Assembly (NCBI GenBank): GCA_002269645.1
Contig: NIVC01000731.1
Span: 310,001 to 374,000, forward strand
Direction: 5' to 3'
Source of the DNA: Macrostomum lignano
Taxonomy: Eukaryota
DNA length: 64,000 bases
Both the position numbers and the translations under genes were made by a program. Below, piece by piece: positions 1 through 64,000 of this stretch. The notes beneath the pieces were generated by a model. That model made no database searches. It saw only the letters and a list, made by a program, of their open reading frames with translations, and was not told the DNA's origin. Each line of letters starts with the position of its first letter. Positions within the stretch are counted from its first letter, which is position 1.

Positions 1-431
1 CAGCTTTATACTAAGTTATATGCTATGACTTATAATGAAATATGATGCAGTGACAAGTTATATATCAATTCATTTTTTATATACTTTTTTATTAAAATAG
101 CTTATGATGTATTAGAAATTGTCATTAGCTAATCCCTTATAAAATTACTTTGTCAAGGTATTTCCATATTCAACTGTAATTGACTGCCAATCAAGTATCA
201 TAATGCCAATGGCCTCTTAGGACTTTAAAGCAAATTATGTAGTGTTCTGTTTTGTAAAAAAATTATTTGCAAATGGGTTTGCTATTGTTTAAGTATATTT
301 ATTTCTACCTAATCTACATAATCTATTGTCTTACTTGTACTTTATATGGCCATTGAAATCAAATATATACATCTGCAAGTTGGCGAAACCACTCGGTCAA
401 TTAACTAATCCAGCGCTCAGCCCAGCCCAGC

Positions 432-3400
432 ATGGCCTCCGCTGTTGCCCAGCCCGCTGCTCCGCCTGCAGCAGCCTCCGATGACGACGTCCTTCACCTG
501 CTGTTTAACCAGGCCGACGGCATTCTGGCCTGCGACCAGCCCCCGGCAGCGGGCGTCCCTCAGATCGACCTTCTCGGCGACTCCGCCTTCGACCCGCTGC
601 CCGACCTCAGCCTGCAGTCGCAGCCGTCGCCGCCCGACAGTCAGGGCAGCGGCGGCGGCAGCAGCAGCGGCTTCGCCAGCTTCACCGGCGGTGGCTCCTC
701 GGCTGGCGGCAGCGGCGAGAACCTGCTGAACTTCGACCTGGACTCCTTCCTGTCCGGTGCGGAGGCCCTGGACCACGCCAGCTACGAGCTCGGCCCGCTG
801 CCCGACCCCACCGGCCACTCGCCGGGCGGCCCCCTGCGCGGCGGCAGCGGCGCCGGCGGTGGCGGTGGCGTCGCTGCTGGTGGCGGCGTCAGCGGCGGCA
901 AGCGGCGTAAGCGGCAGCTCGCCCAGCTGCCCTACTCCATCGGCGACCTTGAGGACGACGACCTCGCGCTGTACAGCGGCGGCGGTGGCGGCGGCATCTG
1001 GGATGATGCCGAGGATGACGACGGTCTGGAAAGCGGCGGAGGCATCGGCGCCAAGCCAGAGGGCCAGCCTGGCGAGCCGCTGCTGCTGACGGCTGAGGAG
1101 CAGCGCGTGGCCCGACAGCTCGGCGCCGTCCTGCCGAGCCACTTCCCGCTGACCCGGGAGGAGCTGCAGATCCTGCGAACCGTCAGGCGGAAAATTCGCA
1201 ATAAAATTTCGGCTAAGAATAGCCGGGCCAAGAAGCAGGTGTGACACCCTGACCCACTGTGTGACAACCTGACCCTTTTTGTCACACCCTGACCCACTGT
1301 GTGACAACCTGACCCACTGTGTGACAACCTGACCCACTGTGTGACACCCTGACCCACTGTGTGACACCCTGACCCATTGTGTGACACCCTGACCCTTTGT
1401 GTGACACCCTGACCCACTGTGTGACACCCTGACCCTTTGTGTGACAACCTGACCCACTGTGTGACACCCTGACCCACTGTGTGAAACCCTGACCCACTGT
1501 GTGACACCTGACCCACTGTGTGACACCTGACCCACTGTGTGACACCTGACCCACTGTGTGACAACCTGACTCACTGTGTGACACCTGACCCACTGTGTGA
1601 CACCTGACCCACAGTGTGACAACCTGACTCACTGTGTGACACCTGACCCACTGTGTGACACCCTGACTCACTGTGTGACACCTGACCCACTGTGTGACAC
1701 CCTGACCCACTGTGTGACAACCTGACTCACTGTGTGACACCTGACCCACTGTGTGACACCCTGACCCACTGTGTGACAACCTGACTCACTGTGTGACACC
1801 TGACCCACTGTGTGACACCCTGACCCACTGTGTGACAACCTGACTCACTGTGTGATACCTGACCCACAGTGTGACAACCTGACTCACTGTGTGACACCTG
1901 ACCCACTGTGTGACACCCTGACCCACTGTGTGACAACCTGACTCACTGTGTGACACCTGACCCACTGTGTGACACCCTGACCCACTGTGTGAAACCCTGA
2001 CCACTGTGTGACACCCTGACCCTTTGTGTGACACCTGACCTACTGTGTGACACCTGACCCACTGTGTGACACCTGACCCACTGTGTGACAACCTGACTCA
2101 CTGTGTGACACCTGACCCACTGTGTGACACCTGACCCACAGTGTGACAACCTGACTCACTGTGTGACACCTGACCCACTGTGTGACACCCTGACCCACTG
2201 TGTGACAACCTGACTCACTGTGTGACACCTGACCCACTGTGTGACACCCTGACCCACTGTGTGACAACCTGACTCACTGTGTGACACCTTACCCACAGTG
2301 TGACAACCTGACCCACTGTGTGACACCCTGACCCACTGTGTGACACCCTGACCCACTGTGTGACACCTGACCCACTGTGTGACACCTGACCCACTGTGTG
2401 ACACCCTGACCCACTGTGTGACACCTGACTCACTGTGTGACACCCTGACCCACTGTGTGACACCTGACCCACTGTGTGACACCCTGACCACTGTGTGACA
2501 CCCTGACCCACTGTGTGACACCTGACTCACTGTGTGACACCCTGACCCACTGTGTGACACCCTGACCCACTGTGTGAAACCCTGACCACTGTGTGACACC
2601 CTGACCCTTTGTGTGACACCTGACCCACTGTGTGACACCCTGACCCACTGTGTGACACCCTGACCCACTGTGTGAAACCCTGACCACTGTGTGACACCCT
2701 GACCCACTGTGTGACACCTGACCCACTGTGTGACAACCTGACCCACTGTGTGACACCTGACCCACTGTGTGACAACCTGACTCACTGTGTGACACCCTGA
2801 CCCACTGTGTGACACCCTGACCCAGCGCATGCTACATGTACAGTCCCAACCTGTCAAGCATCCATCACCCCACCCAGGAGTACGTACGCGGCCTGGAGCT
2901 CCGCGTCAAAGGCTCGGCCGCCGAGAACGCCGCCCTGCGCGACCGCTGCACCGGCCTGGAGCAGCAGAACCGCCGGCTGCTTGGCGCGGTTCGCCGGCTG
3001 CAGGCCTTCCTGCGCAGCTCCGGCCTCAGCCTGACCTCCACGGCTGGCAAGGCCACCGGCACCGGCCTCTTCATTCTCTGCCTGTCATTCGCGCTGTTCC
3101 TCACGCCGCAGCTCGGCCCGCTGCTGGTCGCCGGCCCCGGCGCCCCTGGCGTCGCCGACCCGTCTGCTGCCGTCGCTGGCCCGCGACCCGCCACCGGCCG
3201 CCGGATTCTCGCCGCCTCGCCGGAGAATGCAGCAGCTGCGGCGGCGGACGTGGCCGCGGTTGTCGCCGAGAAGTCGGCAGCAGTTGACTCGCCCGGCGCC
3301 GGAGTGGCAGGGGCGGGGGGTGCTGACAGCATCGCCGCCGCCGCGGTGAACCAGTCTGACGTCTCCGCCTCCGCCGACTCCATCCCCGACGTGGACGGAA

Positions 3401-3549
3401 GCGTCGCCTCGTCCACCTCACCGCCCGCCTCGCCGATGTCCTCCTCGTCGCCGCAGCAGTCGCCCTACTATTATTACTACGGTGGCGGCGGCGGAGGCGA
3501 AGATGACGCTCCGCCCAGGGAGCAGGACCTGGCCGACCGCGACCTCTGA
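432..3549 (+). CDS. CREB3L: CREB3/OASIS-family ER-membrane-bound bZIP transcription factor, 2 exons (432-1238, 2878-3549), ~492 aa
   Basis: A phase-0 intron (CAG|GTGTGA ... CCCAG|GAG) joins KIRNKISAKNSRAKKQ to EYVRGLE, giving a complete basic region and zipper. The upstream LLLTAEEQRV...LPSHFPLTREE segment matches the CREB3 adjacent-to-bZIP motif. A TM helix (TGTGLFILCLSFALFL) is followed by an RxxL site-1-protease-type motif (RRIL). The N-terminus is acidic. Paralogue not assignable. Confidence 0.9.
1239..2824. repeat. Intronic minisatellite, 19-21 bp unit GTGTGACACC(C)TGACCCACT, ~80 copies
   Basis: Direct reading; fills almost all of the CREB3-like intron. Confidence 0.97.
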
Positions 3550-3710
3550 GAATGCGCTGACCTTTAGTGAGCAGAGCTTTCCTCGCGACCCAGCTCGCGC
3601 AAACTGTTGCTACGCTTTTGTCCCACTTGATCTGGAAGGTTGATATTGACCTCAATTGACCCCGAGGTCAATCTTGACCTTAATTGACCTTGAGGTTTTT
3701 ATTAATTTAT

Positions 3711-3916
3711 TATTAGAGGCAGGGAGGCTGTGTGCAGCGACATTGGCACACAACCAGCGAGAGGCATTGCTGCCCATTCGCCGACTCCCCTGAGCAGGCA
3801 CACAAGCGCGCGGATACGTACGCAGTCATACGCACAGGCACACACTCACACAGGAGTGTACAGCGGCCCTAACTTTATTTAACGTTAGGCATGTACACTT
3901 TAGTGTGCCTTGGGGG
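3711..3916 (+). mobile_element. ~200-bp interspersed repeat, copy 1
   Basis: Aligns by eye with 28436-28663 (shared CTGAGCAGGCACACAAGCGCGCGGATACGTACGCAGTCATACGCACAGGCAC ... GTTAGGCATGTACACTT ... GTGCCTTGGGGG) and, more diverged and inverted, with ~14927-15020. Confidence 0.75.
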
Positions 3917-5299
3917 AGTGGCTCTCAAAGGCGTTAATTTCACGAGCAGAGCCAAGCCGAGATTCCAATTCAGCCCCAAATTAATGCGACTGCACTCGGA
4001 ATCGAGCCCGGGCCGCTGGACTGCCCCCCCCCCCGATATCTCGCGGTTTGGCTCGAATTCAGCTAACCCGGAAGCTCTTCTCGAAAATTATTAGAAGTTC
4101 ATCATGTCCGTAAATAGTTTATCTTGACCTTAAATGTTCTGAATGTTTTTCGTGACATTTATTGACCCCTAGGGGTTAAAATTGCTCTTTATTTAACTCA
4201 ATTGAGTCGATTTCTATTTATATCGAATGCCATCGTCATGTGAAACGTAAGCTTATTTACTGACATGCTTACCACTTAAACCATTGACTGAAATCACCGT
4301 CTAGTTTCTCATTGATAAACTGTTTAAATATATGCTTAGAGTTTGTGTTGTAGCATTATTCTATTTTGCCTCCGAGACTATGCAGGATTTCAAACGCATT
4401 GAATTACTGATGCGAATACATAGTGCATATTTATCCCCTCCAATGTTCCATCATATTCTGCTGCCACAATCCCAGTGAAGCATCACATTTTTGTGTACAG
4501 AATCGCAACTAATCTGAATCGGTTTCTTTTTCAAGAGTTTCTCTGAATTTTTGCTTGCACTGGCGAATAATGCCTTCAGCACTCTGTACATACTACTTAT
4601 AGTCACCATCGGTTTCATCCGTGTTAAATTTGTCTTGATTATTACGTAATCAGCTATTTTATATTCAAGCCTTACTGATAAGTCGGTCCGACTTTTAATA
4701 ATCAAATTGTTTCATAGCGTCCTTGTCGATCTGTCTTTGTGTCTGTTTTTGTCTGTTTTTGCCTGTTTTTGCTTTCAGTAACCAAAGAAAGTTGCTTTCT
4801 CCCGATCAGAGCCGATCGCTGACCGACAGACAGACGGGCGCGCATTGATTTTTTGTCAGTTCGGGCGCTTGGTTTTGTCATTTGATGTTGAATATGCTAC
4901 TGTTAGTAACACAACTAGGGTAGCCCTGTCATGGGGACAGGGTGCCTCCGTTTATAAGTCTCTAGACTAGGTGGCCTCCCATTTCATGTCATACTCCTGG
5001 TTAGCAAATTTTTTATATTAAAAATCGCCTAATCTACTAAAAGTAGCCAGCGAGTTTTTTAAGAATTGACCAGAAAATAAGCATTAGCTGCATCAAGCTA
5101 CTGTCAGTAGTTGCAACAATTTATTTAGCCACAATTGCTGCACCCGCAGCGTCGCCGGCCCAGCCAACCGGGGCCCGGCGCCCGCCGCCGTTGCCAGCCT
5201 CGCGTCTGTGTCCAGTGACGAGAAAAAAAATAATTTTTTTACTCCTGCAGTCTCTGCCCAGAGCTCAGCCCGGCTGCAGCCAGCAGCCGCAGCAGCGAG

Positions 5300-7889
5300 A
5301 TGAGCCGCGGCGTCAAGGACCTCCGCGAGCTCATCTGCGTGTCCCGCCTGGCCGGCCGCGGCCTGTCGGACAACTCGGCCGACTCCGGCGACTCGGACGA
5401 CAACGAGGCCTACGCCGCGTCCATCCTGCGGCCGGACACCGTCCTCAGCGCCCGCCACCCGCCGCTGCCGCTGCCGCCTTCGCCGCCGCCGCCGCCAGCA
5501 CCGCCGCAGGCAGTGGCGAGCAGCGCGAAAGCCAGAGCGGCCAAAAAGCTGCCGCCAGTGCAGCCGGACAGCCTGGCCGGCCTGCTGGCCCGCGCTGACG
5601 CCGACTTCATCGCCCGCCTGCTCGGCCGCGCCAATGACCAGCTGGCCGACCTCAGCCGCTGGTGCCTCAGCGACGACCACTTCGTTGACTTGGCGCACTT
5701 CTGGCTGACGGCCTTCCCGGAGGAGGCCAAGCAGGACCTGTTCCGCCTGGAGCACGGCTGCCTGCTCGACCAGCTCGCCTTCGCTTTCAAGTCCGGCGCC
5801 GCGGCCGCTGCCCCCGTGCCGCAGTCCGAGCTGCGCCGCCTCCTGCTGGCCGTCTTCCGCGAATTCCCCGACCGTCTGCTGTCGGCCCGCGGCGCGCACA
5901 CCTTCCTGGACTACCTGGACACCCTCACGGCCGGCCGGTCGCACGCCGACTGCCGCCGGCTGCTCACGGATGTCCGCCTGGCCACGGACGTCCGGCAGCA
6001 CGCGGAGTGGCTGCTGGCGCTGCGCAGCTTCGCCATCTGCTCGGTGTGGACGGCCGTCGCCAACTTCTACCGGGCGCTGGTGGACCGCGGCGACTTCCGG
6101 CCGCCAGCCACCGAGGTGCCGGGGTTCGGAGACCGGCTGGAGGGCCGAGTGGTTCGCTGCGTGCAGTAAGTGGCGCCAGCCGTTGCTCAGCAAAAATCTT
6201 TTCATGCGCGCAACAGTCTACTGTTTGATTTGGTTTCAGTAGCAAGTAACAACTTTTTTTCAACCACATTTTCAGACAAGGCTACGTGGAGGTGCTGCAC
6301 TATTTCTGTCTGAGCGGCAAGCTCGATCCCAGGACCTTCCGGGACGGGCAGAGCCGCAACCTCATCTTCCTGAGCGTCACCTGCGCCCAGCGCAGCAAGG
6401 AGAATTCAGCCCAGCTGCGGACTCTCAGGTGGGCTTCAGGTGGCTCTGTTTTACCTCTCTTTATCCATCAGTTTCTCTGTTTATCCATCAGTTTCCCTCT
6501 GTTTATCCATCAGTTTCTCTGTTTATTCATCTGTTTCTCTCTGTTTATCCATCAGTTTCTCTCTGTTTATCCATCTGTTTCCCTCTGTTTATCCATCAGT
6601 TTCTCTCTGTTTATCCATCAGTTTATCAGTTTATCCATCAGTTTATTACTTTATCCACCAGTTTATCAGTTTGTCCACCAGTTTATCAGTTTGTCCACCA
6701 GTTTATCAGTTTTTCCACCAGTTTATCTGTTTATCCACCAGTTTATTACTTTATCCACCAGTTTATCAGTTTGTCCACCAGTTTATCAGTTTTTCCACCA
6801 GTTTATCTGTTTGTCCACCAGTTTATCAGTTTATACACCAGTTTATCAGTTTGTCCACCAGTTTATCAGTTTGTCCACCAGTTTATCAGTTTATACACCA
6901 GTTTATCAGTTTATACACCAGTTTATCAGTTTGTCCACCAGTTTATCAGTTTATACACCAGTTTATCAGTTTGTCCACCAGTTTATCAGTTTATACACCA
7001 GTTTATCAATCTATCAACATGCTATCAATCCACTTTACATGCCTGTCCACCTGCCCAATCACCCTCCCAGGTACCTGCTGAAGCGGCTGCAGCCGGACCC
7101 GCCCGTGGACGTCCCCTCGGACACTGGCAACAGCGCGCTGCACTTGGCCGCCACTGCAGGCAACCTGCAGCTGGCGGAGCTGCTGGTGCAACACGGCCGG
7201 GCCAACGTGAACCTGGCCAATGCGCTGTGCGACAGCTGCACCCCGCTGCATTTAGCCGTCATGTACGGTGAGCTGAGCAGCCGGGGCCGCGGGAACTCGG
7301 CGGGCAGGGCCTGAAGATTGGGGGGTCAGGCTGAGGGCTGAGGCTAAATGAAAGCGTGAGACTGAGACGGAGGGTGAGACTAAGACGGAGGGTGAGACTA
7401 AGACGGAGGGTGAGACTAAGACGGAGGGTGAGACTGAGACGGAGGGTGAGACTGAAAGGGAGGGTGAGTCTGAGAGGGAGGGTGAGTCTGAGACGGAGGG
7501 TGAGACTGTGAGGGAGGGTGAGTCTGTGAGGGAGGGTGAGACTGAGATGGAGGGTGAGACTGAGACGGAGGGTGAGACTGAGAGGGAGGGTGAGACAGAG
7601 AGGGAGGGTGAGACAGAGAGGGAGGGTGAGACTGAGACGGAAGGTGAGACTGAGATGGAGGGTGAGACTGAGATGGAGGGTGAGACTGAGATGGAGGGTG
7701 AGACAGAGATTGAATGCCTTGCCCGCAGGCCACAGCCAGCTGGTGAGCTACCTGCTGGAGCACGGGGCCGATCCCAGCCTCCCCATGGCCGGGCAGACGG
7801 CGTTGCAGCTGGCCGAGGATGCCGGGGACTCCGACATCCATGAGCTGCTGGCCCGGGCCACTGCGGCCGGCACCGGCGCTGATGACTGA
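5300..7889 (+). CDS. Ankyrin-repeat protein with uncharacterised helical N-terminal domain, 4 exons (5300-6165, 6276-6428, 7071-7267, 7729-7889), ~458 aa
   Basis: GT-AG joins keep frame (phases 2,2,1). Ankyrin motifs: GNSALHLAATAGNLQLAELLV, CTPLHLAVMYGHSQLVSYLLEHGADP, GQTALQLA. The frame is open back to an acceptor at 5250, so the true start may lie upstream. Confidence 0.82.
6455..7010. repeat. Intronic minisatellite, ~20-bp unit GTTTATCAGTTTGTCCACCA grading from CTCTGTTTATCCATCAGTTT
   Basis: Direct reading; intron 2 of the ankyrin gene. Confidence 0.93.
7357..7710. repeat. Intronic minisatellite, 18-bp unit GAGGGTGAGACTGAGACG
   Basis: Direct reading; intron 3 of the ankyrin gene. Confidence 0.93.
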
Positions 7890-8045
7890 CCCCGACTGAC
7901 CCCCACTGACCCCGCCAACTGACCCCCGACTGACCCCCACTGACCCCGCCAACTGACCTCCGACTGGCCCCCGACTGACCCCCGGCTGACACCACTTCTG
8001 ACCTCTACGTCTGACCCCCTTGAGCCCAACTGACTCCACCTGACC
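7885..8045. repeat. Degenerate ACTGACCCC repeat at the start of the ankyrin-gene 3' UTR
   Basis: The first unit contains the stop codon (GAC TGA CCCC); the array decays over ~160 bp. Confidence 0.8.
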
Positions 8046-8614
8046 TCGCTTTTGTCCCTCACATCTGCCCCATCCCTGACCCTTGGCTCCGGTACCCATC
8101 CAACAGCGTTGACTTCCTCCTGCTGGGCTGTGTGAACAGCCGTCTCGGGTGTCAGCCCCGCCCCCTCTCCCGCCCAGCAGAGTGCTCAGGCCGTGCGAAA
8201 TGTCACCTGGACCCCCCTGCCTCCCGCGGCCCGCGTGTTTGCAAGATTCGAGAGAAAGCCTCTCCTTTGTGTGAGCAGCGGGGGCTCCCCGGCCGCCTCG
8301 CCTCTCCGCCGCTTCTCCAGTCTCCCAGCTTCATCTGCCTGCCCGCCTCGCTGATCTGGGGAAGGGATTTTCTTTGAGTTTCTTCGATTTTTTCATACTT
8401 CTTTCTTGTGTTTTTCTGTGTGACTTTCCGCTTGTGCTCAGCCGAGTGCGTCCTGGGCTCGCGCACCTGAGCTCGCCGCTCTGAAGTTGCCGAATTTGCT
8501 AAAGCTGCTTGCTTCATTTTTTTTTTATAACTAAATCAAAAAATAAATTATGAATTATTAGTGTCCGCTGAGCCGGCATGTGCTTCTTAGTAATAATAAA
8601 GTTAACTAATTATG

Positions 8615-8880
8615 AGCCAGCGTTTGGATTTTTTATTTGTAGCGTAAATTGGATTGTAACTGCTGGCTACAGAGGTCGGTGGTTCGATTCTCGACCCAGT
8701 CGGAACAATTTGTGTCCTTGAGCAAGAAGCTTGACTCTGCATTGCTTCAGTCCTCCACCCAGGTGTAAAATGGGTGCCAGCATTAGTTGGGGTAACTGAG
8801 GGTGTGTGGCGACCCCCCCCCCCAGTCGTGCTAACCGCGACCAGCTCAGCTTAACCTACATATCCCACCGAGCCCTATGC
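8615..8880 (+). mobile_element. tRNA-derived SINE with CORE-like central domain
   Basis: Pol III B-box GGTTCGATTC at 8681-8690, then GTGTCCTTGAGCAAG and CTCCACCCAGGTGTAAAATGGGT, which resemble the conserved central domain of CORE-type SINEs. Ends approximate. Confidence 0.55.
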
Positions 8881-9255
8881 TGCATCTGTGATGCAGATCC
8901 GCCGCCTAGATGAAGAAGCGCCGACTTCAAACGACTGCAATATTCGGGAGGCTGGGCGGCTGCAGATCAATATGATGAAGCGGCTCGGGCCGTTCTCTTG
9001 AAGTGCGGGACTGGCGGGGGCGGCATCTCGGGTAGATTGGAGATGTCCGCCTCATCTGCACACAGCGGCCTTCCACTTCATCGGCAGTGTGAAATGATTG
9101 CCGGGGGGCCGAGCGAGGTCACGGGGGGATGGCGAGTGACATGCCGGGGAGGGGGCGGTGCGGCATGAGCGATGGGGCGAGCGAACGGCTCACAGTTTGT
9201 TTATTTATGAGCACAGGGGGGCCGCGGCTTCATCCATTTCGCTGTCCCGGGTTCC

Positions 9256-9800
9256 TAGCTCTGTTCACTTGGCGCCAAATGCTGTGTCCTTGCCGCGCCA
9301 AACTCTGTTCACTTGGCGCCAAATGCTGTGTCCTTGCCGCGCCAAACCCTGTTGACTTGGCGCCAAATGCTGTGTCCTTGCCGTGCCGAACTCTGTTCAC
9401 TTGGCGCCAAATGCTGTGTCCTTGCCGCGCCGAACCCTGTTGACTTGGCGCCAAATGCTGTGTCCTTGCCGCGCCGAACCCTGTTGACTTGGCGCCAAAT
9501 GCTGTGTCCTTGCCGCGCCAAACTCTGTTCACTTGGCGCCAAATGCTGTGTCCTTGCCGCACCAAACTCTGTTCACTTGGCGCCAAATGCTGTGTCCTTG
9601 CCGCGCCAAACTCTGTTCACTTGGCGCCAAATGCTGTGTCCTTGCCGCGCCAAACCCTGTTGACTTGGCGCCAAATGCTGTGTCCTTGCCGCGCCGAACT
9701 CTGTTGACTTGGCGCCAAATGCTGTGTCCTTGCCGCGCCGAACTCTGTTCACTTGGCGCCAAATGCTGTGTCCTTGCCGCGCCGAACTCTGTTCACTTGG
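9256..9800. repeat. 44-bp tandem repeat, 12 full units, with palindrome TTGGCGCCAA
   Basis: TTGGCGCCAAATGCTGTGTCC recurs every 44 bp from 9269 to 9753; no unique spacers. Confidence 0.95.
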
Positions 9801-10176
9801 TATGAATTGCCGAAAGCTCCCAGGGCTGCTCCTTGTTGGCGCCAAATCACGAGAAATGGAACCAAAAACATTCCGGATGCACGTGAGAAGAAGTTTTCAC
9901 TCGCAACAAATTTTGCCGCAGGTTTCGGCAGCAAAAGGCTTTGCAAGCAATTTTAACAGGGCAGGAAATCGCGTCTCTCTGTGTCGGCCGGTGACAATGG
10001 GGTCACGCAGACTGGCGCGGTGTTCGGCTTTGATTGATTGATCGGCGTGCGGAACCGCGCGAGTGACGCGCGCTTGAGGACCGGCTGCGGCGTGCTCGAG
10101 TGCGCGTGCACTTGAATCGGACTGCACACCCTCCGGTTTCAGAGCTGCCACTCTCGCTCAGCCGGAATCGGCCCCC

Positions 10177-11755
10177 CACCCTACCAGAATATCTCCCCTC
10201 ACCCTACCAGAATATCTCCCCTCACCCTACCAGAATATCTCCCCTCACCCTACCAGAATATCTCCCGTCACCCTACTAGAATATTTCCCTTTACCCTATC
10301 AGAATATCTCCCCTCACCCTACCAGAATATCTCCCCTCACCCTACCAGAATATCTCCCCTCACCTTACCAGAATATCTCCCCTCACCCTACCAGAATATT
10401 TCCCTTTACCCTACCAGAGTATCTCCATTCACCCTACCAGAATATCTCCCCTCACCTTACCAGAATATCTCCCCTCGCCCTAGCAGAATATCTCTCCTCA
10501 CCCTACCAGAATATCTCCCCTCACCCTACTAGAATATTTCCCTTTACCCTACCAGAGTATCTCCATTCGCCCTACCAGAATATCTCCCCTCACCCTACCA
10601 GAATATCTCCATTCACCCTACCAGAATATCTCCCCTCACCCTACCAGAATATCTCCCCTCACCCTACTAGAATATTTCCCTTTACCCTACCAGAGTATCT
10701 CCATTCACCCTACCAGAATATCTCCCCTCACCTTACCAGAATATCTCCCCTCACCCTACTAGAATATTTCCCTTTACCCTACCAGAATATCTCCCCTCAC
10801 CCTACCAGAATATCTCCATTCACACTACCAGAATATCTCCCCTCACCCTACTAGAATATCTCCCCTCACCCTACCAGAATATCTCCATTCACACTACCAG
10901 AATATCTCCCCTCACCTTACCAGAATATCTCCCCTCACCTTACCAGAATATCTCCATTCACACTACCAGAATATCTCCCCTCACCTTACCAGAATATCTC
11001 CCCTCACCTTACCAGAATATCTCCCCTCACCCTACCAGAATATCTCCCCTCACCCTACCAGAATATCTCCCCTCACCCTACCAAAATATCTCCCCTCACC
11101 CTACCAGAATATCTCCATTCACCCTACCAGAATATCTCCCCTCACCCTACCAGAATATCTCCATTCACCCTACCAGAATATCTCCCCTCACCCTACCAGA
11201 ATATCTCCCCTCACCCTACCAAAATATCTCCCCTCACCCTACCAGAATATCTCCATTCACCCTACCAGAATATCTCCATTCACCCTACCAGAATATCTCC
11301 ATTCACCCTACCAGAAAATCTCCCCTCACCCTACCAGAATATCTCCATTCACACTACCAGAATATCTCCCCTCACCCTACTAGAATATCTCCCCTCACCC
11401 TACCAGAATATCTCCATTCACCCTACCAGAATATCTCCCCTCACCCTACCAGAAAATCTCCCCTCACCCTACCGGAATATCTCCATTCACCCTACCAGAA
11501 TATCTCCATTCACACTACCAGAATATCTCCATTCACCCTACCAGAATATCTCCATTCACACTACCAGAATATCTCCCCTCACCCTACTAGAATATCTCCC
11601 CTCACCCTACCAGAATATCTCCCCTCACCCTACCAGAATATCTCCCCTCACCCTACTAGAATATCTCCCCTCACCCTACCAGAATATCTCCCCTCACCCT
11701 ACTAGAATATCTCCCCTCACCCTACCAGAATATCTCCCCTCACCCTACCAGAATG
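10177..11755. repeat. 23-bp minisatellite CCCTACCAGAATATCTCCCCTCA, ~68 copies
   Basis: Direct reading. Confidence 0.97.
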
Positions 11756-12712
11756 TCCCCTCACTCCAATCTTCAATTTAAACTTCAAATCGCAGCCTTC
11801 TCACAGCTCTGGAAGATCTAATTTCATTTGCTTGAAATTTTACCTGAATAAAAGTCCACCCAATCAGCCATCAACGAGCCCAGTGTGAAATCTGTCCACA
11901 CTAAGTGGATCTGCAGGCCATCCCAGCCTGGACTGGGATTTTCTTCCCTCTCCAAGTCCACCAGCTGTTGCAGCCAGCCACAGCAGGACAGGCACTTTCC
12001 ACCAAGAGTTGCTGTGTCCACAGCCCTTTCCCACTGTGAGGGGCAGAGAGAGTTTAAAGCCGGAATAAGGAGCTGGCGGCGGCCACCTCAGGTCCGCCCG
12101 AGTCAAATTTCCAGCCCGTTCCGCTGTGTTTTCAATTTGCTGGAGCAGAGCTGCCCCGGAATCTCAGCCTCCCGCCTCCTTCGCCACTTTTCTCCTCAAC
12201 ACTCCGCGGCCTTCCTCATCATCCCGCTAAGAGATCCCATCGGCAGTCGAGGCAGGGAAGAAAGCCAGCGGGTGCAAATCCCCAAAGCTCTCCAGTCAAG
12301 ACTCAGCCCCGGGAGCCGGTGGGGCTCGTTATTTTCCCTCCCCGAAGATGTGAGGATCTCAACTTCAAAGAGGCGGACATCAAAAGCCGGGGCCCCGCAG
12401 GTGGATTAAGCCTGGGGATTATTATCCCCTCACAGCAAATAATTCCAAATTAAAGTTTAACAAAAAGTCGGGATTTTTAGAGCAGAGTTAGTTTTTCTAT
12501 ATATATATATATAAAGCTGCAATACTTTGTCATTGCTGGATCCTTCCCAAATTTGCGGTGCGGTATGCGTTTGCTAGGGTGCGCGCAGGCCATATTTATA
12601 ACAGAGACTAGCGATATGGGAGCAGTGAGCGGCAGGTGAGTGAGACAGCGGCAGGGAGCGGCTGTGCAGATGAGGGCAGCAGGAGGGGTGAGGATGGGGC
12701 TGTCAGGGGCTG

Positions 12713-13801
12713 TCAGTAGGCGGCGGCGCTCATGGGGACCAGCTGTGGCTGACAGCGGACTGGGCCGCTGCTGCCGCCAGTCCTGAGCAGGTCATTGTGG
12801 TTGGCCGTGGCGTTGAGGTCGAACTGCGGCGAGGCCGGCTGGTTGAAGGACTGCAGCGGCAGGCTGCCGTCCTCCGGCTCCGAGGGGCTCCGCTCGATGA
12901 CGGCGATGTGCCAGAGGCGCAGGAACTGGCAGGGCGCCAGCGCGCCGATTGTGGTGATGTTGAGCAGCGCGGAGAAGTACACCACGGCGGCCTTGATGAT
13001 AAAGCCGTAGGGCAGCTTCTGGGTCGTCTTCTCCCGGCCGAGGACGGCCTCCAGTTCGAGGTTCTCAGTGTACGCGGCGGTGCCGGAACTGAGCAGGGCG
13101 AAGGCGGCGAGCAGCAGGCAGGCGATGGTGCTGCCCTGGTGCACGGTGAGCTTCAGGTTGAGCACCATGGTGAGGCCGAGCGCGAGCCCCAGCACCCCCA
13201 TGTGCAGCCCGCCGGCGAAGTTGGTCTTCTTGTTGACGGAGAGCAGCACCCCGGAGGCGAAGGAGCTGAGGCTGGCGATGGAGGTGGTGATGATGACTGC
13301 GGTGCACACCACCACGGGCAGGCGGAAGTTCTCGAAGCGGCAGACGACGTAGTCGCGGTAGCGGTGGATCCGCCTGGTCAGCGCGATGCAGAGGCACACG
13401 GAGCTCACCGTGTTCACGAAGTTCATGAGGATCTTGGCGAAGTTGTCAATGGAGGAGCGGGCGTCGCTCCAGGTCTCCTTGGTCTCCAGGGCGCCCACCG
13501 TCAGGCAGATGGCGGACAGGATGGCCAGCGCGGAGGAGAACAGCAGGTTGCTGATGATGGACTTCTTGCGGATGCGGATAGTGGACACGATGACGCCCAG
13601 GAAGCCGACCAGGATGGACAGCAGTCCGCACAGGAACTGCAGCACCGAGAAGAAGGTGGTGAACCGCGTGTGGTTCTGGCGCACCAGCAGCTCCGGCAGC
13701 TGGCAGATGTTCATCCCGTTCAGGATGGAGCCAGTGGCGAGCACGGTGCCCGAGGTCAGCAGGCCGGGAAGGTCCAGGAACTGCCCTGGCAGCGCCTGCA
13801 T
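12713..13801 (-). CDS. Intronless multi-pass membrane protein (~8 TM), possibly a tandem MS4A/CD20-like duplication, 362 aa
   Basis: Continuous ORF with strong GC3 bias on the minus strand and eight hydrophobic stretches. The two halves each resemble a tetraspan unit (QFLCGLLSILVGFLG / FAGGLHMGVLGLALG). The family call is pattern-based. Confidence 0.75.
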   Translation of the reverse strand: MQALPGQFLDLPGLLTSGTVLATGSILNGMNICQLPELLVRQNHTRFTTFFSVLQFLCGLLSILVGFLGVIVSTIRIRKKSIISNLLFSSALAILSAICLTVGALETKETWSDARSSIDNFAKILMNFVNTVSSVCLCIALTRRIHRYRDYVVCRFENFRLPVVVCTAVIITTSIASLSSFASGVLLSVNKKTNFAGGLHMGVLGLALGLTMVLNLKLTVHQGSTIACLLLAAFALLSSGTAAYTENLELEAVLGREKTTQKLPYGFIIKAAVVYFSALLNITTIGALAPCQFLRLWHIAVIERSPSEPEDGSLPLQSFNQPASPQFDLNATANHNDLLRTGGSSGPVRCQPQLVPMSAAAY

Positions 13802-14635
13802 GGCTGCGGCTTGAGGCGTCGCCCGGCCGTGGTCACGTGATCATCCGGGCCTGCGGCTCCATGCGCGGCCGAGTTCGCTGCTACCTGCAGCTGCGCGAGT
13901 TGGTTGAGGCTGGCGCGACTCGGGCTGGAAAAAGTGTGCCGCGCGCTGAGCTGCGAGCTGCCGGGGTCAGGGGAAGCTCAACCGGCCGCCTCCTCACGCA
14001 CCGGGACTTTGTGAGCCCAGCCCCCCCCCCCCCTGCCCGGCCTCTGCCATCCCCCAGCCTCTCTCCTCCTCGCCTCCCCTCCGCTCCGCTCCTGTCCTCG
14101 CGCGGTAATCTTGATGGCCTGCCAGATCGATACCGCAGCGTCCCCCCCTCAGCCTCACCTCCCCGCTGCCGGGCGGGCTGAGTGAGTACTCTCCGCCGCC
14201 CTGCCCCTCCGCATGCGCAACCTCAGCTCTGCGTCCGTTAGGTAGGGGTAGCCCTGGCTGCGGGGAGAGAGGTGGGCAGAGAGAGGAGAGCTGCCGGCCC
14301 TGTCTCTCCCGGGGAGGACAGGGGATGCTTGCAGCAGCTGCAGGCCGCAAGGTGACGGCCGGCCCAGATTGGGGCAAAAAACTCCGCGAAGGCCGAAGCC
14401 CCGCAGCGGTCGGTGGCCACTCATTGCCGTCGCCTCGCTTCCTCTAGGAGCAGCAGCGGCTCTCAGTCAGCTTTTGCTGCTTCCGATCGGCAGACAGCCC
14501 CCCTCACTCTCTCCTCCGTGTTTGCTGCGAAACACACACTCAGATAAACTGGCCCGGCCCCGTGTTTCACCAGCTAGGGATCGGGTGCCTTCAGCTCCTT
14601 GCTCGCGTGTTGGCGGATTGGGATAATACCCTAAA

Positions 14636-14900
14636 TAGACTGGGTTAATTCCCCACAGACTGGGTTGATTCCCTACAGACTGGGTTGATTCCCCAGAGAC
14701 TGGGTTGATTCCCCACAGACTGGGTTAATTCCCCACAGACTGGGTTAATTCCCCACAGACTGGGTTAATTCCCCACAGACTGGGTTAATTCCCCACAGAC
14801 TGGGTTAATTCCCCACAGACTGGGTTAATTCCCCACAGACTGGGTTAATTCCCCACAGACTGGGTTAATTCCCCACAGACTGGGTTAATTCCCCACAGAC
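14636..14900. repeat. 20-bp tandem repeat CAGACTGGGTTAATTCCCCA, 13 copies
   Basis: Direct reading; nearly homogeneous. Confidence 0.96.
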
Positions 14901-14926
14901 GGTTACTTCATCGGTTTCCCTAAGAG

Positions 14927-15020
14927 CTGTACACCCGGTGTGAGCGTGTGTATGAGTGCGGGACTGCGTACAGCCGAAGTCAGCGAAATGGGCAGAATTG
15001 CCTCGCCGATGGCTGCGGGA
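14927..15020 (-). mobile_element. Diverged partial inverted copy of the ~200-bp interspersed repeat
   Basis: CTGTACAC..GTGTGAG..GACTGCGTAC and AATGGGCAG..TGCCTC match the reverse complement of 3711-3916. Confidence 0.5.
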
Positions 15021-15492
15021 CGATGTCCCCGAAGCGTTGCGCCAGGGTGGTCGCAGTCCTCCTGCGATTATTGATTTATTACAGTGGAGCTGCCAGCTCT
15101 GCCAAGTGCTCAAACTTTAACTTGAGCTTTTGTACTCAGCCTTCACTGCACGGTGCCAATTCGAAAAGTTGGCTATCAGAGCCTGGCTGCAGGCGGCCCT
15201 ACAGTTTAATAATTCACGACCCGAGTGTGAAAGACAGTCCCCGGGCAAGTGGGCGGCAGACCAACTCTGAAACCTCGGGCATCAGCCCGGCGCCCGAGGC
15301 CATGGACACTCAAATTGCTTGCGACAGCTCGCCTCGCCTTGAGGGGACAGTCGGGTAGTCCTTGAACCTACAGGGGACTCTCATTTTTACAACTTGGATT
15401 CGAAGTCGAGGAGAGTTCAGATAAATTTATCTTTTACTGCGAGAAAAACTTCTAACGAGTTTTTAAGATTGTTTCACCAAATTAATCTAAGA

Positions 15493-16400
15493 ATCTAGCT
15501 GCTTCCACACCCAGCTGCTTCCACACCCAGCTGCTTCCACCTCTAGCTGCTTCCACACCCAACTGCTTCCACACCCAACTGCTTCCACCCCTAGCTGCTT
15601 CCACATCCAACTGCTTCCACACCCAAATGCTTCCACACCCAACTGCTTCCACACCCAACTGCTTCCACCTCTAGCTGCTTCCACACCCAACTGCTTCCAC
15701 ACCCAACTGCTTCCACCCCTAGCTGCTTCCACATCCAACTGCTTCCACACCCAAATGCTTCCACACCCAACTGCTTCCACATCCAACTGCTTCCACATCC
15801 AACTGCTTCCACACCCAACTGCTTCCACACCCAACTGCTTCCACCTCTAGCTGCTTCCACACCCAACTGCTTCCACACCCAACTGCTTCCACCTCTAGCT
15901 GCTTCCACATCCAACTGCTTCCACACCCAAATGCTTCCACACCCAACTGCTTCCACACCCACCTGCTTCCACCTCTAGCTGCTTCCACACCCAACTGCTT
16001 CCACCTCTAGCTGCTTCCACACCCAACTGCTTCCACCTCTAGCTGCTTCCACACCCAACTGCTTCCACCTCTAGCTGCTTCCACATCCAACTGCTTCCAC
16101 ACCCAACTGCTTCCACCTCTAGCTGCTTCCACATCCAACTGCTTCCACACCCAAATGCTTCCACACCCAACTGCTTCCACACCCACCTGCTTCCACCTCT
16201 AGCTGCTTCCACACCCAACTGCTTCCACCTCTAGCTGCTTCCACACCCAACTGCTTCCACCTCTAGCTGCTTCCACACCCAACTGCTTCCACCTCTAGCT
16301 GCTTCCACACCCAACTGCTTCCACCTCTAGCTGCTTCCACATCCAACTGCTTCCACATCCAGCTGCTTCCACATCCAGCTGCTTCCACATCCAGCTGCTT
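15493..16400. repeat. 16-bp minisatellite CTGCTTCCACACCCAA / CTGCTTCCACCTCTAG, ~56 copies
   Basis: Direct reading. Confidence 0.96.
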
Positions 16401-17066
16401 CCACATTCAGCTGCTTCCACAGGCAGCATTCACAAAATTGCATTGCAGTAACAATGCGGAATAGATCGACTTTTTCTCGTCCAGTCCAAGGACCCCCAAT
16501 GCGGCAGGGGTCCCTGACTTGGGCAATGGAAAGGAAGAGAGGCGCCGGTGGTGGAGTTCCGCAGGGTAAGGCGATCTGGCGAATCAATTATTTAAGTTTT
16601 ATCCCGGCTGAATCCAAAAGGCTGCCATGAGGGGTGTCCAGCGCCCCCCCCCCCCAAGTAATCCGCGGCTGAGTCCCAGGGAGGGCCAAGCGAGAGGATC
16701 TGCCCCAGAATCGGAGGGGGACTCACTGTGTTCCACTTTTACTTTGCCTGAAAGTCCGCTGGGAATTCGCTGCCCTAATCGGAAATTGCTGCTCTTTCGC
16801 CTGCCAAGCAACCAGCCGCCCCCCCCCCATCCTGGAGCGCTGCGGAGCATCCCGCCTATGCTGGGATTCAGGGGGACCCGCTGGGGACAGAAGTGGGGCG
16901 AGGGGGGCTCTGCAGACAGACAGGGAAATCTGCCGGCCACAAGGCCAGGCTGGAGATCGATGTCGCTCGCACCCTCCGCTCGGCATCAATGCGGCATTTT
17001 GCTGCAATCAGCGAGGGCCGGAGTTTTACAGGAGCAGCCTCGGAATCGGCACAAGATGCTCCGACT

Positions 17067-18253
17067 CTGACCCTAACCCTAACCCTGTAACCCTAACTCT
17101 CCAACCATAGCCCTAACCCTAACCTTGTAACCCTAATTCTCCAACCATAGCCCTAACCCTAACCCTGTAACCCTGACTTTAACCATAGCCCTAACCCTAA
17201 CCCTGTAACCCTGAGTCTTTAACCATAGCCCTAACCCTAACCCTGTAACCCTGAGTCTTTAACCATAGCCCTAACCCTAACCCTGTAACCCTGAGTCTTT
17301 AACCATAGCCCTAACCCTAACCCTGCAACCCTGAGTCTTTAACCAGAGCCCTAACCCCAACCCTGTAACCCTGACTCTAACCAGAGCTCTAACCCTAACC
17401 CTGTAACCCTGACTCTAACCATAGCCCTAACCCTAACCCTGTAACCCTGACTTTAACCATAGCCCTAACCCTAACCCTGTAACCCTAACTCTCCAACCAT
17501 AGCCCTAACCCTAACCCTGTAACCCTGAGTCTTTAACCATAGCCCTAACCCTAACCCTGTAACCCTGAGTCTTTAACCATAGCCCTAACCCTAACCCTGC
17601 AACCCTGAGTCTTTAACCAGAGCCCTAACCCCAACCCTGTAACCCTGACTCTAACCATAGCCCTAACCCTAACCCTGTAACCCTGACTCTAACCATAGCC
17701 CTAACTCTAACCCTGTAACCCTGACTCTAACCAGAGCTCTAACCCTAACCCTGTAACCCTGACTCTAACCATAGCCCTAACCCTAACCCTGTAACCCTGA
17801 CTCTAACCAGAGCCCTAACCCTAACTCTGTAACCCTGACTCTAACCAGAGCCCTAACCCTAACCCTGTAACCCTAACTCTCCAACCATAGCCCTAACCCT
17901 AACCCTGTAACCCTAACTCTCCAACCATAGCCCTAACCCTAACCCTGTAACCCTGACTCTAACCATAGCTCTAACCCTAACCCTGTCACCCTGACTCTAA
18001 CCATAGCCCTAACCCTAACCCTGTAACCCTGACTCTAACCATAGCCCTAACTCTAACCCTGTAACCCTGACTCTAACCAGAGCTCTAACCCTAACCCTGT
18101 AACCCTAACTCTCCAACCATAGCCCTAACCCTAACCCTGTAACCCTGACTCTAACCATAGCTCTAACCCTAACCCTGTCACCCTGACTCTAACCATAGCC
18201 CTAACCCTAACCCTGTAACCCTGACTCTAACCATAGCCCTAACTCTAACCCTA
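17067..18253. repeat. Interstitial telomere-like higher-order repeat, ~38-bp unit CCCTAA CCCTAA CCCTGTAA CCCTGA CTCTAA CCATAG, ~31 copies
   Basis: The unit is six hexamer-like blocks, two being the exact TTAGGG complement. Confidence 0.92.
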
Positions 18254-18722
18254 GATCGCTAACCAAAGAGCCCCCAAGGCGCACAGAAGTGCACCTCCCT
18301 GACGCTGAGAAAGTCAGGGCTGCTGTGCACCCTTGTGTAAGCGTGTTCAGGGGTCGAATTAAGTCAGTCAGTCCTAGATTGTCGTTGTTTTCAAAAGTAT
18401 TAAAACTTGTCAAGAGATCAGCAGGAGGCGGGTGACAGCATGCACTTTGCGCAGACGCTCTCATTTATCAGAAGCAAGTGGATCGGTTTGATAAATTCTT
18501 CGCTAAAAAGGGGGGGGGGGCAAAACATCGAGTCGATACACTCGAAAAAAATTTAATTCTCTAGCAATCAGTTTATTAGTAAATATGCAGGTTTCGCGGG
18601 CGGCTGCGCGGCCCTTATCGCTCTTTCATAGAAAGCCCGAGAGATAGGCGGGCCCGCCGAGTGTGAAGATAAAAAACACGCAAGGGCGTTTTTTTGGCGC
18701 AACGGCGCAGGTGAGAAGCGCG

Positions 18723-18736
18723 GTTTCCATGGCAAC
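18723..18736. promoter_or_regulatory. RFX X-box GTTTCCATGGCAAC
   Basis: Matches the X-box consensus; followed by a TATA-like CATAAAAG (~18783) and a strong donor CTG|GTGAGC (18921/18922). Function untested. Confidence 0.45.
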
Positions 18737-19109
18737 TGGGCCTCAATTTATCGCTGACGTCTTTGAGCCCCGCGCAGTCATTCATAAAAGAGCGCCTTCC
18801 CAGAGACAGACAAGAGGCGATTTGATTATCGGGGCACCCTTGCTTGTAGAAGAGCGAAATTTCTGCAACAGAAGACAGCACCGCCGGAATCTGCCAAACT
18901 TTTATTCTGATTCAGTCGCTGGTGAGCATTTGTTACCGCTGTTGGATGCTTTTAGCCTGGAAAATTGATCGAATGAAAATCAGTTTAAGTTTTTTTCGTT
19001 TCTTTACGACTTTATACTGATTCTGAAAGGCGCAGGATTGGGATTGGGAAAAAAGAAGCACCGGTTGTACGGTTGAAATCAAATAGGGAAATTAGAGCTG
19101 TTGGAAAAA

Positions 19110-20222
19110 AAGACACCTGTCAGACATGGGGAGAGACACCTGTCAGATATGGGAAGAGACACCTGTCAGATATGGGAAGAGACACCTGTCAGATATGGGA
19201 AGAGACACCTGTCAGACATGGGAAGAGACACCTGTCAGACATGGGAGGAGACACCTGTCAGATATGGGAAGAGACACCTGTCAGACATGGGGAGAGACAC
19301 CTGTCAGGCATGGGGAGAGATACCTGTCAGACATGGGGAGAGATACCTGTCAGGCATGGGGAGAGATACCTGTCAGGCATGGGGAGAGATACCTGTCAGG
19401 CATGGGGAGAGATACCTGTCAGGCATGGGGGAGAGATACCTGTCAGGCATGGGGAGATATACCTGCCAGACATGGGAAGATATACCTGCCAGACATGGGA
19501 AGATATACCTGTCAGGCATGGGGGAGAGATACCTGTCAGACATGGGGAGAGATACCTGTCAGACATGGGGGGAGATACCTGTCAGGCATGGGGAGAGATA
19601 CCTGTCAGACATGGGGGGGGAGAGATACCTGTCAGACATGGGGGAGAGATACCTGTCAGGCATGGGGAGAGATACCTGTCAGGCATGGGGAGAGATACCT
19701 GTCAGGCATGGGGGAGAGATACCTGTCAGGCATGGGGAGATATACCTGCCAGACATGGGAAGATATACCTGCCAGACATGGGAAGATATACCTGTCAGGC
19801 ATGGGGGAGAGATACCTGTCAGACATGGGGAGAGATACCTGTCAGACATGGGGGGAGATACCTGTCAGGCATGGGGGAGAGATACCTGTCAGACATGGGG
19901 GGGGAGAGATACCTGTCAGACATGGGGGAGAGATACCTGTCAGGCATGGGGGAGAGATACCTGTCAGGCATGGGGAGAGATACCTGTCAGACATGGGGAG
20001 AGATACCTGTCAGACATGGAGGGAGATACCTGTCAGGCATGGGGGGAGATACCTGTCAGACATGGGGAGAGATACCTGTCAGGCATGGGGAGAGATACCT
20101 GTCAGACATGGGGAGAGATACCTGTCAGACATGGAGTGAGATACCTGTCAGGCATGGGGGGAGATACCTGCCAGACATGGGGAGAGATACCTGTCAGGCA
20201 CGGGGAGAGATACCTGTCAGAC
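19110..20222. repeat. ~23-bp minisatellite GAGATACCTGTCAGACATGGGGA, ~47 copies
   Basis: Direct reading; variable G-run. Confidence 0.96.
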
Positions 20223-20370
20223 GTGTTACACACCTGTTAGAAAACGTCAGCCCTTCAAAGCCACGCCATAGAAGGTGGGAATTTTCAGCGGAGGAGACTC
20301 AGCGGAGCATCTGCTCCTGCATTCCTCTTAGGAAACAAAAATAAAAAAAGAAATCGAACTCATATTTCAG

Positions 20371-23300
20371 CACAGATACTAAATACCATAGATGGTTCAC
20401 TCGACTATATTTAGCAAAACTACTCTCTGTTCGGTAGTATGATCGTAAAAAGCTATATTTATTTATTCAACTGCATGTAGCTGTGAATAATTAAGCTAAA
20501 ACATTGATTATTGACGTTGTCTACACAATCGTAAGTCAAAATTTAATGCTACATTGCTACTGGTATACTCAGTAATTATTTTTATTTATTTAGCAAGCAA
20601 GCAACATTTTTGTGCATTGCAAGTGAGAAAAAAGAACAAAACGGGGTAATATTTATAATACAGTGAAATTAAAATTACCGTAGAATAAAAGGATGCGACT
20701 ATAAAGTTCTTAAGTTATACTAGTGTAACAAAGTTAGTGTAGTTTGCGAATTTTCCCCATAGTTTTCTTTTTTGGGCCACTGCACGCAGGTTCTTCATTT
20801 CACGTCGGCACCAATGGTGCAGCCGTAGGTGAGCAAAATTTTTAAAAACCTGATTATGCACCCGCGTGTGATGCAGCTCGCAGGCAGGCAGTGCTACTAA
20901 TTGTTCCCGGAGGTGGTTAACAAACCGAGCTGCCACACGAGGCTGGATTATGAAGCTGGATGTCAGGGCTGCGAACTCGGCTTCCATCTTCATAAATGCA
21001 ACAAGCGCCACCGGCGAGGGCGCAGTCAACCCGCGGAATGCATGCGAGTAGGTCTTGTGCTGGATGTGAACCCCTGCAGATTCGGATGCTGTAAGCAAAG
21101 AGTTGCACACCTGACAGTGAAGAACTCGGCTTCGCTTTAGCACATATCCGCCAACGTACTCAGCAGCTTCCAGCGAGACATTGCTTGCGCCCTGCCAGGA
21201 GTCCAGTTTTTTTTGGAGCAGCTGCTGCTGTGGTGCCTGGCATACAACACTGCTTGAGTTCTGTGGACCCGCTTTGGTAGTCACACAGTCTCCGGCACCG
21301 GTGGGGGCGCAGGCTGCTATGATGGCAGCCTCACAGTTGTCGTCTTCGCAGTTGCGAGACGTCGAGTCAGGCTGGGCCAGGCCGCTGGCAGCCACGGACC
21401 GCAGGGCACCGACGAAGGAGCTGAGCTCTGGTCTGTCGTTAAAACCGTTGTGCCCGCGGATGATGCAGAAAAGGTTCTGAAGAGGAGAATTGTACGATGC
21501 CCTTTGTTTCATCAATGCAAATTCTTGTACATTGCTGAACCACTAATTAGGGTGAAGTAATCTTTAAATATTTAATTATGGAAATATAGTCTCGCTTTTA
21601 ATAAATTTTGTGAACTTACCTCAACGTGATCTTGAGTAAATCGGCGAGTACACACGTAGTCAAAGTGGTGGTCCCGAATGAGAGTAGTGCACAGCTGCTT
21701 GGTAGCAGAAAGCGATAGGAGCCACCCTTCTTTGAATGGCATCGTAGGCTTAACAGCGCGCCCATTCAGTGGGAGAAAGCGCCAGCTCCGCACGAAGTCT
21801 TCCGCCTCTGTCAGACGGTCGATCTGCGCCGATAGAGTATCGCGATGAATCGGCTGCTGGAAGCCTTTGCCATAGAGATGCGCTGAGTTCAGCATGTCGA
21901 AAATGTCATTCAGACGCTTCGCAAATTCAGCTGTCTGCAACGCATCCTCAGATAACTCATTATGATGGACCAAAGTCCTGATACCACTTGCAACAGAATG
22001 GCTTAACACTTGTGCTGCGAGCGATACTTTCATCTTCTGACCCAGAGCTAAGCTGAAATGAGCGTCGGTGAGCTTGCTTGCTAATCGGAGAGATGGGCCG
22101 CTGTCGTTCTGATAAAACTGGATGAGATGCTGCCACTTAGCTAGCTTGCACTCGTTGAATTTGATGTCGTTCTTCATCAGGGCGTTTCTAGCATTTTTTA
22201 GGCAATGTGGGATGTCCACGATGACGTAGACTGGTTCACCGGTTACAGGGTGACGTAAAAAAGGATTTGCAGTGTCAGCCCGTCTGGAAAGGTGAGCCCA
22301 CTGGGTTGACTCTTGATCCGCAACCAGTGCAACGACCTTAATCCCGGCCTTGTGGCTAGCTGTCAGGCACTCATCAATAGCTATTCCAAATCCTTCTTGG
22401 CCAAGAGTTCGAAAAACAGGATAATATGCGATTGGTTGTTTCCAGTCCTGAAAGACTCCTCGAAGCACAGCGACGATGGCCTCGTTTACAGGTCTGGGCA
22501 ACTGCTCCTTGCTGTCATCAGCGGTTCGTGGATCGAATTCGCCGCCTAATTGTCGAACTTGATGGTAGCGGAATTTTCCACTTATTGCGGACCAGTCGGT
22601 AAGCTGACGAGCCTTTGTGATGCAGCTGAATTGAGCACGCAATGTCTTTTTTGGTCCAGCGCATGCCGCGACTGCGAACATCACGCCTGATCTTCTGCTG
22701 CATCAGACGAGTAGCTATTGAGCTGCTGCTACCCGACTGGACTGCTTTTGCTTTTTCTATTCGCGCTTGCATCTGTCGGATGGTGGTTTTTTGGCGGCGA
22801 ACTTTGCTGCGCAGCTGAGCGATGATGTTATTGCTTGGTTGTTCAGCATGACCTTGGTTGGTTGAGCTGTTGGCTGTTGGCATTGTCTGCTGCTCTTCGG
22901 CCTGTGGCGGCTCACCATCGGTGCTGTTGAATGGCTGCAGTTCAGGTGGATAGAGATTGTCAGCCTCTTCGTCACTGCGAAAAACCAAATGTGTCAGGTC
23001 ATGTGCAATGAGGCGGGGTAGAGTCAGCTCCCTGTCTGGAACGGCATTCCATCGCAAACGTGTGGTATATTCATGTCGCAGAGAAGGACAGCTGTAATCA
23101 TTGTCAGTAAAATGCACACTGCACACTCGCAATCCCATCTTGCGAATGGCTCCGATGTCCAAGTCGATTTCCAGCATTTGCCTCCATCGATTCGCAACTC
23201 CGTCGTCCGCTGGAAACCTGTGCATTCGCACAGCCACTCCCTCGTCCGTTAGAGATTGCGCTGTATGGGTGCAGGTGGCTGCACAGCAGCGCTTTGAGCT

Positions 23301-23773
23301 GAATTCCATGTCAGTATGGTGATTGCAAGAAGCGTTGCTGGTGTTTTTGTCGTTCTTGCACTGCTTGCTGGTAAAGTGCGAAGTAAAATCTTTTCTTTCT
23401 CCGTCCTGCCTTATTACTTTAAACTCCGTATCTCGTCCCACTTGACTGCTAGCTAGAAACGAAGTCAATCGATTTCTTCGACTGTCTATGGCCAAGACCA
23501 ACGCCTTTTTGGGGTGGGTGCAGATTTTACTAGTGGTTTTTACGCCTGAGAATTCCGATCCACTGCCAAGCTTGGCCATAGATAAAAGAATTGAAAGCGC
23601 CAAGGTTGTGCGCGTGTGACGCGGGCATCTAGACCATCATTCTCTCCAAATATTTTATGTCAAGACAAAAAATAGAGCAAATATGCGCTTATGCCACTGG
23701 ACAGAGAGTAGCAAATCAAACTGACGCATAAAGATAATGCTGAGTGAACCATCTAGGGTATTTATTATCTGTG
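20371..23773 (-). mobile_element. P-superfamily (THAP9-like) DNA transposon, 3,403 bp, 32-bp TIRs, 8-bp TSD TATTTCAG
   Basis: Left TIR CACAGATACTAAATACCATAGATGGTTCACTC (20371-20402) versus reverse complement of 23742-23773 CACAGATAATAAATACCCTAGATGGTTCACTC (30/32). TATTTCAG at 20363-20370 and 23774-23781. CA...TG termini and an 8-bp TSD are typical of P elements. Confidence 0.95.
20715..23579 (-). pseudogene. THAP-domain P-element transposase, frameshifted and internally deleted; intron 21477-21619
   Basis: THAP zinc finger (RCCAATC...HRFP...W...RVCSVHF), coiled coil, LPSSSTIRRR, then a frame switch to WKQPIAYY, VADQ, DIPHCLKNARN, KMKVSLAAQVLSHSVA, TQDHVE|NLF (GAG|GTAAGT ... TCTTCAG|AAC). The xFDEM first-catalytic-Asp segment is absent. 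Confidence 0.88.
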
Positions 23774-23822
23774 TATTTCAGACACAGCCTTCATCGCCCA
23801 GATCGCGCCGACTCGCTGAGCC

Positions 23823-26800
23823 ATGCGGTCTGCCCAGTCTGAGCTGGCGGCAGCGCTGCTCATCTGCCTCGCCGCTGGGTAAGAAGCTCAACAGCGAAGC
23901 CTCAGGAACAACTGAAATCCATTTAAAATTTAATATACGCTCGTAATAATCTTAATAAATACCGATCGAATATTTCTGTTCCAGATTGGTCAGCGGCCAA
24001 GGTCACATAAGTGAGTAATCGTTTTTACAAACTGAAGAACCTTGTTTTCTTCTTAGAAAATCCGTGACTTTCTTAAAAATCACCGCTAAGATCGACTGCG
24101 AGGATCAGTACAACCTCTTCCTGTGAGTGGGTCAGGGATGGGTCAAGTGGGTCGGGGATGGTTCAATGGGTAGGGATGGGTTAAGTAGGTCAAGGATAGG
24201 TCAAGTGGGTCAGGGATGGGTCAAGTAGCTCAGGGATGGGTCAAGTAGGTCAAGGATGGGTCAAGTGGTTCAGGGATGGGTCAAGTAGGTCAGGGATGGG
24301 TCAAGTGGGTCAGGGATGGGTCAAGTGGTTCAGGGATGGGTCAAGTAGGTCAGGGATGGGTCAAGTGGGTCAGGGATGGGTCAATTGAGTCAGGGTGGGT
24401 CAATCACAACCTCTTCCTGTGAGTGGGTCAAGGCTGGGTCAAATAAGTCAGGGATGAATCCTTTAGATTGGAAAAAACTCCGTTTTTGAAAACATCACAC
24501 TACACGTTAATGCAACGTTTGAATAGGACCTCGGCAATCTCTCAGCGAAGGAGTTGTTGAATATCTCGACGATCTTGAATGCACCATGAAACAGTACACG
24601 CGATCAAGGCATCAAAACAAGTCCATGAGAGTAGCTGACGTGCAGGCGGAGCCCGCACTGCAGTCGCCTTGTTTGCCAGGGAGTTTATCGCCAACTTAAC
24701 AAGCGCCGCAGACCCAACAAAGGCAGCAGTGACGGCTGCATTCAGAGTAATTTGAGTAATTTAGTAATTTATGACCCACAGCCCCGATAAGCGGCTGCCA
24801 CGCCAGAAAAACTTTATTGCCCTCTGTCGAAAGACGAAATAAAAAAATATCTCGCATAAACAATTGCAAGCTGTTTGCAACTGAGCACAGCTGGCCTACC
24901 CAAGTCTGAGTCCCTCCCGAGCGTCTCCGCTGGCGCCACGGCTATCTGCATGGCAGCCGGGACCGACTGCTGACCCCAAAGGCAGGCTTGTCACCGCAGA
25001 TAGCAGCTCAGCTGTCTAATCTCCATTTCATTTTTACACTCTCTTTGAGCCACACGACTGGACCGAGTGCTGCGGGTTTGGAGCTGTTCGACTGCATTGC
25101 ATCGAAATAGAGATAGCTAGCTGGTTGCCATGGCAACTGTCTGCTCACTATCAGCCAGGCCCGGCTCTCACCTCGCACCCGCCCCGCCCTCGCCTGCTCA
25201 GGGCCGCCCGTCACGGCCAAGCCTGGAGAATGCAAGCCACCCACTGTGCTCAACGCCGCTAAGATCGACTGCGAGGATCAGTACAACCTCTTCCTGTGAG
25301 TGGGTCAGGGGTGGGTCAAGTGGGTCAGGGATGAGTCAAGTGGGTCAAGGATGGGTTAAGTGGGTCAAGGATGGGTTAAATGGGTCAGGGGTGGGTCAAT
25401 CCCAACCTCTTCCTGTGAGTGGGTCAGGGGTGGGTCTAGTCAGTTAGGGGTTGGTCAATCACAATCTCTTTCTGTGAGTGGGTCGAGGCTGGGTCAAATG
25501 GGTCAGGGATGGGTCAAGTGGGTCAAGGATGAGTTAAATGGGTCAGGGGTGGGTCAATCCCAATCTCTTCCTGTGAGTGGGTCAGGTGGGTCAAGTGGGT
25601 CAGGGGTAGATCAAGTGAGTCAAGGTGTGTCAAGTAAGTTTGACTGAGGTGGGTTAACTGAGTCAAGAGTGGGTTAGGCGTGGGTCAAGTATGCAACACA
25701 TCCTCTTTCAGTGAATGGGTCAAAGCTGGGCAATCTGAAACCCAACCATCCGACCGCTGACCCAGTGAATGTTAAAACCCTCGACCCTTCTCTAAAATAA
25801 GACATTCCCCCGCATCCGCAGTGACTGCACAATCGAGTGCAAGCAGGGCTACTGGTTCGAGAGCGAGAAGATCCGTGAGGAGGTCTCCTGCACACACTAC
25901 GATCTGCAGTGGGACCGCGACGTTGGCGACTGCCTGCCAAGGTGCAGCCCCGGCTGCCGCAACGGCGGCGTCTGCGAAGCCCCCAACCAGTGCCGCTGCC
26001 CGCCCGGCTACGGAGGCCCGCTGTGCGAGATGGGTGAGCCGCTTGCTTCATGCACAGCTTTCTGCGGGTTTCTACTGGCTCTGAGTAGGCCAGCGAGCCT
26101 GTGGTTGCCGGTTTTTGAGCGCTACTTTACCGACTGACCTTTATTGGGAAACTCAATCATCTCCCGGACACTCAATCACCCGGACTCTCAATGACCCGGA
26201 CACTCAATGACCCGGACACTCATGGGAACCTCAATCACCCGGACACTCAATGGGAACCTCAATGACCCGGACACTCAATGACCCGGACACTCAATGACCC
26301 GGACACTCAATGACCCGGACACTCAATGGGAACCTCAATCACCCGGACACTCAATGGGAACCTCAATCACCCGGACACTCAATGGGAACCTCAATCATCC
26401 GGACACTCAATGGGAACCTCAATCACCCGGACACTCAATGGGAACCTCAATCATCCGGACACTCAATGGGAACCTCAATCATCCGGACACTCAATGGGAA
26501 CCTCAATCATCCGGACACTCAATGGGAACCTCAATCATCCGGACACACAATGGCAACCTCAATCATCCGGACACACAATGGCAACCTCAATCACCCGGAC
26601 ACACAATGGCAACCTCAATCATCCGGACACTCAATGGGAACCTCAATCACCTGGACACACAATGGCAACCTCAATCATCCGGACACTCAATGGGAACCTC
26701 AATCACCTGGACACACAATGGCAACCTCAATCATCCGGACACTCAATGGGAACCTCAATCATCCGGACACACAATGGCAACCTCAATCACCCGGACACAC

Positions 26801-29800
26801 AATGGCAACCTCAATCACCCGGACACACAATGGCAACCTCAATCATCCGGACACTCAATGGGAACCTCAATCACCCGGACACTCAATGGGAACCTCAATC
26901 ATCCGGACACTCAATGGGAACCTCAATCATCCGGACACTCAATGGGAACCTCAATCATCCGGACACTCAATGGGAACCTCAATCATCCGGACACACAATG
27001 GCAACCTCAATCATCCGGACACACAATGGCAACCTCAATCACCCGGACACACAATGGCAACCTCAATCATCCGGACACTCAATGGGAACCTCAATCACCT
27101 GGACACACAATGGCAACCTCAATCATCCGGACACTCAATGGGAACCTCAATCACCTGGACACACAATGGCAACCTCAATCATCCGGACACTCAATGGGAA
27201 CCTCAATCATCCGGACACTCAATGGGAACCTCAATCACCTGGACACACAATGGCAACCTCAATCATCCGGACACTCAATGGGAACCTCAATCATCCGGAC
27301 ACACAATGGCAACCTCAATCACCCGGACACACAATGGCAACCTCAATCATCCGGACACACAATGGCAACCTCAATCATCCGGACACACAATGGCAACCTC
27401 AATCATCCGGACACACAATGGCAACCTCAATCACCCGGACACACAATGGCAACCTCAATCATCCGGACACTCAATGGGAACCTCAATCACCTGGACACAC
27501 AATGGCAACCTCAATCATCCGGACACTCAATGGGAACCTCAATCACCGTGACGCAACCAATGCACGCCTCCTACAGTCATCGTCAGCAGCACGCGGGACC
27601 CGTACCCGGACCTGAGCAGCACGCCGGCCCCGCCGCTGCGCAACTCCACCTCCGCGTGGTGCTTCGTCTGGGGCGACTCCAGCTACAGGACCTTCGACGG
27701 GTCGCAGTTCGCCTTCTGCGGGCACTGCAGCTACCAGCTGTTCGCAGACCTACACGGCGACCAGTTCCAGGCCACGCTGCACAACCCCGATGCCGGGTGC
27801 AACGCAACCGCCTGCTCCCGCCGGCTCACCATCCAGGTCGGCTCCGTCCGACTGGAGCTCAGCAACCGTCAGCGGCTGGACTACTCGCTCAACTGCGGCC
27901 GGCACGACGTCTGCGCCAACCTGCGCAGCAGCAGCATGCCGTTCGCGGCCAGCAACTTGGAGGTGACGCGGACAGGGCCCTGGGTGCTGGTGCGCAGCTC
28001 GCTAGGCTTCCAGATCCGCTGGGATGGCGGCATGTACGTTCAGGCAGAGCTGGACGGCCGCTACAAGCAGCGGACTGGCGGCCTTTGCGGTCGTTACAGC
28101 GACGATGTTAGGGACGACTTCACCACGCCGGGCGGCGACCTGGCGGCCACGCCTGAGGAGTTCGGCCGCAGCTGGGCGCTGCAGGACCGGGACGACGTCT
28201 GCCACCGGGGCAGCCGCTGTCCGTGAGTTCTTCTGGGGCTTTTAAATGTCAAAATTTGTTGCAGGTGTTTGAAAATTTGTTAGTCTGAGGCAGAGACTCG
28301 CGCCTCGACTCCTGCTCCCATTCCGTGCGCGACCACATTGGTTTGCTGCTCGTGAACGACAATTGATCGGGGATTGCCGTGCGATCAATACCTATGAGGG
28401 TGAACTCCGAAGGCGCAGAGAGTGTACATGTTAGATATTAGAGGGAGTGGCTGTGTGCACCCTAGCGCACTCTAAGCGCCATTGTTACACAACCGGCGAG
28501 AGGCATTACTGCCCATTCTGTCCACTCCTCTGAGGCCTGAGCAGGCACACAAGCGCGCGGATACGTACGCAGTCATACGCACAGGCACTCACTCACACGG
28601 GAGTGTACAGAGGCCATAACTTTACTTATCGTTAGGCATGTACACTTCACTGTGCCTTGGGGGTTGGCCCCTATATATAGTATTATATGGCATTGCGACT
28701 ATAAAAGTGCGGATCAATAATCTATTAGTTTTATTGATCTTTTGAAGTTCTGTGCATCCAGAAGGTCAGGGCAAACGGTCTAGTGTTCCTATTACCTAAA
28801 CGGTTTTTATGAGCCAACGCTTTCCTGGACCACGCCACAGGGACACTTGCCCGACGGACACTCGCGATCAGGCCAGGAGCATGTGCCAGCGCCTGCTCCT
28901 GCAGGACAGCGCATTCAAGCACTGCCAGCGCGACGTGAGCGCCATAGACTACATCGAGGCCTGCGTCCGCGAGTTCTGCGACTGCGACCCGGCCACGGCG
29001 GCCAACAGCCCGGAGAACTGCGTCTGCAACAGCCTGCAGGCATACGCTGAGCACTGCAAGATTGAGAAGCAGCAGCCTATCAACTGGCGAACTGACGCGC
29101 GGTGCCGTGAGTATCGCTGAATGGGGACTTTTTCACGAACTGACAGAAACGTATTCTCAGGTTTTGGTTATTGAGCTTCAAATCACAGTGTGTATGTTTT
29201 GCATGCGTGGTATTTTAATGGGCCTGAGGTGATCATTTCCGATGCAACCATCCCGCAGCCTACAATTGTACCAATGGCCGGCAATACGACATCTGCGGCG
29301 AGAGCTGCAGCCGAACCTGCAACCAGCGGGTGACCAACTGCGACATGGAGTACTGCATCGAAGGCTGTGTCTGCCCTCGCGGACAGCTGTGGGACGAGCA
29401 CGGCCAGCGCTGCGTGGTGGAGCGGGACTGCCCCTGCGAGCACGGCGGGCAGTTCTATCCGCCAGGCTCCGAGCTGCGGCAGGCCTGCCAGCTCTGCCGT
29501 TGCCAAGGCGACTGGGTCTGCCAGGATGAGCAGTGCCTGGCGGTGTGCCACGCTGTCGGTGATATTCACTACCAGACTTTTGACGGGAGAGATTACTCGT
29601 CCAATGTGAGTTGACCGCCCTTTGGTTCAGCAGGAAGTGTAGTGGTGTTGATTTTTGTACCCATGAGCACTGATTCAGTTAATATTTTATTGCATTGTGT
29701 GGCTATAGAGCCCAACTGACATGCGTATTTGCTCAAGCCAGAATGTTTATTGCGCAACTATAACTCCAACTATAATTTAGACTTTTATGCTACAATGTAG

Positions 29801-32800
29801 TAACATAATATAACAAACAAGAGTCAGTACTCGTTGCTCCACTCTGGAAATTCATTGTTGACAGAGTGGACTCCCCAATGTTGAAAGTGTAAACTCCGTT
29901 GACTCCTCCACCAAGAAGCGTCCCAGAGTCTCTTGCGTCGCCCCAGAGACGTTTTGAGAGTCGTTGCTGGTAACACAGGAAAAAAAGGAAAGTGACACTA
30001 GACGCCTCTACAATAACGGGAGGTCACGGTACAAGTTGCCAAAAATTAATCAAAGAGTCGCCTAAGAGTAAATTTGAGGCGTTTTACTGTCTGCGACTCT
30101 GAAACGACTCTGGGGCGCTTCTGTAATTACTCTGGGGCCGTAGAGTCGGATCGCGCCTCTAAAAATTATTTTAAACTCACGCGATGCACTCGTGACTCAA
30201 CAGCCGCCTCTGCGTCGAATTGCAGCTGTTTGAGTCGTTAAAAAGTCACAAGAATCGCCCCAGAGTCGCTAGTCACTAGTGAGTTGCCCTACTACACTAC
30301 ACTACTACCCTACTGCACTACTGCGTACCCAGTAGAGTTCCAACCCGTACCAGCAGTCATTCCACAACTGCCTGGTGCTGTCTTCGCTAGGGTGCCTAAC
30401 GATTTTACGTTCGTAGTCAATGGCAATTGAAGAAAATTCGAATAGTCCAACCAAAATTTACGTCTAAACTCCAAACCCCGCAGGCGAAGTGCACCTTTCG
30501 CATGGTGGAAGCCGAAATCGCGAACTCCTCGCTTAGCATTGACGTCACCAACCAGCAGTGCAGCTTCAGCTCCAAGGTCGCCTGCGTTGGTTCCGTAGAC
30601 ATTCGGCGCGGCTCCGAAAGAATTTTTGTCAATAGAGACATCTCATCGGAGTTCAGCCTCATGATTAATTCCCACACGTTTGACAGCAGCAAGGCTTACT
30701 TTGAGTCCAAAGAATTTGCCGTGTTCGTCATGCAAAATGCCGTAGTGGTGAGTGAATATTGAAAAGTTTTCTTAATCCCGAAGCAAAGTTCCTCTTTATA
30801 ATGTCGATACATGGCTGCAAAGTTTTTGACCTCAAAGACCTGCAAGATTTTCCCAACTAAGACACGATTCATCATGCATGTTCGAGTACATAGTACCTCC
30901 TGTGTTCAAGACTGTCAGATCGTGAGCGCTATCTTAACCTTGGTCTGTTTTTCCAACTGAGTCTGATCTACACATATGAAGACTTTAAGAAGCTACATTT
31001 AAGTGGAATTCTCAGATATAATTTGTTTTATCAGGGTTCTATCAAAATGTTTTATCAGTCTATATAATAGAACGCGTCAAGGCTGACTTCAATGAAGCAA
31101 CTGGTCCTTACCGGTCATTCGGCCCATTCTTGTCCACAGGTGAAGCCCAGAGGCGGTCCCGTCATTGCTGTCACCCGCCGCGGTCAGCTGTACGTCCACG
31201 CTGCCACCGACCTTAAGGGTCGCCGATTGCGCGGCCTCTGCGGTACCTACGATGGCAACAAAAACACCGACTTCCTGAAGCCCGATGGTGACATTGACGA
31301 CGTGCCAACAAGCTTCATGCGCTCTTGGAAGCAGGAAAAAACCTGCAAAGACAACGCCGAGGTTGAGGTGCCAAACAGCTGCGACTTGAACCCTGCGCGC
31401 TATCAACAGGTGCAGACGCTTTGCCGAGAAATGAGAGACAAGCTAATCGGCGGCCTATTCGGCAACTGCCTTAGCGGGGGGGAGCGCGAGCACTTCGCAC
31501 AGATGTGCCAGAGCGACCTGTGCGCCTGCACCAAATCTGACGAAAGCTGTCTGTGCGGCCTGTACAACCACATCGGCCACATGTGCTCTGCCAGGAAGAT
31601 TGTTGTCGACTGGAAGAAAGAGCTGCCAGAATGCGGTAGGTCACTTTCGATTTTGAAAGCCGGTTAATAACCCATTTGCAACCCATTTCGTATCGTTGAT
31701 CAGCTACTGGCACTGAATACCCATTAATTTTGCAGGCGCCAGCTGCCCCAGCGGCATGGTCTGGAAGCCGTGCGTAGACTACTGCAAGTACTCATGCTCG
31801 GCTCTGAGCCTTGGCAACCGTTGCGACTCTTCGGACGTCTGCGTTGCCGGTTGCGTCTGTCCTAACGGCCAGGTGCAGCACGAGGGTCGCTGCGTCAGCG
31901 TCAGCGAGTGCAAGTGCGAGTTCGACGGACGCGATTTCCCACCGGGAACGTCTGTTAGCAAGGGAAACGAGACATGGTGAGTGGATAGAAACTTAAAATG
32001 TGTTTGGTACTGTCAAGAACGACTTGTCCCAAACTGATAGCACTGAAGACAATTGGTCAAACCCAAGCAATTCTGTAGTAAAGCCCGCTTTTGCCCATCC
32101 TGCAGTGAATGCAATTACGGCGAGTGGCACTGCAAGCCCGGGCCGTGTCCCGGCTGCGATTCCATCTGCCCTCAGGGCAAAGAGTACACTCCGTGCCGGT
32201 CCAACTGCCCGGCAACCTGTGCCACGGGACTTGGCGGAGTCGGCTGTAACCAGACTTGCGACCGCGACGGCTGCCAATGCCCCCCAGGCATGGTTGAAGA
32301 TGACAAAGGAGAGTGCAAACGGCCTGAAGACTGCACCTGCTCTCACAATGGCAAGGATTATAAAGAGGGCGATGTCATCCAGCATCCATCATGCATTGAT
32401 TGGTGAGCTTGTTAAGTATAAGCTACTGTCTCCACTCGGACTCTGAGAGTTGTATCCTTGTCAATTTTCACTCCAACGCAAACTTCCGAATTTTAGTGTC
32501 TGCAAACGGTCCAAGTGGGACTGCAACAGACGGCCCAGCTGCGCCTCCATGTGCAGCGTGTGGGGCCTCGGCCACTTTGAAACCTTCGACGGCGCCCAAT
32601 ACAGCGTAAAGGGCCGTTGCGAATACGTGCTGACTCAGTCAGCTGACTGGGAGGCAGGGGGCAGCATCGACCGGATGCGCTTCAGAATTCTGGCTAGCTT
32701 CACCAGCTGCAGCACCTCGGGCGCAACGTGCATTGGCTACGTGATGGTGCAATACAAGCTGGCTAAATCATTCCTCCTCAAGTCATTCGCCATGCGCTCG

Positions 32801-35800
32801 CGCAACATGATCTGGGAAGACGCGCAGAGCAGTATCACTCACGACCACGGCACAGTGCTTCGTCATACGACGGACAAGCTGTTCAGCATCGTGCACCTCG
32901 TAGACATAGGCGTGACTGTGTACTTTGACCAACAGAGCAGGGTCTATATATCTTTGGATGATCGCCATCGCGAAAATGTTCGAGGTCTGTGCGGAACATT
33001 CGACAATGACCAGAAAACGGACTTTGTGGGCCCAGCTTCCAACATGATAATCGACCGGGTCCCAGAGTTTGCTGACAAGTGGAAGACACGAGCGGCCTGT
33101 CCTAACGCGGAGCTGCTGGTTGACAATTGCGATGCGGTCAAGGATAGAGAGACCTGGGCTAAAACCAGATGCAAGGAGGTTCTACTCGACCATGTTAACA
33201 TCAGCAAGTGTCACGCAATGGTTGACCCAAAGCCTTTTTACGAAAACTGCGTGCAGGACTCCTGCCTGTGCGATAAGGGAGGCGACTGCGAGTGCTTCTG
33301 CGCCAATGTCGCTCACTATGTGCAGAAGTGCAACCAAGTTGGGGTGCACGTGCACTGGCGAAGCCAGACTATCTGTCCGATGCAGTGCGACGAAGACTGT
33401 GACCATGTCACTCCATGTAAATCGGTTTGCCCACCCAAGACGTGTTTGAATAAGGACAGACACGACGAACTGTTGCGGGACACCGCCTGCCAGGACTTGA
33501 TGTGCATCGAGGGTTGCGAGTCGGAGCCCTGCCCGCCTGGAACAGTGCTGCATGAAGGCAAATGCGTTAACGAAAGCATCTGCGAGTGCACCTGCCGTTT
33601 CAACGGCCGAGACTATGGAGAGGGCGAGCGCATCACAGATCCCGAAGTTTGCGACCCGTGCCAAAACTGCTTCTGCGGCTGCAATAACACCCTTGTAAAA
33701 ACAGGAGATCCCTGTACAACGAGCGGCCCCTCTACTGTGTCTACAGCTACCCCGGCTACTCCGTTTCCGCCTCTCTGTGACACCACTGGTTGGACTCGGT
33801 GGATGAACGCTTCGTCTCCAATCTCCGGCGACGGTGACTACGAAATAATTCCGAATCTCCGTCGTCACTATCAATTCTGCGAGGTCGATGATATTTCCAA
33901 GGTAGACTACAAAGCACTGGAGCCTGTGGACCCGGCTGAGGTTGACAAACAGGTAAAGCAAATTGGCAAGTCAGTCGGTCTTGTCTGCAAGAACAGTCAG
34001 CAAATTGCTCACGCTCGCTGCTTTGACTATGCGGTTCGATTCTACTGTGTCTGCGGCGTTACAAGCCCAACCTCGAGTTCGCCTCCTGAAAGTTCCAGCA
34101 CGCCTAGCACAACTAAGTCCACCTGGTCAACGTGGAGCACTTTTACTGCGTCTACAACAGAATCCATCTGGTCAACGTTGAGTACTCGTACTTCTACTTC
34201 ACCTACAACAGAATCTACCTGGCCAAGGTGGAATACGTCAACGCCGCAGCCATCGACAACAACAGCTACTGAAGGCACTACAACTCCGCAAGGAGCCTGC
34301 GAGGACGGTTGGACTCAGTGGATAAATATTAACAAGCCAACCACTGGTCTGCAAGGGGGCGAGACAGAATCTCTGCCGGAGATCGAGAGGCAACTTGGAA
34401 AAATTTGTGCAGGCGGCAAAATCGAGCAAATACAGTGCCGGGATGTGTCCGTGCACAGGCAGAACATTGGTTACAACACTCAGTTTGGCCAGTGCTCGCT
34501 GGCCAATGGCCTTCGTTGCCTGAACAAAGACCAAGCCGGACTATCCAGCACCAAGCAGTGCTACGATTATGAAGTTCGATTCTTCTGCAGGTGCTCTCCG
34601 AACGTTTGCCCGCCACCGACTGTGGAAAGAGGCATTGTCTGGGAGCTGCCCGACTCCGCCTTTGCAGCCAGCAGTTTCCGAGGCAAGGACCCGATGCACG
34701 GCCCGCAGCGAGCCAGGATCAACACCAAGAAGGACAGCTCTGGCTATGGCGCTTGGACGGCAGACACGAAGGATTCGACACCGTGGATTGAAGTTCAAGT
34801 GCCCGAAGCCCTGCAGTTTGTTGGACTGCGCACTCAAGGCCGCCAGGATATGCACCAGTTCGTCAACGAATTCACCGTGGAAGTCAGCGAGGACTGCAGA
34901 AATTTCCAACCTATCCTGGGAGGCAAGGTAAATAAAAAATGCAAAAAATTTCGGCTAGAACTTTTGTATCTAGAAAGTACACTTTCAGCCTTGATTTATT
35001 GATATTTATATCCAGGGGAAATTTCTCGATCTAATTAGCGCAACCAACGGCATCGCGTGTTGCTTGTTGATGTAAATATATCCATAAAGTTAAAGTTTAT
35101 TCGACATAATTCTTAGTGAAAATTTCTGCCCCTGATATTTCACTCCAGCCACTCGACGCCAACGTAGATCAGAACATGGCCGTGACCAACTACTTCTCGA
35201 GAGACTTGCAGACGGTCACGGCAAAGTGCATTCGGCTGCACCCGAAGCGATTCTACGGATCGGCCAGCGTCAGGTTGGACCTCATCCAGTGCGGTGAGTG
35301 AAGCTCAAATTAAAGCTGCAGTTGAACTATAAATACAATTTTTTAAGCAAATGCTGACATCATTTCGCTTTAGAGACCAGATCCACGCCGACAGAGCTGC
35401 CGACCACAACAGCCAGCAGCAGCATCAGTCCCACAACATCCTGTTACTATGACGACTGCGCAATGAAATGCACACTCATCTGCCACTACTTCGACTCCAA
35501 GCTGAAAGAGATCGGCTACTGCAGCAGCAACTCCTCCAACTGCGTTCCCGGCTGCAAGACAATTGACTGCCCGGATGGCTTCTACAAAAGCAGGGACGAG
35601 TGCGTCAGAGAGGAACAGTGCCCCTGCATGGATGACCAGGGAAGAGAAGTGCCGCCAGGGACAATCTGGGACGTTGAGGAGTGCAAATACAAAATCTGCC
35701 GCAACAACACAGTGGAGCAGGTCATAATTCCTGGCTGTGAGCCGAGCACCATAGCCTTCACGCCACAAAACAATAGGACGAGGCCATATACACCTTCCGC

Positions 35801-38800
35801 AACGCCCGGAACTTCTACCGTCTGTGAGGAGTGGACCGACTGGATCAACCTGGACAACCCGTCTACCGGTGAAGGCGACATCGAGACCATCGACAAGGCC
35901 AGAGACCGCTGGCCCGGATTCTGTCCTCAGCCAATCAGCATCCAGTGCAGAGACTCCGACAGCAAGAAGGACGTCACCGACATTCCTCAGGAGCTCATCT
36001 GCGATGTGAACCAGGGCCTTGTGTGCAAGAACGAGCACCAGTACCCGACCAAGTGCCATGACTACGAGGTCCGCTACTTCTGCGAGTGCTTCGGTAGGTT
36101 TCTCTCTGTTTTCTCTCTGTCGGGCTGCCTAGACTATTTTTGTCCCTGATTCCAAATACCTTATCGTTACCATCTCTTAAAAAGATACGTTCTACGCTCC
36201 TACACCTAGTAGACTTTGCATGTCACAACAGAATTTAATGTAATTTAAAATTACGAGCAAGTAAACATTTTCTGTATTCTAACTATTATCAGATAATTTA
36301 CGTAGCTTAGATAAACTTAATCTTGTGCTCAACGACTAATGAAATGAGGCTTAACTTGAAGGTTTACAACCGCAAGAAATTTGAATTTCAGAGACGCAGA
36401 CTCCTTCAAAATCAACAAGGACTTCGAGCCCTTCAACTGCGTCTCAGTCTCCAGAGACTCCGAGCCCGAGAACTCCGTCTCAGTCTCCAGAGACTCCGAG
36501 CCCGAGAACTCCGTCTGAGTCGCCAGAGACTCCGAGTCCGAGAACTCCGTCTCAGTCTCCAGAGACTCCGAGCCCGAGAACTCCGTCGCCGTACACGCCT
36601 TCGGCAACGCCCGGAACTTCTACCGTCTGTGAGGAGTGGACCGACTGGATCAACCTCGACAACCCGTCTACCGGTGAGGGCGACATCGAGACCATCGACA
36701 AGGCCAGAGACCGCTGGCCCGGATTCTGTCCGCAACCAATCAGCATCCAGTGCAGAGACTCCGACAGCAAGAAGGACGTCACCGATATTCCTCAGGAGCT
36801 CATCTGCGATGTGAACCAGGGCCTTGTGTGCAAGAACGAGCACCAGTACCCGACCAAGTGCCTTGACTACGAGGTCCGCTACTTCTGCGAGTGCTTCGGT
36901 GAGTAATCGTTTATTCGGCATGATGTTTTGAATAGCGGGAAGTTGGCTCAATTTAATATTTTTATGTTAACGGTAACTACTCTGAGGGTCTAGTTGGACT
37001 AAATTTGAACATATGCAGGGATCTAATGTTTCAATATTTTTTCCATAAATGTTTGTACCTGAAGGCTGTTGATGCATGCATCCCAAGACAATAGCTCAAA
37101 CGAGTAGCAGCTTGAGTAAAAGTAAGCATTGTATAACGCCGCAAAACAGTTGCTAAAATCTTGTGTGAGTTTTTCAATAAATAAGATAATAGAAATTCCT
37201 GATGTTATAAAATGACTTCCTGCCGTTTTTAGAGACAGAAAGTGTGGCGACAACACGAAGTTCACAAGGAACACAAAGTACTGAAAGTACGCCATTCACG
37301 TCACCCAACGGCTCCTCGACAACACCGCAAACTGCGACGGCGACTTTTATGACTTCAGAAAGAACGCAAGCAACGCCTGAGTCCAGTACAACAGCTGAGC
37401 CTCAGGAGCCATCCTCATCTGCTCAAACGCGCACTACTTGGCCAGGAATCAGCCCCACAAAAACATCACCGGGACTGATTACCGATACTCCCGTTCCTTG
37501 CATTCAAACGGCGCCAACATTCCGGGTATTCAACAATGGAGAAAGAATTTTTCACAGTGCTGCTGATTTGATTAGGAAAAGCAAGTTGAACTGCCAGTAT
37601 ATTGTAAACTTGGAATGCGACGCTACAGATGGCAGCGACGCTAGAGTGGACTGCAGCAAAACCAATGGTTTTACTTGCAACCCGATGCTTCAAATGTTTC
37701 ATGAATGTCCGGCGTTTGACATCAGTTTGACCTGCCTGCTAGACTCTGACCACTGCAGAAATGCTACTTCAACACTACCTGCAACGCCTTCCGAGCCAGG
37801 CATTTCGTCAACGCCAAATGAGGCATCAAGCCCACGAACTCCGTCTGAGTCGCCAGAGACTCCGAGCCCGAGAACTCCGTCTCAGTCTCCAGAGACTCCG
37901 AGCCCGAGAACTCCGTCTCAGTCTCCAGAGACTCCGAGCCCGAGAACTCCGTCTCAGTCGCCAGAGACTCCGAGCCCGAGAACTCCGTCTCAGTCTCCAG
38001 AGACTCCGAGCCCGAGAACTCCGTCTCAGTCTCCAGAGACTCCGAGCCCACGAACTCCGTCTCAGTCTCCAGAGACTCCGAGCCCGAGAACTCCGTCTCA
38101 GTCTCCAGAGACTCCGAGCCCGAGAACTCCGTCTCAGTCTCCAGAGACTCCGAGCCCGAGAACTCCGTCGCCGTACACGCCTTCTGCAACGCCCGGAACT
38201 TCTACCGTCTGTGAGGAGTGGACCGACTGGATCAACCTGGACAACCCGTCGACCGGTGAAGGCGACATCGAGACCATCGACAAGGCCAGAGACCGCTGGC
38301 CCGGATTCTGTCCTCAGCCAATCAGCATCCAGTGCAGAGACTCCGACAGCAAGAAGGACGTCACCGACATTCCTCAGGAGCTCATCTGCGATGTGAACCA
38401 GGGCCTTGTGTGCAAGAACGAGCACCAGTACCCGACCAAGTGCCTTGACTTCGAGGTCCGCTACTTCTGCGAGTGCTTCGGTGAGCATTTGTTCAGTTTG
38501 AACTAAAATTTGACGATAACTACCCTGATTTTGAAGTATCATTCGGCCTGTGTTAATTAGTTGTAAACAGCCACACTACGCTTGTAAGACACCCTTTGTT
38601 TTATTGCACTGCGACTTGCTCTCACACCTCGCATTGTCGCTCGTAGCGCACATTACGTGCACAATTTTAAAACTTTTTATTGACTGCCAGCATTCGGGCG
38701 GAGCAGTGCAGCGGTAAAGAAATTTAATAGACCTGAAACCTTTAGCAAATTAAACTAAGCTTTAAATTTTATTCAGCTTCATCAGCTGTCTGATAAAGTA

Positions 38801-41800
38801 AACTGCCAGAGCAGATGATTGGTTTCCCAACAAGCGCGACCCACCGATGCCCAAAAGTTACTCGGAAGGAACAGAAAGTCGGCAAGTCCGGCAGACTGGG
38901 AGGAAAATTTAACAGAATCTGTCGGGCCAACAAACCAAGGCAATATTTTGCGCTACCAAAATTGCGCGAAAAACTGTCACAGCCACTACTCGTTTTGCTG
39001 TGATGATGAGGTCGCCTTTATGCCCCCATTTTAAACAAATTTAACTGCTTCGTATGACGCTGGATATATATACGAGTACCAGGATTGAAAGTTTGGAAAT
39101 TTTCATTTCAGAAACGCAGACTCCTACGGAATCAACAAGGACTCCGAGCCCTCGAACTCCGTCTCAGTCTCCAGAGACTCCGAGCCCAAGAACTCCGTCT
39201 CAGTCTCCAGAGACTCCGAGCCCAAGAACTCCGTCTCAGTCTCCAGAGACTCCGAGCCCGAGAACTCCGTCTCAGTCTCCAGAGACTCCGAGCCCAAGAA
39301 CTCCGTCTCAGTCTCCAGAGACTCCGAGCCCGAGAACTCCGTCTGAAGCACCGGAAACTCCGAGCCCGAGAACTCCGTCTGAAGCACCGGAAACTCCGAG
39401 CCCGAGAACTCCGTCTGAAGCACCGGAAACTCCGAGCCCGAGAACTCCGTCTCAGTCTCCAGAGACTCCGAGCCCGAGAACTCCGTCTCAGTCTCCAGAG
39501 ACTCTGAGCCCAATAACTCCGTCTGAGTCGCCAGAGACTCCGAGTCCGAGAACTCCGTCTCAGTCTCCAGAGACTCCGAGCCCGAGAACTCCGTCTCAGT
39601 CTCCAGAGACTCCGAGCCCGAGAACTCCGTCTGAAGCACCGGAAACTCCGAGCCCGAGAACTCCGTCTCAGTCTTCAGAGACTCCGAGCCCGAGAACTCC
39701 GTCTCAGTCTCCAGAGACTCCGAGCCCAAGAACTCCGTCTGAGTCGCCAGAGACTCCGAGCCCAAGAACTCCGTCTCAGTCTCCAGAGACTCCGAGCCCG
39801 AGAACTCCGTCTCAGTCTCCAGAGACTCCGAGCCCAAGAACTCCGTCACCATACACGCCTTCTGCAACGCCCGGAACTTCTACCGTCTGTGAGGAGTGGA
39901 CCGACTGGATCAACCTCGACAACCCGTCTACCGGTGAGGGCGACATCGAGACCATCGACAAGGCCAGAGACCGCTGGCCCGGATTCTGTCCTCAGCCAAT
40001 CAGCATCCAGTGCAGAGACTCCGACAGCAAGAAGGACGTCACCGACATTCCTCAGGAGCTCATCTGCGATGTGAACCAGGGCCTTGTGTGCAAGAACGAG
40101 CACCAGTACCCGACCAAGTGCCTTGACTTCGAGGTCCGCTACTTCTGCGAGTGCTTTGGTGAGCTTTTACGTTTCATCCTTGACTTTTTTTTGCATGCTG
40201 TAAGTCTGAAGGTTTTGATATCTTGGAGGGAAATTGTCCTCAGTGAAATTCTTTTCAGCTGCTCTTCATTCCAAGCGGGCCTTTACCGGTATAAGAAAAA
40301 ATTAGAATTTCAAAAAATCGAATATGTGAGAAAAGAAGCATTTTTGCAGATACGCATAGCTTTTTAGGAGTTTGAATCACGGCAAACACTTTGGTGGGTT
40401 TTATGTGAGCGTTTTTTGCATTTTGCGTAGTTTGACGTTTTAAAAATATAGTACTGCTTTGTACGCTCGTAGATGTGAAAACAACAGAGCTATCGCGCGA
40501 GGAAGAACTGCTGGTACAGACACTCATCTGTATCATTCTCGCCTTACAGATTTCCGCACACAACCTACCAGACCAACTGAAAATAGCTCTACATCCTCAA
40601 GACTACCAGAGGAGAGCACCACATCGCCAAGAGTACCAGAGGAGAGCACCACATCGCCAAGAGCACCAGAGGAGAGCACCACATCGCCAAGAGTACCAGA
40701 GGAGAGCACCACATCGCCAAGAGCACCAGAGGAGAGCACCACATCGCCAAGAGTACCAGAGGAGAGCACCACATCGCCAAGAGTACCAGAGGAGAGCACC
40801 ACATCGCCAAGAGCACCAGAGGAGAGCACCACATCGCCAAGAGTACCAGAGGAGAGCACCACATCGCCAAGAGTACCAGAGGAGAGCACCACATCGCCAA
40901 GAGTACCAGAGGAGAGCACCACATCGCCAAGAGTACCAGAGGAGAGCACCACATCGCCAAGAGCACCAGAGGAGAGCACCACATCGCCAAGAGCACCAGA
41001 GGAGAGCTCTACATCGCCAAGAGCACCAGAGGAGAGCTCTACATCCCCAAGAGTACCAGAGGAGAGCTCTACATCCCCAAGAGTACCAGAGGAGAGCTCT
41101 ACATCCTCAAGAGTACCAGAGGAGAGCACCACATCGCCAAGAGCACCAGAGGAGAGCTCACCATCCAAAGCCACTGGATTAACTGGTTTTACCACGACAC
41201 CCGAGCGAGAAGGCCCCTCTCCAACTACATCCGTCTGCGAGGAGTGGACCCCATGGATAAACCTTGACCGGCCCAGCACAGGCCATGGCGACGTGGAGAC
41301 CATGGAGAAGGCCAGACGCAAATGGCCGAACTTCTGTCCAAAGCCAATGAAAATCCAGTGCAGAGACGCAGGCAGCAAGATTTCAGTTGACCAGGTGTCT
41401 CAGGAGCTGCTCTGCGATCTGGAGCACGGCCTGCTGTGCATCAATGAGAACCAGTACCCGAACAACTGCAACGACTATGAAATCCGATTCTACTGCGACT
41501 GCTACGGTGAGTCCAACCAGTGCCAATGTGTTGAGAGTTGCAACTCCGACCAGTGTTTTTTCAACTCTAATCTCAATTACAATACCTTGATTAATTTTTA
41601 CCATTCTGGCTACAGTTCAACAGCGCTCTATGAGTCGCTATCAATTAGAGAGGCGTAGACAAAATATTTTTATCTACTCGTTTCAAAGGCTGATAAAGAG
41701 GTATTGATAGTTAACTTACCGACCAAGTATTTGATCAGATAAGCATGCAGTGTAATATACAGAGTGCCGGCCTCATGGCAAGGCTCTGTGCGCGCTGATT

Positions 41801-44800
41801 GTCTCACTGAATGCTCAGGTTTTGAGCAGCACATATAAAATTTCATTAAAAACCCAAAACATTCTTGTTATAACATTCGGGCATGCCACAATATATGAGC
41901 GTAAATTTAGATTAATCACTCTCCCCTCTTCACTGCGGTCCAAATCTGTCCCTACTCATAGGATAAGTAGTAGAATTCGCATGTTTAAAGACAATTTCTC
42001 TCGAGTGCGTAAAAAATTAAATTGGAAGGAAGGAAACTCGTGTGCCTGTTCATGGGCTGGCACAGGCCTGCCTGTTCATGGGCTGGCACACGCCTGTCTG
42101 TTCATGGGCTGGCACAGGCCTGTCTGTTCATGGGCTGGCACAGGCCTGTCTGTTCATGGGCTGGCACAGGCCTGTCTGTTCATGGGCTGGCACAGGCCTG
42201 TCTGTTCATGGGCTGGCACAGGCCTGTCTGTTCATGGGCTGGCACACGCCTGCCTCTTCATGGGCTGGCACACGCCTGCCTGTTCATGGGCTGGCACAGG
42301 CCTGCCTCTTCATGGGCTGGCACAGGCCTGTCTGTTCATGGGCTGGCACAGGCCTGTCTGTTCATGGGCTGGCACAGGCCTGCCTCTTCATGGGCTGGCA
42401 CAGGCCTGTCTGTTCATGGGCTGGCACAGGCCTGCCTGTTCATGGGCTGGCACACGCCTGCCTGTTCAACTGGGCCTTCTCAAGACTAAAATTTCTACAG
42501 TTCTCCAAGTTTCTAAAGGTTTTAGAGAGCTTTCTACAGTTGATTAAGGAAAAAATATGATTAAACTACCTGTAAAATATGATTTGTGAAGTGAAAAATC
42601 CAGTTAATACATCATCTGAGGCGCACTTCTAAATACCGTGAATTAGATCTGACTGGATTCACAAACATCAGGTTCCAATACAGATGAAGCCTCGCATAGG
42701 ACTCCAATCTTGTAGATTAGAGTTCCTCCAAAAGATTGCTGCGAGAACACGTTGAAATTTACATGAACTGAACTGGGCAACTTCGTTATGAACGCCAAGC
42801 CAAGAAAAACTACCGAGTAATATTCTACTTCTAATCCTTCTTGAAAGTAATCACAAAAATATATTCAATAGCAAATATGAGTAAATATTCTGATTAAAAA
42901 TCTAAGTTAAACATTTTACAAAGTTACATACTCGTAATGATGGAGTAAAATTTAAGGCCCAACAATACTTTAAAATTTTCAGAAAAAGATATTTCAACAT
43001 CACCGTCTCAGTCACCGGAAACTCCGAGCCCGAGAACTCCGTCTCAGTCTCCAGGGACTCCAAGCCCAAGAACTCCGTCTCAGTCGCCAGAGACTCCGAG
43101 CCCAAGAACTCCGTCTCAGTCTCCAGAGACTCCGAGCCCAAGAACTCCGTCTCAGTCTCCAGAGACTCCGAGCCCGAGAACTCCGTCTCAGTCTCCAGAG
43201 ACTCCAAGCTCACGAACTCCGTCTCAGTCTCCAGAGACTCCGAGCCCAAGAACTCCGTCTCAGTCTCCAGAGACTCCAAGCCCGAGAACTCCGTCTCAGT
43301 CTCCAGAGACTCCGAGCCCAAGAACTCCGTCTCAGTCTCCAGAGACTCCGAGCCCGAGAACTCCGTCTCAGTCTCCAGAGACTCCGAGCCCGAGAACTCC
43401 GTCTCAGTCTCCAGAGACTCCGAGCCCGAGAACTCCGTCGCCATACACGCCTTCTGCAACGCCCGGAACTTCTACCGTCTGTGAGGAGTGGACCGACTGG
43501 ATCAACCTGGACAACCCGTCTACCGGTGAGGGCGACATCGAGACCATCGACAAGGCCAGAGACCGCTGGCCCGGATTCTGTCCTCAGCCAATCAGCATCC
43601 AGTGCAGAGACTCCGACAGCAAGAAGGACGTCACCGACATTCCTCAGGAGCTCATCTGCGATGTGAACCAGGGCCTTGTGTGCAAGAACGAGCACCAGTA
43701 CCCGACCAAGTGCCTTGACTTCGAGGTCCGCTACTTCTGCGAGTGCTTCGGTAGGTTTCTCTCCGGTTTGGTAATATCTTGAATATTTTTATGATCAGCT
43801 CCTCTTGCCTCATCGTTCTACACCTACTTGACTGCACTGCGCGTTGCACAGCAGAGTTAGGTGTTATTCTTAGGTAGAGGCACGTACAGGTTATTAGGAT
43901 AAGCCGTGTTTGTAAACAGTTAACAGCAGAGAGTTATGTATTTGGATCGAGTCGAAACAAGAGAGTTGAAAAGCGTATTGCAGTTGAAGTTGCTCTTCAA
44001 GCGACATCTGCGGGGAATTCAGCAATAGACAATAGCTGTTTAATATTAAGAAGCATTCTAGAATATTCCATACGTGGAAGGTGAATCTGCTTATTAAATC
44101 AGAAGCTAATTTTAACAAAGCGAAATAAACATTACGTAAATATAATTAGAACATTAATACTTAAGTGATAATTAATTATTTACTATTTATATGCGTATGT
44201 TATAGATTAGCTGCTAAACTCAAAGAAGTTTCTGGAAATAGTTTTTGACTTTTAGAAATCTGAAGACATTTCGGGAAAGTCATAAAGTACGCTACAATAT
44301 AAACACTTGGGATAAGCACTTGGGGTCTTAGGCATAGATAAAGTATACTTTACTATGGTCTTAGGAGATAAGTTCGCAGTGTGCGATAGACTGAAGTCAA
44401 TGTACACCCGCTACTCCACGGTCTCCACCCCCAAAGTTGTTTCTCGTCCCCTCGCAAGTCAACCACCCCATGCAGGCTATCTATGTAGTATAATGTACAT
44501 TCCTGCTGACCCTGCCGCCGTTTAAGTGAAGCAAGCAACCTCATTTCTTCCCCCACCATCCCAAATTTATCGATCGCTTCTGACTGCGCGCTGCGGAATG
44601 TTATTCCTTCATCCATGGCGCACCACAGACACTAGAATAACTAGATGGGCTACTCAGCACATTTGCGTGCAAGCTACTTTCAGTTCAGTAGTAAGTTAAA
44701 TAGAAACATATTAATGTATTTTTAAAGCCAAGGCTCTTTAACTGGCTATTACCCCCCCCCCAGCTTAAACCCTCCAACCGCGCTTTTCCACACCACCCGC

Positions 44801-47800
44801 CGCCACGCCCCACCCCAATTTTTATTGCCTTTCTCGGAATTCCAGCCTAAAGCTGGCATGTACATTTCAGTTGGACTGGCTGATGCACATTACTGCTTAA
44901 CCAATTAGCAAGTTGTTTACGCCTGCAAGCTTGGGCTTCCTAACTTACCAAAGTCATTTTACTAGCCTTTTTTTACATAAAATAGCTTATGCATTCTTCT
45001 TTGCTACTGAACTGAAAGTAGAAAGCTGTTTTACGAGTACTAAGTATGAATTAAAGGCCAGCGAGGTCGTTTGAAAACACAACAGCTAATAACTAGTAAT
45101 TTCAACTGTATAAAGCTACATAAGATGATTTTTTACCAAGCAAAAGAAATTTGAATTTCAGAGACGCAGACTCCTTCCGAATCAACAAGGACTCCAAGCC
45201 CGCGAACGCCGTCTCAGTCTCCAGAGACTCCAAGCCCGCGAACGCCGTCTCAGTCTCCAGAGACTCCGAGCCCGAGAACTCCGTCTCAGTCTCCAGAGAC
45301 TCCGAGCCCGAGAACTCCGTCTGAAGCACCGGAAACTCCGAGCCCGAGAACTCCGTCTCAGTCTTCAGAGACTCCGAGCCCGAGAACTCCGTCTCAGTCT
45401 CCAGAGACTCCGAGCCCAAGAACTCCGTCTGAGTCGCCAGAGACTCCGAGCCCAAGAACTCCGTCTCAGTCTCCAGAGACTCCGAGCCCGAGAACTCCGT
45501 CTCAGTCTCCAGAGACTCCGAGCCCAAGAACTCCGTCACCATACACGCCTTCTGCAACGCCCGGAACTTCTACCGTCTGTGAGGAGTGGACCGACTGGAT
45601 CAACCTGGACAACCCGTCGACCGGTGAAGGCGACATCGAGACCATCGACAAGGCCAGAGACCGCTGGCCCGGATTCTGTCCTCAGCCAATCAGCATCCAG
45701 TGCAGAGACTCCGACAGCAAGAAGGACGTCACCGACATTCCTCAGGAGCTCATCTGCGATGTGAACCAGGGCCTTGTGTGCAAGAACGAGCACCAGTACC
45801 CGACCAAGTGCCTTGACTTCGAGGTCCGCTACTTCTGCGAGTGCTTCGGTGAGCATTTGTTCAGTTTGAACTAAAATTTGACGATAACTACCCTGATTTT
45901 GAAGTATCATTCGGCCTGTGTTAATTAGTTGTAAACAGCCACACTACGCTTGTAAGACACCCTTTGTTTTATTACACTGCGACTTGCTCTCACACCTCGC
46001 ATTGTCGCTCGTAGCGCACATTACGTGCACAATTTTAAAACTTTTTATTGACTGCCAGCATTCGGGCGGAGCAGTGCAGCGGTAAAGAAATTTAATAGAC
46101 CTGAAACCTTTAGCAAATTAAACTAAGCTTTAAATTTTATTCAGCTTCATCAGCTGTCTGATAAAGTAAACTGCCAGAGCAGATGATTGGTTTCCCAACA
46201 AGCGCGACCCACCGATGCCCAAAAGTTACTCGGAAGGAACAGAAAGTCGGCAAGTCCGGCAGACTGGGAGGAAAATTTAACAGAATCTGTCGGGCCAACA
46301 AACCAAGGCAATATTTTGCGCTACCAAAATTGCGCGAAAAACTGTCACAGCCACTACTCGTTTTGCTGTGATGATGAGGTCGCCTTTATGCCCCCATTTT
46401 AAACAAATTTAACTGCTTCGTATGACGCTGGATATATATACGAGTACCAGGATTGAAAGTTTGGAAATTTTCATTTCAGAAACGCAGACTCCTACGGAAT
46501 CAACAAGGACTCCGAGCCCTCGAACTCCGTCTCAGTCTCCAGAGACTCCGAGCCCAAGAACTCCGTCTCAGTCTCCAGAGACTCCGAGCCCAAGAACTCC
46601 GTCTCAGTCTCCAGAGACTCCGAGCCCGAGAACTCCGTCTCAGTCTCCAGAGACTCCGAGCCCAAGAACTCCGTCTCAGTCTCCAGAGACTCCGAGCCCG
46701 AGAACTCCGTCTGAAGCACCGGAAACTCCGAGCCCGAGAACTCCGTCTGAAGCACCGGAAACTCCGAGCCCGAGAACTCCGTCTGAAGCACCGGAAACTC
46801 CGAGCCCGAGAACTCCGTCTCAGTCTCCAGAGACTCCGAGCCCGAGAACTCCGTCTCAGTCTCCAGAGACTCTGAGCCCAATAACTCCGTCTGAGTCGCC
46901 AGAGACTCCGAGTCCGAGAACTCCGTCTCAGTCTCCAGAGACTCCGAGCCCGAGAACTCCGTCTCAGTCTCCAGAGACTCCGAGCCCGAGAACTCCGTCT
47001 GAAGCACCGGAAACTCCGAGCCCGAGAACTCCGTCTCAGTCTTCAGAGACTCCGAGCCCGAGAACTCCGTCTCAGTCTCCAGAGACTCCGAGCCCAAGAA
47101 CTCCGTCTGAGTCGCCAGAGACTCCGAGCCCAAGAACTCCGTCTCAGTCTCCAGAGACTCCGAGCCCGAGAACTCCGTCTCAGTCTCCAGAGACTCCGAG
47201 CCCAAGAACTCCGTCACCATACACGCCTTCTGCAACGCCCGGAACTTCTACCGTCTGTGAGGAGTGGACCGACTGGATCAACCTCGACAACCCGTCTACC
47301 GGTGAGGGCGACATCGAGACCATCGACAAGGCCAGAGACCGCTGGCCCGGATTCTGTCCTCAGCCAATCAGCATCCAGTGCAGAGACTCCGACAGCAAGA
47401 AGGACGTCACCGACATTCCTCAGGAGCTCATCTGCGATGTGAACCAGGGCCTTGTGTGCAAGAACGAGCACCAGTACCCGACCAAGTGCCTTGACTTCGA
47501 GGTCCGCTACTTCTGCGAGTGCTTTGGTGAGCTTTTACGTTTCATCCTTGACTTTTTTTTGCATGCTGTAAGTCTGAAGGTTTTGATATCTTGGAGGGAA
47601 ATTGTCCTCAGTGAAATTCTTTTCAGCTGCTCTTCATTCCAAGCGGGCCTTTACCGGTATAAGAAAAAATTAGAATTTCAAAAAATCGAATATGTGAGAA
47701 AAGAAGCATTTTTGCAGATACGCATAGCTTTTTAGGAGTTTGAATCACGGCAAACACTTTGGTGGGTTTTATGTGAGCGTTTTTTGCATTTTGCGTAGTT

Positions 47801-50800
47801 TGACGTTTTAAAAATATAGTACTGCTTTGTACGCTCGTAGATGTGAAAACAACAGAGCTATCGCGCGAGGAAGAACTGCTGGTACAGACACTCATCTGTA
47901 TCATTCTCGCCTTACAGATTTCCGCACACAACCTACCAGACCAACTGAAAATAGCTCTACATCCTCAAGACTACCAGAGGAGAGCACCACATCGCCAAGA
48001 GTACCAGAGGAGAGCACCACATCGCCAAGAGCACCAGAGGAGAGCACCACATCGCCAAGAGTACCAGAGGAGAGCACCACATCGCCAAGAGCACCAGAGG
48101 AGAGCACCACATCGCCAAGAGTACCAGAGGAGAGCACCACATCGCCAAGAGTACCAGAGGAGAGCACCACATCGCCAAGAGCACCAGAGGAGAGCACCAC
48201 ATCGCCAAGAGTACCAGAGGAGAGCACCACATCGCCAAGAGTACCAGAGGAGAGCACCACATCGCCAAGAGTACCAGAGGAGAGCACCACATCGCCAAGA
48301 GTACCAGAGGAGAGCACCACATCGCCAAGAGCACCAGAGGAGAGCACCACATCGCCAAGAGCACCAGAGGAGAGCTCTACATCGCCAAGAGCACCAGAGG
48401 AGAGCTCTACATCCCCAAGAGTACCAGAGGAGAGCTCTACATCCCCAAGAGTACCAGAGGAGAGCTCTACATCCTCAAGAGTACCAGAGGAGAGCACCAC
48501 ATCGCCAAGAGCACCAGAGGAGAGCTCACCATCCAAAGCCACTGGATTAACTGGTTTTACCACGACACCCGAGCGAGAAGGCCCCTCTCCAACTACATCC
48601 GTCTGCGAGGAGTGGACCCCATGGATAAACCTTGACCGGCCCAGCACAGGCCATGGCGACGTGGAGACCATGGAGAAGGCCAGACGCAAATGGCCGAACT
48701 TCTGTCCAAAGCCAATGAAAATCCAGTGCAGAGACGCAGGCAGCAAGATTTCAGTTGACCAGGTGTCTCAGGAGCTGCTCTGCGATCTGGAGCACGGCCT
48801 GCTGTGCATCAATGAGAACCAGTACCCGAACAACTGCAACGACTATGAAATCCGATTCTACTGCGACTGCTACGGTGAGTCCAACCAGTGCCAATGTGTT
48901 GAGAGTTGCAACTCCGACCAGTGTTTTTTCAACTCTAATCTCAATTACAATACCTTGATTAATTTTTACCATTCTGGCTACAGTTCAACAGCGCTCTATG
49001 AGTCGCTATCAATTAGAGAGGCGTAGACAAAATATTTTTATCTACTCGTTTCAAAGGCTGATAAAGAGGTATTGATAGTTAACTTACCGACCAAGTATTT
49101 GATCAGATAAGCATGCAGTGTAATATACAGAGTGCCGGCCTCATGGCAAGGCTCTGTGCGCGCTGATTGTCTCACTGAATGCTCAGGTTTTGAGCAGCAC
49201 ATATAAAATTTCATTAAAAACCCAAAACATTCTTGTTATAACATTCGGGCATGCCACAATATATGAGCGTAAATTTAGATTAATCACTCTCCCCTCTTCA
49301 CTGCGGTCCAAATCTGTCCCTACTCATAGGATAAGTAGTAGAATTCGCATGTTTAAAGACAATTTCTCTCGAGTGCGTAAAAAATTAAATTGGAAGGAAG
49401 GAAACTCGTGTGCCTGTTCATGGGCTGGCACAGGCCTGCCTGTTCATGGGCTGGCACACGCCTGTCTGTTCATGGGCTGGCACAGGCCTGTCTGTTCATG
49501 GGCTGGCACAGGCCTGTCTGTTCATGGGCTGGCACAGGCCTGTCTGTTCATGGGCTGGCACAGGCCTGTCTGTTCATGGGCTGGCACAGGCCTGTCTGTT
49601 CATGGGCTGGCACACGCCTGCCTCTTCATGGGCTGGCACACGCCTGCCTGTTCATGGGCTGGCACAGGCCTGCCTCTTCATGGGCTGGCACAGGCCTGTC
49701 TGTTCATGGGCTGGCACAGGCCTGTCTGTTCATGGGCTGGCACAGGCCTGCCTCTTCATGGGCTGGCACAGGCCTGTCTGTTCATGGGCTGGCACAGGCC
49801 TGCCTGTTCATGGGCTGGCACACGCCTGCCTGTTCAACTGGGCCTTCTCAAGACTAAAATTTCTACAGTTCTCCAAGTTTCTAAAGGTTTTAGAGAGCTT
49901 TCTACAGTTGATTAAGGAAAAAATATGATTAAACTACCTGTAAAATATGATTTGTGAAGTGAAAAATCCAGTTAATACATCATCTGAGGCGCACTTCTAA
50001 ATACCGTGAATTAGATCTGACTGGATTCACAAACATCAGGTTCCAATACAGATGAAGCCTCGCATAGGACTCCAATCTTGTAGATTAGAGTTCCTCCAAA
50101 AGATTGCTGCGAGAACACGTTGAAATTTACATGAACTGAACTGGGCAACTTCGTTATGAACGCCAAGCCAAGAAAAACTACCGAGTAATATTCTACTTCT
50201 AATCCTTCTTGAAAGTAATCACAAAAATATATTCAATAGCAAATATGAGTAAATATTCTGATTAAAAATCTAAGTTAAACATTTTACAAAGTTACATACT
50301 CGTAATGATGGAGTAAAATTTAAGGCCCAACAATACTTTAAAATTTTCAGAAAAAGATATTTCAACATCACCGTCTCAGTCACCGGAAACTCCGAGCCCG
50401 AGAACTCCGTCTCAGTCTCCAGAGACTCCGAGCCCGAGAACTCCGTCTCAGTCTCCAGGGACTCCAAGCCCAAGAACTCCGTCTCAGTCGCCAGAGACTC
50501 CGAGCCCAAGAACTCCGTCTCAGTCTCCAGAGACTCCGAGCCCGAGAACTCCGTCTCAGTCTCCAGAGACTCCAAGCTCACGAACTCCGTCTCAGTCTCC
50601 AGAGACTCCGAGCCCAAGAACTCCGTCTCAGTCTCCAGAGACTCCAAGCCCGAGAACTCCGTCTCAGTCTCCAGAGACTCCGAGCCCAAGAACTCCGTCT
50701 CAGTCTCCAGAGACTCCGAGCCCGAGAACTCCGTCTCAGTCTCCAGAGACTCCGAGCCCGAGAACTCCGTCTCAGTCTCCAGAGACTCCGAGCCCGAGAA

Positions 50801-53800
50801 CTCCGTCTCAGTCTCCAGAGACTCCGAGCCCGAGAACTCCGTCGCCATACACGCCTTCTGCAACGCCCGGAACTTCTACCGTCTGTGAGGAGTGGACCGA
50901 CTGGATCAACCTGGACAACCCGTCTACCGGTGAGGGCGACATCGAGACCATCGACAAGGCCAGAGACCGCTGGCCCGGATTCTGTCCTCAGCCAATCAGC
51001 ATCCAGTGCAGAGACTCCGACAGCAAGAAGGACGTCACCGACATTCCTCAGGAGCTCATCTGCGATGTGAACCAGGGCCTTGTGTGCAAGAACGAGCACC
51101 AGTACCCGACCAAGTGCCTTGACTTCGAGGTCCGCTACTTCTGCGAGTGCTTCGGTAGGTTTCTCTCCGGTTTGGTAATATCTTGAATATTTTTATGATC
51201 AGCTCCTCTTGCCTCATCGTTCTACACCTACTTGACTGCACTGCGCGTTGCACAGCAGAGTTAGGTGTTATTCTTAGGTAGAGGCACGTACAGGTTATTA
51301 GGATAAGCCGTGTTTGTAAACAGTTAACAGCAGAGAGTTATGTATTTGGATCGAGTCGAAACAAGAGAGTTGAAAAGCGTATTGCAGTTGAAGTTGCTCT
51401 TCAAGCGACATCTGCGGGGAATTCAGCAATAGACAATAGCTGTTTAATATTAAGAAGCATTCTAGAATATTCCATACGTGGAAGGTGAATCTGCTTATTA
51501 AATCAGAAGCTAATTTTAACAAAGCGAAATAAACATTACGTAAATATAATTAGAACATTAATACTTAAGTGATAATTAATTATTTACTATTTATATGCGT
51601 ATGTTATAGATTAGCTGCTAAACTCAAAGAAGTTTCTGGAAATAGTTTTTGACTTTTAGAAATCTGAAGACATTTCGGGAAAGTCATAAAGTACGCTACA
51701 ATATAAACACTTGGGATAAGCACTTGGGGGTCTTAGGCATAGATAAAGTATACTTTACTATGGTCTTAGGAGATAAGTTCGCAGTGTGCGATAGACTGAA
51801 GTCAATGTACACCCGCTACTCCACGGTCTCCACCCCCAAAGTTGTTTCTCGTCCCCTCGCAAGTCAACCACCCCATGCAGGCTATCTATGTAGTATAATG
51901 TACATTCCTGCTGACCCTGCCGCCGTTTAAGTGAAGCAAGCAACCTCATTTCTTCCCCCACCATCCCAAATTTATCGATCGCTTCTGACTGCGCGCTGCG
52001 GAATGTTATTCCTTCATCCATGGCGCACCACAGACACTAGAATAACTAGATGGGCTACTCAGCACATTTGCGTGCAAGCTACTTTCAGTTCAGTAGTAAG
52101 TTAAATAGAAACATATTAATGTATTTTTAAAGCCAAGGCTCTTTAACTGGCTATTACCCCCCCCAGCTTAAACCCTCCAACCGCGCTTTTCCACACCACC
52201 CGCCGCCACGCCCCACCCCAATTTTTATTGCCTTTCTCGGAATTCCAGCCTAAAGCTGGCATGTACATTTCAGTTGGACTGGCTGATGCACATTACTGCT
52301 TAACCAATTAGCAAGTTGTTTACGCCTGCAAGCTTGGGCTTCCTAACTTACCAAAGTCATTTTACTAGCCTTTTTTTACATAAAATAGCTTATGCATTCT
52401 TCTTTGCTACTGAACTGAAAGTAGAAAGCTGTTTTACGAGTACTAAGTATGAATTAAAGGCCAGCGAGGTCGTTTGAAAACACAACAGCTGATAACTCGT
52501 AATTTCAACTGTATAAAGCTACATAAGATGATTTTTTACCAAGCAAAAGAAATTTGAATTTCAGAGACGCAGACTCCTTCCGAATCAACAAGGACTCCAA
52601 GCCCGCGAACGCCGTCTCAGTCTCCAGAGACTCCAAGCCCGCGAACGCCGTCTCAGTCTCCAGAGACTCAGAGTCCGAGAACTCCGTCTGAAGCACCGGA
52701 AACTTCGAGCCCAAGAACTCCGTCTCAGTCTCCAGAGACTCCGAGCCCGAGAACTCCGTCTCAGTCTCCAGAGACAGCAAGTCCTCGAACTCCGTCTCAG
52801 TCTCCAGAGACTCCAAGCCCAAGAACTCCGTCTCAGTCTCCAGAGACTCCGAGCCCGAGAACTCCGTCTCAGTCTCCAGAGACAGCAAGTCCGAGAACTC
52901 CGTCTCAGTCTCCAGAGACTCCGAGCCCACGAACTCCGTCTCAGTCTCCAGAGACTCCGAGCCCGAGAACTCCGTCTCAGTCTCCAGAGACTCCGAGCCC
53001 AAGAACTCCGTCTCAGTCTCCAGAGACTCCGAGCCCACGAACTCCGTCTCAGTCTCCAGAGACTCCGAGCCCGAGAACTCCGTCTCAGTCTCCAGAGACA
53101 GCAAGTCCGAGAACTCCGTCTCAGTCTCCAGAGACTCCGAGCCCGAGAACTCCGTCTCAGTCTCCAGAGACTCCGAGCCCACGAACTCCGTCTCAGTCTC
53201 CAGAGACTCCGAGCCCACGAACTCCGTCGCCGTACACACCTTCTGCAACGCCCGGAACTTCTACCGTCTGTGAGGAGTGGACCGACTGGATCAACCTCGA
53301 CAACCCGTCTACCGGTGAGGGCGACATCGAGACCATCGACAAGGCCAGAGACCGCTGGCCCGGATTCTGTCCGCAGCCAATCAGCATCCAGTGCAGAGAC
53401 TCCGACAGCAAGAAGGACGTCACCGACATTCCTCAGGAGCTCATCTGCGATGTGAACCAGGGCCTTGTGTGCAAGAACGAGCACCAGTACCCGACCAAGT
53501 GCCTTGACTTCGAGGTCCGCTACTTCTGCGAGTGCTTTGGTAAGTTTCTCTTGGCTTCAAGGCTATCTGGAACATTTTTGTAATCTGTTTCTCAGACTTT
53601 ATCGTCACTCTCCTTCAAATAGATTGGTTCTACGAGCTTAAACCTATTCGACTGCGGGTTGCGCAGAAAAGTTTGGTTACATTTATAAAAACTACGTACA
53701 ATTTCCTATATTCAAACAGTTAATTTACCTTGCTTAGATAAAAGTAATTTTGTGTTTTACTATCGAATGGAGGCTTAGCTAGAAGGAGAGAGTTATAAAT

Positions 53801-56800
53801 TTTCCAGCTTATCACTGAAATTAAATACCTACTACCCGTATAAACTCGAAAAGGAAAGATTTTAACTTGGTAGAAATATTTTCCTCTTCAGTGAAAGACT
53901 TTGTTTTTAAATTAATATACATATATAAACTAAATAAAGATATATATAAGCTTTCCAAAGCAGTAAAAGTTTCTGCATTGAAGGGTGGTATTTCAATGAG
54001 ATGCAGTTGATAGTTTCTACACAAGTTGTAACCCGGTTGTAACCCGGGTTGTAACCCGGGTCGTTTAAAAACGCTATTTTTAAAAACAAGTTGTAACCCG
54101 GGTCGGTTTGGGTGCCCAGTCCCGAGTACAATATATATTATACGTAAGATACAGGCGTAGTGACGCTCTGTCTGTACTTTTATGGATACGAGCAGGTGTG
54201 ACGACGCTCTGCGATAATAGTTCGATCCCTCTGGTGTTGTGACACTCAGAGTTCACGCTGCGACTCGGGGTGTGGTGACACTCTCGAGTGCTTCTAGTCT
54301 CAATACTCTAGGTTGTACACACTATATAGAATAGACGGTACAGTACTACAAAAAGCTATATGATCTCCCGGCGTTATGACGCTCTGGCAAGAACTCAGCC
54401 TAACAAGCTCCCAGAAAAGAACGAACTCAAGCAGCAGGCGGCTTACCAGTGGCCAAATCGCCGTTCGCACGTTTATTGCTCGTAGGTCTCAAGCGCAGGT
54501 TCGCACGTTTGTTGATTGGCTCTGAGGTCTCAAGCCGGCTTCTAATTTCTTCTCAATTCTCAGACTCTTTTCAAAGACTGACTTCTCAATTGAGCTCTCG
54601 GGTTTCTGTTATCGTAGGTAGCTAATGTCGCTGTTTCTTACTCAAGTCGAGTCTCGCGCTTGCTATCTCGGAGCCCACAAAAACACAAAAAGCGCAAACA
54701 GAACAAACAGAGCGAAGGGCGTGAGCAAGGCCCAGAGCCGCATTAAATAATAATCAAACCCTGGGGCAGATGGCCCCACCGGCTAAGCCCACCCAAACAA
54801 GCTACCCCAACAAAAAAGAGACTGGCCGCGCCGGCCAGCCAATCAAAACCCCGCCTAGTGGGGGAGGGGCCGCACCCGCGCCAAAGCTGGCCCGGCCGCA
54901 GCCAACCAGCCCTGAGCACGGGGCAGGGGCACGGCTGGGGAGGGGCACGCGCAAAGCCCGGCCGGCGGCCAGACCCTGCCACGCCCGCCAACCCCCCCGG
55001 CCCCCAACCAGCCCCAAAGTGCAACGCGCCCTGCCAACTGACAAGGGCGCATGCACTACAAGTACAAAGCTACATACGCTCGTACTCGTACGTTGGAAAG
55101 TTAACAAACACAAGAAATTTTAACTTCAGAGACGCAGACTCCTTCCGAATCAACAAGGACTCCGAGCCCAAGAACTCCGTCTCAGTCTCCAGAGACTCCG
55201 AGCCCGAGAACTCCGTCTCAGTCTCCAGAGACTCCGAGCCCGAGAACTCCGTCTCAGTCTCCAGAAACTCCGAGCCCGAGAACTCCGTCTCAGTCTCCAG
55301 AGACTCCGAGCCCAAGAACTCCGTCTCAGTCTCCAGAGACTCCGAGCCCGAGAACTCCGTCTCAGTCTCCAGAGACAGCAAGTCCGAGAACTCCGTCTCA
55401 GTCTCCAGAGACTCCGAGCCCGAGAACTCCGTCTCAGTCTCCAGAGACTCCGAGCCCAAGAACTCCGTCGCCGTACACGCCTTCGGCAACGCCCGGAACT
55501 TCCACCGTCTGTGAGGAGTGGACCGACTGGATCAACCTGGACAACCCGTCGACCGGTGAAGGCGACATCGAGACCATCGACAAGGCCAGAGACCGCTGGC
55601 CCGGATTCTGTCCTCAGCCAATCAGCATCCAGTGCAGAGACTCCGACAGCAAGAAGGACGTCACCGACATTCCTCAGGAGCTCATCTGCGATGTGAACCA
55701 GGGCCTTGTGTGCAAGAACGAGCACCAGTACCCGACCAAGTGCCTTGACTTCGAGGTCCGCTACTTCTGCGAGTGCTTCGGTACGTACTGCACTACCTGA
55801 TTTTTCTCAGTGCAACTACTGGTACGAACTAATTGGCACTTTTGTCAACAATTCGATCGTTTGTTTCAGAAACGCAGACACCGTCCGTATCAACAAGATC
55901 GCAGAGCCCAAGGACGGTAACACAGGAAACTACAATCGGTAAGCTCATATTTTGATAGGGAAATACGAGCGTAATATTGCTTTATTAATGTTTTTAAAAT
56001 TAACAAATTGCTACCTTTCCTAATTCGTTTCAGTCACGAAGAATAAGGAAGAAAGTAAGGAGCCTGTATATGCTGTTCTTTCATAGTGTTTTTTTCTTGA
56101 GCTGTACATCCTCTGCTAAGCCTATGTCGCTACCTTAAAGCTCTTATAGTCCCTACAGTCCTTAAAAGTCTTTACGTTCGATTTCAACAAAACTTTTTGT
56201 TTGTTTGTCAAGTCTGTTCATACAATATTATCGATTGGGCAATTCATTTCGATACACTGCAGTGGATTGAGATGTGAACTGGGAATTACAAGACAACTAC
56301 GAGCTACATGTACAGTACATGAAAACGTAAACGCGCAAGCTTTAGCTGAGGCTGAAACTCCTATATAAACCGTATAGAAGAAGCACACAACCAAATGGGG
56401 TCATGGTCTCCAGACGAACTCATCTAATCTGATTGTTTCAGCTGGAGAAACGGCCACGACGAAGGAGAGGCCGACGCCACCGACATGGTCCACGCCACCG
56501 CCGGGCGTCTGCCCGGGCGTGAACGACACTTCGCTGTGCCCCGCCCGGTGCCCCGCGCCTCTCATGTGCGACGGTCTGAGCTGCGTTGAAGAGTGCCCAT
56601 GCATTATTGAGGGCCGCAGGATCAAGGTTAGCGCTTTGTGCAGTACAAATGGGTACAATTCCTGAGTTAGTCTCGAGCACAATTTCTTTAGTGTACATGT
56701 AGTATAGGTGCTACGGCCTTGGAACATTTCATGCATACAAAGTTGAGTACTAGGCAACAAAACTTAATGAAACGATATTGTCTTGCAGCCTGGTCACGTG

Positions 56801-58545
56801 ATTAAGACTTCGGACTGTCAGCTGTGCACCTGCATCAGCAACGGCATCTACCATTGCACCCCATTTGTTTGCCCAAGCTGTCCGCCCGGAAAGCAGCTGA
56901 TTAGCTCGGGCCCACCGAGTTGCGAGTGCGAGTGCGAAGAAGGCACTACAGCCGGCGGCAGCACCACAGCCGGCGGCAGCCCCACAGCCGGCGGCAGCAC
57001 CACAGCCGGCGGCAGCACCACATCCAGCGGCAGCACCACAACCGGTGGCAGCACCACCGTCAGCGGCAGCAGCGCCACCACCAGCGCAATCTTTACCACA
57101 AGCAAGGAACCGTCCCTGACGACAACTGGGCCTCGAGGCGTCTGTGTCTACCTCAGCAACCAGACCGAGAATGTCTACAGAGACGCCAACCGGCCAACAG
57201 ACCTGATACAGATTGAACTCGAAATCGGCGACGTCCGCAAGGAGGGCAAGTGCCGCGTTTGCATTTGCTACGAGAGGTCTGGCCAGGAGCCGGAGCTCGT
57301 GTGCAAAGACACCGCCTGTCCGCCTGTCCGTGACTTTGAGTGCGCTGTCCAGTCGCGCGCCCAGCCCGGTGAGTGCTGCCCCCACGTGGAGAAATGCCGC
57401 TGCGAGATTAACTTCCAGGGCAAGTCGATCTACCTGAATGAAGGCGAGACTCACTGGCTGAGCAACTGCCGCGGAGTTCGGTGCGAGCGGAACCCGGATG
57501 ACAAGGACTACTACAACCGAGTGATCGAGGTGGACACGCACAGGTGCTGCATCATTAACGGAACCGAGGTCGCCATCGGTGAGAAAATTCCGTCGCATGA
57601 GAAATGCTACGAGTCCGAGTGCGCCAAGCTGCCCAACGGCGAACTGCGGGTCCAGGAGAAGCAGATCAAGTGCCCGCAAGTGCAGCCCTGCAGGCCGGGC
57701 GAGAAGCCCAAGCCAGACGAGTGCTGCGAGTCGTGCCGCCTGCCATGTAAGTTACTGATGGCTTTATCGGACTCTGAACTTGTAGTGTAGCTGCCGCAAG
57801 GAAACTGCGAGTAAATAGCCTATCAATATTGATGATAATAATAAGCCGTTTGATGTGGCTTAGCTGCCAAGACTTGATCAGAGACATCAGAGAAATTTGC
57901 AATAGGGTGTCCAGTTACGAGGTGCCACCTGTTGAAGGTCCAGAAGCTCCACCTGGGGGAAGGCTTGTGACCAACGAAGTCAGAGCTGGTGCAGAGACAC
58001 ATGTAATGGACGTGCTGATGAAATCTTGAAGCTTGGCAAGGCCTCACTCAGGCGCTTAGCTGATTGGCGCACAGGGGTGTATTGAGTACACTGGCGCTTA
58101 TGGGAACAATCCGACCTGTCAAAATCGTTGAATATCTTGACGGTCCAGAGGCCTATCAACTTGACACGCTCGTACTTGTTTACGTGAAACTTTATTTTCT
58201 CCACAAACCGCACCCTCAGCAATGGACGACTGCACGAACTGTACACTCAAGACCTACTCGCCCCTGCTGAGCACAATCGGCATCTTCAAGGCCAAAGTGA
58301 ACAAGGCCGAATGCGAGAATCGGGAAGTGGTTGAAGATCTTCAATACTGCTCCGGCTACTGCCAGCCCTCAATGGCGGAGTGGGTGCAGGACCTGTACCT
58401 GAACCAGGGCAGCTCGCACTACTGCTGCCAAGCGGTGAGCACTCTGAGCAGGCCCATCAAGCTGACGTGCCCCGACCAGTCAGTGCACACGAGGAACTTC
58501 CGCACAGCCAAGTCCTGCCAATGCCAGCCGTGCAGCGGACCATGA
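23823..58545 (+). CDS. Giant gel-forming mucin / hemolectin-like secreted protein, 29 exons, ~5,808 aa
   Basis: Hand-built exons: 23823-23878, 23985-24010, 25202-25295, 25822-26033, 27577-28222, 28841-29106, 29259-29605, 30484-30747, 31140-31635, 31736-31976, 32106-32402, 32497-34927, 35149-35293, 35374-36093, 36392-36898, 37233-38480, 39112-40158, 40550-41506, 42983-43750, 45162-45848, 46480-47526, 47918-48874, 50351-51154, 52565-53539, 55130-55780, 55870-55938, 56442-56626, 56789-57746, 58220-58545. All introns GT-AG with compatible phases; total 17,427 nt = 5,809 codons. Domains: signal peptide, Sushi+EGF, 3x VWD-C8-TIL (D3 has the MUC2-like GGDCECFC), CysD/WxxW repeats, F5/8C, PTS arrays, VWC-like, C-terminal cystine knot (CSGYC..CC..CQC). 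Confidence 0.88.
24083..24450 (+). repeat. Duplicate of the 3' end of mucin exon 3 plus its donor and GGGTCA minisatellite, inside intron 2
   Basis: CCGCTAAGATCGACTGCGAGGATCAGTACAACCTCTTCCTGTGAGTGGGTCAGGG occurs at both 24083 and 25256. Confidence 0.93.
25124..25137. promoter_or_regulatory. Perfect palindromic RFX X-box GTTGCCATGGCAAC in mucin intron 2
   Basis: Exact 14-bp consensus palindrome; function untested. Confidence 0.45.
25296..25695. repeat. GGGTCA-rich ~20-bp minisatellite (GTGGGTCAGGGATGGGTCAA) in mucin intron 3
   Basis: Starts at the donor GT; interspersed with re-copies of CAA(C/T)CTCTT(C/T)CTGTGAGTGGG. Confidence 0.9.
26150..27547. repeat. 28-bp minisatellite GGACACTCAATGGGAACCTCAATCACCC, ~50 copies, mucin intron 4
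   Basis: Direct reading; begins with 16-bp sub-units GGACACTCAATGACCC. Confidence 0.97.
28436..28663 (+). mobile_element. ~200-bp interspersed repeat, copy 2 (mucin intron 5)
   Basis: High similarity to 3711-3916. Confidence 0.75.
29900..30270. mobile_element. Possible MITE-like relic with inverted CCCCAGAGTCG motif arrays (mucin intron 7)
   Basis: CGCCCCAGAGACGTTTTGAGAGTCG (~29938) is an imperfect inverse of CGACTCTGAAACGACTCTGGGGCG (~30094). No TSD identified. Confidence 0.35.
42040..42472. repeat. 26-bp intronic minisatellite CTGTTCATGGGCTGGCACAGGCCTGT, ~16 copies
   Basis: Direct reading; mucin intron 18. Confidence 0.95.
49408..49840. repeat. Second copy of the 26-bp minisatellite (within the 7.4-kb duplication)
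   Basis: Same unit-variant order as 42040-42472. Confidence 0.95.
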
Positions 58546-58760
58546 AAGGGCGAACAATATCTATTAACAAACTCGCAACCAGCTTTCGCGTGAATGCTAA
58601 CAACTAAATCACAATTGACCCTCCCCGCCGAACACACTGACCCCCCCATGATAGTTGCTATTCTATACTTTCCAAGCTATCAATTATGAGATTCCAAGTA
58701 GTGCCTTCCTACGACTAGATTTGAATACAAAATATTAAATGTGACACATTTTAGTTATTC

Positions 58761-58766
58761 AATAAA
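58761..58766 (+). terminator. Candidate polyadenylation signal AATAAA of the mucin gene
   Basis: Canonical hexamer ~215 nt after the stop, followed by T-rich sequence. Confidence 0.5.
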
Positions 58767-59055
58767 GTTTTGATTAATGCTGATTACAGACAGGTAAGCT
58801 ACTTTCTTGTTTGACGTCTATCTCTTAATTAAATTGTCGAGTCTGGCCACAGATACCAGAATAACTACATGTCACTCGCAATTAAAATTGTGAACCACTA
58901 CAGCGTCTACTCTGTCAGTAGTTTTTCTGCACAGTGTCACTTTAATTTAACGACAGCTAAAATTTCCTTTCCTTCCTCGGGAATTGCGGCCTCAAGAGCA
59001 GATGGGGTTAAGTATGAATTGAACGACTAACTCGATGTATACAAGTGAACGCCTA

Positions 59056-59184
59056 GGGGGCAGGCAGGCCCAATCTAGCTCAGCCAATGAGAGAGCAGCA
59101 AGGAGAGAGGGCTAAGTAAGACGAACAAAACTCACTCTAAGGGGGGCAGGCAGGCCCAATCTAGCTCAGCCAATGAGAGAGCAG
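59056..59184. repeat. 43-bp direct repeat x2, each with two CCAAT boxes
   Basis: GGGGGCAGGCAGGCCCAATCTAGCTCAGCCAATGAGAGAGCAG at ~59056 and ~59142. Confidence 0.85.
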
Positions 59185-60124
59185 AAAGGAAGAGGTCAAA
59201 CTCAGACACAAGCGAGCAAGAGGAAAACCTGTTTATTGACCTGGCTGGGGCTCGCTAACTCGCACACACGCACTGGATTTGGCATTTTCAAGCTTTCCCG
59301 AGAATTGATTTGTTTTTTAAACAATTTCGAGTCTGAGGCAGTCTGCAGTCGGTAAATCAGGTTAAGAAGCTGATTTAATGGGTTTGCGTGTAGAAAGCCA
59401 GAGGCGATTGTTGCAGCTTTATGAACTTTAAATATCTTGTAATTGTATCATATCATTATAAAGGCCAAAAACGCCAACTCTGCTACTAAAGAAAGTAGAT
59501 CAAGCGCATTTTTTTCGAGTGACATGTCTAGATATATTGTTGTATATCTGTGAGTTCGACAAAGAAGTGAAGCCGCAGAAGAGATCTATAAATGCATATC
59601 ACATTAATCGTATTGGTCAGAAGACGCTGACCCAGAGACTGCTATATTTATTTGGTTCTACGCATCAGCATGCGAAGGTCGCGCGGCTCTCACTCGAACT
59701 AAGGAAGCGAAAAACAACGAAACTGCGGTCAATGAAAGGAGCTCAGTGCCTCAGATTTGCACAGGCAGGAAGAACTCATAAGCGAAAGAAAGGCCAGCAG
59801 TGCCGCATCGGTCCAGACAGGTCGAATAAATAAATAATGAAAGAATTTAAGAAACATTAATGAATGAAAACCGAGCTCTCCAGTACATACTAATAACGGA
59901 ATGATGCAATATAAAACCTCATTTAGCTGCATGGCAACTGCAAATATCTCAAACTACGAGTGTAAAGAGTGCACGGCCGCACACAGGCATGAATATGAAT
60001 TTGTAGGCATTGAAAACTAGCTAAGTTTACCATATTCTTAACGCAAAATGACGATCAGCCGCAAGAGCTGCGACCAACAGCTGGTCACTAGATAAAGTTC
60101 ACGATGAAGCTAATTTCAGAGAGG

Positions 60125-61390
60125 AATCAGCATTAGGGATTCAGCATACAGCATTAGGGATTCAGCATACAGCATTAGGGATTCAGCATACAGCATTAGG
60201 GATTCAGCATACAGCATTAGGGATTCAGCATACAGCATTAGGGATTCAGCATACAGCATTAGGGATTCAGTATACAGCATTAGGGATTCAGCATACAACA
60301 TTAGGGATTCAGCACTCAGCATTAGGGATTCAGCATACAGCATTAGGGATTCAGCATACAGCATTCAGCATACAGCATTAGGGATTCAGCATACAGCATT
60401 AGGGATTCAGCACTCAGTATTAGAGATTCAGCATACAGCATTAGGGATTCAGCATACAGCATTAGGGATTCAGCATACAGCATTAGGGATTCAGCACTCA
60501 GTATTAGGGATTCAGCACTCAGCATTAGGGATTCAACATAGAGCATTAGGGATTCAGCACTCAGCATTAGGGATTCAGCATACAGCATTAGGGATTCAGC
60601 ATACAGCATTAGGGATTCAGCATACAGCATTAGGGATTCAGCATACAGCATTAGGGATTCAGCATACAGCATTAGGGATTCAGCACTCAGTATTAGGGAT
60701 TCAGCACTCAGCATTAGGGATTCAACATACAGCATTAGGGATTCAACATACAGCATTAGGGATTCAGCACTCAGCATTAGGGATTCAGCACTCAGCATTA
60801 GGGAATCAGCACTCAGCATTAGGGAATCAGCATACAGCATTAGGGATTCAGCATACAGCATTAGGGATTCAGCATACAGCATTAGGGATTCAGCATACAG
60901 CATTAGGGAATCAGCATACATCATTAGTGATTCAGCATACAGCATTAGGGATTCAGCATACAGCATTAGGGAATCAGCATACAGCATTAGTGATTCAGCA
61001 TACAGCATTAGGGATTCAGCATGCAGCATTAGGGATTCAGCATGCAGCATTAGGGATTCAGCACTCAGCATTAAGGATTCAGCATACAGCATTAGGGATT
61101 CAGCATACAGCATTAGGGATTCAGCATACAACATTAGGGATTCAGTATACAGCATTAGGGATTCAGCATGCAGCATTAGGGATTCAGCACTCAGCATTAA
61201 GGATTCAGCATACAGCATTAGGGATTCAGCATGCAGCATTAAGGATTCAGCATACAGCATTAGGGATTCAGCACTCAGTATTAGGGATTCAGCATACAGC
61301 ATTAGGGATTCAGCATACAGCATTAGTGATTCAGCATACAGCATTAGGGATTCAGCATGCAGCATTAGGGATTCAGCATGCAGCATTAGG
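60125..61390. repeat. 21-bp minisatellite CAGCATTAGGGATTCAGCATA, ~60 copies, contains TTAGGG
   Basis: Direct reading; downstream of the mitoguardin stop. Confidence 0.97.
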
Positions 61391-61561
61391 GTTTAGGACT
61401 AAGTAGGCATTATTCCTGTGCAGAGATTCAGCATTCTAACAAACAGCAGCATGCAATTCAATACCAGAACAGAAGAATCAACAGAGACAGCAGAGAGAAA
61501 GACTCAGAAACAGGAGAACACAAAGGAACATGACGCGGACTAAAACACAGGAAGGGGGAAC

Positions 61562-64000
61562 TCAGTCGCAGGCGGCCAGACGGTCGCGCATCAGTCGCAC
61601 AGACCGCTGCGCGCAGGTCAAGACGTCCGCCGCCAGCTCTTCAACGGTGGTGAAGCGCACCTGCTTGGGGCTGAACAGATCCTCCGCGAACTGCGTGGCG
61701 GTGCTGCGGAGCGCCTCGCAGATTCGGTTGGCTCGCTGGTCGGGGCCGAGGAAGCCCCAGGCCAGGGCGGGGCCCAGGCTGGCCACCAGGCCGTAGAAAT
61801 GGTAGGAGAAGCCGCGAGCACCGCCCAGCATTTTCCGCTTGGCCAGCACCAGAGTCCACACCGTGCTGTCCAGGGCGGTGCGCTTGAACCCGGCCGACAG
61901 CCAGCGGTTCTGCAGCACCGACACGATGGAGGGCGGCGGGCTGGCCAGCTCCTCGAAGGCGTCCAGCAGCATGTAGTCGAAGGCGATATCGTAGAGGCCG
62001 AAGACGCGGACGCCTCTCGGCTCCAGGTCGCGCCGGATTGCGTCCGGGGCGTCGGGGGAGTCCAGGAACTGCAGCAGGTCGCGGTAGGCCGCCTCGAACG
62101 GTTGCACATCGCAGCCCAGGCGGTCCAGCAGCAGGGCGCCCAGCTCGCGGCCCGTCACGCGGAACCAGTTGGCGCTGGCCCTGGAGACGAGTTTAAATAG
62201 CAATTTGGTGAGATAGATAGATAGATTAGGATAGCTGCTACTCTAAGTAGGATTAGTGTACATTTTTTCTTGCTTTATTTTTCCCAAGCTGTGACGTTAG
62301 GATGTGTAAAGCGTAGCAGCAAGCCCGCTGAAGGATCCGGAGGGTGGGCGGGTGGCAGCCCACTGGAGGATCGGAGGGTGGGCGGGTGGCAGCCCACTGG
62401 AGGATCGGAGGGTGGGCGGGTGGCAGCCCACTGGAGGATCGGAGGGTGGGCGGGTGGCAGCCCACTGGAGGATCGGAGGGTGGGCGGGTGGCAGCCCACT
62501 GGAGGATCGGAGGGTGGGCGGTGGCAGCCCACTGGAGGATCGGAGGGTGGGCGGTGGCAGCCCACTGGAGGATCGGAGGGTGGGCGGGTGGCAGCCCACT
62601 GAAGGATCCGGAGGATGGGCGGGTGGCTGCCCACAGAGGATCAGAGGGTGGGCGCCCACTGGATGCCAAACGGCAGGAGCAACTAGTCAGTAATAGTCAG
62701 TATCAAATGCCTCGGCAGCTAATTAGTGTGCGGCTCACCTGTCGGCCATCAGCTGGTCCATAGCCAGGCGGATGCAGTGCAGCCGGGCCAGGTACTCGGT
62801 GTCAGTTGAGCAGCCCAGATTGGCTGTGCGCAGCTTTCTAAACGGCACGGAGCCGTGCTCCAGCTCCAGCAGGGCCGCCCGGTACAGGTGGGCATTGTCG
62901 CTTGCCTGGCGCTTCTAGAGGAGTCCGGACGTTTGTGGAGCTTACTTAGAATACATCAGGCATAAAGTATACTTAGAATACATGGGTATACGTCATATTT
63001 TATTGTGCATGGGTATTTCTCAGTATACACGTAGGATATTTCCCAGAATGCTTACGGTATTTCTCAGAATGCTTAGGTATTTTTCAGAATGCTTAGGTAT
63101 TTCTTAGAATGCTTAGGGTATTTCTTAGAATGCTTAGGTATTTTTCAGAATGCTTAGGTATTTCTCAGAATGCTTAGGGTATTTTTCAGAATGCTTAGGT
63201 ATTTCTAAGGAAGCTTAGGGTATTTCTCAGAATGCTTAGGGTATTTCACAGGATGCTTAGGGTATTTCTCAGAATGCTTAGGGTATTTCACAGGATGCTT
63301 AGGGTATTTCACAGAATGCTTATGGTATTTCTAAGGAAGCTTAGGGTATTTCTCAGGATCCATGGGGTATTTCTCAGGATCTATGGCGTATTTCTCAAGA
63401 CCGATGGGGTATTTCTCAGAACTCTGCCAGAACTCTGCCAACCTCAAGATCTATCCGAATGGGAGTGGCCAATGCTCTGCAAGTACACCAAGTACTTCAA
63501 CACCAACCTGATCGTCCAGGTCGCTGATGTCCAGCTGCTCCAGCGCGCTGACAAACGAGTCCGCGTCGCTGTCACCGTCTTCGTCGCTGACGTCGGTGGA
63601 TGGCAGGTAGGCCTCATCGACGTCAAGCGCCCGCTGCTTGGCCCGCTCCCGGATGCTGTAGGCGGTCTCCAGCAGCTGCCGCAGCTCCGTCAGCAGCTCT
63701 GACTCGCTGGCCGCGCCGCCTCGGACGTCGCCCAGGCCGTCGAAGCTCTCCAGCGAGGTCTCCAGGTCGGTGATGACCCGGTGCAGCGCCTCGATGCCCG
63801 AGCGGGCCCCGTCGCCGCCGCCGCTGTCGGTACAGGGGACGGCGTCGTCGATTTCGTCAAGCCGAAGCCGCCGGTGGCTGCCGGCGACGCCGCTGCGGAT
63901 GCTGTCCCGCTTGCTGCGCGACCCGCCGCCGACACGGCTTCGCCGACTGCTGCTGGCTGGAGCGGCGGGCAGCGCGGCGGCCGGAGCTCCGGACATCGAG
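61562..64000 (-). CDS. MIGA: Mitoguardin (MIGA/FAM73), 3' part; exons >=64000-63508, 62914-62739, 62180-61562; 5' end outside the window
   Basis: The spliced product contains the FFAT-like DSFVSALE, LYRAALLELEHGSVPFRKLRTANLGC..EYLARLHCIRLA and FDYMLLDAFEELASPPPSIVSVLQNRWLS..FKRTAL..FYGLVASLGPALAWGFLGP, all matching mitoguardin motifs. GT-AG phases 0 and 2 are consistent. Confidence 0.92.
62326..62660. repeat. 34-bp G-rich minisatellite GGAGGATCGGAGGGTGGGCGGGTGGCAGCCCACT in a MIGA intron
   Basis: Direct reading; ~9 copies. Confidence 0.94.
63040..63420. repeat. 20-21 bp minisatellite ATTTCTCAGAATGCTTAGGGT in a MIGA intron
   Basis: Direct reading; many units contain TTAGGG; degenerate edges. 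Confidence 0.92.

What the first reader, a model, noticed from the sequence alone, without database searches (positions are those of the whole stretch)
20363..23825. P element inserted into, and duplicated, the apparent splice acceptor of the mucin's first coding exon
Seen: the 8-bp TSD is TATTTCAG, the same form as this gene's other acceptors (GAATTTCAG, CATTTCAG, ATTTTCAG), and the right copy ends 41 nt before the ATG. The T-rich right TIR end (TATTTATTATCTGTG) restores a plausible acceptor context. Inference: splicing (cis from the donor at 18922, or spliced-leader trans-splicing) to the right copy removes the whole 3.4-kb element and rescues the gene, while use of the left copy traps the transcript in the transposon. 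The insertion would thus be a two-way splice switch, or a self-hiding insertion, on a 35-kb gene.
Basis: partly seen in the sequence, partly recalled or inferred. Interest (0 to 1): 0.82.

Follow-up and report, generated by a model that had tools for sequence, protein, structure and literature searches.

The report
P transposon on a likely splice acceptor
A recently moved, broken copy of a P-type DNA transposon in the flatworm Macrostomum lignano sits 41 bases upstream of a mucin gene's start codon, on an 8-base sequence that looks like a splice acceptor and was duplicated by the insertion; this is a tidy but ordinary single insertion, and whether the gene is rescued by splicing is untested.

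Summary
A 3,403-bp P-superfamily transposon (20371-23773, transposase on the minus strand) has 32-nt terminal inverted repeats and a perfect 8-bp duplication, TATTTCAG, whose right copy ends 41 nt before the mucin ATG. The window is Macrostomum lignano. Six other copies in the public assembly are 99.6-99.8% identical. This copy has a private 170-bp deletion that removes the first catalytic Asp, so it is non-autonomous.

The octamer is acceptor-like. It fits the published M. lignano spliced-leader acceptor motif [T/C]TNCAG. On a matrix trained on 20 introns of this window it ranks in the top 0.07-0.4% of all AGs. The right copy, backed by the inverted repeat, scores as well as the rebuilt empty site.

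No RNA evidence could be reached. The proposed donor at 18922 is no better than chance. A start-site insertion, typical of P elements, is not excluded. Seven other insertions from two families show a GT....AC-type target and no acceptor bias, so this is one event and not a family habit. "Self-hiding insertion" is plausible. "Splice switch" is unsupported. I rate it an ordinary, recent insertion that offers a neat natural test of acceptor choice; interest is low to moderate.

The parts
20363..20370 (+). Left copy of the 8-bp target-site duplication, TATTTCAG. It keeps the original upstream context (A-rich, ...GAAATCGAACTCA).
   Evidence: Acceptor score is 4.4 bits in situ; the intron side is identical to the empty site and only bases +1 to +3 changed.
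20371..23773 (-). Internally deleted, non-autonomous P-superfamily DNA transposon of 3,403 bp. The full-length family element is 3,574 bp.
   Evidence: It is 99.6-99.8% identical to six M. lignano copies (L001-L006).
20371..20402 (.). Terminal inverted repeat at the 3' end of the element in transposase orientation.
   Evidence: It is identical to the 3' repeat of all six other copies.
23742..23773 (.). Terminal inverted repeat at the 5' end of the element. Its outer end, TATTTATTATCTGTG, now forms positions -23 to -9 of the right acceptor copy.
23774..23781 (+). Right copy of the duplication, TATTTCAG, 41 nt upstream of the mucin ATG.
   Evidence: It scores 8.5 bits and is the best acceptor candidate anywhere between 20300 and the ATG.
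22537..23312 (-). First part of the transposase coding sequence: THAP domain, coiled region and helix-turn-helix, ending at ...PLPSSSTI.
   Evidence: Pfam THAP E=2.5e-10. It matches P0015 residues 91-344 almost exactly.
22530..22540 (-). Junction of a private 170-bp deletion. It removes P0015 residues ~345-405, including the FDGM motif that aligns with FDEM (D230) of the Drosophila transposase, and it shifts the frame.
21620..22536 (-). Rest of the RNase H-like domain, with the GTP-binding insertion domain, ending at the donor QDHVE|GTAAGT.
   Evidence: Pfam TNP-like_GBD E=1e-24 and RNaseH_N E=1.5e-10, profile positions 48-131 only.
21477..21619 (-). Transposase intron (GTAAGT...CCTCTTCAG).
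   Evidence: The junction reproduces the annotated protein P0015.
20715..21476 (-). Last transposase exon. A 1-bp deletion in an A run at about 20774 changes the last ~13 codons.
23782..23878 (+). First coding exon of the mucin-like gene: a 41-nt ATG-free leader, then ATG at 23823 and the signal peptide MRSAQSELAAALLICLAAG. The 5' limit at 23782 is inferred, not shown.
   Evidence: The downstream model gives a VWD domain, E=2.7e-27.
18921..18922 (+).
   Evidence: It scores 3.9 bits and is in the top 1.2% of GTs; about 1.5 such sites are expected by chance in 2.1 kb. The stretch 18730-18945 is ATG-free.
19073..20270 (+). 23-bp minisatellite between the candidate donor and the insertion site. 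Each unit carries an ATG, so a transcript starting upstream of the array needs cis- or trans-splicing to yield a translatable leader.

Best explanation
SHOWN:
- A young, non-autonomous copy of a ~3.57-kb P-superfamily cut-and-paste transposon (M. lignano gene family 'Mlig018125') inserted antisense, 41 nt upstream of the start codon of a gel-forming-mucin-like gene.
- The insertion made the 8-bp duplication TATTTCAG.

- It is used for spliced-leader trans-splicing, for cis-splicing from an upstream non-coding exon, or for both, since flatworm acceptors are often shared.
- The staggered cut spanned this site, so repair regenerated the acceptor on both sides of the element.

INFERRED, about 45-50%: the downstream copy still works.
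- It keeps positions -8 to +n of the original site and gains a T-rich repeat end with a TTTAT branch-like motif at -18.
- The spliceosome can therefore still join a leader to ACACAG..., which makes the whole element part of the outron or intron and leaves the mRNA unchanged.

Use of the upstream copy would give leaders that run into antisense P sequence. That sequence has 65 ATGs, AATAAA signals and cryptic donors, so such transcripts would mostly be unproductive.

The position is a single chance event in an open 5' gene region. It is not a targeting property of the family and not an evolved switch.
For: Identity of the element:
- THAP, RNaseH_N and GTP-binding-domain Pfam hits.
- 91% identity to the M. 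lignano protein P0001, lowered by the deletion; about 99.7% DNA identity to six copies.
- The full-length sibling P0015 matches the Drosophila P transposase structure 6P5A at E=1.3e-29, with FDGM, VADQ and QDHVE aligned to D230, D303 and E531 (residues named in PMC7776569).
- 8-bp duplications flank all complete copies.
- Private 170-bp deletion.

Acceptor reading:
- TTTCAG fits the top M. lignano spliced-leader acceptor motif [T/C]TNCAG, and 30-39% of genes are trans-spliced (PMC8629364, PMC5730564).
- Flatworm acceptors are UUNYAG and are shared between cis- and trans-splicing (PMC12582326).
- The window-trained matrix gives 8.9 bits for the empty site, rank 6 of 9,165 AGs, above 18 of 20 leave-one-out true acceptors. 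The next-best AG in the 2.1 kb upstream scores 5.1.
- The result is robust to removing look-alike acceptors from training: top 0.4%.
- The right copy scores 8.5 bits and is the best acceptor between 20300 and the ATG.
- Other acceptors of this gene have the same short TTTCAG with an A-rich upstream context.
- The 41-nt leader is ATG-free with an in-frame stop, whereas the upstream minisatellite is full of ATGs.
Against: - There is no RNA evidence. The mucin 5' end is absent from the 5.8-billion-protein collection, and the only database model of the gene (P0022) starts at an internal Met.
- The splice matrix is small and weak; the leave-one-out median is only 2-3 bits.
- The same sequence can be read as a core promoter: TCAGAC as an initiator, with an A-rich TATA-like AATAAAAAAAG about 27 nt upstream. 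Drosophila P elements prefer promoters (PMC7776569).
- If the spliced leader were added here, its terminal AUG would open an out-of-frame upstream reading frame across the mucin ATG (sequence). Its context is weak, however.
- Trans-spliced genes in M. lignano are enriched for conserved and stem-cell genes rather than lineage-specific secretory genes (PMC8629364).
- The upstream copy keeps the native intron-side context and could outcompete the downstream copy.
Confidence: 0.6

Rival explanations
1. Start-site insertion. The octamer is the initiator of a TATA-like core promoter, and the mucin has a short unspliced 43-nt leader. As Drosophila P elements typically do, the element landed at the transcription start. 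It now separates the promoter from the coding region by 3.4 kb, giving a hypomorphic or null allele. The acceptor resemblance is coincidental.
For: - TCAGAC fits a YYANWY-type initiator, and AATAAAAAAAG lies at 20340-20350, with its T about 27 nt upstream (my own motif knowledge).
- P elements are highly prevalent around promoters (PMC7776569).
- The region from 20178 to the ATG is ATG-free in the empty allele, so an unspliced leader is viable.
- The proposed upstream donor is no better than chance.
- No 5' model of this gene exists in any annotation I could reach.
Against: - Both promoter motifs carry little information, and nothing is known about initiator motifs in M. lignano (no mention in PMC5730564).
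- The site scores in the top 0.07-0.4% of AGs as an acceptor and has the same form as verified acceptors of this gene.
- 30-39% of genes in this species are trans-spliced.
- The other family copies examined are not obviously at gene starts.
Confidence: 0.25
2. Neutral or irrelevant insertion. This mucin copy is poorly expressed or not expressed, for example a redundant duplicate in a hidden-polyploid genome, or the insertion lies in untranscribed spacer. It then has no splicing consequence in either direction.
For: - The 5' part of the gene is missing from the transcriptome-based NCBI annotation and from all protein sources searched.
- The genome has large duplicated fractions (PMC5730564, PMC8629364).
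- The gene shows structural flux: a duplicated pseudo-exon at 24085-24125 and a 7,368-bp internal tandem duplication.
- The insertion is very young, with 5 private substitutions, so selection has had little time to act.
Against: - The exons examined are open and encode intact signal peptide, sushi-like, EGF, VWD, C8, TIL and CysD units.
- A 98%-identical model exists in UniRef for the ML2 assembly.
- Absence from an annotation is weak evidence for a repeat-rich 35-kb gene.
Confidence: 0.1
3. Regulated two-way splice switch. The host or the element exploits the duplicated acceptor to toggle mucin expression.
For: There are two identical acceptor octamers 3.4 kb apart with different contexts. 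In L006 an annotated neighbour's coding sequence begins 36 bp inside the 5' end of another copy and reads outward, which suggests transcripts cross that end.
Against: - The copy is defective and only about 0.15% diverged.
- None of seven other insertions sits on an acceptor.
- No conserved regulatory feature was found.
- A switch needs selection over time, and nothing suggests this insertion is fixed.
Confidence: 0.03

Closest known systems
Drosophila melanogaster P element and THAP9-type P-superfamily transposons
   Same: - N-terminal THAP domain.
- RNase H-like D-D-E domain split by a GTP-binding insertion domain.
- Terminal inverted repeats of about 31-32 bp plus subterminal inverted repeats.
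- 8-bp target-site duplications and an intron-containing transposase gene.
- Internally deleted non-autonomous derivatives.
- Duplications with GT....AC outer positions, like the Drosophila target GTCCGGAC (PMC7776569, PMC2577343).
   Different: - Flatworm host.
- 3.57 kb with a transposase of about 870-960 aa.
- The inverted repeats begin CACAG rather than CATGATG and differ at 2 positions between the two ends.
- This particular duplication (CTGAAATA/TATTTCAG) is the poorest match to the family's target pattern.
- No literature on Macrostomum P elements was found in the library.
Introners: DNA transposons that create introns by co-opting a splice site from their target-site duplication
   Same: The target-site duplication supplies a functional splice signal, so the element can be removed from the RNA without changing the mRNA (PMC9860276).
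   Different: - Introners are short non-autonomous families present as hundreds of introns, and they carry the complementary splice site.
- Here one 3.4-kb element carries no dedicated splice site and creates no new intron. It would only lengthen an existing outron or intron.
- The family shows no such pattern at seven other sites.
Transposon insertions removed from pre-mRNA by splicing (C. elegans Tc1, maize Ds/dSpm, Drosophila 412 in vermilion); cited from my own knowledge
   Same: An insertion in transcribed sequence is tolerated because cryptic or nearby splice sites remove most or all of it.
   Different: Those cases use cryptic sites in or near the element and usually leave scars in the mRNA. 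Here an exact copy of the native acceptor lies at the element's edge, so removal could be scarless. Involvement of spliced-leader trans-splicing would be unusual.
Spliced-leader trans-splice acceptors of M. lignano and other flatworms
   Same: The motif is [T/C]TNCAG / UUNYAG, it lies a short distance upstream of the ATG, and the upstream sequence is A/T-rich (PMC8629364, PMC12582326).
   Different: No SL read evidence exists for this site. The SL's terminal AUG would be out of frame with the mucin reading frame.

Membership tests
P-superfamily DNA transposon (P element / THAP9-like) | N-terminal THAP zinc-finger DNA-binding domain | tested here: met
   Pfam PF05485, E=2.5e-10, residues 9-92 of the reading frame starting at 23312.
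P-superfamily DNA transposon (P element / THAP9-like) | RNase H-like catalytic domain with a GTP-binding insertion domain; homology to Drosophila P transposase | tested here: met
   PF21788, E=1e-24, and PF21787, E=1.5e-10. The full-length sibling P0015 matches 6P5A at E=1.3e-29 over residues 252-736.
P-superfamily DNA transposon (P element / THAP9-like) | Intact D-D-E catalytic triad (needed for autonomy) | tested here: not met
   In siblings, FDGM, VADQ and QDHVE align to D230, D303 and E531. The window copy lacks the first Asp because of a 170-bp frameshifting deletion. It is therefore a family member but non-autonomous.
P-superfamily DNA transposon (P element / THAP9-like) | 8-bp target-site duplication | tested here: met
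   The window copy and 5 of 5 complete sibling copies have 8-bp duplications; L005 has one mismatch. The second family also has one.
P-superfamily DNA transposon (P element / THAP9-like) | Terminal inverted repeats of about 31 bp, plus subterminal inverted repeats | tested here: met
   The terminal repeats are 32 nt and 94% complementary. The subterminal repeats are 20420-20445 and 23686-23711.
Spliceosomal 3' splice site (SL trans-splice or cis acceptor) | Sequence fits the species' acceptor consensus | tested here: met
   TTTCAG matches [T/C]TNCAG (PMC8629364). The matrix score is in the top 0.07% of AGs with all training sites and the top 0.4% without look-alikes.
Spliceosomal 3' splice site (SL trans-splice or cis acceptor) | RNA junction (SL or upstream exon) ending at the AG | not testable with these tools
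   No transcripts or gene models cover the 5' end. The public M. lignano browser tracks would settle it (PMC5730564).
Spliceosomal 3' splice site (SL trans-splice or cis acceptor) | For cis use: a credible upstream donor and first exon | tested here: inconclusive
   The donor at 18921 scores 3.9 bits, and about 1.5 such sites are expected by chance. The candidate exon is ATG-free and is preceded by an X-box and CATAAAAG.
Introner-type intron-generating transposon | Family copies recurrently sit as introns, with splice sites supplied by the element or its duplication | tested here: not met
   Seven other insertions show no acceptor at the duplication. The one donor-like duplication (L007, GTAAGCTC) is not at an exon edge.
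Core-promoter (TATA + initiator) start site | Mapped transcription start at the TCAG, with upstream TATA | tested here: inconclusive
   Only low-information motif matches could be read from the sequence. No start-site data are reachable.

The most novel reading that the evidence does not exclude
A cut-and-paste transposon that lands exactly on a spliced-leader/cis 3' splice site regenerates that site through its own target-site duplication. It becomes part of the outron and is invisible in the mRNA. The locus then carries two identical acceptors 3.4 kb apart, competing for the spliced leader in vivo. This would show that trans-splicing buffers 5'-end insertions, and it would offer a natural assay of acceptor choice in a flatworm. 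An added twist is that outward transcription from the element's 5' end, hinted at in L006, could feed the downstream acceptor.
Probability: 0.35. Interest if true: 0.45.

Novelty: new member of a known kind. Interest (0 to 1): 0.3.

Why it matters
If the downstream acceptor copy is used, this locus is a clean natural example of splicing absorbing a transposon that lands on a splice signal. In a trans-splicing animal the outron would do the absorbing. Such buffering could help explain the tolerance of 5'-end insertions in repeat-rich, trans-splicing genomes.

Independently of that, two things are useful for work on the species:
- The data document a very young and probably still mobile P-superfamily family in M. 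lignano. There are intact 957-960-aa copies, about 99.7% identity between copies, and a Drosophila-like GT....AC target. This matters for genome stability and for transposon-based tools in this transgenic flatworm model.
- The claim is cheap to test with existing public RNA-seq and SL-read tracks.

Tried and rejected
1. I searched the spliced mucin N-terminus (346 aa) for transcripts or orthologues and found no hit. The only database model, P0022, starts at an internal Met and has no contig on record.
2. I tried to reach the same locus or an empty-site paralogue through the neighbouring single-exon gene at 12716-13801; it is not on record. An exact scan of metagenome contigs for the rebuilt empty site gave 0 matches.
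3. I looked for an SL RNA gene and for any Rfam family in 17000-26500. Neither was found.
4. I checked whether the donor at 18922 is homologous to the identical GTGAGCATTTGT donors inside the mucin at 38480 and 45848. Only the 14-mer matches and the flanks diverge, so I rejected homology.
5. I checked whether the window copy is one of the six annotated NCBI copies. It is not; the flanks differ.
6. I considered a family-wide splice-site preference after seeing the donor-like duplication GTAAGCTC in L007/L008. I rejected it because all three frames are closed just upstream, so the site is intronic.
7. I considered that the two inverted-repeat mismatches indicate age. I rejected this because they are family-wide.
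8. A literature search for P elements in Macrostomum found no paper.

Full report
WHAT IS THERE

TATTTCAG occurs at 20363-20370 and 23774-23781, directly outside a pair of 32-nt inverted repeats at 20371-20402 and 23742-23773. No other copy is in the window and none is expected by chance. The right octamer ends 41 nt before the ATG at 23823. That ATG opens a clear signal peptide, MRSAQSELAAALLICLAAG, and an in-frame TGA lies 6 nt upstream of it.

The 3,403 bp between the octamers encode a transposase on the minus strand, antisense to the mucin. It has a THAP domain (E=2.5e-10), part of the TNP-like RNase H N-terminal domain and the GTP-binding insertion domain (E=1e-24). It is interrupted by one intron at 21477-21619.

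ORGANISM AND FAMILY

The best protein hits are Macrostomum lignano proteins BOX15_Mlig018125g1-g6. I fetched all six loci from assembly GCA_002269645.1. Their elements are 99.6-99.8% identical in DNA to the window copy, but none shares its flanks.

Full-length copies (L002, L004) are 3,574 bp and encode 957-960-aa proteins. P0015 matches the Drosophila P transposase structure 6P5A at E=1.3e-29. Its FDGM, VADQ and QDHVE motifs align to the catalytic D230, D303 and E531 (residues from PMC7776569). Every complete copy has an 8-bp duplication. This is therefore a young P-superfamily family that is probably still mobile.

The window copy is defective:
- A private 170-bp deletion near 22536 removes residues ~345-405 of P0015, including the first catalytic Asp, and shifts the frame.
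- It also has a 1-bp deletion at about 20774 and five private substitutions.
- It keeps both ends, so it could be moved in trans.

IS THE OCTAMER A SPLICE ACCEPTOR?

I built the 5' gene model by hand. The exons are 23823-23878, 23985-24010, 25202-25295, 25822-26033 and 27577-28222, giving signal peptide, sushi-like, EGF and VWD units (VWD E=2.7e-27). I extended it by spliced alignment of P0022, a 98%-identical partial UniRef model. This gave 20 distinct acceptors and 20 donors.

| Site | Score (bits) | Rank among AGs |
|---|---|---|
| Rebuilt empty site | 8.9 | 6th of 9,165 |
| Right copy | 8.5 | top 0.08% |
| Left copy | 4.4 | top 1.1% |
| Next-best AG in the 2.1 kb upstream | 5.1 | not computed |

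- The empty site scores above 18 of 20 leave-one-out true acceptors.
- The left copy differs from the empty site only at bases +1 to +3.
- Without the four look-alike acceptors in training, the empty site is still in the top 0.4%.
- The right copy is the best candidate anywhere between 20300 and the ATG.

The literature agrees with this reading. M. lignano trans-splices 30-39% of its genes to one 35-nt leader, and the top motif at those acceptors is [T/C]TNCAG (PMC8629364, PMC5730564). Flatworm SL acceptors are UUNYAG and are widely shared with cis-splicing (PMC12582326).

A rough likelihood argument (my inference) runs as follows. About 0.005-0.03 chance AGs of this quality are expected within 100 nt of an ATG, whereas about 10% of true acceptors score this high. 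With a prior of 35-45%, this gives roughly 65-90% for a real acceptor. I lower this to about 65% because of the promoter rival described below.

WHAT IS NOT SUPPORTED

- The donor at 18921/18922 scores 3.9 bits. About 1.5 donors of that quality are expected by chance in the 2.1 kb upstream, so it cannot be told from noise. The stretch 18730-18945 is ATG-free, however, and is preceded by an X-box and CATAAAAG.
- The family has no acceptor bias. In transposase orientation the duplications are GTAAAGAC, GTTTAATC, GCACTAGC, GTCTAGAC/GTCTGGAC, GTCAGCAG and CTCAAGTG (3' side only), plus GAGCTTAC for a second family in L007/L008. This is a GT....AC pattern like the Drosophila target GTCCGGAC (PMC2577343). 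The window's CTGAAATA is the poorest match.
- A useful control came from the L007 duplication. It reads GTAAGCTC on its host gene's strand and so looks like a donor, yet it lies inside an intron. Splice-like octamers do arise by chance.
- The 'trap' is not simple. On the mucin strand the element has strong cryptic donors at 22067, 20828 and 22598 (7.7, 7.0 and 6.9 bits), AATAAA at 20684 and 21600, and 65 ATGs. Outcomes could include extra leader exons or early polyadenylation.
- If the spliced leader were joined here, its terminal AUG would be out of frame with the mucin ATG, with no stop before it. This is a mild argument against trans-splicing, although the AUG context is weak.

THE MAIN RIVAL

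TCAGAC with an A-rich AATAAAAAAAG about 27 nt upstream can be read as an initiator plus a TATA-like box. Drosophila P elements favour promoters (PMC7776569). On that reading the insertion splits the promoter from the gene and no splicing is involved. I cannot exclude this and give it about 25%.

LIMITS

No RNA evidence, no 5' gene model and no empty-site allele were reachable.

VERDICT

This is a new member of a known kind, namely a P-superfamily insertion at a gene's 5' end. Interest is low to moderate, and a cheap decisive test exists in public M. lignano SL and RNA-seq tracks.

Noticed in passing
window 18723-18736 and 25124-25137: There are two near-perfect palindromic X-box (RFX-type) motifs, GTTTCCATGGCAAC and GTTGCCATGGCAAC. 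One lies upstream of the candidate non-coding exon and one in intron 2 of the mucin. The expected number in the window is 0.03, and 0 of 100 shuffles had two. This may point to RFX control of this secreted mucin-like gene.
   Followed up: partly
window ~17080-18250: A tandem satellite with a unit of about 38-41 bp built around vertebrate-type telomere repeats (CCCTAACCCTAACCCTGTAACCCTGACTCTAACCATAG) lies just upstream of the mucin 5' region. It may be an interstitial or subtelomeric array.
   Followed up: no
window 19073-20270: A 23-bp minisatellite (AGAGATACCTGTCAGGCATGGGG, about 50 units) produces spurious 340-420-aa open reading frames in all three plus-strand frames and carries an ATG in every unit.
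   Followed up: partly
window 24085-24125 versus 25259-25297, with 20-bp minisatellites at 24126-24460 and ~25300-25700: The 3' part of coding exon 3 (…AKIDCEDQYNLFL|GTGAGT) and its downstream minisatellite are duplicated 1.2 kb upstream as a pseudo-exon inside intron 2.
   Followed up: partly
window 38174-43439 versus +7368: There is a near-perfect 7,368-bp tandem duplication of mucin-repeat and CysD exons, with exact runs of 432, 4,448 and 317 bp. It is either a very recent duplication or an assembly artefact.
   Followed up: partly
L006 7126-9182 (minus strand); equivalent to window 23737: The NCBI-annotated neighbour of another copy has its coding sequence starting at the ATG 36 bp inside the element's 5' end and reading outward across the inverted repeat into the flank. 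The 231-aa first reading frame looks like Arg-rich nonsense. This hints that transcripts leave the element's 5' end, which is the same geometry as at the mucin.
   Followed up: partly
L001, L003, L005: Other copies are damaged in different ways. L001 lacks the 5' inverted repeat and has a 1-bp frameshift in the THAP exon. L003 carries about 385 extra bp in the 5' region. L005's two duplication copies differ by one base. L002 and L004 are the full-length 3,574-bp copies, and their annotated proteins are 957-960 aa.
   Followed up: partly
L007/L008 3472-7117: A second M. lignano P family (48% protein identity, inverted repeat CACAGATACTAGAACAAC…, 8-bp duplication GAGCTTAC) lies inside a receptor-type tyrosine phosphatase gene on the opposite strand. 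The same insertion with the same immediate flanks appears on two scaffolds, which I take to be duplicated assembly of one locus.
   Followed up: partly
window 5300-6169 (+) and 61565-62203 (-): Neighbouring genes are a FAM220-family reading frame (E=6.8e-35) and the C-terminal exon of a mitoguardin (Miga) homologue (E=7.1e-59). The membrane-protein-like reading frame at 12716-13801 (-) has no Pfam hit and no exact database record.
   Followed up: no
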